Shown here piece after piece: positions 1-64,000 of a stretch of DNA of 64,000 nt. Every line of letters starts with the position of its first letter. Within the stretch, counting starts at the first letter, position 1. The DNA comes from Mytilus californianus (lineage: Eukaryota). The notes under the pieces are model-generated. The model searched no databases, was not told the DNA's origin, and saw nothing but the letters and a program-made list of their open reading frames with translations. Made by a program: the position numbers and the translations under genes. The stretch is from NCBI RefSeq assembly GCF_021869535.1, contig NW_026262734.1, positions 106,702,001 to 106,766,000 of the forward strand, written 5' to 3'.

Positions 1-596
1 TTGTTATTAAATCAAGGGTCAAATATAAGTATATCTTCTTTAAAATTGACATGATCAGTATTAGTGCATGTATCACAGGCTTGCTTTCATCGGGCCAAAA
101 CCCTCCTCATTCATTATTACTTGAGGATAATGTAACTTTGTTGTACAAATTACAAAAAAAAACCCGACTTAAAGTTTCATATTATATGTTTCGTATTCCT
201 CGTGCATGTCTGTTTTATTTTTGCTTTTGAGGTCAAAAACGAACACAACAATTTCTCAAAATGTCTTTCTAAAATGAACCAGAAAAATAATATGAAAAAA
301 AAGGAGTTTATTAATTTAGTGAGAGAGATGGGCTTTCCAATGTTTACATTACAAGGATGTACATGTATAAATACTAATCAGTTAAATGACCAAATGGAAC
401 CTTATCAAATAATTGTCATTAGCTTCGTAGGTAGATAAAGTCTAACGTTTGATTTTGTCCGTTTTCATGGACTTCGTTGTTTTGAAATTAGCGTGGAGTT
501 CGGTATTTTTGTTAATACATTTTTGCCTGAGAGAGTTGGAACCTAAAATCGTAATAATCTTAAATTGCCAACCAAGAATTCGGTTTTTTTCAATAA

Positions 597-825
597 TGTG
601 TTTGGTGTACTGTTGTTTGTCTTTTGGTCGTTTTTCTTTTTCTTCTTTGCTATGGTATTGTCAGTTTGTTTATGCCTTATGAAAGAGGGACAAAATACCA
701 GAGGGACAGTAAAACTCATAGATCGAAAACAAACTGACAACGCCATGGCCAAAAATAAAAAGACAAATAGACAAATAATAGTACAGATGACACAACATAG
801 AAAACTAAAGAATAAGCAACACGAA
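597..825. repeat. Head-to-head pair of Naiad 3'-tail fragments forming an imperfect palindrome
   Basis: ttgtttgtcttttgg...gctatggtattgtcagtttg (597-675) is the approximate reverse complement of caaactgacaacgccatggcc...agacaaatagacaaa (727-780). The same tail follows the RT remnant at 46780-46910. Confidence 0.65.
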
Positions 826-1395
826 TGAGTTTCAATGTCCCTTTTGTATTTTTCGCTTCTCTTTACAAATGATGTGTAACAATAATTACTTTGTTCATTA
901 ACGTAGAAGTGTGAATAACATTTAAGTTAATTAAGGAAGTGTTTTATTAGTATTCGCGCTTTTCCCCTCCTGGTTGTTAGGTCATTTGATTAAAAACAAA
1001 AACAAATTCAAAAACGAAACTACATACATTATTAGTGAATTTTAGTTTTAAGTGCAAGTTATCTAAAGTTAGGTAAATTGTTCAACTCAATTTCCCCCTT
1101 TTAATATCCTTCGAAAATTTACATTTTACAACCGGTCATCCCATGATATTCTAATTTTTGTTACATATATGGTGATGATATTGCATTCATGTACATTATT
1201 AAATACGTTTCCTATTTCACTAATTTCTAGTTTGGCAAAACCACAGTTCTTTTATTTTAAACTAGATACTTGTATTGCCAAAATTAATGAAAATTTGCAT
1301 ATAATAAAGGATAAAATCAACAGGACATTGTTGGCCTCTAGATGTCCTGTATCTTGTCATCTCATAGATCATTATCCTTGTGTATCACCTATATA

Positions 1396-1696
1396 AAAAT
1401 AAAAAGATTTGGTATGATTGACAATGAGACAACTATCCACCAGAGACCAATTGACATAGAAGTTAACTAGTATAGGTCACCATACGACCTTCAACAATGA
1501 GCAAAACCCATACCGCATAGTAAGCTGTAAAAGGCCCAGAAAAGACAAATGTGAAAAATTCAAACGAAAAAATTAACCGTCTAATTTAAGTATAAAACAA
1601 TAAACGAAAACAAATATGATATACAGCAACAAACGACAACCACTGAATTACATACTTCTGACTTGGGAAAGGCACATACAAAATAAGGCGTGGTTA
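1396..1696 (-). mobile_element. Interspersed retroelement 3'-tail copy with partial, degenerate twister core
   Basis: Ends in the ...gttgtctcattg..ccaaatcttttt tail seen at 2716, 5763 and 47511. The minus strand begins UAA-CCAC-GCC ... CCUUUCCCAAGUCAGA. Confidence 0.65.
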
Positions 1697-2715
1697 TTTT
1701 CCATGTAAAGAATACATAACCATTGCAGAAATATCAACTGCTCCTAATGGTATATTTTTACAAAATTTCAACCAAAAATGTAAAATATTAACAAAATATA
1801 GGAAATTTTACTATGGATTTTATTGTGACAAATATATGTTATAAAGTTTAAATAAGTGCATACTACACTTATTCATGCATACAATTTGAATTTATAGTCT
1901 GTTCCATGACGAAATGTATGTTTCTTTTTAATGTATACATATATTCCATCCTGAATTAATTGTACACGTATTTCTTTATGACCTTTCCTGAATGAAATAT
2001 TTTGTATCTGGTATTTAAATATATCCCTTCAGTAAAGTATGGTTAAATCGGGAAGTCAACAACCAAACTTCCACAACTTAACTTTTCACTACGGAAGAAG
2101 TTAATTACACTCTTTAATGTTATTCTACACATGAATATCAAATATAGAATTGCGTTGTTGGAGAAGCTGGATCATATCTATATCGTTGAAATATATCAAA
2201 ATACGTTTAGTTCTTTTGTACATGGCTCCATTTAGGAAAAAAATAATGTATTGATTCGTACAGGTTCTATGGACAGTTTGTCTTTTATTGTTTCTAGAAT
2301 GTCTTTTTCTTAGCATACATTAACCTGCACGAAGGAAAATACAATATACATGTAGCTTGTTCATAAGTCAATGTTCGTATCAATTTCAACAACGTTAAGT
2401 ATTAAACAGTCATGTAAATTAATGTTTTTGTGTAAAACATTCTGATATCACTTAGATATAGTGTTAACGATTATAACATAATTTCAATAATGGGTGATCT
2501 TATTTCAAATCACACGATTACTTTTTTCTCGTCACGTTTGTATTCAGACTTTTTTCTCTGACATGATTTTAGTGTATCGTTTAAATTCAAGGAATAATGA
2601 AAACTGCGTTTAAGTTTTTAATATCAATAATCTTTTAAAAAATCAAATTCATCAGCCATATCTTTTATTTATGTTTTCACAGTTTACACCGATGTTCTCA
2701 AAATTAGCTTTATAT

Positions 2716-2825
2716 AAAAAAAAAGATGTGGTATGATTGCCATTGCGACAACTATCCACTAAAGTTCAAATCGAAGTGGATGTAAGCAATTGGGGACAGG
2801 CACATACAACATGTGTTGTAGTTTA
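2716..2825 (-). mobile_element. Short internally deleted copy of the same tail family
   Basis: aagatgtggtatgattgccattgcgacaactatccac joined to ggggacaggcacatac. Confidence 0.55.
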
Positions 2826-3414
2826 TATCAAATCATAATGATATAAGCATGAAACATTCAATGCAAAACAAAATTGAAAGGACATTACAGAGTCGATAGG
2901 GCTAATACACAACTCATTAAGGCAAAATTACTGATGCGTAACTTGTGTTCTTATCCTCTGTGAACTATCAATTTGTACAGTTATATAAGATGTAAGTGAA
3001 TTCAGTGTAAAGGTTGCCAGAATTTTTTTATAATGTAAAATTTACAAAACAAAATATGTATTTAACTTCATTTCTGTTCCTGTTATCTCGGTTCCCAAAC
3101 CTTTCAGATATATAATCATCTGATAAAGATGTATTGATTATTGTGTAATGATGTGCTTTATATTAGACAGGAAATCGGCAGTAAAGGCATAAAATATGCT
3201 GAACACACTGTAGTAATTAAAAGATATATATTGGCCAATGAGTGACACAATATACATAATTAATTGTAAGTTGATCTAAATGAACTTATTTTGGAAAACG
3301 GAAGAATTTACAAAAGGTGTGTCACTAATTCATAATATGTTAAGAGTTTGGACAAGTTAGAGATTGAAATATGTTATAAATTCATGAATAATTGTTGACA
3401 AACGTAAATTGATC

Positions 3415-3432
3415 TATATATATATATATATA
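3415..3432. repeat. (TA)n microsatellite
   Basis: Direct reading. Confidence 0.9.
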
Positions 3433-4162
3433 CAAGTTCTATGTTACTTGTTTCCAACTTCACGTTGATCTCTGTCTTATTTAATCTTACTCGTTCTGTA
3501 TTTTATATAAATATAAACAAATACGATTCTATATATGATTTTATATACCTTCATATGAATGTTTGTTTAAGAACGAAATCAATTTATGGTGCACGTAAAT
3601 CACACACCAATCAAACTGAACAATAAAAAATTACAACTAATTAAAATCAGTATTGGGTATATAGTTTACCGATACACTTATCTTTTTTTTTTTCATAATC
3701 TATGAGTTTTTGCGAACTACTTCAAATTAGTAATCATAATAAAGGGAAAATAATGAAATAAAAAATATAGTAAAAGACAAATTTCCCTTTTATATAACGT
3801 GATAATAACGTCCCAATGTGTGCATATTACACGATAAATGAAGAAACTGTATATAGCTTTTCAACGATATAAAAATATCTTTCCAAGTAGTAAAGATTTC
3901 TTTAAATCAACACATCCTGTTTTCTGTGCAGAAAATATCAGACCTTATTTTGCAAACTATTTGCTCTTAAACATATTTTAAGATTACATGTATATTTGCG
4001 GAAACAACCATTATTCTTCCGTGTCATGCTTAAGTTTGCATTTTTAATTTTTTGTTCATCTCAGTTTCTTTTATTTTGGTTCATGATTTTATTTTTTATT
4101 ATTATTTCATAAATTTTTTTTATCAACCTAGATTTACTTTTTCTTCCTTCTGCTGTTTGCAG

Positions 4163-4249
4163 ATGCATATCAATGTTTAAAATATGAGCGACATAACAGG
4201 AAGTATTTTCTCAGGTCTACGTACTTTGGCGCATCACTCTTATAAGAAG
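4163..4249 (+). other. Possible isolated exon containing a start codon (MSDITGSIFSGLRTLAHHSYKK)
   Basis: Long polypyrimidine tract plus TGCAG acceptor before 4163; AAG|GTATGT donor after 4249; ATG at 4184 with A at -3, open to the donor in phase 0. No partner exon or homolog recognised. Confidence 0.3.
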
Positions 4250-4435
4250 GTATGTTGTCTACTTGATGGTGATAAATACATACATAATACACAGGAGGAA
4301 AAAGCTGTTGAATTATCGTAAAAGAAAATATATTTTCATTTGTTGTTTCTCTGTTTGTCATAGCAGCATCAATTCATGAAACCAGTTTCCTATGACGCTA
4401 AAAGAAAATAACACTTTACAAATTTGGTCCGTCCA

Positions 4436-4640
4436 ATCAAGAGAGGCGAAAGATACCAAAGCAGTATTCAAACATCATATGTCGATAACAAACTGACAAT
4501 GACACGGCAAAAAAAACGTAAAACGACGAAAAAACAAACAACAGTATACAAAACACAACATAAAAAACTTAAGACTGAACAATGTGAACCCCATCTAACC
4601 TCGGGAATGATTTCAGATGCTCCGGACGGGTACCGCCTTT
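4436..4640 (-). mobile_element. Naiad 3'-tail fragment
   Basis: Reverse-complement match to 46720-46910 (ccgtccggagcatctgaaatc...ttgtcagtttg...ggtatctttcgcctct). Confidence 0.65.
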
Positions 4641-6429
4641 CTGGTTTTACCTTCATCGGGAACGCTCAAAACCAATCATTTCAAACATAATGTCTCACAG
4701 CTGGCAAACCCGATGTTCTGTTAAGACAAAGTCCAATATGTACGCATGAAAGGTTTTGAATAGTTTTTCATATGTAACAACTGGAAATTTAAGCACCAGA
4801 ACCAAAACCGTTGAATTCTACAATTATAAATTATATAAAAGGTAGAAACAATAGAAGCTATATAATCAAAGGGAACATAAATAGAATAAAAACATGTATC
4901 TATGTTCAACTTTGTCTGAGGTAATTGGAACTTTAGTTTCTTTAAGATTGTTTGGATTTTTAAAGTAAATTAAAAAAAAAATGTTATAAATCATGTGAGT
5001 GCCGAAGCACTGAGAAAACATGTTTATTCGTTAGGGGACCCAAACAGGGAAATAAACACTTCAACACAGTTTACTTTATTTAAGTGCAATACGAAACTCT
5101 TCCTCATGCCTCTAGTATTCATTAATGGAAATATCTTTTCTGTATTAATAATGAACATTATGCAAAAAAATTTTTAACAGTATAATGTAAAAGTAAACGA
5201 TAATCATAAATTAGTTAACCCATAGTAACAAATAAAATAAACTTGGGTGTTAACTTTTGTTGTGACTTCTGTCAATAATTCTAAAATTACTAAGAAATTG
5301 AAAAATTTCACAAGTAAAATTTGTCAAAGAAAGCTTTATTTAACACATAAATTTATAGAACTTGTATTTGATTCTTTTCCCTGTGTTTTTATAGTAATTA
5401 TGCAAAACCCATCATTAAGTGATTAAGAATGAAGAAAAAGAAAATATGCAGTAATTTTCGGTTACATGAAATGATTATTTAAAATTTACTGAATGATGCA
5501 TAATTGTTCCTTTTCCTTTTCCTCATTTTTCCACTTTTATCCGACATTGAAGTGTATTTTATAGAATTTCTATGTAAAGTTAAAAGTTTTATCTTGTTAC
5601 GCGGCGACAACAAACTAATAACATATTTCAGATAAAATGATAGAAATGGTACAATCTCATAACCATTAAACCAAAATAATATAAAAAAAAACGCACGCCT
5701 TCCTCACTCTATGTAATTGTTTTAAAAAAGTTACTGAAAAGATTTGTTGATATTGTTGATTATGACCTATAATGGTTTACTTTTACAAATTGTGACTTGG
5801 ATGGAGAGTTGTCTCATTGGCACTCATACCACATCTTCTTATATCTATATACATAGTGCATACCCTCAATTGATGCAAAAATAAGATGATGTCGTATATT
5901 GCTAATAATCTTGTTATATATCACATTAAAATCCGTTAGTGCAAAGAATTCGTTTAAGAATTGAATGCATTTTATTTATGATTTTATTTAGGTGTAAAAG
6001 CGTTGACCGAAGCAATTTTGTATGAGAAACCGCTTCATGTTAAAACTGTGCACACGATCAACGCTTTTACAACCCCTTTAACATACAAAAATAAGCACTC
6101 AATTCTTATTATTACATTTTGATGCTAGAAACATAAAATAAAAGTTGTACCAAGTCTTTTTTTGTTTTTCAATTAATTATATTTAACACTGTCACGGATA
6201 GCACGTGCAGTCATTGCTGTTGTATTTCATACGAAAATATAATTTGATATGGAAGTGACTTGCTATTGTTGTTAGCCCATCAAAGTTACATGTAATGTAA
6301 TTATTACACATTTAACGTGTTTAATAGGAACAAGTGACCATCGTATATGTACGAGGATATAAATAAAATGTAGAACCTGTGTTTTACAACAAAGCTTTAC
6401 GAAGCAACTTTGGTAACATTAGAATTTTC

Positions 6430-6432
<3 letters not shown>

Positions 6433-6460
<28 letters not shown>
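6433..6460. repeat. (AG)n microsatellite at the Naiad 3' end
   Basis: 14 AG units; the paralogous site at ~46903 has only a short ctctctct seed. Confidence 0.9.
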
Positions 6461-6463
<3 letters not shown>

Positions 6464-8800
6464 AAGACACCAAAAGGACATTCAAACTCTTACGTCGAAA
6501 ATAAACGGACAACACCATGGCTAAAAAGAAAAAAACCAAAAGAAAAACAATGGTAAATAAAACAAAACACAGAAAACTAAAGAATGAGCAACACGAACCC
6601 CACCAAAAACTAGGGGTAATCACAGGTACTCCGGGAGGTTAAACATATCCTGCTCCACATGTGTCAACTGTCGTGTTGCTCATGTAGTAAACACTTGGTT
6701 ATAAGTCCAATTCGGTAGGTCACATTCGTGTAAAAGTGGACGGGATTGTAGTTACGACAATTGGAACATATAAGTCGTAATCAGTGGAATAGATTTTCCT
6801 TAACAGTCAACCATCTCGTGATTGCCTCCGTAAAATTTACGAAGGAATGATTTCGACTGCATCACTTGGAATACTCTTGGCTATATAGATTCTTTGTGAG
6901 CAGCAACCCTCTCTTAAGGAAATCGTGATAGGAAATATGAGCCCTGGAATATCGTACTAGCTGGGAGAAGTCTACTCCATTCGCAAACGCTGTTGAAATG
7001 TTGCTTCATAGAAATGGAAAGTTCCTAAAAACATCTCTTTCGTCGTAAAATTTCGTTTTCAAACGACCCTTATTTTCAATTCCTAGATATTCAAGATATA
7101 AGGCAGACGCAAAGTTGATGAGATAGATGCGTTCAACATAGTCACAAAACTTTGAATTATTTAGTGAAAGGACATCATCTATATAGCGGAATGTGAAGTT
7201 AAAGAATAATGCCAACTTCTTGTCTTACTTTCTAAGAAACTCCTGTATGAAGTCAGCCTCAAATGAATAACGGAACAAGCCGGCAAGAAGAGAAAGCACA
7301 GTTGGTTCCCTTGGGAATGCCGGTTGTTTGTTATAAAAACCCGTCCTCTAAACGTTACAAATATGCTGTCAATCAAGAAATCAAGCATCTTATAATGTAA
7401 GTTTCTGAGAACTTTTTGTTTGAAACAGAATGAGTTTTTACAAAGTACGATTTATCCCTCCCTATGATATGGTAAGTGCATCTACATGTGCATTGGCCTT
7501 TCACAGCAGGACCAACTCGTTCAATTAGTTTGTTGTTGTTCTTTGGAATTAGGAATACTTGTGTAGAGTGTTAAAAAGTCAAATGTTTAATACTATTGTA
7601 AAATGAAATAGTCTTATATTGTATGTACTAGATCGGATCTTTGGATTTTTTTAGTATCCACATCTGATTAACTCCAACAACATATTTGTCATGGAGGTAG
7701 AACAGGTCTTCTGCAACATTTTTAATGATTGATGTAGCATGTTTATTCATAGAGGTTTTTTAATTCTGATTTGTATCAACGACCTCACAGTCTTAATTCA
7801 TTCGGAAAGAGTATCTACGTTTTCTTTCTCGCGTTTAACCCGTTGCCTGGTGTAATCCTCGACAGAATCCATCAGTATTTTGAAGTTGTGTTTTCAATTG
7901 ATGGATTTAGCCTCACGATATTTCGGGCCTTTGGATAACACATTTCGCAGAGAAGTGTTATTGATAATGTTAAAGTCGTCAGTAATAACGTGGCCAGTCG
8001 GATTATATATGAATCGGGAACTAGCACATGTGCAATCAGGAGGTTTAGACTTGAAGTCGTCAATATTGAGATCCTGCAACACGTGTTTGTAATTGAAAAT
8101 TTTAGTTGTAATCAGTTTGGTATAGGTATGAGAGATGATAGGTACAGACTGATCTTTACAGTAGGGAGGTATTGTCGAGTGAACTGATTTATGATGAAGG
8201 ATATTGCCTAAGTTGATGGCACCGTTACCTTGGTTGGCAAAGGAAAGGATCTTTTCTCATTTTCACCTTTTCCAATGCGAACTGGTTTGAAAATTCTGTG
8301 ACTGGCAATATCCGAGATGATAGCTGTAAGTTTGTATTGGTTTGAATGGGGGTTTGAAACTCGTTTCCAAACATATGTTGTACATAGAATGAAGTTTTGA
8401 AAGGTCTAGTGAATAAAGCTTTGTGCGAATATGATGGATACCCAACGGTTTTTGTTTAAGTGGCAGCAGGTCATTTATAGAGACATCATGGAGAGTAGGT
8501 GAAGTAGTAAGACGATAACCATGACTGCATCTACGTTAAAAAGTAGCGGTGAACATAGTCGTCACATTCTCCGAGCTACTGGATGGACTAGATAGAATAC
8601 AAATACCCTCAATTTTGTAATTGCAACCATATGATGTCGCAGTTCATAGTCCCCAAATCCAGTAGTCTTCCTTTTGTCTACGGAGAGGTGTTGCAAGATG
8701 AGGATTGTTAGTCCTGGGGAATACGTTTTCGATGATGCGAACCTGCATGGAAAGGATCGAATGATCAGACTGATTAAAATGCCGGAAAACAATGTTAATC
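6461..8800 (-). mobile_element. Degraded Naiad-type Penelope-like retroelement, family 2 (Cys type)
   Basis: Fragments: GIY-YIG C-terminal half, PPDCTCASS CxC linker, GHVITDDFNII, KGPKYRE, LDFLIDSIFV, FRYIDDVLSLNN; many stops and frameshifts; typical 3' tail. Confidence 0.85.
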
Positions 8801-9674
8801 CATGATATACTGGAAATTCGACCTTCTTATAAGGGACAATTTATATCGAATTCAACAGACTGTGCTATCAGTTATACTTGCCATATCGTACATTATAAAA
8901 TTTATTCAACACATTGTAAAATTATAATATAATATGCATTTTTCAGCTTTTTACCATTTGTTAGACTGGTTCAGGAGTAGATCATCAACACCTGATAGTA
9001 GTATTTGATCGAGCCAAATCGCCAGTAATATATTAAATTTACCGGATGACTCCAGGATAATACCAAACTAATTGAGCTTTGCAGTTAGTAGAGTTTCTAC
9101 CCTGCAACATATGCTTTCAAAACGAGGTTTATACCGCATATATAATCAACTAAATCATATTTCTTGTTTATCTGTTTTGTTATCATGTTATTGTTTTTGT
9201 AATACCGCTATGTAGACGTATAATAGACAAAAATTATAAAAGACAAAAAGTTTATTAGAAAAGTTTGAAAATATGCAAAGCTTCAAAATCAAAATAAATT
9301 AAAAATATAAATTTGCAATTAAATACTATTTGAGACAATTATTACAGATTTTGAACAACTTTATATAATGTTCTTAACACGACAATCACATTTGATCAAT
9401 ACTTTTATAATTAACAAATACAACCCTGTTTCGTTGACTAAAATGTGAACAATATTAATTTAATAATTAACTGATGGTACTAATATTTCACGATTACTTA
9501 TAAACATTTGATACATTCGTAGAATCTTTTAAAAAACAGAATACATAAAACCCTCTATATGACAAAGTTGACCTTAGATGGATTTGGCATTTATTTTACG
9601 GCCCGTTTTGGTCATGTAGCTCTTCAACTGTTTTGGTTCTTATACATCCTTGGGTTTCAAACATTTGGCTTTAA

Positions 9675-9716
9675 GCGTTTCTGATGAAAGTAAATCCAGA
9701 AAAGAGCTTCGGACGC
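9675..9716 (+). ncRNA. Type I minimal hammerhead-ribozyme-like motif
   Basis: GCGUUU-CUGAUGA-AAGUAAAUCCA-GAAA-AGAGCU-UC-GGACGC: stem I pairs, core intact, short near-palindromic stem III, very weak stem II. Confidence 0.5.
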
Positions 9717-9882
9717 ATGAAATTGATAAAGTGTGTTCATTTAATAAAAATTCGAATAAATATACAAGTGTATTACAACAACATCAATAACAAGATAAAT
9801 ACACACTTGCACACACTATACTTAAAATAAAAAAGCTTTATTTTAACACTATCAGTAAGATTTACCCGGAATAAGTAACCTA

Positions 9883-10704
9883 CTAGCATATATGTTTTGT
9901 GGTTATTTGTACATCATTTACGATCTCTCTTGGTTGTTCACATACATAGGCTATCGGAATATAGGTCTCTGTTACTTCATATTTATATAATCCGTTTTCA
10001 CAACCGGTTTTTGTAAATATCTGGATTTTCTGTTGAATTGGTGAACATTTCTGATCTCCAGAAGCATCTATACACTTAGTACACTCAATAGAAGCTCTAT
10101 AGTGTTCATGGGGATATGTTTCAGCACTGTATGGTGTTTTCTCTAAAAACCAAGGGCATGATGTACGTACCATTAATGGGAGATTGGATCCTTTTAAAAA
10201 TGTTGAAGGACAGTCGATTTTAGTTTTATTTTTTCCGTGATCTACCAGTTGAGTAAAATCATTGTCCAGTGTGTCTTCCTTCCAACCTTCTGTGAAAAAT
10301 AATGTTCTGTAATCCACTCCTCCATTTATACTTTTGAATTTAGCCTGTAAGTCTGTAGGGTCTGTACATGTTGGTGCACTATTGACGGATACAATACAAC
10401 ATGTGATGTGTATTAATGCAGCTTTAAGGATCTGGAAATGAAATGAAAATTAGATATAATTGTGTTTTCAAGTTTGTCTGATTGTGCAAAAGTATAAACT
10501 AGTGCAGATTTAATATAAAAATTCGTTCATTATTTAAAAAATTATTTAAAACAATTCTTTTGCAGTTTTATAAACTAGTTCAGGGATTCAAATATACTAT
10601 CTATTGGTACAAGTTATAGAATTATTCTAAGGTCGTAATATACAGACTTAATTACTGAATAACAAAAACATTTAACTATTGTTGCTTACATTGATAAAAT
10701 TCAT
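9883..10704 (-). CDS. IL17: Interleukin-17-like cytokine, copy 1 (187 aa; exons 10704-10690 and 10431-9883), altered C-terminus KHIC
   Basis: ATG AAT TTT ATC AAT|gtaagc ... tttccag|ATC CTT phase-0 intron; signal peptide MNFINILKAALIHITCCIVSVNS; RTSCPW, YP, CxxC, CSPIQQKIQI, IPIAYVCEQP motifs of the IL-17 fold. Confidence 0.9.
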
Positions 10705-10823
10705 CTTGTATATTTCTGGAGAACTTAATCAGGCTTCTTGTCTTCTTGTCAACAGTTGTTGCTGTTATGCATGCAGTATTGTTTTTGAACAATATTTAAA
10801 CTGTGTTCGCCGGATGCATTCTA

Positions 10824-10845
10824 TTTTTATAAACTGGGAATCATT
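10824..10845 (-). promoter_or_regulatory. TATA box with adjacent kappaB-like site, IL-17 copy 1
   Basis: TATAAAAA ~120 bp upstream of the ATG. GGGAATCATT (10836-10845, plus strand) is only a partial kappaB match. Confidence 0.45.
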
Positions 10846-12914
10846 TAACAACTTAATGGGTTTTATAAGTAGCTGCTAGAGCAGATAAACTAGCCTCTGT
10901 CTTACAAATTGGAAACTTTATTTTAGTATTGCATACTAAGAAATATACACAGAAGTCTTATTTTTACCACACATAATTTTCCTTTCCGGTAGACACACTT
11001 ATTATAAGAAAAATTAGGTGAATTCTATCAATTTATTGTTTTTGTCAAGCATGTCAAGTTCGACACTTATTACTTATTCTACTCTGTGGACGTAGCGTAT
11101 ATGAATAGGCCAATTTGATAGATTCAAATGTTGTTTTTTAATATCTAATTTTTGATTGTAAAACATAAAATAGTTAAAGTTGGAGAAACAATTTTTTTTC
11201 ATTAAGATTTTCGATGGAACGGACAATATCTAAATGTGTCTATTTCATCGTTTACTTTATCAATGTAATAATGGAAACTAGCATTTTAACAAAATCGCTA
11301 CTTACGGATTGAAGGTGTGAAGTGAAATTCTAGTTTATACATGTAATACATCTTATTAAATCATTTAGTTTTTGTTGTTATTGCAATAATTTATCTATTT
11401 CTTTCAAAGATGTGTTTGAAGTGCTTGAATGAGGACTAAAAGATAATCAAAAACAGTTTTCACTTGTAGAATATATTTTATTAATACTTTGGAAGTACTC
11501 ATCTATTTGAGGAATGTCCATCAGATCATCTAAACAGATTACATATGTAAAGGAATATTTCTATTTTGGTTGCTCACTCAATTTTTTCAATAGAACGGTA
11601 CTATAAACGACCGTCGTACAAGTGGAAATTTTAGCTTGCTATAAAACCAGGTTTTACTCACCATTTTCTTCGATAATTGACTGTACAAGTCAAGAATATG
11701 ACGGTTGTTTTCCTTTTGTTCCGTTAGTTGATAAAGGCTCACGCATGATTTTGTCATTTTTTTTATGGACTACCCCTTTTTTGAATTGCCTTAGAGTTTG
11801 GTATTTTATTGATACTTGTTTAACGTTGCAATTAATGTCGTCGTGAGAGATTTGTGAACATTTATACATATAAAGAAAAATTCAGTAGAATGCGTTTGCT
11901 TGTAATTTATATTAAAATTAAACATATTAACGTATTCAGTTCGTTACATTTACTAGCGCTTTCACTGCTTTCATTGATCTTCAGGTACAATGTGACTTGT
12001 ATATACACGTATTTATATATATTTAACATATGTAGAACTGTATTGAATTTGGTCAACCATGACAAAATGTACCAAAATCGCCTACCTTCAGTAAAATAAT
12101 TTACGACATCTCGAATCAATAAAAGCCGGAACATGTAATGCGAAAAGTTAATCGTTTTGTCACTGAAAATAGATTTAAGAACAAATTTAAAAGACATAAA
12201 CTATTCAAAGATACCAGGATTAAAATTCTGTACGCAAGACGTGCGTTTCGTCTAAATATTACTCATGTGTGACGCTCGAATCAAAACAGACACTTTAAAG
12301 TAATGTACCACCCTTGTCAATAGTTGCAGTCCAGTGTTTGAGTCAACTTTTTTTGTTGTTGTTGTTTGTTTCCACTTTTATCAAGAAATCTAGAAGGACT
12401 TTGTCTCAAAAGATGCAATAATAATGTTTCTTTGTACTCGATTAAAAATGAGAGTAAATTGCATTAAACAAATACTTTAGATCCGAACCCTTGAAAATAT
12501 CGTTGTGGTAAGTGAAACAGACATACAGGTTACCATAATTCAATTCAGTTATCCATAAATGATCATTCGTATTTTTGAAACCACCCTATACATGTGACCT
12601 TTCGGTGCCGTTGTCAATCCAGAAATGTAGATTTCAAGTGAATAATTCTATTAAATTGATAATGACGCTTGACCGAGCTATGTATGGACTCATCAATTTT
12701 TAGTATATTAAGTTCAAAGAAAGGTCACTGTAAAACAAAGACAAATCGAGGAAACAAAAAAAACAAAAAAAAAAAACTGAGGGAACCGCATGGCACAAAA
12801 AAAAAGGCAAGACTAAGTTCGTCAACACGGTAAGCGTCTCCTTTGCAGGCATCATCCGCCTTGTGATTTCTCACATAGTAAAAATTTCTATTACTGATAC
12901 TAGAAGGACTGCTC

Positions 12915-13400
12915 ATACCTTGATTTTTTCCTCAATATTGACACAGATGGACGACTTCACGCTAACATCTATGACAAACGGGATGATTTCAACTTCCCAA
13001 TAATCAATATCCCAGCAGTAACATACCCTCTGCCCCGTCGTATGGTGTTTACATATCTCAATTGATACATTATGCTCGTGCATGTTCACACTATACGGAC
13101 GTCATATGCAGGAGTGTGCTCCTTACGCAGAAACTACTCCAACAGAGTTATGAGAAGGAAACATTAAAAATCACACTCCGTAAATTTTATGGACATCATC
13201 ACGAATTGGTCGATCTATACGATATGTCAGTGTCTAAACTAACTAAAGACATTGTTACAACGTCTTAGATTGTGGTTTATCATGTACGTCGTCTGGTCCA
13301 CTTAGTACGTGACCTATTCCCGAATATGACTGTTCTGCCGAGTGTGAATTCGCATTGCTTTACGACGTGTCTCGGTATTTTCGGTACATTTCACATATGT
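12915..13400 (+). mobile_element. Naiad RT C-terminal fragment
   Basis: YDKRDDFNFPII...IPSAPSYGVYISQLIHYARACSHY...FYGHHHELV; mirrored at 23430-23885. Confidence 0.85.
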
Positions 13401-15175
13401 CTAATTTGTCAGTATAGTCGAGTTTTTCGTGGTTCGTGGTTCGTGTACAGTGTTTTTGTTTTATGTTGTTTATTTTCAAGTGAGTTTACTGTGTGTCGTT
13501 TTGAGGTATACACGAACATATCATTTCATGTATATCTAATACAACCCCGTGGCTCTTCAGATGAAAGCTAAATTAGTACATTTAGCGAATTACAAAGATT
13601 TATCAAAACAACGAAAAGCTGAAAATATTATTTATAATTTTTGGAAAATGAATATTATATCACAATAGTGTGTTCTATATTTCACGTCACGTCTATATAT
13701 TTGTTGATTGGCAAACAAAGTGTCCCCTAACTGTTATAATGTACTGTAGATAAATAAGTTTAAATGCATCAATATGTTGAATGATACCCATGTCAAGCTT
13801 TTATTTCTTTTCTGTTATTGATTTTTCTAGCATTTAATGTTGATACAACTAATTCCTTGCAACATTAAAATAGGCAAAATTCGTAATGAGGTGGTAGAGG
13901 TTTATAAAATACACAACTCGTTGAGAGGAGTGAATTTTTTTTTCTTGCATGATAATAGTTTCTTAACATGTTTATTGTGTTCCTCTTCCGCAATTCAAAT
14001 TGTAAATTCACCATAAAACATTTGTCCCTTAACCATGTTAACAAAGAAAAAACGTTAAATGAAGGAGAGTCATTACACCCAAAATTTTTATGATATTTAA
14101 ACAACTTCTTAAATTATTTATTCTTGACGTTTTTAGATTGTTAGACGTTTTCAATTCAGCTATTTGTGCTAACTGAAGCTTGCGACAGTTGTCAAAAGGT
14201 GTTAGGTATTTGAAAATTTGTCATATAAAAATATCATGAAGGGTTTAGGATCAAAGCTAATTAACAATCACATATTATACTCATAATGGTGATGAACATG
14301 TTCCTTTTGTTCTATAGGAGAAATCATTTATCATACTCCAAAATTTATCTAAATATTTTTGGTGATTCTATTGTAGCACTGTTTAATTTATGGCTTTACG
14401 GTCACTTTTATAAAATGGTTGCCCGATACAATATGTCTCTGTCTGAACCCATTAATGTGATGTTTTCGCGCTTAATATATTCCAAAATCAAAATACACAT
14501 TTTGACTGAGTGTGGATTAGGATGATGCATGTATCGCAGGAGACGCTTAGCCTGATAACGCATCCGGTTATAAAAATTTATTCAGTACTCGGAGTACAAA
14601 ACTTAGGATTGAAACACCAAATCAAGTATTTTGATTGGTTGATTTGTTGGTCTGAGAAAGATAATCGTACTCAACATTTTATGACGCTGTATAGCTCCTG
14701 TTTGATTTCAGTTGATTCCCTATGTTTTTGTGTTTCACCTTTATTTGTATTTATGTAATGTATACATCGTTACACTACTGTTGTCCCTAATTTATTGAGA
14801 TGTAGACCTAAAATATTGCAAGTACAATAAAGATCAAGTTGATTAAAAACATATAATCGTTCAACGATAGCTCACCTAGTAGTTGTTCGGTCATCAAAAC
14901 ATTATCTTACTTGAAATTTTATTATTGTTATAATTATTAAAAATAGTGCAATTGAAATTCAATGGTTGTTCATTTAATTCCCTTTGAAGGTATTTTATAG
15001 ATAGTCGGTGTTAATGAACCAACAAATTCGTGTCTTCTTTTTTAAAGTACAATGACAAACATAAAAAAAGTTGTCAAAATGCTGAACGAAAAATTAGATA
15101 TTTCCAGTGGATCTGAATTAGATCTAAATTGTTTACTTATGTACAAGTCTTTTTTCGTCTTCTCTAGGTAATAAA

Positions 15176-16710
15176 AAGTAAAATTATAACACAAATACCG
15201 AACTCCAAGGAAAATTCAAATCTGAAAGTCCCTTGTCAAATGGCAAACTCAAAAGCACATAAAACGAATGGAAAAACAACTGTCATATTCCTGACTTGGT
15301 ACAGGCATTTCCTTATGTAGAATATGGTGGATTTAACCTGGTTTTATAGGTAGATAAACCTCTCACGTGTATGACAGTCACATGAAATTCCATTTTATCG
15401 ACAACAACGTGTGAACAAAACAAATAGACATAATAGGTAAAAATGTAAAAAAATAGGGGAACAGCATTCAACATTGAGTTATAATCTTAATCACTGTAAA
15501 AACAAACAAATATGTCAACAAATAAAAACAAAATGGCATATAGACAAAGCACATAAGCAAAAATGAAAGACAAGAATACAAAAAATGACCAAAGCACAAC
15601 AATACATTGGCGGGATGCATAAGTACAGAGCCACGCCAAAAGGATATTATCAAAATTGGACTAAACAGTAAAGGTTAATAATTGACATAGACAAATAAAA
15701 GAACACTATAACATGTAATTGAGATGATAAATAACGTCAGTATCAATAATCTTTACTTCAAGACCATCATGTATTATTTGTGAAGTTGATACGGAATATT
15801 TATCAACAAGGTCTTGGTATCTTCCGATGAACTTTTTTTAGTCTGAGTAGCAGCTGCAAGCTCTTGAATACCGAATGAGTTGGAAAATGTATATCCCGTA
15901 TGCAGGTGAAGATGGTATATTGCAACTAAGGTGAGAGAAATTGATAATTTCAAAATTAAAGTTGTCTCGTTTGTCATAGATTCTGGTACTGAGATGACCG
16001 CCTATGTCAAATTTGAGGTATAAGTCTAAAATTGAGGCGGAGGAAGCCGTGTCTGTTGTTTCTTTAATTTCTAGTTCTGGAGGATATATTAATGGAACCC
16101 AATCAGAAAAGTATGTCTAGTTACAGGAAAGAAGATCATCAATATATCTGAATGTGAAATTAAATAATCGGGCTTCTTTGATCTTCTTGTTTTTGACTGT
16201 GTTTGAAGGAACCCTGAATCGTATGAAAATGAGAAGAGGTCGGCAAGGAGAAACGCACAGCTCGTTCCCATAGGATTGCCGACAATTTGTTGAAAAAGTC
16301 TACCTCCAAATTAAAAAAATATGTTGTCAATAAGAAATTCAGGATACTGATCACTTGTTCCTCTTTGTAGCATGTTTTATTTTACCTTTTTGTTCACTAT
16401 TAACAAAATATTTCGTATGGTATCACAAAGTAGTAAATTTATAGCGTATGCTACCATTTTTATATTCAAAAGTGTTGTGGATTATTTCTTTTAGACGATT
16501 TTTCAATTTCACATGGAGAATGATGGTATACTGAGTTGGAAAATCAAAAGTTTTGATAGAATTAATTCCAGAGAAAGATCGAGATTTAAAATTATCCAGA
16601 AGTTCTTTAGAGTTTTTTTTAGAATCCACATATGGTTAAAACCACTACATATTTATAAGGACAGTATCACTCAATTTATATTCATTTGTGATTTAACTTA
16701 GGGAATAATT
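15176..16710 (-). mobile_element. Naiad family 3 RT fragment with long 3' tail (left-arm copy)
   Basis: Mirror of 20070-21605. Confidence 0.85.
15279..15378 (-). ncRNA. Type-P5 twister-like fold (left-arm copy of 21398-21497)
   Basis: Same sequence elements as 21398-21497. Confidence 0.55.
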
Positions 16711-18929
16711 AATACATTTATTGAAAATTGAATTTATACGTTCTAAATTAGTGATAAAGGAACGTGGCACTGTTAATCTTAAATACATAATCAAACGTAA
16801 AAGTCATTTTCATTCAAAACCTGTCACGTTAACGTAGTGGGTGATGAAGTAACTTTACTTTGGAAATGAATTTAACCTGTGAAAATTAAATAAATCGATT
16901 GTTTATGCAGCAATTTCATCAGACCCAAACGAAAAAGGAAAATGTTCCGAAAAGGTTGTAATCATTATATTTCACTTTAAGCCATTTTCTGTCATTGCCA
17001 GAGTTAATTACAACATAGTGTCCAACTTACATCTATTATGAAACTCTTTGGAAATAAAATAAAACGGAATAGCCATGTCATCAGCCAATTTACCTTTTTT
17101 CTAATTTGTCCTTGAACAGTATTTTCTAATTCTTTAACCTTTTAGATGATTGAAAGTTTTTGTTCCAAAGCAAAAATAAACAGCCATTAAATTTATTCAA
17201 CAGTCGTAAATAAGACAAGGACTGGAACACGATGAAAAAGGCGTTAGATTGGATAAAACTTCATATGTTTTATACGAAAATTGGAGTGAAAAATAATAAG
17301 AAATATATGAAATCCTAACGGTTTTAATCTAGGTGAACATTTCTTGCTTGATATGCATTACTTGACAGATGTTTATAATTTAAAATTTTACGTTTAACTA
17401 TCCGCAAAATTTAAATACACGAATGAAGCAACATAAAACTGTACAAACATCTATAATACTAAAATCACGAGGTCCAATTTGTTAGCCGTCATTACGTAAA
17501 CACGACGAATCAAAGAATTCAACTTTATATAAAACGTATACAGGACAATGGTGTTGATTACAAATTATACCAGTCCAGGCCCTTTTGTTTTCCACATGAT
17601 TAATATTGCCAATAATTAACAAGTTCCGAGTCAAATCCGATACCGATACCAATAGTATATGTCACATGTATGTATGTTCTGTATCTTCCTCCTTTAATAA
17701 GAGCACTACCACAGCTCATGGTGTGAAGGAGGACATTTAATACACTGTATCGGTACAGATTAAATGTGAGTTTTTGCCTACCCGGTTTCCCAGCCTGGAC
17801 GTGACTGGTCTTACTGCCAGAAATTTAACCTTCCTCCAAACAATAAGTACAATGCAATAAAACATACGAACACTCACCCACCGGATTCGCCTATTAATAA
17901 AGTATAAAATATGCAAAGTATAAAATCAATTATATACAAAATAAGGGACAAGGTCTCCCGAGTGTCGCACAAATGCCATGGCAACGAACAGAAAACCGGT
18001 TAGGACATACTTGGATTCCTGAAACAAATTTGACAAAGCAATTTCAAAGATGTTGAAGAATTCTCTCTGCAAAAATGTTCACGTCCGCTCTCAACGGCAT
18101 GAACCAACATTCCCGGTTGTAGTAAGAAAACAAGGACGGGTCTAAACTGAAAGACTTTGAAAGCAGAGAACACTGTGCACCTTTTAATCCGCATGACTTA
18201 TTCAGATGGCAATATGAATACTAAAATCCAGGCTTAAAATAAGTTGTAGGTCACTGACCCGCGGGTGTGTTCTAGTAGGTATTAAAAAGAGCAATGCTAA
18301 AAAGTTAGTATCGCATTGATCTTACAATATGACGAAAATTAAACCCTATTCAAGACTCTGGACATGAATAATGCATTTTGCATACCCTGAGATATATTCA
18401 GAAGTTATTTTTAAAGAACAATATCCCGATTTCGAATGTAAATATACATCATACATACTTCTGTTTGCTGTTTAGTAATATTGTTACAAAATTTCTACTT
18501 GTGATTCCATTAGAACTTGAAGTGTTAACATTTGAAAATTCTCTTTAAGTGGTATTGATATCAATATTTTCCATTTTTTAAATATATTACACCGGAAATA
18601 CACAATTTGCCAAATACAGATGCAAATGTAGATACAATATAGTTTATTTAAATCGGGAAAATGATACTTATTTCATGTGGTGCAGAAATTTAAAAAGAAT
18701 TGTATTGTACTTTTCTTGAATTTTCATAACTTAAAAAGGTTTTTTACAAAAATACAAAAAAATTTAGAAACCTAACCTGTGACGTCATTGTTGACTTTTA
18801 CTCTACAAGTCATAACTTTATTGATTGATGTTTGTATTACACCACATCACCACAAAAGTCTGTATCGTGACGTGACCTGATTAAAAGACATGGCAGAAGA
18901 TATCAAGGTGTCTTTCAAAACTCGTGTTA

Positions 18930-19385
18930 CGAGGGGAACTGACAACGCCATGGCCAGACACGGAAAACTACGAAAAGAGAAACAAGTCCAGAAAACACTA
19001 TATAGATTAATTTATTCAAAGATGTAATATTATAACATTTGTGCAATCCGGATAGTCGCTGGACTAACAAATGATTATTATCTAAGAGAGAGGCGAATGG
19101 TACCAAAGGGACAAAAGTCGAAATTAAACTGACAACGTCATGGCTAAAAAAGAAAAAAAAACCTACAAACAAAAAATAGTACACAAAACACAACATAGAA
19201 AACTAAAGACTGAGCACCACAAATCCGACCAAAAACTGGGGGTAATCGCAGATGCTCCGGAAGAGTAGGCAGATTCTGCTTCACATGTGGCAACTGTCAT
19301 GTAGCTCATGTAGTACACACCCGCTTATAAGTCTAATTCAGTAGGTCACATTCGGGGAAAAGGGAAGGGATTGTAGTTAAACAAT
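18930..19385 (-). mobile_element. Naiad family 2 3'-tail copies (one partial, one near-complete)
   Basis: Reverse complement matches 46620-46910, including ccacatgtg, gcagaatctgc and cttccggag. Confidence 0.7.
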
Positions 19386-20069
19386 AAATAAGCAAGCAGT
19401 AGTATCATGGCGATTAAATTTGATAAATCAAAATTACGACTCGAGTAATATACAACCATAGGTCCAAACAAACACAGATACACAACATAAACATGTTTTT
19501 AACATTTAACTAAACATTTCAACGATTGACTACACAAAACTAAAGTTTTTCAAAGTCTCTTCCCGATTTGAAGTTGTGCAGGCAAATAAAAGTATAAACA
19601 ACAGTATTTTGGAACAAAAACTTTAAATCATCTAAAAGGTTAAAGAATTAGAAAATACTGTTCAAGGACAAATTAGAAAAAAGAAAAAATTGCTGATGAC
19701 ATGGCTATTCCGTTTTATTTATTTCCAAAGAGTTTCATAACAGATGTATGTTGGACACTATGTTGTAATTAACTCTGGCAGTGACAGAAAATGGCTTAAA
19801 GTGAAATATAATGGTTACAACCTTTTCGGAACATTTTCCTTTTTCGTTTGGGTCTGATGAAATTGCTGCATAAACAATCGATTTATTTAATTTTCACAGG
19901 TTAAATTCATTTCCAAAGTAAAGTTACTTCATCAACCACTACGTTAACGTGACAGGTTTTGAATTAAAATGACTTTTTACGTTTGATTATGTATTTAAGA
20001 TTAACAGTGCCACGTTCCTTTATCACTAATTGAGAACGTATACATTCAATTTTCAATAAATGTATTAAT

Positions 20070-21605
20070 TATTCCCTAAGTTAAATCACAAATGAATACA
20101 AATTGAGTGATACTGTCCTTTTAAATATGTAGTGGTTTTAACCATATGTGGATTCTAAAAAAAACTCTAAAGAACTTCTGGATAATTTTAAATCTCGATC
20201 TTTCTCTGAAATTAATTCTATCAAAACTTTTGATTTTTCAACCCAATATACCATCATTCTCCATGTGAAATTGAAAAATCGTCTGAAAGAAATAATCCAC
20301 AATACTTTTAAATATAAAAATGGTAGCATACGCTATAAATTTACTACTTTGCGATACCATACGAAATATTTTGTTAATAGTGAACAAAAAGGTAAAATAA
20401 AACATGCTACAAAGAGGAACAAGTGATCAGTATCCTGAATTTCTTATTGACAACATATTTTTTGAATTTGGAGGTAGACTTTTTCAACAAATTGTCGGCA
20501 ATCCTATGGGAACGAGCTGTGCGTTTCTCCTTGCCGACCTCTTCTCATTTTCATACGATTCAGGGTTCCTTCAAACACAGTCAAAAACAAGAAGATCAAA
20601 GAAACCCGATTATTTAATTTCACATTCAGATATATTGATGATCTTCTTTCCTGTAACTAGACATACTTTTCTGATTGGGTTCCATTAATATATCCTCCAG
20701 AACTAGAAATTAAAGAAACAACAGACACGGCTTCCTCCGCCTCATTTTTAGACTTATACCTCAAATTTGACATAGGCGGTCATCTCAGTACCAGAATCTA
20801 TGACAAACGAGACAACTTTAATTTTGAAATTATCAATTTCTCCCACCTTAGTTGCAATATACCATCTTCACCTGCATACGGGATATACATTTTCCAACTC
20901 ATTCGGTATTCAAGAGTTTGCAGCTGCTACTCAGACTAAAAAAAATTCATCGGAAGATACCAAGACCTTGTTGATAAATATTCCGTATCAACTTCACAAA
21001 TAATACATGATGGTCTTGAAGTAAAGATTATTGATACTGACGTTATTTATCATCTCAATTACATGTTATAGTGTTCTTTTATTTGTCTATGTCAATTATT
21101 AACCTTTACTGTTTAGTCCAATGTTGATAATATCCTTTTGGCGTGGCTCTGTACTTATGCATCCCGCCAATGTATTGTTGTGCTTTGGTCATTTTTTGTA
21201 TTCTAGTCTTTCATTTTTGCTTATGTGATTTGTCTTTATGCCATTTTGTTTTTATTTGTTGACATATTTGTTTGTTTTTACAGTGATTAAGATTATAACT
21301 CAATGTTGAATGCTGTTCCCCTATTTTTGACATTTTTACCTATTATGTCTATTTGTTTTGTTCACACATTGTTGTCGATAAAATGGAATTTTATGTGACT
21401 GTCATACACGTGAGAGGTTTATCTAGCTATAAAACCAGGTTAAATCCACCATATTCTACATAAGGAAATGCCTGTACCAAGTCAGGAATATGACAGTTGT
21501 TTTTCCATTCGTTTTATGTGTTTGAGCTTTTGAATTTGTCATTTGATAAGGGACTTTCAGATTTGAATTTTCCTTGGAGTTCGGTATTTGTGTTACAATT
21601 TTACT
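20070..21605 (+). mobile_element. Naiad family 3 RT fragment with long 3' tail
   Basis: WILKNSKELL, IKTFDFST, FLIDNIFFEFGGRLFQQIVGNPMGTSCAFLLADLF, IYPPELEIKETTD, FLDLYL, YDKRDNFNF; frameshifted. Confidence 0.88.
21398..21497 (+). ncRNA. Type-P5 twister-like fold in Naiad family 3 tail
   Basis: P5 ACUGUCAUA/UAUGACAGU (9 bp); GAGGU with loop ACC; P4 CCUG-UACCAAGU-CAGG; P2 only 2 bp. Confidence 0.6.
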
Positions 21606-23429
21606 TTTTATTACCTAGAGAAGACGAAAAAAGACTTGTACATAAGTAAATAAGTTGATATTTAGATCTAATTCAGATCCACCGGAAATATCTAATTTTT
21701 CATTTAGCATTTTGACAACTTCTTTTATGTTTGTCATTGTACTTTAAAAAAGAAGACACGAATTTGTTGGTTCATTAACACCGACTATCAATAAAATACT
21801 TTCAAAGGGAATTAAATGAACAACCATTGAATTTCAATTGCACTATTCTTAATACTTATAACAATAATAAAACTTCAAGTAAGATAATGTTTTGATGACC
21901 GGACAGCTACTAGGTGAGCTATCGTCGAACGATTATATATTTTTGATTAACTTGATCTTTATTGTACTTGCAATATCTTAGGTCTAGATCTCAATAAATT
22001 AGGGACAACAGTAGTGTAACGATGTATACATTTCATAATTACAAATAAAGGTGAAACACAAAAACATAGGGAATCAACTGAAATCAAACAGGAGCTATAC
22101 CGCGTCATAAAATGTTGAGTACGATTATCTTTCTCAGACCAACAAATCAACCAATCAAAATACTTGATTTGGTGTTTCAATCCTATTAAGTTTTGTACTC
22201 CGAGTACTGAATAAATTTTTATAACCGGATGCGTTATCAGGCTAAGCGTCTCCTGCGATACATGCATCATCCTAATCCACACTCAGTCAAAATGTGTATT
22301 TTGATTTTGGAATATATTAAGCGCGAAAACATCACATTAATGGGTTCAGACAGAGACACATTGTATCGGGCAACCATTTTATAAAAGTGACCGTAAAGTA
22401 AATTAAACAGTGCTACAATAGAATCACCAAAAATATTTAGATAAATTTTGGAGTATGATAAATGATTTCTCCTATAGTACAAAAGGAACATGTTCATCCC
22501 AATTATGAGTATAATATGTGATTGTTAATAAGCTTTGATCCTAAACCCTTCATGATATTTTTATATGACAAATTTTCAAATACCTAACACCTTTTGACAA
22601 CTGTCGCAAGCTTCAGTTAGCACAAATAGCTGAATTGAAAACGTCTAACAATCTAAAAACGTCAAGAATAAATAATTTAAGAAGTTGTTTTAATATCATA
22701 AAAATTTTGGGTGTAATGACTCTCCTTCTTTTAACGTTTTTTCTTTGTCAACATGGTTAAGGGACAAATGTTTTATTGTAAAATTACAATTTGAATTGCG
22801 GAAGAGGAACACAATAAACATGTTAAGAAACTATTATCATGCAAGAAAAAAAAATTCCACCCCTCTCAACGAGTTGTGTATTTTATAAACCTCTACCACC
22901 TCATTACGAATTTTGCCTATTTTAATGTTGCAAGGAATTAGTTGTATCAACATTAAATGCTAGAAAAATCAATAACAGAAAAGAAATAAAAGCTTGACAT
23001 GGGTATCATTCAACATATTGTTGCATTCAAACTTATTTATCTACAGTACATTATGACAGTTAGTGGACACTTTGTTTGCCTATCAACAAATATATAGACG
23101 TGACGTGAAATATAGAACACACTATTGTGATATAATATTCATTTTCCAAAAATTATAAATAATATTTTCAGCTTTTCGTTGTTTTGATAAATCTTTGTAA
23201 TTCGCTAAATGTACTAATTTAGCTTTCATCTGAAAAGCCACGGGGTTGTATTAGATATACATGAAATGATATGTTCGTGTATACCTCAAAACGACACACA
23301 GTAAACTAACTTGAAAATAAACAACATAAAACAAAAACACTGTACACGAACCACGAACCACGAAAAACTCGACTATACTGACAAATTAGACATATGTGAA
23401 ATGTACCGAAAATACCGAGACACGTCGTA

Positions 23430-23885
23430 AAGCAAAGCGAATTCACCATCGGCAAAACAGTCATATTAGGTCACGTACTAAGTGGACCAGACGACGTACA
23501 TGGTAAACCACAATCTAAGACGTGGTAACAATGTCTTTAGTTAGTTTAGACACTGACACATCGTATAGATCGACCAATTCGTGATGATGTCAATAAAATT
23601 TACGGAGTGTCATTTTTAAAGTTTCCTTCTCATTACTCAGTTGGAGCAGTTTCTGCGTAAGGAGCACACTGTTGCATATGACGTCCGTATAGTGTGAACA
23701 TGCACGAGCCTAATGTATCAATTGAGATATGTAAACACCAAACGACGGGACAGAGGGTATGTTACTGCTGGGAAATTGATTATATTGGGAAGTTGAAATC
23801 ATCCCGTTTGTTGTAGATGTTAGCGTGGAGTCGTCTATCTGTGTCAATATTGAGGAAAAGATCAAGGTATGAGCAGTCCTTCTAG
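23430..23885 (-). mobile_element. Naiad RT C-terminal fragment (right-arm copy)
   Basis: Mirror of 12915-13400. Confidence 0.85.
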
Positions 23886-24552
23886 TATCATAATAGAAAT
23901 TTTTACTATGAGAGAAATCACAAGGCGGATGATGCCTGCAAAGGAGACGCTTACCGTGTTGACGAACTTAGTCTTGCCTTTTTTTTTGTGCCATGCGGTT
24001 CCCTCATTTTTTTTTTTTGTTTTTTTTTTGTTTCCTCGATTTGTCTTTGTTTTACAGTGACCTTTCTTTGAACTTAATATACTAAAAATTGATGAGTCCA
24101 TACATAGCTCGGTCAAGCGTCATTATCAATTTAATAGAATTATTCACTTGAAATCTACATTTCTGGATTGACAACGGCACCGAAAGGTCACATGTATAAG
24201 GTGGTTTCAAAAATACGAATGGTCATTTATGGATAACTGAATTAAAATATGGTCACCTGTATGTCTGTTTTACTTACCACAACGATATTTTCAAGGGTTC
24301 GGATCTTAAGTATTTTTTTAATGCAATTTACTTTCATTTTTAATCGAGTACAAAGAAACATTATTATTGCATCTTTTGAGACAAAGACCTTCTAGATTTC
24401 TTGATAAAAGTGGAAACAAACAGCAACAACAAAAAAAGCTGACTCAAACACGGGTCTGCAACTGTTGACAAGGGTTGAAAGTTAAATCAAACACTGGACT
24501 GCAACTATTGACAAGGGTGGTACATTACTTTAAAGTGTCTGTTTTGATTTGA

Positions 24553-24596
24553 GCGTCACAGATGAAACATATTTAGACGAAACGCACGTCTTGCGT
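24553..24596 (+). ncRNA. Degenerate type I hammerhead relic (mirror at ~12234-12277 minus)
   Basis: GCGUCA-CAGAUGA-...-GAC-GAAA-CGCACG-UC-UUGCGU; core U mutated and stem II damaged. Confidence 0.4.
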
Positions 24597-25988
24597 ACAG
24601 AATTTTAATCCTGGTATCTTTGAATAGTTTATGTCTTTTAAATTTGTTCTTAAATCTATTTTCAGTGACAAAACGATTTACTTTTTACATTACAAATTCC
24701 GGCTTATATTGATTCGAGGTGTCCTAAATTATTTTACTGAAGGTAGGCGATTTTGGTACATTTTGTCATGGTTGACCAAATTCAATACAGTTCTACATAT
24801 GTTAAATATATATAAATACGTGTATATACAAGTCACATTGTACCTGAAGATCAATGAACGCAGTGAAAGCGCTAGTAAATGTAACGAACTGAATACGTTA
24901 ATATGTTTAATTTTAATATTAATTACAAGCAAACGCATTCTACTGAATTTTTCTTTATATGTAAAAATGTTCACAAATCTCTCACGACGACATTAATTGC
25001 ACATGTTAAACAAGTATCAATAAAATACCAAACTCTAAGGCAATTCAAAAAAGGGGTAGTCCATAAAAAAAATGACAAAATCATGCGTGAGCCTTTATCA
25101 ACTAACGGAACAAAAGGAAAACAACCGTCATATTCTTGACTTGTACAGGCATTTATCGAAGAAAATGGTGAGTAAAACCTGGTTTTATAGCAAGCTAAAA
25201 TTTCCACTTGTACGACAGTCGTTTATAGTACCGTTATATTGAAAAAAATGAGTGAGCAACCAAAATAGAATTATTCCTTTACATATGTAATCTGTTTAGA
25301 TGATCTGATGGACATTCCTCAAATAGATGAGTACTTCCAAAGTATTAATAAAATATATTCTACAAGTGAAACCTGTTTTTGATTATCTTTTAGTCCTCAT
25401 TCAAGCACTTTCAACACATCTTTGAAATAAATAGATAAATTATTGCAATAACAACAAAAACTAAATGATTTAATAAGATGTATTACATGTATAAACTAGA
25501 ATTTCACCTCACACCTTCAATCCGTAAATAGCGATTTTGTTAAAATGCTAGTTTCCATTATTACTTTGATAAAGTAAACGATGAAATCGACACATGTAGA
25601 TAGTGTCCGTTCCATCGAAAATCTTAATGAAAAAAAATTGTTTCTCAAACTTTAACTATTTTATGTTTTACAATCAAAAATTAGAAATTAAAAAACAACG
25701 TTTGAATCAATCAAACTGGCCTATTCATATACGCCACGTCCACAGAGTAGAATAAGTTATAAGTGTCGAACTTGACATGCTTGACAAAAAACAATAAACA
25801 AAATTGATAGAATTCACCTAATTTTTCTTATAATAGGTGTGTCTACCGGAAAGGAAATTATGTGTGGTAAAAAAAAGACGTCTGTGTATACTTCTTAGTA
25901 TACAATACAAAAATGAAGTTTCCAATTTGTAAGACAGAGGCTAGTTTATCTATTCTTGCAGCTACTTATAAAACCCATTTAGATGTTA

Positions 25989-26010
25989 AATGATTCCCAA
26001 TTTATAAAAA
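25989..26010 (+). promoter_or_regulatory. TATA box with adjacent kappaB-like site, IL-17 copy 2
   Basis: AATGATTCCC (25989-25998) then TATAAAAA (26003-26010), ~120 bp before the ATG. Confidence 0.45.
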
Positions 26011-26130
26011 TAGAATGCATCCGGCGAACACAGTTTAAATATTGTTCAAAATCAATACCGCATGCATAACAGCAACAACTGTTGACAAGAAGACAAGAAG
26101 CCTGAATAAGTTATCCAGAAAATATACAAG

Positions 26131-26977
26131 ATGAATTTTATCAATGTAAGCAACAATAGTTAAATGTTTTTGTTATTCAGTAATTAAGTCTGTATATTAC
26201 GACCTTAGAATAATTCTATTTATAACTTGTACCAATAGATAGTATATTTGAATCCCTGAACTAGTTTATAAAACTGCAATAGAATTGTTTGAAATATTTT
26301 TTTAAATAATGAACGAATTTCTAAATTGATTCTGCACTAGTTTATACTTTTGCACAATCAGACAAACTTGAAAACACAATTATATTTAATTTTCATTTCA
26401 TTTCCAGATCCTTAAAGCTGCATTAATACACATCACATGTTGTATTGCATCCGTCAATAGTGCACCAACATGTACAGACTCTACAGACTTACAGGCTAAA
26501 TTCAAAAGTATAAATGGAGGAGTGGATTACAGGACATTTTTTTTCACAGAAGGTTGGAAGCAAGACACACTGGACAATGATTTTACTCAACTGGTAGATC
26601 ACGGAAAAAATAAAACTAAAATCGACTGTCCTTCAACATTTTTAAAAGGATCCAATCTCCCATTAATGGTACGTACATCATGCCCTTGGGTTTTAGAGAA
26701 AACACCATACAGTGCTGAAACATATCCCCATGAACACTATAGAGCTACTACTGAGTGTACTAAGTGTATAGATGCTTCTGGAGATCAGAAATGTTCACCA
26801 ATTCAACAGAAAATCCAGATATTAACAAAAACCGGTTGTGAAAACGGATTTTATAAATATGAAGTAACAGATATCTATATTCCAGTAGCTTATGTATGTG
26901 AACAACCAAGAGAGATCGTAAATGATTTACAAATAACCACTGCCCGACCTCCAGCTGATGGACCAGAAGAAATGTAA
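26131..26977 (+). CDS. IL17: Interleukin-17-like cytokine, copy 2 (194 aa; exons 26131-26145 and 26408-26977)
   Basis: GT-AG phase-0 intron 26146-26407; signal peptide; IL-17 motifs, including SPIQQKIQIL resembling vertebrate IL-17 PIQQEILVL; NKT sequon; ATTAAA at 27311-27316. Confidence 0.93.
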
Positions 26978-27338
26978 GGTCCATGATATAAAACACATCC
27001 TTTCCAGAGTTATTGGAACAAATATTGTAATGTCCTATGGACATATATGGTTGTATTGTTATGATATTAAATTGTTAAATACTCTCATTAACGGTAATAT
27101 TAGTGCAATATCCGTCCACAATCAAACATTATCTAACTAAAACTAGTCACTGCCTAAAACATATATGCTAGTAGGTTACTTATTTCAGGGAAAATCTTAC
27201 TGATAGTTTTAAAGTAAGGCTTTTTTATTTTAAGTATAAGTGTGTGCAAGTGTGTATTTATCTTGTTTTTGATGTTGTTGTAATACACTTGTATATTTGT
27301 TCGAATTGTTATTAAATGAAACACTTTATCAATTTCAT

Positions 27339-27380
27339 GCGTCCGAAGCTCTTTTCTGGATTTACTTTCATCAGAAACGC
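27339..27380 (-). ncRNA. Type I hammerhead-like motif, antisense and just 3' of IL-17 copy 2
   Basis: Identical to 9675-9716. Confidence 0.5.
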
Positions 27381-27710
27381 TTAAAGCCAAATGTTTGATA
27401 CCCAAGGATGTATAAGAACCAAAACAGTTGAAGAGCTACATGACCAAAACGGGCCGTAAAATAAATGCCAAATCAATCTAAGGTCAACTTTGCCATATAG
27501 AGGGTTTTATGTATTCTGTTTTTAAAAAGATTCTACGAATGTATCAAATGTTTATAACTAATTGTGAAATATTCGTACCATAAGTTAATCATTAAATTAA
27601 TACTGTTCGAATTTTAGTCAACGAAACAGGGTTGTATTTGTATATTGTTCAAATGTGATTGTCGTGTTAAGAACATTATATAAAGTTGTTCAATATCTGT
27701 AATAATTGTC

Positions 27711-28088
27711 CTACTGTAAAAGGCCAATGTACATGTAGATGCCCATATCATATCATAGGGAGGGATCAATCGTACTTTTCAAAAACTCACTCTGTTTCAA
27801 ACAAAAAGTTCTCAGAAACTTACATTATCAAGATGCTTGATTTCTTGATTGACAACATATTTGTTACGTTTAGAGGACGGGTTTTTATAACAAACAACCG
27901 GCATTCCCAAGGGAACCAACTGTGCTCCTCTTCTTGCCAGCTTGTTCCTTTATTCATTTGAGGCTGACTTCATACAGGAGTTTCTTAGAAAGTAAGAAAA
28001 GAAGTTGACATTATCCTTTAACTTCACATTCCGCTATATAGATGATGTCCTTTCACTAAATAATTCAAAGTTTTGTGACTATGTTGAA
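27711..28088 (+). mobile_element. Naiad family 2 RT fragment left between two deletions
   Basis: IIKMLDFLIDNIFVTF...FRYIDDVLSLNN; matches 45854-46244. Confidence 0.85.
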
Positions 28089-30489
28089 ATAAATTTGTAA
28101 TGAGATTTTTCAAAAGATTTCCTTTAATTAAATATGAAAACTATTTTTGTGATAAGGTTGTGTGGAAGTGTAGTGTAGAGAGAAGAAAAATCATAACTTT
28201 CAACAGAATTAAATAGACCATCAAAGCACGTATTTTATCTAAAACCTCTAATGAATTTTTACACTCCATTTATTTTCATAAGCTTTATTACAAAAGTTAA
28301 TATCAAGTTCTTTGATAGTAGTAAAGGAGGTAGTTAGAAGCACTGACAGATTAGTAGTAGAACACTTACTAGATGCGGAGATGAAACGGAATTTAAATGG
28401 TTGTTTGTGTAATTTAGGTAACCAGTACATAGTCGGGACTTTCAAATGTTCGGAAGAGGCTTTAAGCTGGGTAGAGGCAGTGATATGCTTTGACTCTCTG
28501 TGGAGCGTAAGGACTTGAATGTAGACGAATTGATAATTTCGTTTTGGAGAACTACTGTGTAGTATATGCGTCACATCACCACTATATTATTGGCTGCTTT
28601 GTCTGCCGGTACGAACACAAACCGCTTTGCGAGTAGTTGCAGTTTATTTTTTATTCTAGAAATGGGTATATCATTGACCCTACTATTAATTTCAGAATTT
28701 TTTTAAAAATGAGATATACCAATATCAACAGTATTCATAATTTTTTTCAAATAACTGTCTAGAGATTTTTTATCAGTTTTTTCTCGTTTACACCAATTTT
28801 TACAGTAGGCAGACAAAGCGTCTTTAATGACCTGTTTCCAATCTATTATAGATGGAGGACGATATTAAGGTCCTTTCTTAAGAAAAGTTTTTACCTCACG
28901 GTCTTCGACGATGTTGAGGTCTCCTGTAATGACATGACTATAGAGAACATATCTAAAACTAGATGTTTCCCAGTCTCAAGTGGAAGGAGCATTATTTTCT
29001 ATATTGACGTCTGCTGTAACTGACGTATAATCAAAAAATAAACTTCTGCTGTTTTTTGTTATAAGAATACGAAATAATAGGTGGTTCTGTATTATCAAAA
29101 TATGGAGGTATTTGACTATGGATGGTAGAGTCATTTAATATACTAGATAAGTTAATAAAATTAATACCTCTATTTATATATTTTAATTTAAGAAAATGCC
29201 GTTTATGATTTTCAGGTTTGTCGATACTAGGAAACAGCCTGTGATGACAAAAGGCTGTAATAATATTGGTGTATTCATACAACAGGCTAAAAAATGAATT
29301 TTTATCACACTCCTGAAAAATAGTTTACATAATACTTGATGTCTACCATTATTTTTTAATATAGATAAAAGATCAGCAAGTGTATAATTTATACGATGAT
29401 TAATACGTTGATTACGGTTTTTGCGTTTACCATGAGACCTATTATTTCTTAGTCTTTTATCGGCAATATTAATAACATCGATAGAAGTTTTAGATATGTT
29501 CCCCTGTCCCAATATTTTGTCATTGAGACCGAGAGGATAAGCTGTTTGAAGTCTTTTTATCAAAAATAGTTCGCGAACTTCACGGGATTTTTCAAATTGC
29601 TTGTGTGATTGTCCTGGTTATTTCTGAACGGTTTCAAGTGGTTGGAATTTTATAAGTTTTAGATTATGATTATGCTTATCTAAATGTTCGGATATCAAAC
29701 TTTTGAATTTTTTAGGTCTTCGAAAGCGGTTAAGGTGCTCTCGATTTCTTCTGTAATATTCTCATTCCGTTTGTCTCACATATTGAATACCACACTTAGG
29801 CTGGGTTCAAGTTACCACATATATAAGGTTTTGACTTTTTCAGGTAATGTCACAGGAAAAGGAGAGTAAAAATGCTCTCCCGTTCACTATTGACCTAACA
29901 GTATTTTGTGAAGTTAATCTAAAACAGGTAAGTCATTTTTTGGCATTGCACGGGAAAATTTGTGGATATCCACGTTCATTTTTTGTTTAACAATCTGGCT
30001 GCAGAGGCATTACAAATACGTTTGTTTAAGCACGTGGATATCCTAGAAGTTGGGTTGTTATTTAATTTCTTTCCATTACGTAAAATCATGATAATTTAAA
30101 TAGGGGTATAGGCAAAAAAAAACCGGAGGATATAACATAGAATAAGGATCACACTTACGGAATAAGAAATAATAGGCAAAGCAGTAAAAGAACTCTTACA
30201 AAAACTGTTATAAAAAGCCCGACGTGAAGACTTAAGTGATACAAAACAGACATATAACAAACACAGGGCAAAAACAGAGATTGTAAGAAATCTAAGTAAA
30301 ACCATAGCAGGGGGCAATAATAAAAATAGTATTTATTTATTTATAGATGAGTATTTATAAATCCAAACACCATAATATTTAATTAACAATTAAGAACAAA
30401 TATATAATAAACATTTGAAAGCTCTCTCACAGGCAAATAACCCATAATTGTAAAATATAAGGGCATACACCACAAGCACGATAAGCTAT
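28089..30489 (-). mobile_element. Selenocysteine-type Naiad, 3'-truncated duplicate
   Basis: ATG 30089; TGA at 29935, 29842, 29809 and 28978 in Cys contexts; IKRLQTAYPLGLND, YWLPKLHK..FRFISASSKC, DFSTL; 3' part deleted. Confidence 0.88.
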
Positions 30490-30491
30490 TA

Positions 30492-30930
30492 TAGGTTGCA
30501 CTTCTGTAAATATAGACAATGCAATTTCCCATAGGAATCCCTTTATGGCTAAAACTGTGCCACTCTTACTATGAAAGTTTCGTAAAAAATTATATCCTAG
30601 AATGGAAAGTTGATATTCACTTCTATTTTATTCAAAGGTCAAAACATAGGGCTGTGCGACATATTTTCAACATTTATATGCCCCGAACTTCTAAGAGTTT
30701 TAACTTATACTAAAATTCTGTACTACCCTTCCCTTCACTTTGGGTCTTCCCCAGAAGTTACTATGTTTATTTATACCGGTAACATTCCCAAGTTATGTCT
30801 CTATGAGATGAAACATAGAGATCATAACTTGGAACCAGTATGTAAACAACACAAAATATCTATGAATATTATATATCCCCCCAAAAGAGGCGTGGTTTGT
30901 GATTCAGCTGTATTTACAAAGTGCAACCTA
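30492..30930. mobile_element. ~440 bp MITE with ~20 bp TIRs and TA target duplication
   Basis: TAGGTTGCACTTCTGTAAATA ... TATTTACAAAGTGCAACCTA flanked by TA. Truncated paralog at 53077-53441. Confidence 0.85.
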
Positions 30931-31061
30931 TAAGCCATTTACGCTAAAATTATATTGATTTGTATTTCAAATAATCATTTATTTAACATTTATTTAAGGT
31001 TCTTTAAAGAATACAAGACATTATTTAAAGCTCGGGGTTTTCATTGACAGTTTTTTTCCTG

Positions 31062-31064
<3 letters not shown>

Positions 31065-31096
<32 letters not shown>
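31065..31096. repeat. (TA)n microsatellite
   Basis: Direct reading; shorter at ~53441-53450. Confidence 0.9.
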
Positions 31097-31100
<4 letters not shown>

Positions 31101-31894
31101 GGTTAGGATATGATAAAGTTCAACCGTTAGTGTCAGGAAAGTCAGTTAGTCTTTTTTTTTATTCTTTGATCTGATTCTAAACATGTATAAAACGAATTTT
31201 TTTTTCAATAACATAGTGTTTGTATATAAACATGACGATTCTGACGCTATTTTAATTATTTCTTTTTAAGAATGTAACTGAAATTAAATCTTGAGCAATA
31301 ATCCCAAAAATAAATGACGAAAACAATCATCTATTCATTACTAAACAGTCCAACAGTTTGAATTTTTTTTTTTTTTTTTTCGATCTCGCAATTTTTTCCC
31401 CTCTGTTGGGTATTTAAGCTTATCACAACCGAAACGAGAAAAAAACACACGTGCTTGTCTTTGAATCATGACTGAAAAGAAGAAAACGCATGTTGAAATT
31501 TCAGTAGAGGAACAACTACTAATTGCAAGGGGATATGTAAATAACAGATGCAATTGGCCATCTGTTTACGCAGAAGTCAAAAAGGCCATGGAAAGATTGC
31601 CAGAAAAATGCCAAGCTCTTTACAAAGATGGACCATTTGAGAAGATAAAAAGAAGAATGTCGGATCAATTAACAAAGTTGGCATTTAAAGATCCAGTCTC
31701 TATACAAAACGAAAAACTGAGGCGGTTTATTGCTGAAATAAAAACAAATGATAGGCGATACACTAAAAAATGTCATCCAAACGAAAAGAGACCTAAAGCG
31801 AAATACCAAAAGGTAGTTTTCTATATATAAGTTAAAGTTTCAAGTTTTAAGAAAAGGTATCGAAGCTCATAACCACCATCTGTTTTTAAGTTTC

Positions 31895-32250
31895 ATCATG
31901 AAAATTCAAGAAATGTTGAAAATTTAAGAAAATGTGTTGAAAATATGTTGAAAATTCAAAAAACATTTTTTTTTAATTTTCAAGAAACTATGCTTAAATT
32001 TAAAATAAACTATGTTTTAAAAATTCAAGAAAAAATGCTGAAAATTCAAAAAACTATTTTGAAATTTTAAGAAACTGCTCTGTATTTTCAAGAAACTTTC
32101 ATGATAATTTAATAAAATCTGTTTAAATTTCCTGAAAAAAATAGTATTTGAAATTTCAACATATTTTCTTAAATTCCACTCAGTTTCTTGAATTTTAAAC
32201 TTAGATTCTTGAAATTGCAACGTTATTACTCGAGTTTTCAAAATCACAAA
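31895..32250. repeat. Degenerate aaattcaagaaa-type minisatellite, partly inverted (paralog 54295-54620; related 34345-34430)
   Basis: Repeated aaaattcaagaaa / gttgaaaatt units, followed by reverse-oriented tttcttgaattt units. Confidence 0.6.
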
Positions 32251-32586
32251 AAACAACACATTTGAATCCCCTCTTTCTCTAGAAATATCCCGGACCCCCC
32301 CCCCCCCCTCCCCCCCCCCCCCCCTCATCTCAAAAGCTGGATGCTTAGAGAAGATCACTGGTAACAGCTACAAATTGCAGATAAAAATAAGGGTTTTCTA
32401 TCTGTTTTCATGAATAATGTGTGCATACATGTAACACTCGTCACCCTGTATAATAATTTGTGTTAAATAAATAATATTCAATTTACTGGTAAGTTGGGTT
32501 TTCTTTATTACAGAGGTAGTGGTGAGCTTGAAGCTGATAATAGGAAAGTTGCGATTCCAATAGATGATGAGATGGATGCTGTTCCA

Positions 32587-33297
32587 AATGATTAGGCGGC
32601 GTTGAATCATGATCAGGCGGTGGTGAATAATGATCAGGCGGTGGTGAATCACGATCAGGCGGTGGTGAAAAATTATCAGGATGTGGTGAATAATGATCAG
32701 GCGGTGGTGAATAATGATCAGGTGGTGTTGAATAATGATCAGGCGGTGGTAAATAATGATCAGGCTGTGGTGAATTATAATCAGACATTGGTGAATAATG
32801 ATCCGGCGGTGGTGAATAATGATCAGGCGGTGGTGAATAATGATCAGGCGGTGGTGAATAATGATCAGGCGGTGGTGAATTATAATCAGACATTGGTGAA
32901 TAATGATCCGGCGGTGATGAATAATGATCAGGCGGTGGTGAATTATAATCAGACATTGGTGAATAATGATCCGGCGGTGGTGAATTATAATCAGACATTG
33001 GTGAATAATGATCCGGCGGTGGTGAATAATGATCAGGCGGTGGTGAATTATAATCAGACATTGGTGAATAATGATCCGGCGGTGGTGAATTATAATCAGA
33101 CATTGGTGAATAATGATCAGGCGGTGGTGAATAATGATCAGGTGATGTTGAATAATGATCCGGCGGTGGTGAATTATAATCAGACATTGGTGAATAATGA
33201 TCAGGGGTTGTAGACTAATGATCAGGCGGTGTTGAATAATGATCCGGCAGTGGTGAATATTAATCAGGCGGTGGAAAATAACGATCAGGCGGCGAAT
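32587..33297 (+). repeat. 21-bp coding-type minisatellite (AATAATGATCAGGCGGTGGTG / AATTATAATCAGACATTGGTG)
   Basis: About 33-34 units here versus about 27 at 54917-55480. Confidence 0.95.
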
Positions 33298-34457
33298 GAA
33301 AATGTACAACAGGACAATCAAAACAACTACCCAACCCCACCAAAGGGGAAACCTATTTCAGAACTTGCAAGAGATGCATATGAAAAGTATATAAAGATGC
33401 AGGAACGTGTACCGCAATTCGAAGATATAATGTCGAAGTGTATGGACAATTTTTTGTCTATGTAAAATGATTTTAATATGATTGATTTATACGAAATCTC
33501 TTTGTTTTTTGTTTGCCAGCTTTTTAGATATAAATCAACGGTAGAATCGTTTGAAAATAATGGATTTATTTAAATTTAATAGGTGTTCAGTTTACATAGA
33601 ACGAAGCAGTCAAGGTTGTCGTTGTATAAGGATATATGATGTTAATTTTCAAGAGAGTGTACGAGTAGTCTAACTCGGAATAAATTAAAGACGGGTTTCT
33701 TGTTTGCTCTAGTTAAGTATATACAAGTTTTTATGCTCTGCTTTATTAAATGATGAAAATCTACAGGTATGATAAAGATTAACCAAAGAGGACAATTTGA
33801 TTGCCGAGGAGGTAGATTTTTTGTGACTTGAAAAGGTTTTATTTCAATGTTTCGGGATTTTGAAAATTTAATTTTAATTTTTAAAAGATAAAATGTTTGT
33901 TGCGGAAAGAATGAGAGAAAAAATGCTTTTCCACCTTCGGTATCAATGTTTGTTTCAAACAAAACAAAAACAACACATAAGGACATACTTATTTAAAATC
34001 TCAATCCAACCACCCGGAATAAAAGTCCTAAAGTATTATCAGTTCACAACTAATTATGTTTTTCTGTTGGCATTATCAGATTTAAAGATTAATGTCGACA
34101 AACGGTTTTGCCAAAATCAAAACAAAAAGTCGATCATATGGGGTGATTGTACATGGTACAAAAAGGATATATTGTATTGTGTCGTATTTAATTGCATTAA
34201 ATAGTTCTTGTGAACTCTTAAAAAGTTGTCATATTCCGACTTCGTGACGTTGAAAAGTATGATTGGACATTGGTATGAGCTGACCCGAACTTATTAACTT
34301 CTGTTTGATCCGAATTAAATTTAGTTTGACAAGAAACTGTTGACATTTCAAGAAACTATGTTGAAAATTTTAGAAAATATGTTGAAATATCATGAAACAA
34401 GTTTCTTCAAATTTAACATAGTTTCTTGCTTTTATGGCTCGCGGCTTATATTTTGAT

Positions 34458-34999
34458 TTATCATATACTTGTAGAAAATAATGGTATAATTGTACCCCTT
34501 GATAAAACTAATTTATACATCTATTTATTCAATAAATTTGAAGAATTGTCTTAGCCGTGTGATATGACTTTTGTTATCAACTGCTTCCGGTATATATCAA
34601 CTGTTTCCGGTTTATATTAACTGCTTCCGGTTATTATCGCATGCCTTTCTTTAACGTAATCGCAAAGCATTTCGACGTCATTCTGCAAATTCCGGAAAAA
34701 AAACCTCAGTGGTACATTTAAGTGAAAAACATAGCTAAGTAGAATAACAGAAGGAATATTAGGAAACGGGAAAATATATTATTAAAAAACGCAAAACAAA
34801 TATTACAATAAATGAATTTTATAACGTTTTAAAAAAGTTTTCATGTCTGTATGGCTCCTGCTGAAGTATATGATAAAAACATAACATGTCATTTTTCATA
34901 TCAGACCACTTATCAGCCCATGGTCGGCTCTCGGGCTGATATCATGACCTAGGACTGATAAGGGGTCTGATATGAAAAATGCCATGTTATAATCTATAT
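34458..34999. mobile_element. 542-bp element present only in unit 1, with a 36-bp terminal hairpin (non-autonomous, possibly Crypton-like)
   Basis: Absent at the paralogous site ~56640; 34881-34916 pairs with 34955-34990 (2 mismatches); three tandem ~20-bp tcaactgcttccgg units; no target duplication seen. Confidence 0.6.
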
Positions 35000-35032
35000 A
35001 TATCAATGTGCAAACTATATAGTTAAAGTAAG

Positions 35033-35449
35033 GAGCCCTGTTGGTCTCATACAGATATAGAGTTGTGGTTTTTCAAGTCAAGCGCTGAAGATGTAAAGTC
35101 CAGTGCCGCAGATCTAAAGTCAAGTGCTGTAGATGTAAAGTCCAGCGCTGTAGATGCAAAGTCCAGCGATGTAGATCTAAAGTCCAGCGCTGTAGATCTA
35201 AAGTACAGCGCTGTAGATCTAAAGTCAAGCGCTGTAGATCTAACGTCTAGCGCTGTAGATGTAAAGTCCAGTGCTGGAAATGTAAAGTGCACTTTACATC
35301 TGCAGCGCTGGACTTTAAATATCCAGCGCTTGACTTAACATCTCCAACGCTTTACTTTAGATCTACATCTACAGCGGTAGACTTTACATTCCAGGCGCGC
35401 TGGACTTTAAAAACCACAACTCTATATCTGCATGAGACAAACAGGGCTC
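35033..35449. mobile_element. Foldback-type MITE with ~45-bp TIRs and internal 21-bp arrays
   Basis: gagccctgttggtctcatacagatatagagttgtggttttt is inverted at the right end; AAGTCCAGCGCTGTAGATCTA units run first direct, then inverted. Confidence 0.85.
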
Positions 35450-36889
35450 TGTATTAAAGAGATATAGACTAAGTATACTGTCAGTGAACACACCTTTGAT
35501 AGTGACGAAGATCATAGAAAGTTATTTTATGTTGGTATTAAGATCAAAATATGAGTAAACTATAAGTCACAGCTATGAATTTAAGGATGGTCCGTTTAAA
35601 GTTGTTAATTACATTTTATGCAGGAAAGGCTGCAAAGGTTTTGCGTGGATTTATAGGCCAAATAAGACTAATATATCGGCAGTGCACATGGCCTTAGCTA
35701 GTTCTGAAAGTTCAAACAAAGTAGAGTAATCTTATCCTATCCTATTTTGTGGACAAATAACAAAAAATGACTTTCGAAAGTCAAAGAGAAATGAAATTTT
35801 GTCACTTCATTAACAAAGGTAGTAAAAAAGGTCTAATACAAAAACTCGTTAACCATAACACATTTTTCATATATCCTGATTCATGTTGATACATGTATAA
35901 GTTTGATAAAAAAAAATATATTTAATAAAAACGGATAAAGAGATAAGATGTCGGTTAAGACATTTTAATTCCTTTATTCATCCCCACATTCATTCGATAG
36001 TATTCAATAATAAATATTAGGAACCACTCCTAACAGTAAGAAAAGACGGCATGTTTATGCTTTCTTTGATATATATGTCGTAAACACCGCTATTTATTCA
36101 TTTGTTTTTAAATGATTTTTGGGGAATTAGTTACAGACATATAAAGGTGCACTCGATATATCGTAAAGTAATAGAGTTTTTTGTATTCTTATTGAAAGTA
36201 TGAGTGCTACAGCACCAACAAAACTGATAGTCACATAGTTATTAACATGTACATTTTTTTTTAAAAATACATGCCCATAATAGATAGAAACAAATAGGAA
36301 ATAAAAACAGAAGAAAATTTAAAAAACATGCCATAAAAGCTCAACGAAAACAATAAACAAGAAAAGAAAACGAATTATATTTATACTAATATTTGTACGA
36401 TAATATAACATACATAAAAAAAATAAGAAAGGCCATGAAAACAAAACAAACCAAAAAAAAAAAACAATACATTACATAACATCATTTTCAAGTGGACTGT
36501 TTTTTTTCAAATATTTATTTCAATATTTCCCTTTATTTATCTTCTTGCCAATTTGTCTAGAAAATACATCAGTAATAATCATTTAAAGTAAAGAAGTGAC
36601 CATTTGGATATTAGAGGTTTGGGGCAACAAAGTTATCTCGGATCCGAGGATGTTTTTTTCTAATTAAAAACCGATTTTTTCCTAGAGGCCTTCACTCCTA
36701 GATTTGATTTACCTCTTTTTATTTGCGCAGGACTTTTAACCTTTGATTTGAGCCTAGATAATATTTTTGTGTAAAAGACATTTCTAACGGAAGTGCACAG
36801 CCGATAGTCCAAAATTATTGAATAAATGTATGCTCCCTCTTTTCTCGTTACGGCAAGTTACGTCAAGTAAAGTCGATTTTCGTCCGTTC

Positions 36890-37160
36890 GTAAGATGTTG
36901 AGATACCTCTACTACGACGAATATGTTCCAATCGTCGTAACCAATCCCGTCCTCATTTTCCTCGAATGTGACCTAGCAAATTAGACTTTTCACCGGGGTT
37001 TTACTTTCTGAGCAACACGACGGGTGGTATATGTGGAGCAGGATCTGTTTTCCCATCCGTAGCATATCAAATCTCCCCTAGTTTTGTTTTAAAAGGGTTC
37101 GTGCTGCTCTTGCTTTAGTTTAAACTGTTGTTCTCTTTACTTTTTCCTATTTTGTAATGT
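36890..37160 (+). mobile_element. Naiad family 2-type 3' tail (paralog ~58790-59030)
   Basis: tgtgacctagcaaattagact...gagcaacacgacgggtgg...gggttcgtgctgctc. Confidence 0.7.
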
Positions 37161-37349
37161 TTTTGTTGTTTATACCGGTAACAGTCTTCAGTCTATCCTC
37201 TGTCATGAAAATTATCTATTTTAGATTTTAGATGTCGGGCAGGTTGATGGATAAAACCATTGATTTTACGTTCGTTGCGTTGCTCAATTCCTAGTCAGCT
37301 GTACAATTTTATTATAATGAGACATTTATTTTATTTCCCTAGGAATGAA

Positions 37350-37810
37350 TCTTTTGGCACAATTGGACAACTTCACAATAAAATCTATGACAAACGGGAA
37401 GATTTCAACTTCCCAATTATCAATTTCCAATTTCTCAGCAGTAACATACCCTCTGCACCATCGTATGGTGTTTATATATCTCAGTTGATGAGTTATGCTC
37501 ATGCATGTTCACGCTATACGGACTTCATATACAGGAGTGTGCTCCTTACGCAGAAACTGCTCCAACAGAATTATGAGGGGGCAAGATTAAAAATGACACG
37601 CCGAATATTTTATGGACACCATCACAAATTGGTTGATCTATATAATGTGTCTGTGTCTAAACTAACTATCGACATTTTTACCACGTCTTAGATTGTGGTT
37701 TACCATCTACGTCGTCTAGTCTGTTCAGTACCGAACGTGACCTATTTCCGAATATGACTGTTTTTGTCGAGTGTGAATTCGCATTGCTATTAAACGTGTC
37801 TCGGTATTTA
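37350..37810 (+). mobile_element. Naiad RT C-terminal fragment (paralog 59240-59700)
   Basis: IYDKREDFNFPIINFQFLSSNIPSAPSYGVYISQL...FYGHHHKLV. Confidence 0.85.
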
Positions 37811-38420
37811 TACATCCAACATTCATGTATTTAGTTATGATGTGTCTTTTTTAAGTATGGTTGGATATTGTGTTATGTCTTATCGTTTGTGATTTGAATT
37901 CTATTTTTATTTTCTATATGTATGTAAAAGTTCAGATAATTAATCAGCTAGTTCATTTATATGATTTTTAGTTTAAAGCAACTATATCACAGGATTTATT
38001 TGTTTTTACACAGTTTTGATTTAGAAGAAAAACCTACATGGTTAGAAAGTACAAATAATTACACCATTACTAACACAATTTTATATTAATATTCTTGTAA
38101 TGGTTAGAAAATACATAAAATTACACCATTACAAACTTAATCCCAATTGTATATACTATTTTTTTTAAATTTACCTGTGATGTCACTTTTTGTGGCGTTG
38201 ATACATTCGTGTGACGGACAGTTCATAATTATATTGTGATGTACTGGTGTACTGTCGTACATTAATGGGAGGTATCCGTTGTTCTTCTGTGGTTTACATG
38301 TTATAATGTACTATTATGTTATTTATTTATTTATGTGTTTCTCTGTTTTGAGTGTTTTTGTGTTTATTTGTCCTGTATTCCTGTCACGTAATGTTGTAAT
38401 TTTAACGGTATTTCTAACAT

Positions 38421-38512
38421 TGCCATATAATCGGGAGGTTTGGCTAGCCATAAAACCAGGTTAACCCGCCATTTTTTCTTAAAATGTCCTGTACCAAGTC
38501 AGGAATATGGCA
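38421..38512 (+). ncRNA. Type-P5 twister-like fold (paralog 60308-60400)
   Basis: P5 UGCCAUAU/AUAUGGCA; GAGGU with loop ACC; palindrome UGGCUAGCCA; P3 AUUUU/AAAAU; P4 CCUG-UACCAAGU-CAGG. Confidence 0.65.
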
Positions 38513-40000
38513 GTTGTTATCAAATAGTCTGTTTCTATGTATGTTGGCGTTTGTTTTTGTAGCAGTTCAGTGTTTCTGTTGTTCCGTTGTTTTCCTCTTA
38601 TAGTTAATGTGTTTCCCTCGGTTTTGGTTAGTGACCCGGATTAGTTTTCGCTTAATCGATTTATGACTATTGAACAGCGGTATACTGCTGTTGCCTTTAT
38701 TTGGTTCTTACCATTTGATATTATTTAAAGTAAGATATTAATAAAAGATGTGATGATTGTGCAAATGCGACCTAGTTTGTTCAAAAATTTTAGGACTACT
38801 TGTATGTCATCCCAATATAGACATATTCAATCGTTCAAGGTTGAAAACCTTAGTTATGGTGTTGCTGACAATATGGTATGGGTTTTGCTAATTGTTGAAG
38901 GTTGTATATAGTTGTTTACTTCTACGTCATTTGGAGAACTATTGCATTGACAGTCGTACCACATCCTTATATTTTCATATACATGTATACATCTTTCATG
39001 TTATTGATTATATGTAAGTGTTTCTGATGGTGAAATTTTAAACATGTTTTCCTCCCTGCCAAAATTTAAAAAAAAGAATAAAAGTTTATTTTCATCGTTC
39101 TGAAATTCAAGTCCGTATCTGTAGGATTGTCCACTTAAAAGCTGAAGTAACTTAAATATAAAAATTTACAAATAATTATTGTCCAATAAGACAAGAGAGA
39201 TAACTCAAATTATTACTATAATCAAATAAGTACATTATTCTATGCGTCGAAAAAAATTTAAAAAAATGTATTTGCAGATAAACATATAAATAGGAAATAG
39301 TTTATCAAACATAAAACTTATATGAAAAAGACATAACTACGCATAGAAAAAGAATCATATAGTTGATGTTAAATACAGTGTGTTTTTTGCAATGCAAAGC
39401 TTCTATCTGAATTGAATGTCAGCGAAATGTCGAAAAAAATTAAAAGCAAATTTTTGAGAAAAAAATTAAGATTAAATATAGCGTTAGCATACCAACGTCA
39501 GATAAACGTTGTGTCAAAGAACAACCAGGCAATAGTGATCATCGATTTTTAACACAATGTATAAACATGGTTACCATCTCCTGCTTTGGACCCCATGATG
39601 TTTGTCTGTGTCTATACGTCATTTTCACGGAGAAGATGGATGCAGGTGGTTTTTGTTATCTTTTGTACTTACAAATATTTGGGTGATTTCTTTTTATCCT
39701 TTGTATGTTGAATTTTGTATGAAACATTTTATATTCCGCCGAATATCAGAAAACCTTAGCAATAACTTTGATTTTAATTTAAATAAACCATTATGTGCAT
39801 CAAACTGATATTCAAATATTTCTTTTATATTTTAGTATTTATAGTATAGCTATTATTATTGTTTTAGTTTTTCCATCTATTGCGATCATTAATGTGTGTC
39901 ATAGTCTATGCATATATTTATTGTTAATAAATGCGCTTCCTATTATGTCTGTTTGGGTTGCTCACCTTTACCCCCCAATATAACGGAACTACAAACAACA

Positions 40001-40091
40001 GTCATACAAAAGGGAGGTATAACTAGCTATTTACCTAGGTAAGACCCACCATTTTCTTCGCAAAATGCCTGTACCAAGTCAGGAATATGAC
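40001..40091 (+). ncRNA. Type-P5 twister-like fold (degenerate paralog 61881-61977)
   Basis: P5 GUCAUA/UAUGAC; GAGGU; P3 CAUUUU/AAAAUG; P4 CCUG-UACCAAGU-CAGG. Confidence 0.55.
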
Positions 40092-41571
40092 AGTTGTTTT
40101 TCACTAGTTCCATTGATTGAGCGCGTTTGATTTTGTCAGTTTTTAGGGACTTCCCTTTTTTTGAAGTTGCCTTGAATATCAGTATTTTTGTTACATTTTT
40201 TTACGTCAAAATTTGCTTTTAAAATAATTGAATCAATATATTAGAAATAACATTATTATTGACCTTGAACAGTTTTGACATTGTTAAGGTAAATACAGAA
40301 ACATATCAAATCGGAAGTTACATATAGTCTTTCTGAATTGAACAACAATTTGTGTCTGCATGTTATTGAATCCTGACCGATAGAAACCGATTAAAAATAA
40401 AGTCATTACAGTTTTCATTATGACCAAAAAAGTAAAGCTTAAACCCATAGCAAAAGAGAAAATGATGATTCAAGAATATGATACACAATTCACAATTAAC
40501 CACAACACTTAAACCTGTATCTGCCCCTGCAACATTGATCGGAAATATCTACTTATCGGAATCGCTTATATGGCTAAATTTGTTACTATTTGTATCACAC
40601 TTTAAACGGCACATTATCTACTTAATTCATATAAACTTTTGTGGTAAATGAGTCCTAGATAAATAGAAGTGTCAAGGCTGATTAATGTGTAAATGCTATA
40701 TTTTCATTGATTTGTTCTATATATTTCGTCATACTAACTCCCTTGTCACCAGTTAGTTTTACATGACGTAAATAATAAACTTCATTCTGATTAAAAATTT
40801 GGTGTGAATAATAAGTCAAACCTATTTCCGTTGTACGATGTTTGCTTTTGTAGGTATGATTGTGTTTAATTGTTTAAGTCATTCCCCATTCTTTTTTTAA
40901 CAAGATATATAGTTGTAACTTATTAAGGCCTGTAAGATCAACCCACAGTTATTGCTTTTCCTTACAACTATTAGATATAAAAACAATTGTGTTATTCTTA
41001 ATCTTCTTTTAAAAAAAATAAAGGAAATTATACAATTTCAGTTTAGTGTGTTCTATCCTCAATTGTTTTTCAAATGTAAAAAAAAGTTTTTACAGTTCAT
41101 ACGCACTATTTGCTCCATTTATAATTTCTTCACATTATACATGTATATGATAATTATCTCCACGCAGTTCATGGTTCTAAGTGTTTCAGTATTTTACAAT
41201 GAGATTTTGATGCAAGTTTCGAAAATGAAAATTTGTTACGTTTTTTTTTTGCCAGTAAAAATATGTGATTTGTTGATTTTACACTGTATCGTGTACATTA
41301 CGTCGCATCATACTCTTCTATCTCGATGCATTACTATGGCCCTTCTTGAAATTAGCTGTTATGCATAATGTTTGACATCGTGTTTAAGGCTTTGCGACTA
41401 AGAACAACATTTTCTTTCCCGTTTCGTTACCTTTAGGTTTTTGGGTTTTTCTCGAATGCAACAATTATGTATTTTTTATGCATTAGTGTAAACCCCTTTT
41501 TCTTTCAATAGAAAATTACAGAAAGAAACAAAACAACAGCAAATAAAATAACAAGCTTCAATATTTTCTTT

Positions 41572-41658
41572 GTAGAGGTATAGGGGGAGGGTTGAGATCT
41601 CATAAACATGTTTAACCCCGCCGCATTTTTGCGCCTGTCCCAAGTCAGGAGCCTCTAT
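41572..41658 (+). ncRNA. Type-P5 twister ribozyme candidate (most complete copy)
   Basis: P5 GUAGAGGU/GCCUCUAU; P2 GGGG/CCCC; GAGGG; U|AA at 41613/41614; GC; P3 GCA-UUUU-UGC; P4 CCUG-UCCCAAGU-CAGG; T1 CCC/GGG. Confidence 0.75.
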
Positions 41659-41900
41659 CCTTTGTCAGTCTTGTATTATTTTTAATTTTAGTTTCTTGTG
41701 TACAATTTGGAGTTTAGTATGGCGTTCATTATCACTGAACTAGTATATATATTTGTTTAGGGGCCAGCTGAAGGACGCCTCCGGGTGCGGGAATTTCTCG
41801 CTGTATTGAAGACCTGTTGGTGACCTTCTGCTGTTGTCTGTTCTATGGTCGGGTTGTTGTCTCTTTGACACATTCCCCATTTCCATTCACAATTTTATTT
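41572..41900 (+). mobile_element. ~330-bp retroposon-like repeat at the unit 1/unit 2 junction
   Basis: Not present in unit 2 at 63440; its last 75 bp recur as an insertion at 57819-57893. Confidence 0.75.
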
Positions 41901-42284
41901 TATTGTCCGTTCCATCGAAAGTCTTAATGAAAAAAAATTGTTTCTCCAACTTTAACTATTTTATGTTTTACAATCAAAAATTAGAAATTAAAAAACAACG
42001 TTTGAATCAATCAAACTGGCCTATTCATATACGCCACGTCCACAGAGTAGAATAAGTAATAAGTGTCGAACTTGACATGCTTGACAAAAACAATAAACAA
42101 AATTGATAGAATTCACCTAATTTTTCTTGTAAGTGTGTCTACCGGAAAGGAAATTATGTGTGGTAAAAATAAGACTTCTGTGTATACTTCTTAGTATACA
42201 ATACTAAAATAAAGTTTCCAATTTGTAAGACAGAGGCTAGTTTATCTACTCTAGCAGCTACTTATAAAACCCATTTAGATGTTA

Positions 42285-42306
42285 AATGATTCCCAGTTTA
42301 TAAAAA
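42285..42306 (+). promoter_or_regulatory. TATA box with adjacent kappaB-like site, IL-17 copy 3
   Basis: aatgattccc then TATAAAAA at 42299-42306. Confidence 0.45.
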
Positions 42307-42426
42307 TAGAATGCATCCGGCGAACACAGTTTAAATATTGTTCAAAATCAATACCGCATGCATAACAGCAACAACTGTTGACAAGAAGACAAGAAGCCTG
42401 AATAAGTTCTCCAAAAAATATACAAG

Positions 42427-43273
42427 ATGAATTTTATCAATGTAAGCAACAATAGTTAAATGTTTTTGTTATTCAGTAATTAAGTCTGTATATTACGACC
42501 TTAGAATAATTCTATTTATAACTTGTACCAATAGATAGTATATTTGAATCCCTGAACTAGTTTATAAAACTGCAATAGAATTGTTTTAAATATTTTTTTA
42601 AATAATGAACGAATTTCTAAATTGAATCTGCACTAGTTTATACTTTTGCACAATCAGACAAACTTGAAAACACAATTAAATTTAATTTTCATTTCATTTC
42701 CAGATCCTTAAAGCTGCATTAATACACATCACATGTTGTATTGCATCCGTCAATAGTGCACCAACATGTACAGACCCTACAGACTTACAGGCTAAATTCA
42801 AAAGTATAAATGGAGGAGTGGATTACAGGACATTTTTTTTCACAGAAGGTTGGAAGCAAGACACACTGGACAATGATTTTACTCAACTTGTAGATCACGG
42901 AAAAAATAAAACTAAAATCGACTGTCCTTCAACATTTTTAAAAGGACCCAATCTCCCATTAATGGTACGTACATCATGCCCTTGGTTTTTAGAGAAAACA
43001 CCATACAGTGCTGAAACATATCCCCATGAACACTATAGAGCTACTACTGAGTGTACTAAGTGTATAGATGCTTCTGGAGATCAGAAATGTTCACCAATTC
43101 AACAGAAAATCCAGATATTAACAAAAACCGGTTGTGAAAACGGATTTTATAAATATGAAGTAACAGATACCTATATTCCAGTAGCTTATGTATGTGAACA
43201 GCCAAGAGAGATCGTAAATGATGTACAAATAACCACTGCCCGACCTCCAGCTGATGGACCAGAAGAAATGTAA
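42427..43273 (+). CDS. IL17: Interleukin-17-like cytokine, copy 3 (194 aa; exons 42427-42441 and 42704-43273)
   Basis: Same structure as copy 2; ATTAAA at 43607-43612; ATTTA motifs in the 3' UTR. Confidence 0.93.
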
Positions 43274-43635
43274 GGTCCATGATATAAAACACATCATTTC
43301 CAGAGTTATTGGAACAAATATTGTAATGTCCTATGGACATATATGGTTGTATTGTTATGATATTAAATTGTTAAATACTCTCATTAACGGTAAGATTAGT
43401 GCAATATCCGTCCACAACCAAACATTATCTAACTAAAACTAGTCACTGCCTAAAACATATATGCTAGTAGGTTACTTATTTCCGGGAAAATCTTACTGAT
43501 AGTTTTAAAGTAAGGCTTTTTTATTTTAAGTATAAGTGTGTGCAAGTGTGTATTTATCTTGTTTTTGATGTTGTTGTAATACACTTGTATATTTATTCGA
43601 ATTGTTATTAAATGAAAACACTTTATCAATTTCAT

Positions 43636-43677
43636 GCGTCCGAAGCTCTATTCTAGATTTACTTTCATCAGAAACGC
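43636..43677 (-). ncRNA. Hammerhead-like motif with mutated core (GAAA to GAAU)
   Basis: Paralog of 27339-27380. Confidence 0.4.
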
Positions 43678-44549
43678 TTAAAGCCAAATGTTTGAAACCA
43701 AAGGATGTATAAGAACCAAAACAGTTGAAGAGCTACATGACCAAAACGGGCCGTAAAATAAATGCCAAATCCATCTAAGGTCAACTTTGCCATATAGTGG
43801 GTTTTATGTATTCTGTTTTTTAAAAGATTCTACGAATGTATAAAATGTTTATAAGTAATTGTGAAATATTCATACCATAAGTTAATTATTAAATTAATAC
43901 TGTTCGAATTTTAGTCAACGAAACAGGGTGGTATTTGTTTATTATAAAAATATTGTTCAAATGTGATTGTCGTGTTAAGAACATTATATAAAGTTGTTCA
44001 ATATCTGTAATAAATGTCTCAAATCGTATTTAAATGCAAATTTATATTTTTAACTTATTTTGATTTTGAAGATTTGCATGTTTTCAAACTTTTCTAATAA
44101 AATTTTTATCTTTTATAATTTTTGTCTAATATACGTCTACATAGTGGTATTACAAATAACAATACAGCACGATAACAAAACAGATAAACAAGAAATATGA
44201 TTTAGTTGATTATATATGCGGCATAAACCTCGTTTTGAAAGCATATGTTGCAGGATAGAAACTATACTAACTGCAAAGCTAAATTAGTTTGGTATTATCC
44301 TGGAGTCGTCCAGTAAGTTAAATATATAACCGGCGATTTGGCTCGATCAAATACGACTATCAGGTGTTGATGATCTAATCCTAAACCAGTATAACAAATG
44401 GTAAAAAGCTGAAAAATGCATATTATATTACAATTTTACAATCTGTTGAATAAAATGTTATAATGTACGATATGGCAAGTATAACTGATAGCACAGTCCG
44501 TTGAATCCGATATAAATTGTCCCTTATAGAAAGGTCGAATTTCCAGTAT

Positions 44550-46910
44550 ATCATGGATTAACATTGTTTTCCAGCATTTTAATCAGTCTGATCATTCGAT
44601 CCTTTCCATGCAAGTTCGTATCATCGAAAAAGTATTCCCCAGGACTAACAATCCTCATCTTGCAACACCTCTCCGTAGACAAATGGAAGACTACTGGATT
44701 TGGGAACTATGAACTGCGACATCATATGGTTGCAATTACAAAATTGAGGGTATAGGTATTCTATCTAGTCAATCCAATAGCTCGAAGAATGTGACGACTA
44801 TGTTCACCGCTACTTTTTAACGTAGATGCAGTCATGGTTATCGTCTTACTACATCACCTACTCTCCATGATGTCTCTATAAATGACCTGCTGCCACTAAA
44901 ACAAGGGGTATCCATCATATTCGCACGAAGCTTAATTCACTAGCCCTTTCAAATCTTCATTCTATGTACAACATATGTTTAGAAACGAGTTACAAACCCC
45001 CATTAAAACCAATACAAACTTACAGCTATCATCTCGGATATTGCCAGTCACAGACTTTTAAAACCAGTTCGCATTTAAAAGGATGAAAATGAGAAAAGAT
45101 CCTTTCCTTTGCCAACCAAGGTTACGGTGCCATCAACTTGGGCAATATCCTTCATCATAAATCAGTTCACTCGAAAATACCTCCCTATTGTAAAAATCAG
45201 TCTGTACCTATCATCTCTCATACCTATACCAAACTGATTGCAACTTAAATTTTCACTTACAAACACGTGTTGTAGGATCTCAATATTGACGACTTCAAGT
45301 CTAAACCTCCTGATTGCACATGTGCTAGTTCCCGATTCATATATAATTCGAATGGCCACGTTATTACTGACGACCTTAACATTGTCAATAACACTTCTCT
45401 GCGAAATGTGTTATCCAAAGGCCCGAAATATCGTGAGCCTAAATACATCAATTGAAAACACAAAATACTGATGGATTCAGTCGAGGATTTTGCCTGGCAA
45501 CGGATTAAACGCGAGAAAGAAAACATAGATACTCTTTCCTGAATGAATTAAGACTGTGAGGTCGTTGATACAAATCAGAATTAAAAAACCTGGATGATTC
45601 TATGAATAAACATGCTACATCAATCATTAAAGACCAAAATGTTGCAAAAGACCTGTCCTACCTCCATGACAAATATGTTGTTGGCGTTAATCAGATGTAG
45701 ATACTAAAAAATTCCAAAGATCCTATAAAGTACATACAATCTAAGACTATTTCATCTTACAATAGTACTAAACATTTGACTTTTTAACACTCTACACATG
45801 TATTCCTCATTCCAAACATACAAAAACAAAAAAACAAGTTGAACAAATTGGTCCTGCTGTGAAAGGCCAATGTACATGTATATGCACATATCATATCATA
45901 GGGGGGGGGGGGGGGGGGTGATAAATTGTACTTTGTAAAAACTCACTCTGTTTCAAACAAAAAGTTCTCAGAAACCTACATTATCAAGATGATTGATTTC
46001 TTGATTGACAACATATTTGTTACGTTTAGAGGACGGGTTTGTATAACAAACAACCGGCATTCCCAAGGGAACCAACTGTGCTCCTCTTCTTGTCGGCTTG
46101 TTCCTTTATTTATTTGAGGCTGACTTCATACAGGAGTTTCTTAGAAAGTAAGAAAAGAAGTTGGCATTATCCTTTAACTTCACATTCCGCTATATAGATG
46201 ATGTCCTTTCACTAAATAATTCAAAGTTTTGTGACTATGTTGAACGCATCTATCCCATCGACTTTGAGTCTGCCTTATATCTTGACTTACATCTAGGACT
46301 TGAAAATAAGGGTCGTTTGAAAATGAAATTTTACGACGAAAGAGATGGTTTTAGGAACTTTCTATTTGTATGAAGCAACATTTCAACAGCGTTTGCGAAT
46401 GGAGTAGACTTCTCCCAGCTACTACGATATTCCAGGGCTCATATTTCCTATCAAGATTTCCTTAAGAGAGGGTTGCTGCTCACAAGGAAGCTATATAGCC
46501 AAGAGTGTTCCAAGTGATGCAGACGAAACATTCCTTCGTAAATTTTACGGACGCAATCACGAGATGGTTGACTGTTCCACTGATGACGACTTATAGTTCC
46601 AATTGTCGTAACTACAATCCCGTCCTCTTTTACCCGGATGTGACCTACCAAATTGGACTTATAACCAAGTGTGTACTACATGAGCATCACGACAGTTGAA
46701 ACATGTGGAGCAGCATCTGTTTACCCTTCCGGAGTACCTGTGATTACCCCTAATTTTTGGTGGGGTTCGTGTTGCTCGATCTTTAGTTTTCCATGTTGTG
46801 TTTTATTTACTATTGATTGTCTTTTGGTCTTTTTATTTTTAGCCATAGTGTTGTCAGTTCATTTTCGACGTAAGAGTTTGAATGTCCTTTTGGTATCTTT
46901 CGTCTCTCTC
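44550..46910 (+). mobile_element. Degraded Naiad family 2 (Cys type)
   Basis: FQHFNQSDHSILSMQVRIIEK...YWI...SYGCNYKIEG; PPDCTCASS; KGPKYRE; FLIDNIFVTF; FRYIDDVLSLNN; 3' tail. Confidence 0.88.
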
Positions 46911-47769
46911 TTTGGAAAATTCGTATGTTACTAAAGTTGCTTGTTAAAGCTTTGTTGTAAAAACAGAGGTTCTACATTTTATTTATATCCTTGTACATAT
47001 ACGATGGTCACTATTAAACACGTTAAATGTGTAATAATTACATTACATGTATTTTCATTACAATCCATAATTTTGATGGGCTTACAACAATCGCGAGGCA
47101 CTTCCATATCAAATTGTATTTTCGTATGAAATACAACAGCAATGACTGCACGTGCTATTCGTGACAGTGTTAAAAATAATTCATTGAAAAACAAACGAAG
47201 ACTTGGTACAACTTTTATTTTATAATTCTAGTATCAAAATGTAATTATAAGAATTGAATGCTTCTTTTTGAAATGTTAAAGGGGTTGTATAAGCGTTGAT
47301 CGTGTGCACAGTTTTAACATGAAGCGGTTTCTCATACAAAATGTGCTTCGGTCAACGCTTTTACACCTAAATAAAATCATAAATAAAAAGCATTCAATTC
47401 TTAAATGAATTCTTCGCACTAACGGATTTTAATGTGATATATAACAAGGTTACTAGTAATCTACGACAGCATTTTATTTTGGCATCAATTGAGGGTATGC
47501 ACTATGTATATAGATATAAGAAGATGTGGTATGAGTGCCAATGAGACAACTCTCCATCCAAGTCACAATTTGTAAAAGTAAACCATTATAAGTCAAAGTA
47601 CGGCCTTCAACACGGAGCCTTGGCTCACACCGAACAGCAAGCTATAAAGGTCCCCAAAAATGACTAGTGTAAAACCATTTAAACAGGAAAACCAACGGTC
47701 TAATCTATATAAAAAACGAGAAACGAGATACACTTATAAACCACATCAACAAACGACAACCACTAAACA

Positions 47770-47851
47770 TCAGGTTCCTGACTTAGGACAGGTGCAAACA
47801 AATGCAGCGGGTTTAAACGTTTTAATAGGCGTCAACCTTCACCCTACCTGA
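47770..47851 (-). ncRNA. Type-P5 twister ribozyme candidate in the Sec-Naiad tail
   Basis: P5 UCAGGU/ACCUGA; P2 GGGU/ACCC; GAAGG; U|AA at 47815/47814; GCU; P3 GCA/UGC; P4 CCUG-UCCUAAGU-CAGG; T1 CCU/AGG. Confidence 0.75.
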
Positions 47852-48188
47852 AACAATAGTGTAACATCACAACATAGAAAGACACACTATAAAATATCAA
47901 TTGAAATGGCTTAACTCGATCAAAAGACATCTTAACAAAAACAAGTGAACATACACTGAACGAAAGCGAAAATTTATCGTCATACTAAACACTTATCAAA
48001 GGTGCTATATATTAAAAAAAAGTGAGACTAGATATATCACTGAATAAGTAAACATTAAATAACAAAAATACATTACAAATTGTATCAACAGGTCAAATTA
48101 ACACAAAAGTACGATTTGAGAGTACTCGCAGTTACTGAAAGCTAGTTAAAAGCCAAAAACAATTAGTAATAAAAAATCATGCATCAGA

Positions 48189-48246
48189 GACTAAAATCAG
48201 TTAAAACACATCCCAGGGATTTAGTGTTTTAACGTCATGATCAGTC
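48189..48246 (-). promoter_or_regulatory. SECIS element (form II)
   Basis: GACUGAUC-AUGA-C-GUUAAAACAC-U-AAA-UCC-CUG-GGA-U-GUGUUUUAAC-U-GA-UUUU-AGUC: AUGA/GA quartet, perfect 10-bp helix II, unpaired AAA, apical mini-stem, helix I GACU/AGUC. Confidence 0.85.
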
Positions 48247-50666
48247 AAAGAAGACGAGTTGGGATATATAAACATCGTGTAATGGAACCAAAGGAACATC
48301 GCCGTCTAAAAAGGGATTATTAACAATAGGGAATGAAAAATCGTCTCTTTTGTCGTGAATTTTAGTATGGAGTTTCCCTTTAAAAATTGAAATGTCTAAA
48401 TCTAGATAAGGACAACTACTGCTGTTTATGTTAGATTTATTTAAAGTAAGTTCCTTTGGGTAAATTTCGCTAGTATATTTAGAGAACTCTGGATTATTTA
48501 ACGAAAAAGTATCATCAAGATAACAGTAGGTATTGTTGAATTATCAACCAAATGTAACAATGCCGTGTCTTTACTGAGTTTGGTCATAAACTGAGATTCA
48601 TAGCAATACAGGAATAAATCTGTTATTAAAGGAGCACAGTTAGTGCCCATATGAATACCTACTACCTGTCGATACACTTTATCGCCGAAACGTACATATG
48701 TGTTGTCCAGGAGAAAATTTAAAGCTTCAATCATATCTTCACATTTCCAGTAAGTGCATCTAGCATACTTTCCTTTTTCGTTACAGAAAAAGGCTTTAAA
48801 GGAGTTACAGCAAATAAATTTGCTATGAGATTTTTCAAAAGACCATTTAATTAAATATGAAAACTTTTTTGTGATAGGATTGTGTGGAAGTGTAGTGTAG
48901 AGAGTAGAAAAATCATAACTGTCAACAGAATTAAAAGGACCATCAAAAGCACGTATTTTATCTAAAACCTCTAATGAATTTTTAACACTCCAAAAATAAA
49001 TAATACCATTATTTTCATAAGCTTTATTACAAAAGTTAATAACAAGTTCTTTGATAGCAGTAAAGGAGGTAGTTAGAAGCACTGACAGATTAGCAGTAGA
49101 ACACTTAGTAGATGCGGAGATGAAACGGAATTTTAACGGAGGCTTTCAGCTGGGAAGTGACAGTGATATGCTTGTTTACAATTTGACTCTCTGTGGAGCG
49201 TACGGACTTGAATGTAGACGAATTGATAATTTCGTTTTGGAGAACTACCGTGTAGTATATGCGTCACACCACCACTATATTATTGGCTGCTTTGTTAATG
49301 ACCTGACGACACTGTTTCCAATCTATTATAGATGGAGGACGATATTAAGGTCCTTTCTTAAGAAAAGTTTTTACCTCACGGTCTTCGACGATGTTGAGGT
49401 CTCCTGTAATGACATGACCACGGTCTCAAGTGGAAGGAGCATTATTTTCTATATTGACGTCTGCTGTAACTGACGTATAATTAAAAATCAAACTTCTGCT
49501 GGTTTTTTTTTATAAGAATACGAAATAATAGTTGGTTCGGTATTATCAAAATATGGAGGTATTTGACTATGGATGGTAGAGTCATTGAATATACTAGATA
49601 AGTTAATAAAATCAATACCTCTATTTATATATTTTAATTTAAGAAAATGCCGTTTATGATTTTCAGGTTTATCGATACTAGGAAACAGCCTATGATGACA
49701 AAAGGCTGTAACAATACGGGTGTATTCATACAACGGGCTAAAAAATGAATTTTTATCACACACCTGAAAAATAGTTTACATAATACTTGATGTCTACCAT
49801 TATTTTTTAATATAGATAAAAGATCAGCAAGTGTATAATTTATACGATGTTTAATGAGTTGATTACAGTTTTTGCGTTTACCATGAGACCTATTATTTCT
49901 TAGTCGTTTATCGACAATATTAATCATCGATAGAAGTTTTAGATATGTTCCCCTGTCCCAATATTTTGTCATTGAGACCGAGAGGATAAGCTGTTTGAAG
50001 TCTTTTTATCCAAAATAGTTCGCGAACTTCACGGGATTTTTCAAATTGCGTGTGTTATTGTCCTGATTGTTTCTGAACGGTTTCAAGTGGTTGGAGTTTT
50101 ATAAATTTTAGATTATGATCATGCTTATCTAAATGTTGGTATATCAAACTTTTGAATTTTTTAGGTCTTCGAAAGCGGTAAAGGTGCTCTCAATTCTTCT
50201 GTAATATTCTCATCCCGTCTGTCCCACATATTGAATACCACACTTAGGCTGGGTTCAAGTTACCACATATATAAGGTTTTGAGTTTTTTCAGGTAATGTC
50301 ACAGGGAAAGGAGAGTGAAAAAGCTCTCCCGTTCAATGTTGACCTAACAGTATTTTGTGAAGTAAATCTAAAACAGGTGAGTCATTTTTTGGCATTGCAC
50401 GGGAAAATTTGTGGATATCCACGTGCATTTTTGTTTAACAATCTGCCTGCAGAGGCATTACAAATACGTTTGTTTAAGCACGTGGATATCCTAGAAGTCT
50501 GGTTGTTATTTAATTTCTTTCCATTACGTAAAATCATGATAATTTAAATAGGGGTATAGGCAAAATAAAAAAAAGACCGGAGGTTATAACATAGAATAAG
50601 GATCACACTTACGGAATAAGAAATAATAGGCAAAGCAGAAAAAGAACTCTTACAAAAACTGTTATA

Positions 50667-52803
50667 TAGGTTGCAATTCTGTAAATACAGACAATGCAAT
50701 TTCCCATAGGAACTCCCTTTGCGGCTAAAACTGTGACACTTTTACTATGAAGTTTTGTGAAAAATAATATCCCAGAACGGAAAGTTTATATGCACTACTA
50801 TTTTATTCAAAGGTCAAAATATAGGGCTGTGCGGCATATTTTCAACATTTATATGCCCTGAACTTCTAAGAGTTTAAACTTATACTAAAATTCTATACTA
50901 CCCTTACCTCCATTTTTGGACCTCCTAAGAATTAAAATTTAGCCGCTACCATGTTTATCTATACTGGTTACATTCCCAAGTGATGTCTCTATGAGATGAA
51001 ACACAGAGATCATCAATGGGAACCAGTACGTTAACAAATTAACATACCTATGAATATTAAATATCTCCCCAAAAGAGGCGTGGTTTGAGAACAGCTTTAT
51101 TTACAAAGTGCAACCTATACAAACATTTATTCAAATAGAAAACTCTCTAAAAACACTTTTTCTCACAACAATACTTATTTATCAGAATTATAGCCTTAAA
51201 GAAATCACTGCATATACTCTAAGTCTCCTTTTACAGTACATTTTATACCCCTACCCCTGTTTCAATCTTTTAAAGATTTCGAAAACAAGACTCTAATTAT
51301 TGCCAGCTTACCCTATGTGCATGTTTTCTGACATGAACTGTCTAAAACCTGTTTGAAACTATTCTGATAACAAATTGAAAGCATTTTAGAATACTATAAA
51401 TGTATTGTTTAGTAGTTAAGCATTCCAACATTCAAGATTATACAAAGTATCCAATCCTGCCTGTGTCTCCAGTCCACATCTTACTGTATGCCTATTTGTC
51501 AATGAAAGTTCACAATTTCTGCCTCAAATAGTCAGTTTAGAATTCTTGTCACAACAGTATCATCCCTAACCATATATCTAACATAAGTTAGTTAATATAT
51601 GTCCTAGAAGTGTTTAAACAAAGGCATATTTGCAAAAGTTGTATTTATGAAGATATCAGTCTGGTGCATAAATTCACTAAAAGTTTGATTGAAATGACTG
51701 CTTACATCTGATTTTTGCATAACTTCCTAGCACAGTTATTGTTTACTTTATAAAAGACCTTTAAAATAAAAAAATCATAGCATTTACAAGTTAAATTATC
51801 TGTTTTATGACTCAGGGGTAGGCATTTTCCTCTGTTTTTTGCCCCTGGGGCCTCACATTTCCTAATTTTTTTTACCTGTTTCTAGCAATGTGAAATATTT
51901 ACTACATATTTAGGATAGAACACACTATTGTAAGTTTTACTGAGGTCTTTTTGTAATTCTAGCTTGTACTTTTTTATGCCGCAGTCACAAAAAAGCACAT
52001 TTAGGCGTTACGGCTTACTTTTGGGTTATCGACAGGACAAAAACACCCCACCAGAAATATTTAGGAAGGATCAATGAGTTGCAATTACTGCGAAGAGTAA
52101 ATATAAGCACTTCTAAACAATTTAAATTACAAATAGGCATATATTATGAATTTATTTTGAATTCAGGGCTTTAAGTAAACCATGCATACTGTAAACTGTG
52201 AATTTATGCTGAGTCATCATAGTTAAGGCCCAGGATTTTCTCAATCTTCATGAAATATTTATAAAACTTCATATTTGAGTTAAATTCTTTAAAATCTCTG
52301 AGATAAACCAGATTTTGTGAAATTCTGTATGTTCTATTTTTTAACCCTATATAGGTTGCAATTCTGTAAATACAGACAATGCAATTTCCCATAGGAACTC
52401 CCTTTGCGGCTAAAACTGTGACACTTTTACTATGAAGTTTTGTGAAAAATAATATCCCAGAACGGAAAGTTTATATGCACTACTATTTTATTCAAAGGTC
52501 AAAATATAGGGCTGTGCGGCATATTTTCAACATTTATATGCCCTGAACTTCTAAGAGTTTAAACTTATACTAAAATTCTATACTACCCTTACCTCCATTT
52601 TTGGACCTCCTAAGAATTAAAATTTAGCCGCTACCATGTTTATCTATACTGGTTACATTCCCAAGTGATGTCTCTATGAGATGAAACACAGAGATCATCA
52701 ATGGGAACCAGTACGTTAACAAATTAACATACCTATGAATATTAAATATCTCCCCAAAAGAGGCGTGGTTTGAGAAACAGCTTTATTTACAAAGTGCAAC
52801 CTA
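50667..52803. mobile_element. Composite insertion: MITE (50667-51117), 1.23 kb cargo, MITE (52352-52803), TA target duplication
   Basis: The empty site ctgtta-TA-aaaagccc is present at 30205-30220. The two MITE copies differ by one base. Confidence 0.88.
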
Positions 52804-53076
52804 TAAAAAGCCCGACGTAAAGACTTAAGGGATACAAAACAGACATACAACAAACACAGGGCAAAAACAGAGATTGTAAGAAATCTAAGTAAAACCATAG
52901 CAGGGGGCAATAATAAAAATAGCAAGCGTGGATGAGTATTTATACATCCAAACACCATAATATTTAATTAACATTTAAGAACAAAGATATAATAAACATG
53001 TGAAAGCTCTCTCACAGGCAAACAACCCATAATTGTAAAATATAAGGGCATACATCACAAGCACGATAAGCTATTA

Positions 53077-53441
53077 TAGGTTGCACTTCTGTAAATATAG
53101 ACAATGCAATTTCCCATAGAAACTCCCTTTATGGCTAAAACTGTGCCACTCTTACCATGAAGTTTCGTAAAAAATTATATCCTAGAATGGAAAGTTGATA
53201 TTCACTACTATTTTATTCAAAGGTCAAAACATAAGACTGTGCGACATATTTTCAACATTTATATGCCCCGGACTTCTAAGAGTTTTAACTTATACTAAAA
53301 TTCTGTACTACCCTTCCCTTCACTTTGGGTCTTCCCCAGAAGTTACTATGTTTATTTATACTGGTAACATTCCCAAGTTATGTCTCTACGAGATGAAACA
53401 TAGAGATCATTTCTTGGAACCAGTACATTAACAACACAAAT
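53077..53441. mobile_element. Truncated MITE, paralog of 30492-30930
   Basis: Left TIR present; right part deleted up to the (TA)n tract. Confidence 0.8.
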
Positions 53442-53867
53442 ATATATATATTTAGGTTAGGATATGATAAAGTTCAACCGTTAGTGTCAGTAAAATCAGA
53501 TTCTTTTTTCGGGGAATTCTTTGATCTGATTCTAAACATGTATAAAACGATTTTTTTTGTCAATAACATAGTGTTTGTACATAAACATGACGATTCTGAC
53601 GCTATTATGAGAAGTTACAGATCATTTAAAGCTACTTTTAATTATTTCTTTTTAAAAATGTAACTGAAATTAAATCTTGAGCAATAATCTCAAAAACAAA
53701 TGAAGAAAACAATAATCTATTCATTACTAAACAGTCCAACAGTTTGAATTTTGTTTTTATGATCTCGCATTTTTTTCCTCTTTGTTGGGTATTTAAGCTT
53801 ATCACAACCGAAACGAAAAAAAATATTCGAACAGACCGTTCTGTGCACACGTGCTTGTCTTTGAATC

Positions 53868-55649
53868 ATGACTGAAAAGAAGAGAACGCATGTTGAAATT
53901 TCAGTAGAGGAACAACTACTTATTGTACGGGGATATGTAAATAACAGATTCAATTGGCCATCTGTTTACGCAGAAGTAAAAAAGATCATGGAAAGATTGA
54001 CAGAAAAATGCCAAGCTCTTTACAAAGATAGACCATTTAAGAAGATAAAAAGAAGAATGTCGGATCAAATAACAAAGTTGGCATTTAAAGATCCAGTCTC
54101 TATACAAAACGAAAAACTGAGGCGGTTTATTGCTGAAATAAAAACAAATGATAGGCGATACACTAAAAAATGTCATCCAAACGAAATGAGACCTAAAGCG
54201 AAATACCAAAAGGTAGTTTTATATATATAAGTTACAGTTTCAAGTTTTAAGAAAAGGTATCGAAGCTCATAACCACCACCTGTTTTTAAGTTTCATCATG
54301 AAAATTCAAGAAATGTTGAAAATTCAAGAAAATGTGTTGAAAATATGTTGAAAATTCAAAAAACATTTTTTTTTAATTTTCAAGAAACTTTGCTTAAATT
54401 TAAAAAAACTATGTTTTAAAAATTCACGGAAAAAAGCTGAAAATTCTTAAAAACTATTTTAAAATTTTAAGAAACTATGCTCTGTGTTTTCAAGAAACTT
54501 TCATGAAAATTTAATAAAATCTGTTGAAATTTCAACATATTTTCTTAAATTCCACTCAGTTTCTTGAATTTTCAACTAAGATTCTTGAAATTGCAACGTT
54601 GTTACTCGAGTTTTCAAAATCACAAAAAAAAAAATACATTCGAATCCTCTTTTTCTTTAGATACATCCCGGACCCCCTCCCCCCCCCCCTCATCTCAAAT
54701 GCTTGATGCTTAAAAATACGGGTTTTCTATCTGTTTTCATGAATAGTATGTTCATACATGTTACACTCGTCGCCCTGTATAATAATTTGTGTTAAATAAA
54801 TAATATTCAATTTACTGGTAAGTTGGGTTTTCTTTTTTACAGAGAGGTAGTGGTGAACTTGAAGCTGATAATAGAAAAGTTGCGATTCCAATAGATGATG
54901 AGATGGATCCTGTTCCAAATGATCAGGCGGCGTTGAATCATGATCAGGCAGTGGTGAATAATGATTAGGCGGTGATGAATCACGATCAGGCGATGGTGAA
55001 AAATTATCAGGCTGTGGTGAATAGTGATCAGTCGTTGGTGAATAATGATCAGGCGGTGGTGAATAATGATCAGGCGGTGGTAAATAATGATCAGGCTGTG
55101 GTGAATTATAATCAGACATTGGTGAATAATGATCAGGCGGTGGTGAATAATGATCAGGCGGTGGTGAATAATGATCAGGCGGTGGTGAATTATAATCAGA
55201 CATTGGTGAATAATGATCAGGCGGTGGTGAATAATGATCAGGCGGTGGTGAATAATGATCAGGCGGTGGTGAATTATAATCAGACATTGGTGAATAATGA
55301 TCAGGCGGTGGTGAATAATGATCAGGCGGTGGTGAATAATGATCCGGCGGTGGTGAATTATAATCATACATTGGTGAATAATGATCAGGGGTTGTTGAAT
55401 AATGATCAGGCGGTGTTGAATAATGATCCGGCAGTGGTGAATATTAATCCGGCGGTGGAAAATAATGATCAGGCGGCGAATGAAAATGTACAACAGGACA
55501 ATCAAAACAACTACCCAACCCCACCAAAGGGGAAACCTATTTCAGAACTTGCAAGAGATGCATATGAAAAGTATATAAAGATGCAGGAACGTGTACCGCA
55601 ATTCGAAGATATAATGTCGAAGTGTATGGACAAATGTTTGTCTATGTAA
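53868..55649 (+). pseudogene. Two-exon Myb/SANT-like plus NNDQAVV heptad-repeat gene with one premature stop
   Basis: Exon 53868-54212, intron GTAGTT...ttttttacAG 54213-54842, in-phase exon 54843-55649; single TAG at 54966-54968 (CAG to TAG). Confidence 0.55.
54917..55480 (+). repeat. 21-bp minisatellite, unit 2 copy
   Basis: About 27 units of the NNDQAVV/NYNQTLV repeat. Confidence 0.95.
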
Positions 55650-56673
55650 AATGATTTCAATATGATTGATTTATACGAAATCTCTTTGTTTTTTGTTTGC
55701 CAGCTTTTTAGATAAATAAACGGTAGAATCGTTTGAAAATAATGGATTTATTTAAATTTAATAGGTGTTCAGTTTACATAGAACGAAGCAGTCAAGGTTT
55801 TCGTTGTATAAGGATATATGATGTTAATTTTCAAGAGAGTGTACGAGTAGTCTAACTCGGAATAAATTTAAGACGGGTTTCTCATTTGCTCTAGGTAAGT
55901 GTATACAAGTTTTTATGCTCTGCTTTATTGAATGATGAAAATGCACAGGTCTGATAAAGTTTAACCAAAGAGGACAATTTGATTGCCGAGGAGGTAGATT
56001 TTTTGTGACTTGAAAAGGTTTCATTTAAATGTTTCGGGATTTTGAAAATTTAATTTTAATTTCTAAAGGATAAAAAGTTTGTTGCGGAATGTATGAGAGA
56101 AAAAATGCTTTTCCACCTTTGGTATCAATGTTTGTTTCAAACAAAACAAAAAACAACACATAAGGACATAATAATTTAAAAGCTCAATCCCCCCACTAGG
56201 AATAAAAGTTCTTAAGTATTATCAGCTCACAACTAATTATGTTTTTCTGTTGGCATTATCAGATTTAAAGATTAATGTCGACAAACGGTTTTGCCAAAAT
56301 AAAAACAAAAAGTCGATCATATGGGGTGATTGTACATGATACAAAAAGGATATATTCTATTGTATCGTATTTAATTGCATTAAAAAGTTCTTGTGAACTC
56401 TTCAAAAATTGTCATATTCCGACTTCGTGACGTCGAAAAGTATGATTGGACATTGGTATGAGCTGACCCGAACTTATTAACTTCTGTTTGACCCGAATTA
56501 AATTTAGTTTGACAAGAAACTGTTGACATTTCAAGAAACTATGTTGAAAATTTTAGAAAATATGTTGAAATATCATGAAACAAGTTTCTTGAAATTTAAC
56601 ATAGTTTCTTACTTTTATGGCTCGCGGCTGATATTTTGATATATCAATGTGCAAACTATATAGTTAAAGAAAG

Positions 56674-57111
56674 GAGCCCTGTTGGTCTAATACAGATATA
56701 GAGTTGTGGTTTTTCAAGTCAAGCGCTGATGATGTAAAGTCCAGTGCCGCGGATCTAAAGTCAAGTGCTGTAGATGTAAAGTCCAGCGCTGTAGATGCAA
56801 AGTCCAGCGCTGTAGATCTAAAGTCTAGCGCTGTAGATCTAAAGTACAGCGCTGTAGATCTAAAGTCAAGCGCTGTAGATCTAACGTCTAGCGCTGTAGA
56901 TGTAAAGTCCAGTGCTGGATATGTAAAGTCCAGTGCTGTAGATTTAAAGTGCACTTTACATCTGAAGCGCTGGACTTCAAATATCCAGCGCTTGACTTAA
57001 CATCTCCAACGCTTGACTTTAGATCTACATCTACAGCGCTAGACTTTACATTCCCAGCGCGCTGGACTTTAAAAACCACAACTCTATATCTTCATGAGAC
57101 CAACAGGGCTC
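56674..57111. mobile_element. Foldback-type MITE with 21-bp arrays, unit 2 copy
   Basis: Paralog of 35033-35449, with about one extra unit. Confidence 0.85.
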
Positions 57112-57818
57112 TGTATTAAAGAGATATAGACTAAGTATACTGTCAGTGAACACACCTTTGATAGTGACGAAGATCATAGAAAGTTATTTTATGTTGGTAT
57201 TAAGATCAAAATATGAGTAAACTATAAGTCACAGCTATGAATTCAAGGATGGTCCGTTTAAAGTTATTAATTACATTTTATGCAGGAATGGCTGCAAAGG
57301 TTTTGCGTGGATTTATAGGCCAAATAAGACTAATATATCAGCAGTGCACATGGCCTTAGCTAGTTCTAAAAGTTCAAACAAAATAGAGTAATCTTATCCT
57401 ATTCTATTTTGTGGACAAATAACAAAAAATGTCTTTTGAAAGTCACAGAGAAATGAAATTTTGTCACTTCATTAACAAAGGTAGTAAAAAAGGTCTAATA
57501 CAAAAACTCGTTAACCATAACACATTTTTCATATATCCTGATTCATGTTGATACATGTATAAGTGTAAAGCAAATTTGATAAAAAAAAAATTATATTTAA
57601 TAAAAACGTATAAAGAGATAAGATGTCGGTTAAGACATTTTAATTCCTTTATTCATCCACACATTCATTCGATAGTATTCAATAATAAATATTAGGAACC
57701 ACTCCTAACAGTAAGAAAAGACGGCATGTTTATGCTTTCTTTGATATATATGTCGTAAACACCGCTATTTATTCATTTGTTTTTAAATGATTTTTTGGGA
57801 ATTATTTACAGACATATA

Positions 57819-57893
57819 GACCTTCTGCTGTTGTCTGTTCTATGGTCGGGTTGTTGTCTCTTTGACACATTCCCCATTTCCATTCTCAATTTT
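57819..57893 (+). mobile_element. 75-bp 5'-truncated retro-insertion with ATATA target duplication
   Basis: Matches the 3' end of 41572-41900; empty site acagacATATAaagg at ~36132-36146. Confidence 0.8.
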
Positions 57894-60800
57894 ATATAAA
57901 GGTGCACTCGATATATCGTAACGTAATAGAGTTTTTTGTATTCTTATTGAAAGTATGAGTGCTACAGCACCAACAAAACTGATAGTCACATAGTTATTAA
58001 CATGTACATTTGTTTTTTAAAATACATGCCTAAAATAGATAGAAACAAATAGGAAATAAAAACAGAAGAAAATTTAAAAAAATTGTCATAAAAGCTCAAC
58101 GAAAACAATAAACAAGAAAACAAAACGAATTATATTTATACTAATATGTGTAAGATAATATAACATACAAAAAAAGAATAAGAAAGGCCATGAAAACAAA
58201 ACAAACAAAAAAAAACAAAAAACAAAAAAACAATACATTACATAACATCATTTTTCAAGTAGACTGTTTTTTTTTTAAATATTTATTTCAATATTTCCCT
58301 TTATTTATCTTCTTGCCAATTTGTCTAGAAAATACATCAGTATTAATCATTTAAAGTAAAGAAGTGACCATTTGGATTTTAGAGGTTTGGGGCAACAAAG
58401 TTATCTCGGATCCGAGAATGTTTTTTTCTAATTAAAAACCGTTTTTTCCTAGAGGCCTTCACTCCTAGATTTGATTTACCTCTTTTTATTTGCGCAGGAC
58501 TTTTAACCTTTGATCTGAGCCTAGATAAGTTTTCAAAAAGAGTCATTGCCCCTCCCATCCCAACAAAAAAAAAGACACTAAGTACAGATCTGAGAGTACT
58601 CGCAATCAATATAATATGTCTACAACTCAAAATGGTTTAAAAGAACCCTGCATGTATATTTTTGTGTAAAAGACATTTCTAACGGAAGTACACAGCCGAT
58701 AGTCCAAAATTATTGAATAAATGAATGCTCCCTCTTTTCTCGTTACGGCATGTTACGTCAAGTAATGGCGATTTTCGTCAGTTCGTAAGATGTTGAGATA
58801 CCTCTACTACGACGAATATGTTCCAATCGTCGTAACCAATCCCGTCCTCATTTTCCTCGAATGTGACCTAGCAAATTAGACTTTTCACCGGGGTTTTACT
58901 TCTGAGCAACACGACGGGTGGCATATGTGGAGCAGGATCTGTTTTCCCATCCGTAGCATATCAAATCTAGTTTTGTTTTAAAAGGGCTCGTGCTGCTCTT
59001 GCTTTAGTTTAAACTGTTGTTCTCTATAGTTTTTCCTATTTTGTAATGTTTTCGTTGTTTATACCGGTAACAGTCTTTAGTCTATCCTCTGTCATGAAAA
59101 TTATCTATTTTAGATTTTAGATGTCGGGCAGGTTGATGGATAAAACCATTGATTTTACGTTCGTTGCGTTGCCCAATTCCTAATCTGCTGTACAATTTTA
59201 TTATAATGAGACATTTATTATATTTCCCTAGGAATGAATCTTTTGGCACAATTGGACAACTTCACAATAAAATCTATGACAAACGGGAAGATTTCAACTT
59301 CCCAATTATCAATTTCCAATTTCTCAGCAGTAACATACCCTCTGCACCATCGTATGGTGTTTATATATCTCAGTTGATGAGTTATGCTCATGCATGTTTA
59401 CACTATACGGACTTCATATACAGGAGTGTGCTCCTTACGCAGAAACTGCTCCAACAGAGTTATGAGGAGGCAAGATTAAAAATGACACGCCGAACATTTT
59501 ATGGACACCATCACAAATTGGTTGATCTATACAATGTGTCTGTGTCTAAACTAACTATAGACATTTTTACCACGTCTTAGCTTGTGGTTTACCATCGACG
59601 TCGTCTAGTCTGCTCAGTACTGAATGTGACCTATTCCCGAATATGACTATTTTTGTCGAGTGTGAATTCGCATTGCTATTAAACGTGTCTCGGTATTTAT
59701 ACATCCAACATTCATGTATTTAGTTATGATGTGTCTTTTTTAAGTATGGTTGGATATTGTGTTATGTCTTATCGTTTGTGATTTGAATTATATTTTTATT
59801 TTCTATATGTATGTAAAAGTTCAGATAATTAATCAGCTAGTTCATTTATATGATTTTTAGTTTAAAGCAACTATATGCACAGGATTTATTTGTTTTTACA
59901 CAGTTTTGATTTAGAAGAAAAAAACCTACATGGTTAGAAAGTACAAATAATTACACCATTACTAACACAATTTCATATTAATATTCTTGTAATGGTTAGA
60001 AAATACATAAAATTACACCATTACAAACTTAATCCCAATTGTATATACTATTTTTTTAAATTTACCTGTGGTGTCACTTTTTGTGGCGTTGATACATTTG
60101 TGTGACGGACAGTTCGTAATTCTATTGTGGTGTACTGGTGTACTGTCGTACATTAATGGGAGGTATCCGTTGTTCTTCTGTGGTTTACATGTTATAATGT
60201 ACTTTTATGTTATTTATTAATGTATTTCTCTGTTTTGAGTGTTCTTGCGTTTATTTGTACTGTATTCCTGTCATGTAATGTTGTCATTTTAACGGTATTT
60301 CTAGCATTGTCATATAATCGGGAGGTTTGGCTAGCCATAAAACCAGGTTCAACCCACCATTTTTTCTTAAAATGTCCTGTACCAAGTCAGGAATATGGCA
60401 GTTGTTATCAAATAGTCTGTTTCTATGTATGTTGGCGTTTGTTTTTATAGCAGTTCAGTGTTTCTGTTGTTCCGTTGTTTTCCTCTTATAGTTAATGTGT
60501 TTCCCTCGGTTTTGGTTAGTGACCCGGATTAGTTTTCGCTTAATCGATTTATGACTATTAAACAGCGGTATACTACTGTTGCCTTTATTTGGTGCTTACC
60601 ATTTGATGTTATTTAAAGTTAGATATTAGTAAAAGATGTGATGACTGTGCCAATGTGACATAGTTTGTTCAAAAATTTTAGGACTACTTGTATGTCATCC
60701 CAATATAGACCCATTCAATCGTTCGAGGTTGAAAACCTTAGTTATGGTGTTGCTGACAATATGGTATGGGTTTTGCTAATTGTTGAAGGTTGTATATAGT

Positions 60801-63530
60801 TGTTTACTTCTACGTCATTTGGATATATTGCATTGACAGTCGCACCACATCCTTATATTTTCATATACATGTATACATCTTTCATGTTATTCATTATATG
60901 TAAGTGTTTCTGATGGTGAAATTTTAAACATGTTTTCCTCCCTGCCAAAATTTAAAAAAAAGAATAAAAGTTTATTTTCATCGCTTTGAAATTCAAGTCC
61001 GTATTTGTAAGATTGTCCACTTAAAAGCTGAAGTAACTTAAATATAAAAGTTTACAAATAATTATTGTCCAATAAGACAAGAGAGATAACCCAGATTATT
61101 ACTATAATCAAATCATTACATTATTCTATGCGTGGAAAAAAGAAAAAAAAATGTATTTGCAGATAAACATATAAATAGTAAATAGTTTATCAAACATAAA
61201 ACTTATATGAAAAAGACATAACTACGCATAGAAAATGAATCATATAGTTGATGTTAAATACAGTGTGTTTTTGCAATGCAAAGCTTCTATCTGAATTGAA
61301 TGTGAGCGAAATGTCGAAAAAAATTAATAGCAAATTTTTGAGAAAAACATTCAGATTAAATATAGCGTTAGCATACCAACGTCAGATAAACATTGTGTCA
61401 AAGAACAACCAGGCAATAGTGATCATCGATTTTTAACACAATGTATAAACATGGTTACCATCTCCTGCTTTGGACCCCATGTTGTGTGTCTCTGTCTATA
61501 CGTCATTTCACGGAGAAGATGGATGCAGGTGGTTTTTGTTATCTTTTGTACTTACAAATATTTGGGTGATTCCTTTTTATCCTTTGTATGTTGAATTTTG
61601 TATGAAGCATTTTATATTCCGCCGAATATCAGAAAACCTTAGCAATAACTTTGATTTTAATGTAAATAAACCATTATGTGCATCAAACTGATATTCAAAT
61701 ATTTTTTTATATTTTAGTATTTATAGTATAGCTATTATTATTGTTTTATTTTTTCAATCTATTGCGATCATTAATGTGTGTCATAGTATATGCATATATT
61801 TATTGTTAATAAATGCGCTTCCTACTATGTCTGTTTTGGGTTGCTCACCTTTACCCCCCAATATAACGGAACTACAAACAACTGTCATACAAAAGGGAGG
61901 TATAACTAGCTATTTACCTAGGTAAGACCCACCATTTTCTTCGCAAAATGCCTGTAACAAATCAGGAATATGACAGTCGTTTTTCACTAGTCCCGTTGAT
62001 TGAGAGCGTTTGATTTTGTCAGTTTTTAGGGACTTCCCCGTTTTTGAATTTGCCTTGGATATCAGTATTTTTGTTATACTTTTTTTACGTCAAAATTTGC
62101 TTTTAAAATAATTGAACCAATATATTTTAAATAACATTATTATTGACCTTGAACAGTTTTGACATTGTTAAGGTAGATACAGAAACATATCAAACCGGAA
62201 GTTACATCTGGTCTTTCTAAATTGAACAAAAATTTGTGTCTGCATGTTATTGAATCCTGACCAATAGAAACCGATTAAAAATAAAGTCATTACAGTTTTC
62301 ATTATGACCAAATAAGTAAAGCTTAAACCCATAGCAAAAGAGAAAATGATGATTCAAGAATATGATACACAATTCACAATTAACCACAACACTAAAACCT
62401 GTATCTGTCCCTGCAACATTGATCGGAAATATCTAGTTATCGGAATCGCTCATATAGCTAAATTTGTTACTATTTGTATCACACTTTAAACGGCACATTA
62501 TCTACTTAATTCATATAAACTTTTGTGGTAAATGTCCTAGATAAATAGAAGTGTCAAGGCTGATTAATGTGTAAATGCTACATTTTCATTGATTTGTTCT
62601 ATATGTTTCGTCATACTAACTCCCTTGTCACCAGTTAGTTTTACATAACGTAAATAGTAAACTTCATTCTGATTAAAATTTTGGTGTGAATAAGAGTCAA
62701 ACCTATTTCCGTTGTACGATGTTTGCTTTTGTAGGTATGATTGTGTTTAATTGTTTAAGTTATTCCCCATTCTTTTTTTTAACAAGATATATAGTTGGAA
62801 CTTATTAAGGTCTGTAAGATCAACCCACAGATTGCTTTTCCTTATAACTATTAGATATAAAAACAATTGTGTTATTCTTAATCTTCTTTTAAAAAAAATC
62901 AAGGAAATTATACAATTTCAGTTTAGTGTGTTCTATCCTCAACTGTTTTTCAAATGTAAAAAAAATTTTTTACAGTTCATACGAACTATTTGCTCCATTT
63001 ATAATTTCTTCACATTATACATGTATATGATAATTATCTCCACGCAGTTCATGGTTTTAAGTGTTTCAGTATTTTACAATGAGATTTTGATGCAAGTTTC
63101 GAAAATGAAAATTTGTTACGTTTTATTTTGCCAGTAAAAATATGTAATTTGTTGATATTACACTGTATCGTGTACATTACGTCGCACCTAACTCTTATGC
63201 ATTACTGTGGCCCTTCTTGAAATTTGCTGTTATGCATAATGTTTGACGTCGTGTTTAAGGCTTTGCGACTAAGAACTACATTTTCTTTCCCGTTCCGTTA
63301 CCTTTATGTTTTTGGATCTTTCTCGAATGCAACAATTATGTATTTCTATGCATTAGTGTAAACACTTTTTTCTTTCAGTAGAAAATTACAGAAAGAAACA
63401 AAACAACAGCAAATAAAATAACAAGCTTCAATATTTTCTTTCTTTGTGGTATGGGTTTTTATCATTGTTGAATGCTTCTAAATGACCTATAGTTTCTAAC
63501 ATCTAGGTAATATTGTTTCTGGTATAATTG

Positions 63531-64000
63531 ATTGATTCGAGGTGTCGTAAATTATTTTACTGAAGGTAGGCGATTTTGGTATATTTTGTCATGGTTGACC
63601 AAATTCAATACAGTTCTACATATGTTAAATATATATAACTACGTGTATATACAAGTCACATTGTACCTGAAGATCTATGAAAGCAGTGAACGTGCTAGTA
63701 AATGTAACGAACTGAATACGTTAATATGTTTAATTTTAATATAAATTACAAGCATACGCATTCTACTGAATTTTTCTTTATGTATAAACGTTCACAAATC
63801 TCTCACGACGACATTAATTGCACATGTTAAACAAGTATCAATAAAATACCGAACTCTAAGGCAATTCAAAAAGGGTTAGTCCATAAAAAAAACGACAAAA
63901 TCAAACGTGAGCCTTTATCAACTAACAGAACAAAAGGAAAACAACCGTCATATTCTCGACTTGTACATGCATTTATCGAAGAAAATGGTGAGTAAAACCT
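63531..64000 (+). repeat. Start of tandem unit 3 (IL-17 upstream region)
   Basis: Colinear with 24708-25180 up to the window end. Confidence 0.92.

Follow-up and report, generated by a model that had tools for sequence, protein, structure and literature searches.

Type-P5 twister motifs downstream of the reverse transcriptase in Naiad Penelope-like elements of Mytilus californianus

In many invertebrate genomes, Naiads outnumber every other kind of Penelope-like element. To our knowledge, most twister ribozymes still lack an assigned role. The twister class, type P5 included, is said to have been described by Roth et al. in 2014. Type-P5 twisters are already known (PMC10085705), and in Schistosoma mansoni the Perere-3/RTE non-LTR retrotransposons bear twister variants at their 5' end (PMC8501958, PMC7761336). 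A 2024 survey placed bivalves among the twister-bearing taxa, tested only type-P1 motifs and left transposons unmentioned (PMC11662667). Canonical Penelope-like elements carry hammerhead ribozymes in their pseudo-LTRs (Cervera and de la Pena 2014; Lunse et al. 2017, via PMC6765202). Naiads have been published as lacking canonical hammerheads, as an initial annotation of the DNA studied here had also stated, and this lack was read as a hint that ribozymes could be passengers that the elements can do without (PMC8557442). The clam selenoprotein Naiads of Craig et al. 2021 were reported with no ribozyme, in a text without any mention of twister (PMC8557442). The initial annotation knew of no description of twisters in Naiads; our search of the literature outside subscription journals likewise found no paper combining "twister" and "Naiad".

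Here, we analysed a window of 64,000 nucleotides of M. californianus DNA (the window is the whole stretch of DNA that was analysed) and found that 47770-47851 (-) and 41572-41658 (+) are, by their sequence, type-P5 twister motifs with every conserved core nucleotide. A covariance model built here from 25 copies and run without filters (R1) revealed eight well-formed copies in the window, scoring 54-89 bits, plus three decayed ones (25134-25210, 11619-11695 and 1656-1731).

47770-47851, minus strand: E-family type-P5 twister (R1 76.2 bits, match span 47776-47847; nested-only MFE folding recovers P5, P2, P3 and P4)
41572-41658, plus strand: D-family type-P5 twister (R1 89.1 bits, match span 41580-41650; also matched by Rfam Twister-P5)
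21398-21497, plus strand: A-family twister, ACC-type (R1 63.2 bits, match span 21407-21487; T1 ACC/GGU, 2-bp P2 UC/GA)
15279-15378, minus strand: A-family twister (A2), inverted duplicate of 21398-21497 (R1 63.9 bits, match span 15289-15369)
38421-38512, plus strand: B-family twister, ACC-type (R1 63.2 bits, match span 38428-38504)
60308-60400, plus strand: B-family twister (B2), segmental-duplication copy (R1 61.8 bits, match span 60315-60392)
40001-40091, plus strand: C-family twister-like copy, ACC-type (R1 60.7 bits, match span 40007-40084; UAA changed to UAAGA)
61884-61974, plus strand: C-family copy in the duplicated segment (R1 54.2 bits, match span 61890-61967; loop further mutated, UAACAAAU)
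25134-25210, minus strand: degenerate twister-derived copy, core lost (GUGGAAAUU, 1-base loop deletion; R1 38.9 bits)
11619-11695, plus strand: degenerate twister-derived copy, inverted duplicate of 25134-25210 (R1 27.9 bits)
1656-1731, minus strand: weak decayed E-family relative with recognisable 3' half and downstream tail (R1 16.8 bits)

The E copy reads, on the minus strand, UCAGGU-A-GGGU-GA-AGG-(20 nt)-U/AA-ACCC-GC-UGCA(UUUGUU)UGCA-CCUG-U-CCU-AA-GU-CAGG-A-ACCUGA, with the slash at the predicted cut. These segments are, in order, the 5' strand of P5, the 3' strand of P2, the G-A dinucleotide, the 3' strand of pseudoknot T1, a spacer at the P1 position, the predicted scissile U-A step, a second A, the 5' strand of P2, the T2 strand, the P3 hairpin, P4 with a loop bearing the other T1 and T2 strands, a single A and the 3' strand of P5. 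Its parts, and those of the D copy, are as follows.

47851-47846 with 47775-47770, minus strand: P5 of the E copy
47844-47841 with 47812-47809, minus strand: P2 of the E copy
47840-47839, minus strand: G-A dinucleotide of the E copy (predicted general-base G at 47840)
47838-47836 with 47787-47785, minus strand: T1 of the E copy
U47815 and A47814, minus strand: predicted scissile bond of the E copy (predicted general-acid A at 47814)
47808-47807 with 47782-47781, minus strand: T2 of the E copy
47806-47803 with 47796-47793, minus strand: P3 of the E copy
47792-47789 with 47780-47777, minus strand: P4 of the E copy
41583-41586 with 41616-41619, plus strand: P2 of the D copy
41587-41588, plus strand: G-A dinucleotide of the D copy
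41589-41591 with 41639-41641, plus strand: T1 of the D copy
U41613 and A41614, plus strand: predicted scissile bond of the D copy

This arrangement is that of the type-P5 twister (RF02684), which has the same order (P2-3', G-A, T1, optional P1, U-AA, P2-5', T2, optional P3, P4 with the loop U-NNN-AAG-Y, and P5) and the same conserved nucleotides; both pseudoknots can form in the window motifs. The window motifs differ in lacking a canonical P1 (an 8-12 nt palindrome and a linker of ~10 nt stand in its place), in a loop that ends in U (AAGU) and thereby gives G-U or A-U in T2, in always having a P3 hairpin, in a 2-bp P2 in one lineage and in scores below the Rfam gathering threshold. The conserved core (N-1 followed by A-A, G-A after the 3' strand of P2, and U-NNN-A-A-G-Y in loop 4) is kept in D, E, A and B, in three loci outside the window (L008, L037 and L002; such loci carry L numbers) and in 20 further loci, the exceptions being decayed copies (C, 25134-25210 and 11619-11695). 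The closing stem P5 is long, at 6-13 bp or more. The P4-loop pattern CCTGTNNNAAGTCAGG, with up to 2 mismatches, has 12 matches in the window versus 0.86 expected (0 of 100 shuffles reach 12), and 9 of the 12 are twister-like. All five loci on which the initial annotation rested (D, E and the first A, B and C copies listed) have the layout that it gave them, with two corrections. Their tails had been called unrelated; however, A, B and C align with one another, as do D and E, and these tails are thus homologous. The UAA of the layout is UAAGA in both C copies (40001-40091 and 61884-61974), which are therefore probably inactive.

Rfam models gave partial support. In the D region (41560-41670, 111 nt), Twister-P5 was the sole credible match (23.1 bits, E 0.0028, full model), with GAGGG, UAA, GC and UCCCAAG aligned, the P3 hairpin treated as an insertion and P1 skipped. 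Twister-P5 was also the sole credible family for L021, a younger E-family member (21.8 bits, E 0.0056), and the core strings aligned across the two are GAGGG/GAAGG, UAA, GC and UCCNAAG. Since both scores lie under the gathering score of RF02684 (37.6), neither sequence is formally a member of that family. The check with this model that had been recommended at the outset thus yielded D as one credible, subthreshold match, but the E copy itself gave no Rfam match at E<=10 and the B copy no match either (111 nt scanned in each case), both scans returning only junk. At gathering score, a scan of the whole window found no twister and SECIS alone, and a scan of 20 loci returned nothing, the type-P1 twisters L003 and L006 included. 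Permissive scans of 30 kb and 3.4 kb missed all twister copies owing to speed filters, and a scan of viral contigs gave no match. The Rfam model ignores pseudoknots and penalises the P3 insert, the missing P1 and compensated T1 variants (i.e., it penalises the very compensated changes that back the fold).

The stronger evidence for a twister fold in these sequences is comparative, beyond the Rfam scores. We aligned 25 distinct copies with MAFFT; 91.3% of the cells are paired, a level that 0 of 500 shuffles attain (they give 83.9%), and sliding the partners lowers it to 29-45%. These statistics rest on related sequences, so that the shuffles overstate independence. T1 is 98.7% paired and takes all three forms given in the initial annotation (CCC/GGG, CCU/AGG and ACC/GGU), two of its three pairs changing on both sides (GC/AU and GC/UA). 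T2 is 98% paired, alternating between G-U and A-U; all three pairs of P3 are compensatory, and P2 has AU, UA and GU variants. The early statement that every stem covaries is accurate for P2, P3, P5, T1 and T2 but not for P4, which is invariant within the window and covaries in the distant relative L002 (AUCG/CGAU, three compensatory pairs relative to CCUG/CAGG). P5 differs in sequence among at least 12 families, and its flank-to-flank duplex averages -14.7 kcal/mol, versus -6.9 in shuffled and -7.3 in cross-family controls (-16.4 kcal/mol in the A copy at 21398-21497). Unguided RNAalifold on 13 canonical sequences predicted exactly P2, P3 and P4; on the mixed 25-sequence alignment it predicted P4 alone, since P2 and P3 do not line up in the ACC-type rows. 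MFE folds of single sequences recovered P5, P2, P3 and P4; consensus-like copies had z-scores from -2.4 to -3.1. The type-P5 identity proposed initially is thus upheld by the Rfam matches of D and L021, by covariation, by P5 energies and by unguided folding.

A scan of metagenome contigs with the 3' half of the motif alone (UAA, CCRC, a gap, and P4 with its loop), a pattern that leaves the 3' strand of T1 outside, provided a further test. It yielded 29 retroelement-type loci, 21 of which have the unsearched 5' half in register with a T1 strand matching the loop. The same scan retrieved the textbook type-P1 twisters L003 and L006, both of which use AAGU, demonstrating that the half-pattern is twister-specific. 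The distant relative L002, whose RT identity is only 54-59%, was missed by the half-pattern and found by R1. A chance likeness of a repeat to the twister consensus would accord with Rfam scores under the gathering threshold and with large-window scans that miss the motif, but not with covariation of pseudoknots and helices, with P5 energies far beyond controls, with a 5' half predicted in loci chosen by their 3' half alone or with the retrieval of textbook type-P1 twisters by one and the same pattern. Covariation and the half-motif test effectively refute chance likeness, to which we give almost no credence.

An ACC-type lineage comprises families A, B and C plus L008 and L037; it has the loop UACCAAGU, T1 ACC/GGU and the string GG-G-A-GGU or GA-G-A-GGU. 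P2 had initially been given as ACCC/GGGU or CCCC/GGGG, which is right for E and D but not for A, B and C, where P2 has 2 bp. All members fit a P2 of 2 bp with the G-A dinucleotide after it, and this arrangement is compensated twice (CC/GG to UC/GA, in A versus B and C and in L037 versus L008), which suggests that the catalytic G is probably retained beside a very short P2. A 3-bp P2 without the catalytic G was rejected, as A and L037 would then have a C.A mismatch. High-throughput assays found that cleavage is independent of P2 length, that the N-1 position tolerates any base and that wobbles and helix imperfections are tolerated in tested twisters (PMC11662667). The B copy at 38421-38512 reads UUAACCCGCC; relative to it, sequencing reads have an insertion after 38462 and G>A at 38468, and the family consensus from reads is UUCAACCCACC, giving C at N-1.

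We next turn to the elements that carry these motifs. Co-oriented RT remnants lie 390-740 nt upstream of the A, A2, B, B2 and E twisters, and ten twister-selected loci have an RT 130-900 nt upstream.

20121-21011, plus strand: RT upstream of the A twister (~390 nt), co-oriented
15766-16656, minus strand: RT upstream of the A2 twister
37365-37685, co-oriented with the B twister: RT C-terminus upstream of it
48247-49245, minus strand: remains of the E element's Naiad RT (85-90% identity to the L007 RT)
48189-48246, minus strand: SECIS of the E element, between ORF and twister (Rfam SECIS_1 37 bits, gathering score 35)
47505-50666, minus strand: whole E element (by blastn, colinear with L007 354-4506, with three internal deletions)
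41572-41898, plus strand: 5'-truncated D-family element copy (from the repeat depth profile and loose ends; twister 285 nt upstream of the 3' end)

The E element is 85-88% identical to L007 at the DNA level and has the order ORF, SECIS, twister and a tail of ~310 nt ending near 47505. Decayed Naiad ORF remnants at 48247-50666 (-) directly precede its SECIS at 48189-48246. The 3' end of the D element (41898) is fixed by an independent 77-nt copy at 57819-57895. The element order is 5' UTR, ORF (GIY-YIG EN, CxC, RT), SECIS, twister and a 3' tail of ~285-310 nt. Naiads are diagnosed by an N-terminal GIY-YIG, a KR-rich block, CxC, GxKF/Y, and DKA rather than DKG before the RT (PMC8557442). The long ORFs of L007 and L025 have an N-terminal GIY-YIG-like motif, a KR-rich block, CxC, GPKY, DKA and in-frame UGA, the latter at CxC and after DKAANN. 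In L025 the motifs are GIQYVGETG, RKNRSHGRRKNRNQRK, CNC, GPKY and VPADKAANN; L007 has the same motifs, but with U-D-C in place of CxC. On these published diagnostics, both classify as Naiads. Pfam searches of the RT pieces and the intact Naiad ORFs gave no RT or GIY-YIG match. The clam selenoprotein Naiads (Craig et al. 2021, PMC8557442) share GIY-YIG, the KR-rich block, CxC, GxKY and DKA, and also in-frame UGA at Cys positions, a SECIS after the ORF, TA-rich targets, 5' truncation and inverted copies. The 77-nt copy is inserted in the TA-rich site ACATATA/AAGG and A and A2 are inverted copies, in the insertion style of Naiads. We classify the twister-bearing elements of the window, from the motifs of these relatives and the SECIS of the E element, as selenoprotein-encoding Naiads of a mollusc. 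The original placement of the motif in a 3' tail, co-oriented with a Naiad RT, is borne out by the RT remnants upstream and by the Naiad features of the relatives L007 and L025.

The type of twister tracks the divergence of the RT. Relative to the L007 RT, identity is 85-100% for elements with CCU twisters (99% in L021), 62-77% for CCC, 54-59% for UCC and 30-47% for ACC. Twister module and RT have therefore diverged in step, and the module is no recent hitch-hiker. If the twisters were separate small, non-autonomous, retrozyme-like elements inserted in or next to Naiad tails, one would expect what is indeed seen in most genomic copies, which are short, RT-less and present in very high numbers, and also in the clustering of different co-oriented twister families (B, C and D in the window; L002, L009, L033 and L036); the idea that hammerheads may merely parasitise Penelope-like elements has been raised before (PMC8557442). 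However, the 5' truncation usual in these elements accounts for the short copies, the motif keeps a constant place between ORF/SECIS and 3' end in full-length L007, L025, L001 and the window E element, and its subtype follows the RT. We regard such separate hitch-hikers as highly improbable and a module inherited with the Naiads as the better account.

One Naiad RT family in the window (6790-7675 (-), 27683-28091 (+) and 45683-46572 (+)) has no twister detectable within ~900 nt downstream, so the association is broad and universality is not implied. The initial claim that twisters replace hammerheads in these Naiads is a functional reading of this association, and it does not reach this family. 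The antisense coding sequence CCTGTATGAAGTCAGC of the same family mimics the P4-loop pattern; its three copies were considered as twister loops and rejected, as they are antisense RT coding sequence.

Two rearrangements involve the elements. A segmental duplication (36001-41571 and 57676-63441, ~96% identity) ends exactly at the start of the D element, and its second copy carries the 77-nt 5'-truncated D-family tail at 57819-57895. A large inverted duplication (~11619-16656 and 20121-25210, centred near 18.4 kb) mirrors A and A2, the degenerate copies and RT fragments, an arrangement described for Penelope-like insertions.

Helix P1, which adjoins the cleavage site, is absent from these motifs, and the spacer in its place has a monomer MFE of only 0 to -1.8 kcal/mol. 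P1 is reported to be dispensable for activity in tested twisters (PMC11662667). The spacer opens with a perfect palindrome of 8-12 nt, followed by a conserved linker of ~10 nt, A-Y-AAAC-N-GUU, whose AAAC-N-GUU block abuts the predicted cleavage site. Palindromic spacers occur in the window at 41592-41612 and 47816-47835 (-), and in L002, L007, L014, L021, L008 and L022. The palindrome centres vary yet stay self-complementary (GAGAUCUC, GGGAUCCC, GGCUAGCC and GGCGCGCC), and palindromes with GGAUCC, GGGCCC and GGUACC all occur within one 99%-identical family. Homodimers of the palindromes have energies of -13 to -20 kcal/mol, versus only about -7.5 kcal/mol for cross-subfamily pairs. L002 has two divergent tandem twisters (L002:5628-5705 and L002:6520-6596) 892 nt apart, downstream of one RT and with P4 AUCG/CGAU and U.U in T1; their perfect palindromes differ (AUGGCCAU versus AGGCGCCU).

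Such symmetry would be needless in a hairpin loop. We infer that the palindromes may serve to pair one RNA with another, a situation reminiscent of the minimal hammerheads of Penelope-like elements, which depend on dimers. Those hammerheads and the Naiad motifs share a small self-cleaving ribozyme (predicted for Naiads) in a terminal repeat or 3' region, a shortened helix with a palindrome (dimer-dependent cleavage in the hammerheads) and tandem, 5'-truncated insertions. They differ in ribozyme class and fold, in the host clade (Naiads have an N-terminal endonuclease) and in dimer dependence, which for the Naiad motifs we infer only by analogy. The Schistosoma Perere-3/RTE twisters likewise provide a twister-class ribozyme co-transcribed with a retrotransposon. 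They are truncated, type-P1-like and at the 5' end, with P1 completed by the target site and a role in 5'-end processing; in contrast, the Naiad motif is a complete type-P5 in the 3' UTR, ~300 nt from the 3' end. We tentatively entertain a more specific possibility, that across a deep Naiad subclade twisters are a functional substitute for the hammerhead that acts only as RNA pairs, with the palindrome as a subfamily-specific pairing code, such that only matched or tandem RNAs would be cut to unit-length, possibly circular, templates. If this were true, ribozyme processing would be a class-wide requirement of Penelope-like retrotransposition, whatever the fold.

We consider it likely that the motifs are genuine type-P5 twister-class self-cleaving ribozyme motifs, inherited as a fixed 3' UTR module of a large Naiad subclade. 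The cut would separate N-1 (U or C) from the first A of AA (U47815-A47814 and U41613-A41614), and, as in studied twisters, the G of G-A would act as general base and the first A as general acid. Where transcripts read through or run in tandem (pseudo-LTR), cutting twice in succession would free an RNA of unit length whose ends are 5'-OH and 2',3'-cyclic phosphate, a model already proposed for the hammerheads of canonical Penelope-like elements (PMC6765202). The released RNA would still bear ORF and SECIS, since the order ORF, SECIS, twister lets the coding part keep its SECIS after a cut. In a single genomic copy, a cut would part the ORF from its 3' tail, and any benefit would thus depend on tandem or read-through transcripts, a kind typical of such elements. 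A tandem arrangement is seen in L007, where positions 1-62 are the 3' end of another copy lying upstream, and in L002 with its two twisters. The palindromes may let two RNAs pair, as minimal hammerheads of Penelope-like elements do.

In an RNA-seq run of the same species (X21), we found no read-end pile-up, and contigs aligned to the stretch likewise had no ends at the predicted sites; of the reads, which covered both strands, 92% mapped to the stretch only in part. The absence of a read-end signal at the predicted sites in this run, whose reads mapped poorly, would also be expected of a twister-derived fold that does not cleave and persists in the 3' UTR as a module for structure or dimerisation (e.g., for RT recognition in target-primed reverse transcription or as an RNA-RNA pairing signal). 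A fold of this kind would accord with the replacement of P1 by palindromes that are poor as monomers and strong as homodimers, with the 2-bp P2 of the ACC-type, with the U.U in T1 of L002 and with a possible G-to-A change at the general base of L013. A purely structural role needs no catalytic nucleotides, yet all of those in the catalytic core (AA, G-A and the loop-4 AAG) are kept although the RTs have diverged to 30-47% identity, and tested twisters tolerate such imperfections (PMC11662667). We therefore think a non-cleaving module unlikely and favour a self-cleaving one.

A conserved twister at the equivalent place argues against the view of ribozymes as dispensable passengers, and two unrelated folds at one position in sister clades would strongly favour a part for self-cleavage in the Penelope-like replication cycle. 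These data suggest that the whole Penelope-like class needs some self-cleaving RNA, of whichever kind. Twisters would gain a second role in retroelements, after the 5' variants of non-LTR elements, and the known forms are joined by a natural variant that lacks P1, bears a palindrome and may be cleaved when two RNAs pair. The motif also offers a compact RNA marker for annotating Naiad tails, which are the commonest dispersed repeats in the M. californianus genome.

Two minor observations concern other sequences. Host-type Naiad tails with twisters occur in two assemblies labelled as bacteria (L036 and L037; a SUP05 isolate and the Bathymodiolus platifrons methanotrophic gill symbiont), where they are most likely host DNA contamination. 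A near-perfect 90-nt hairpin at 34891-34980 matches mir-2329 on both strands (46 bits, gathering score 90) and is probably an inverted-repeat transposon rather than a microRNA.
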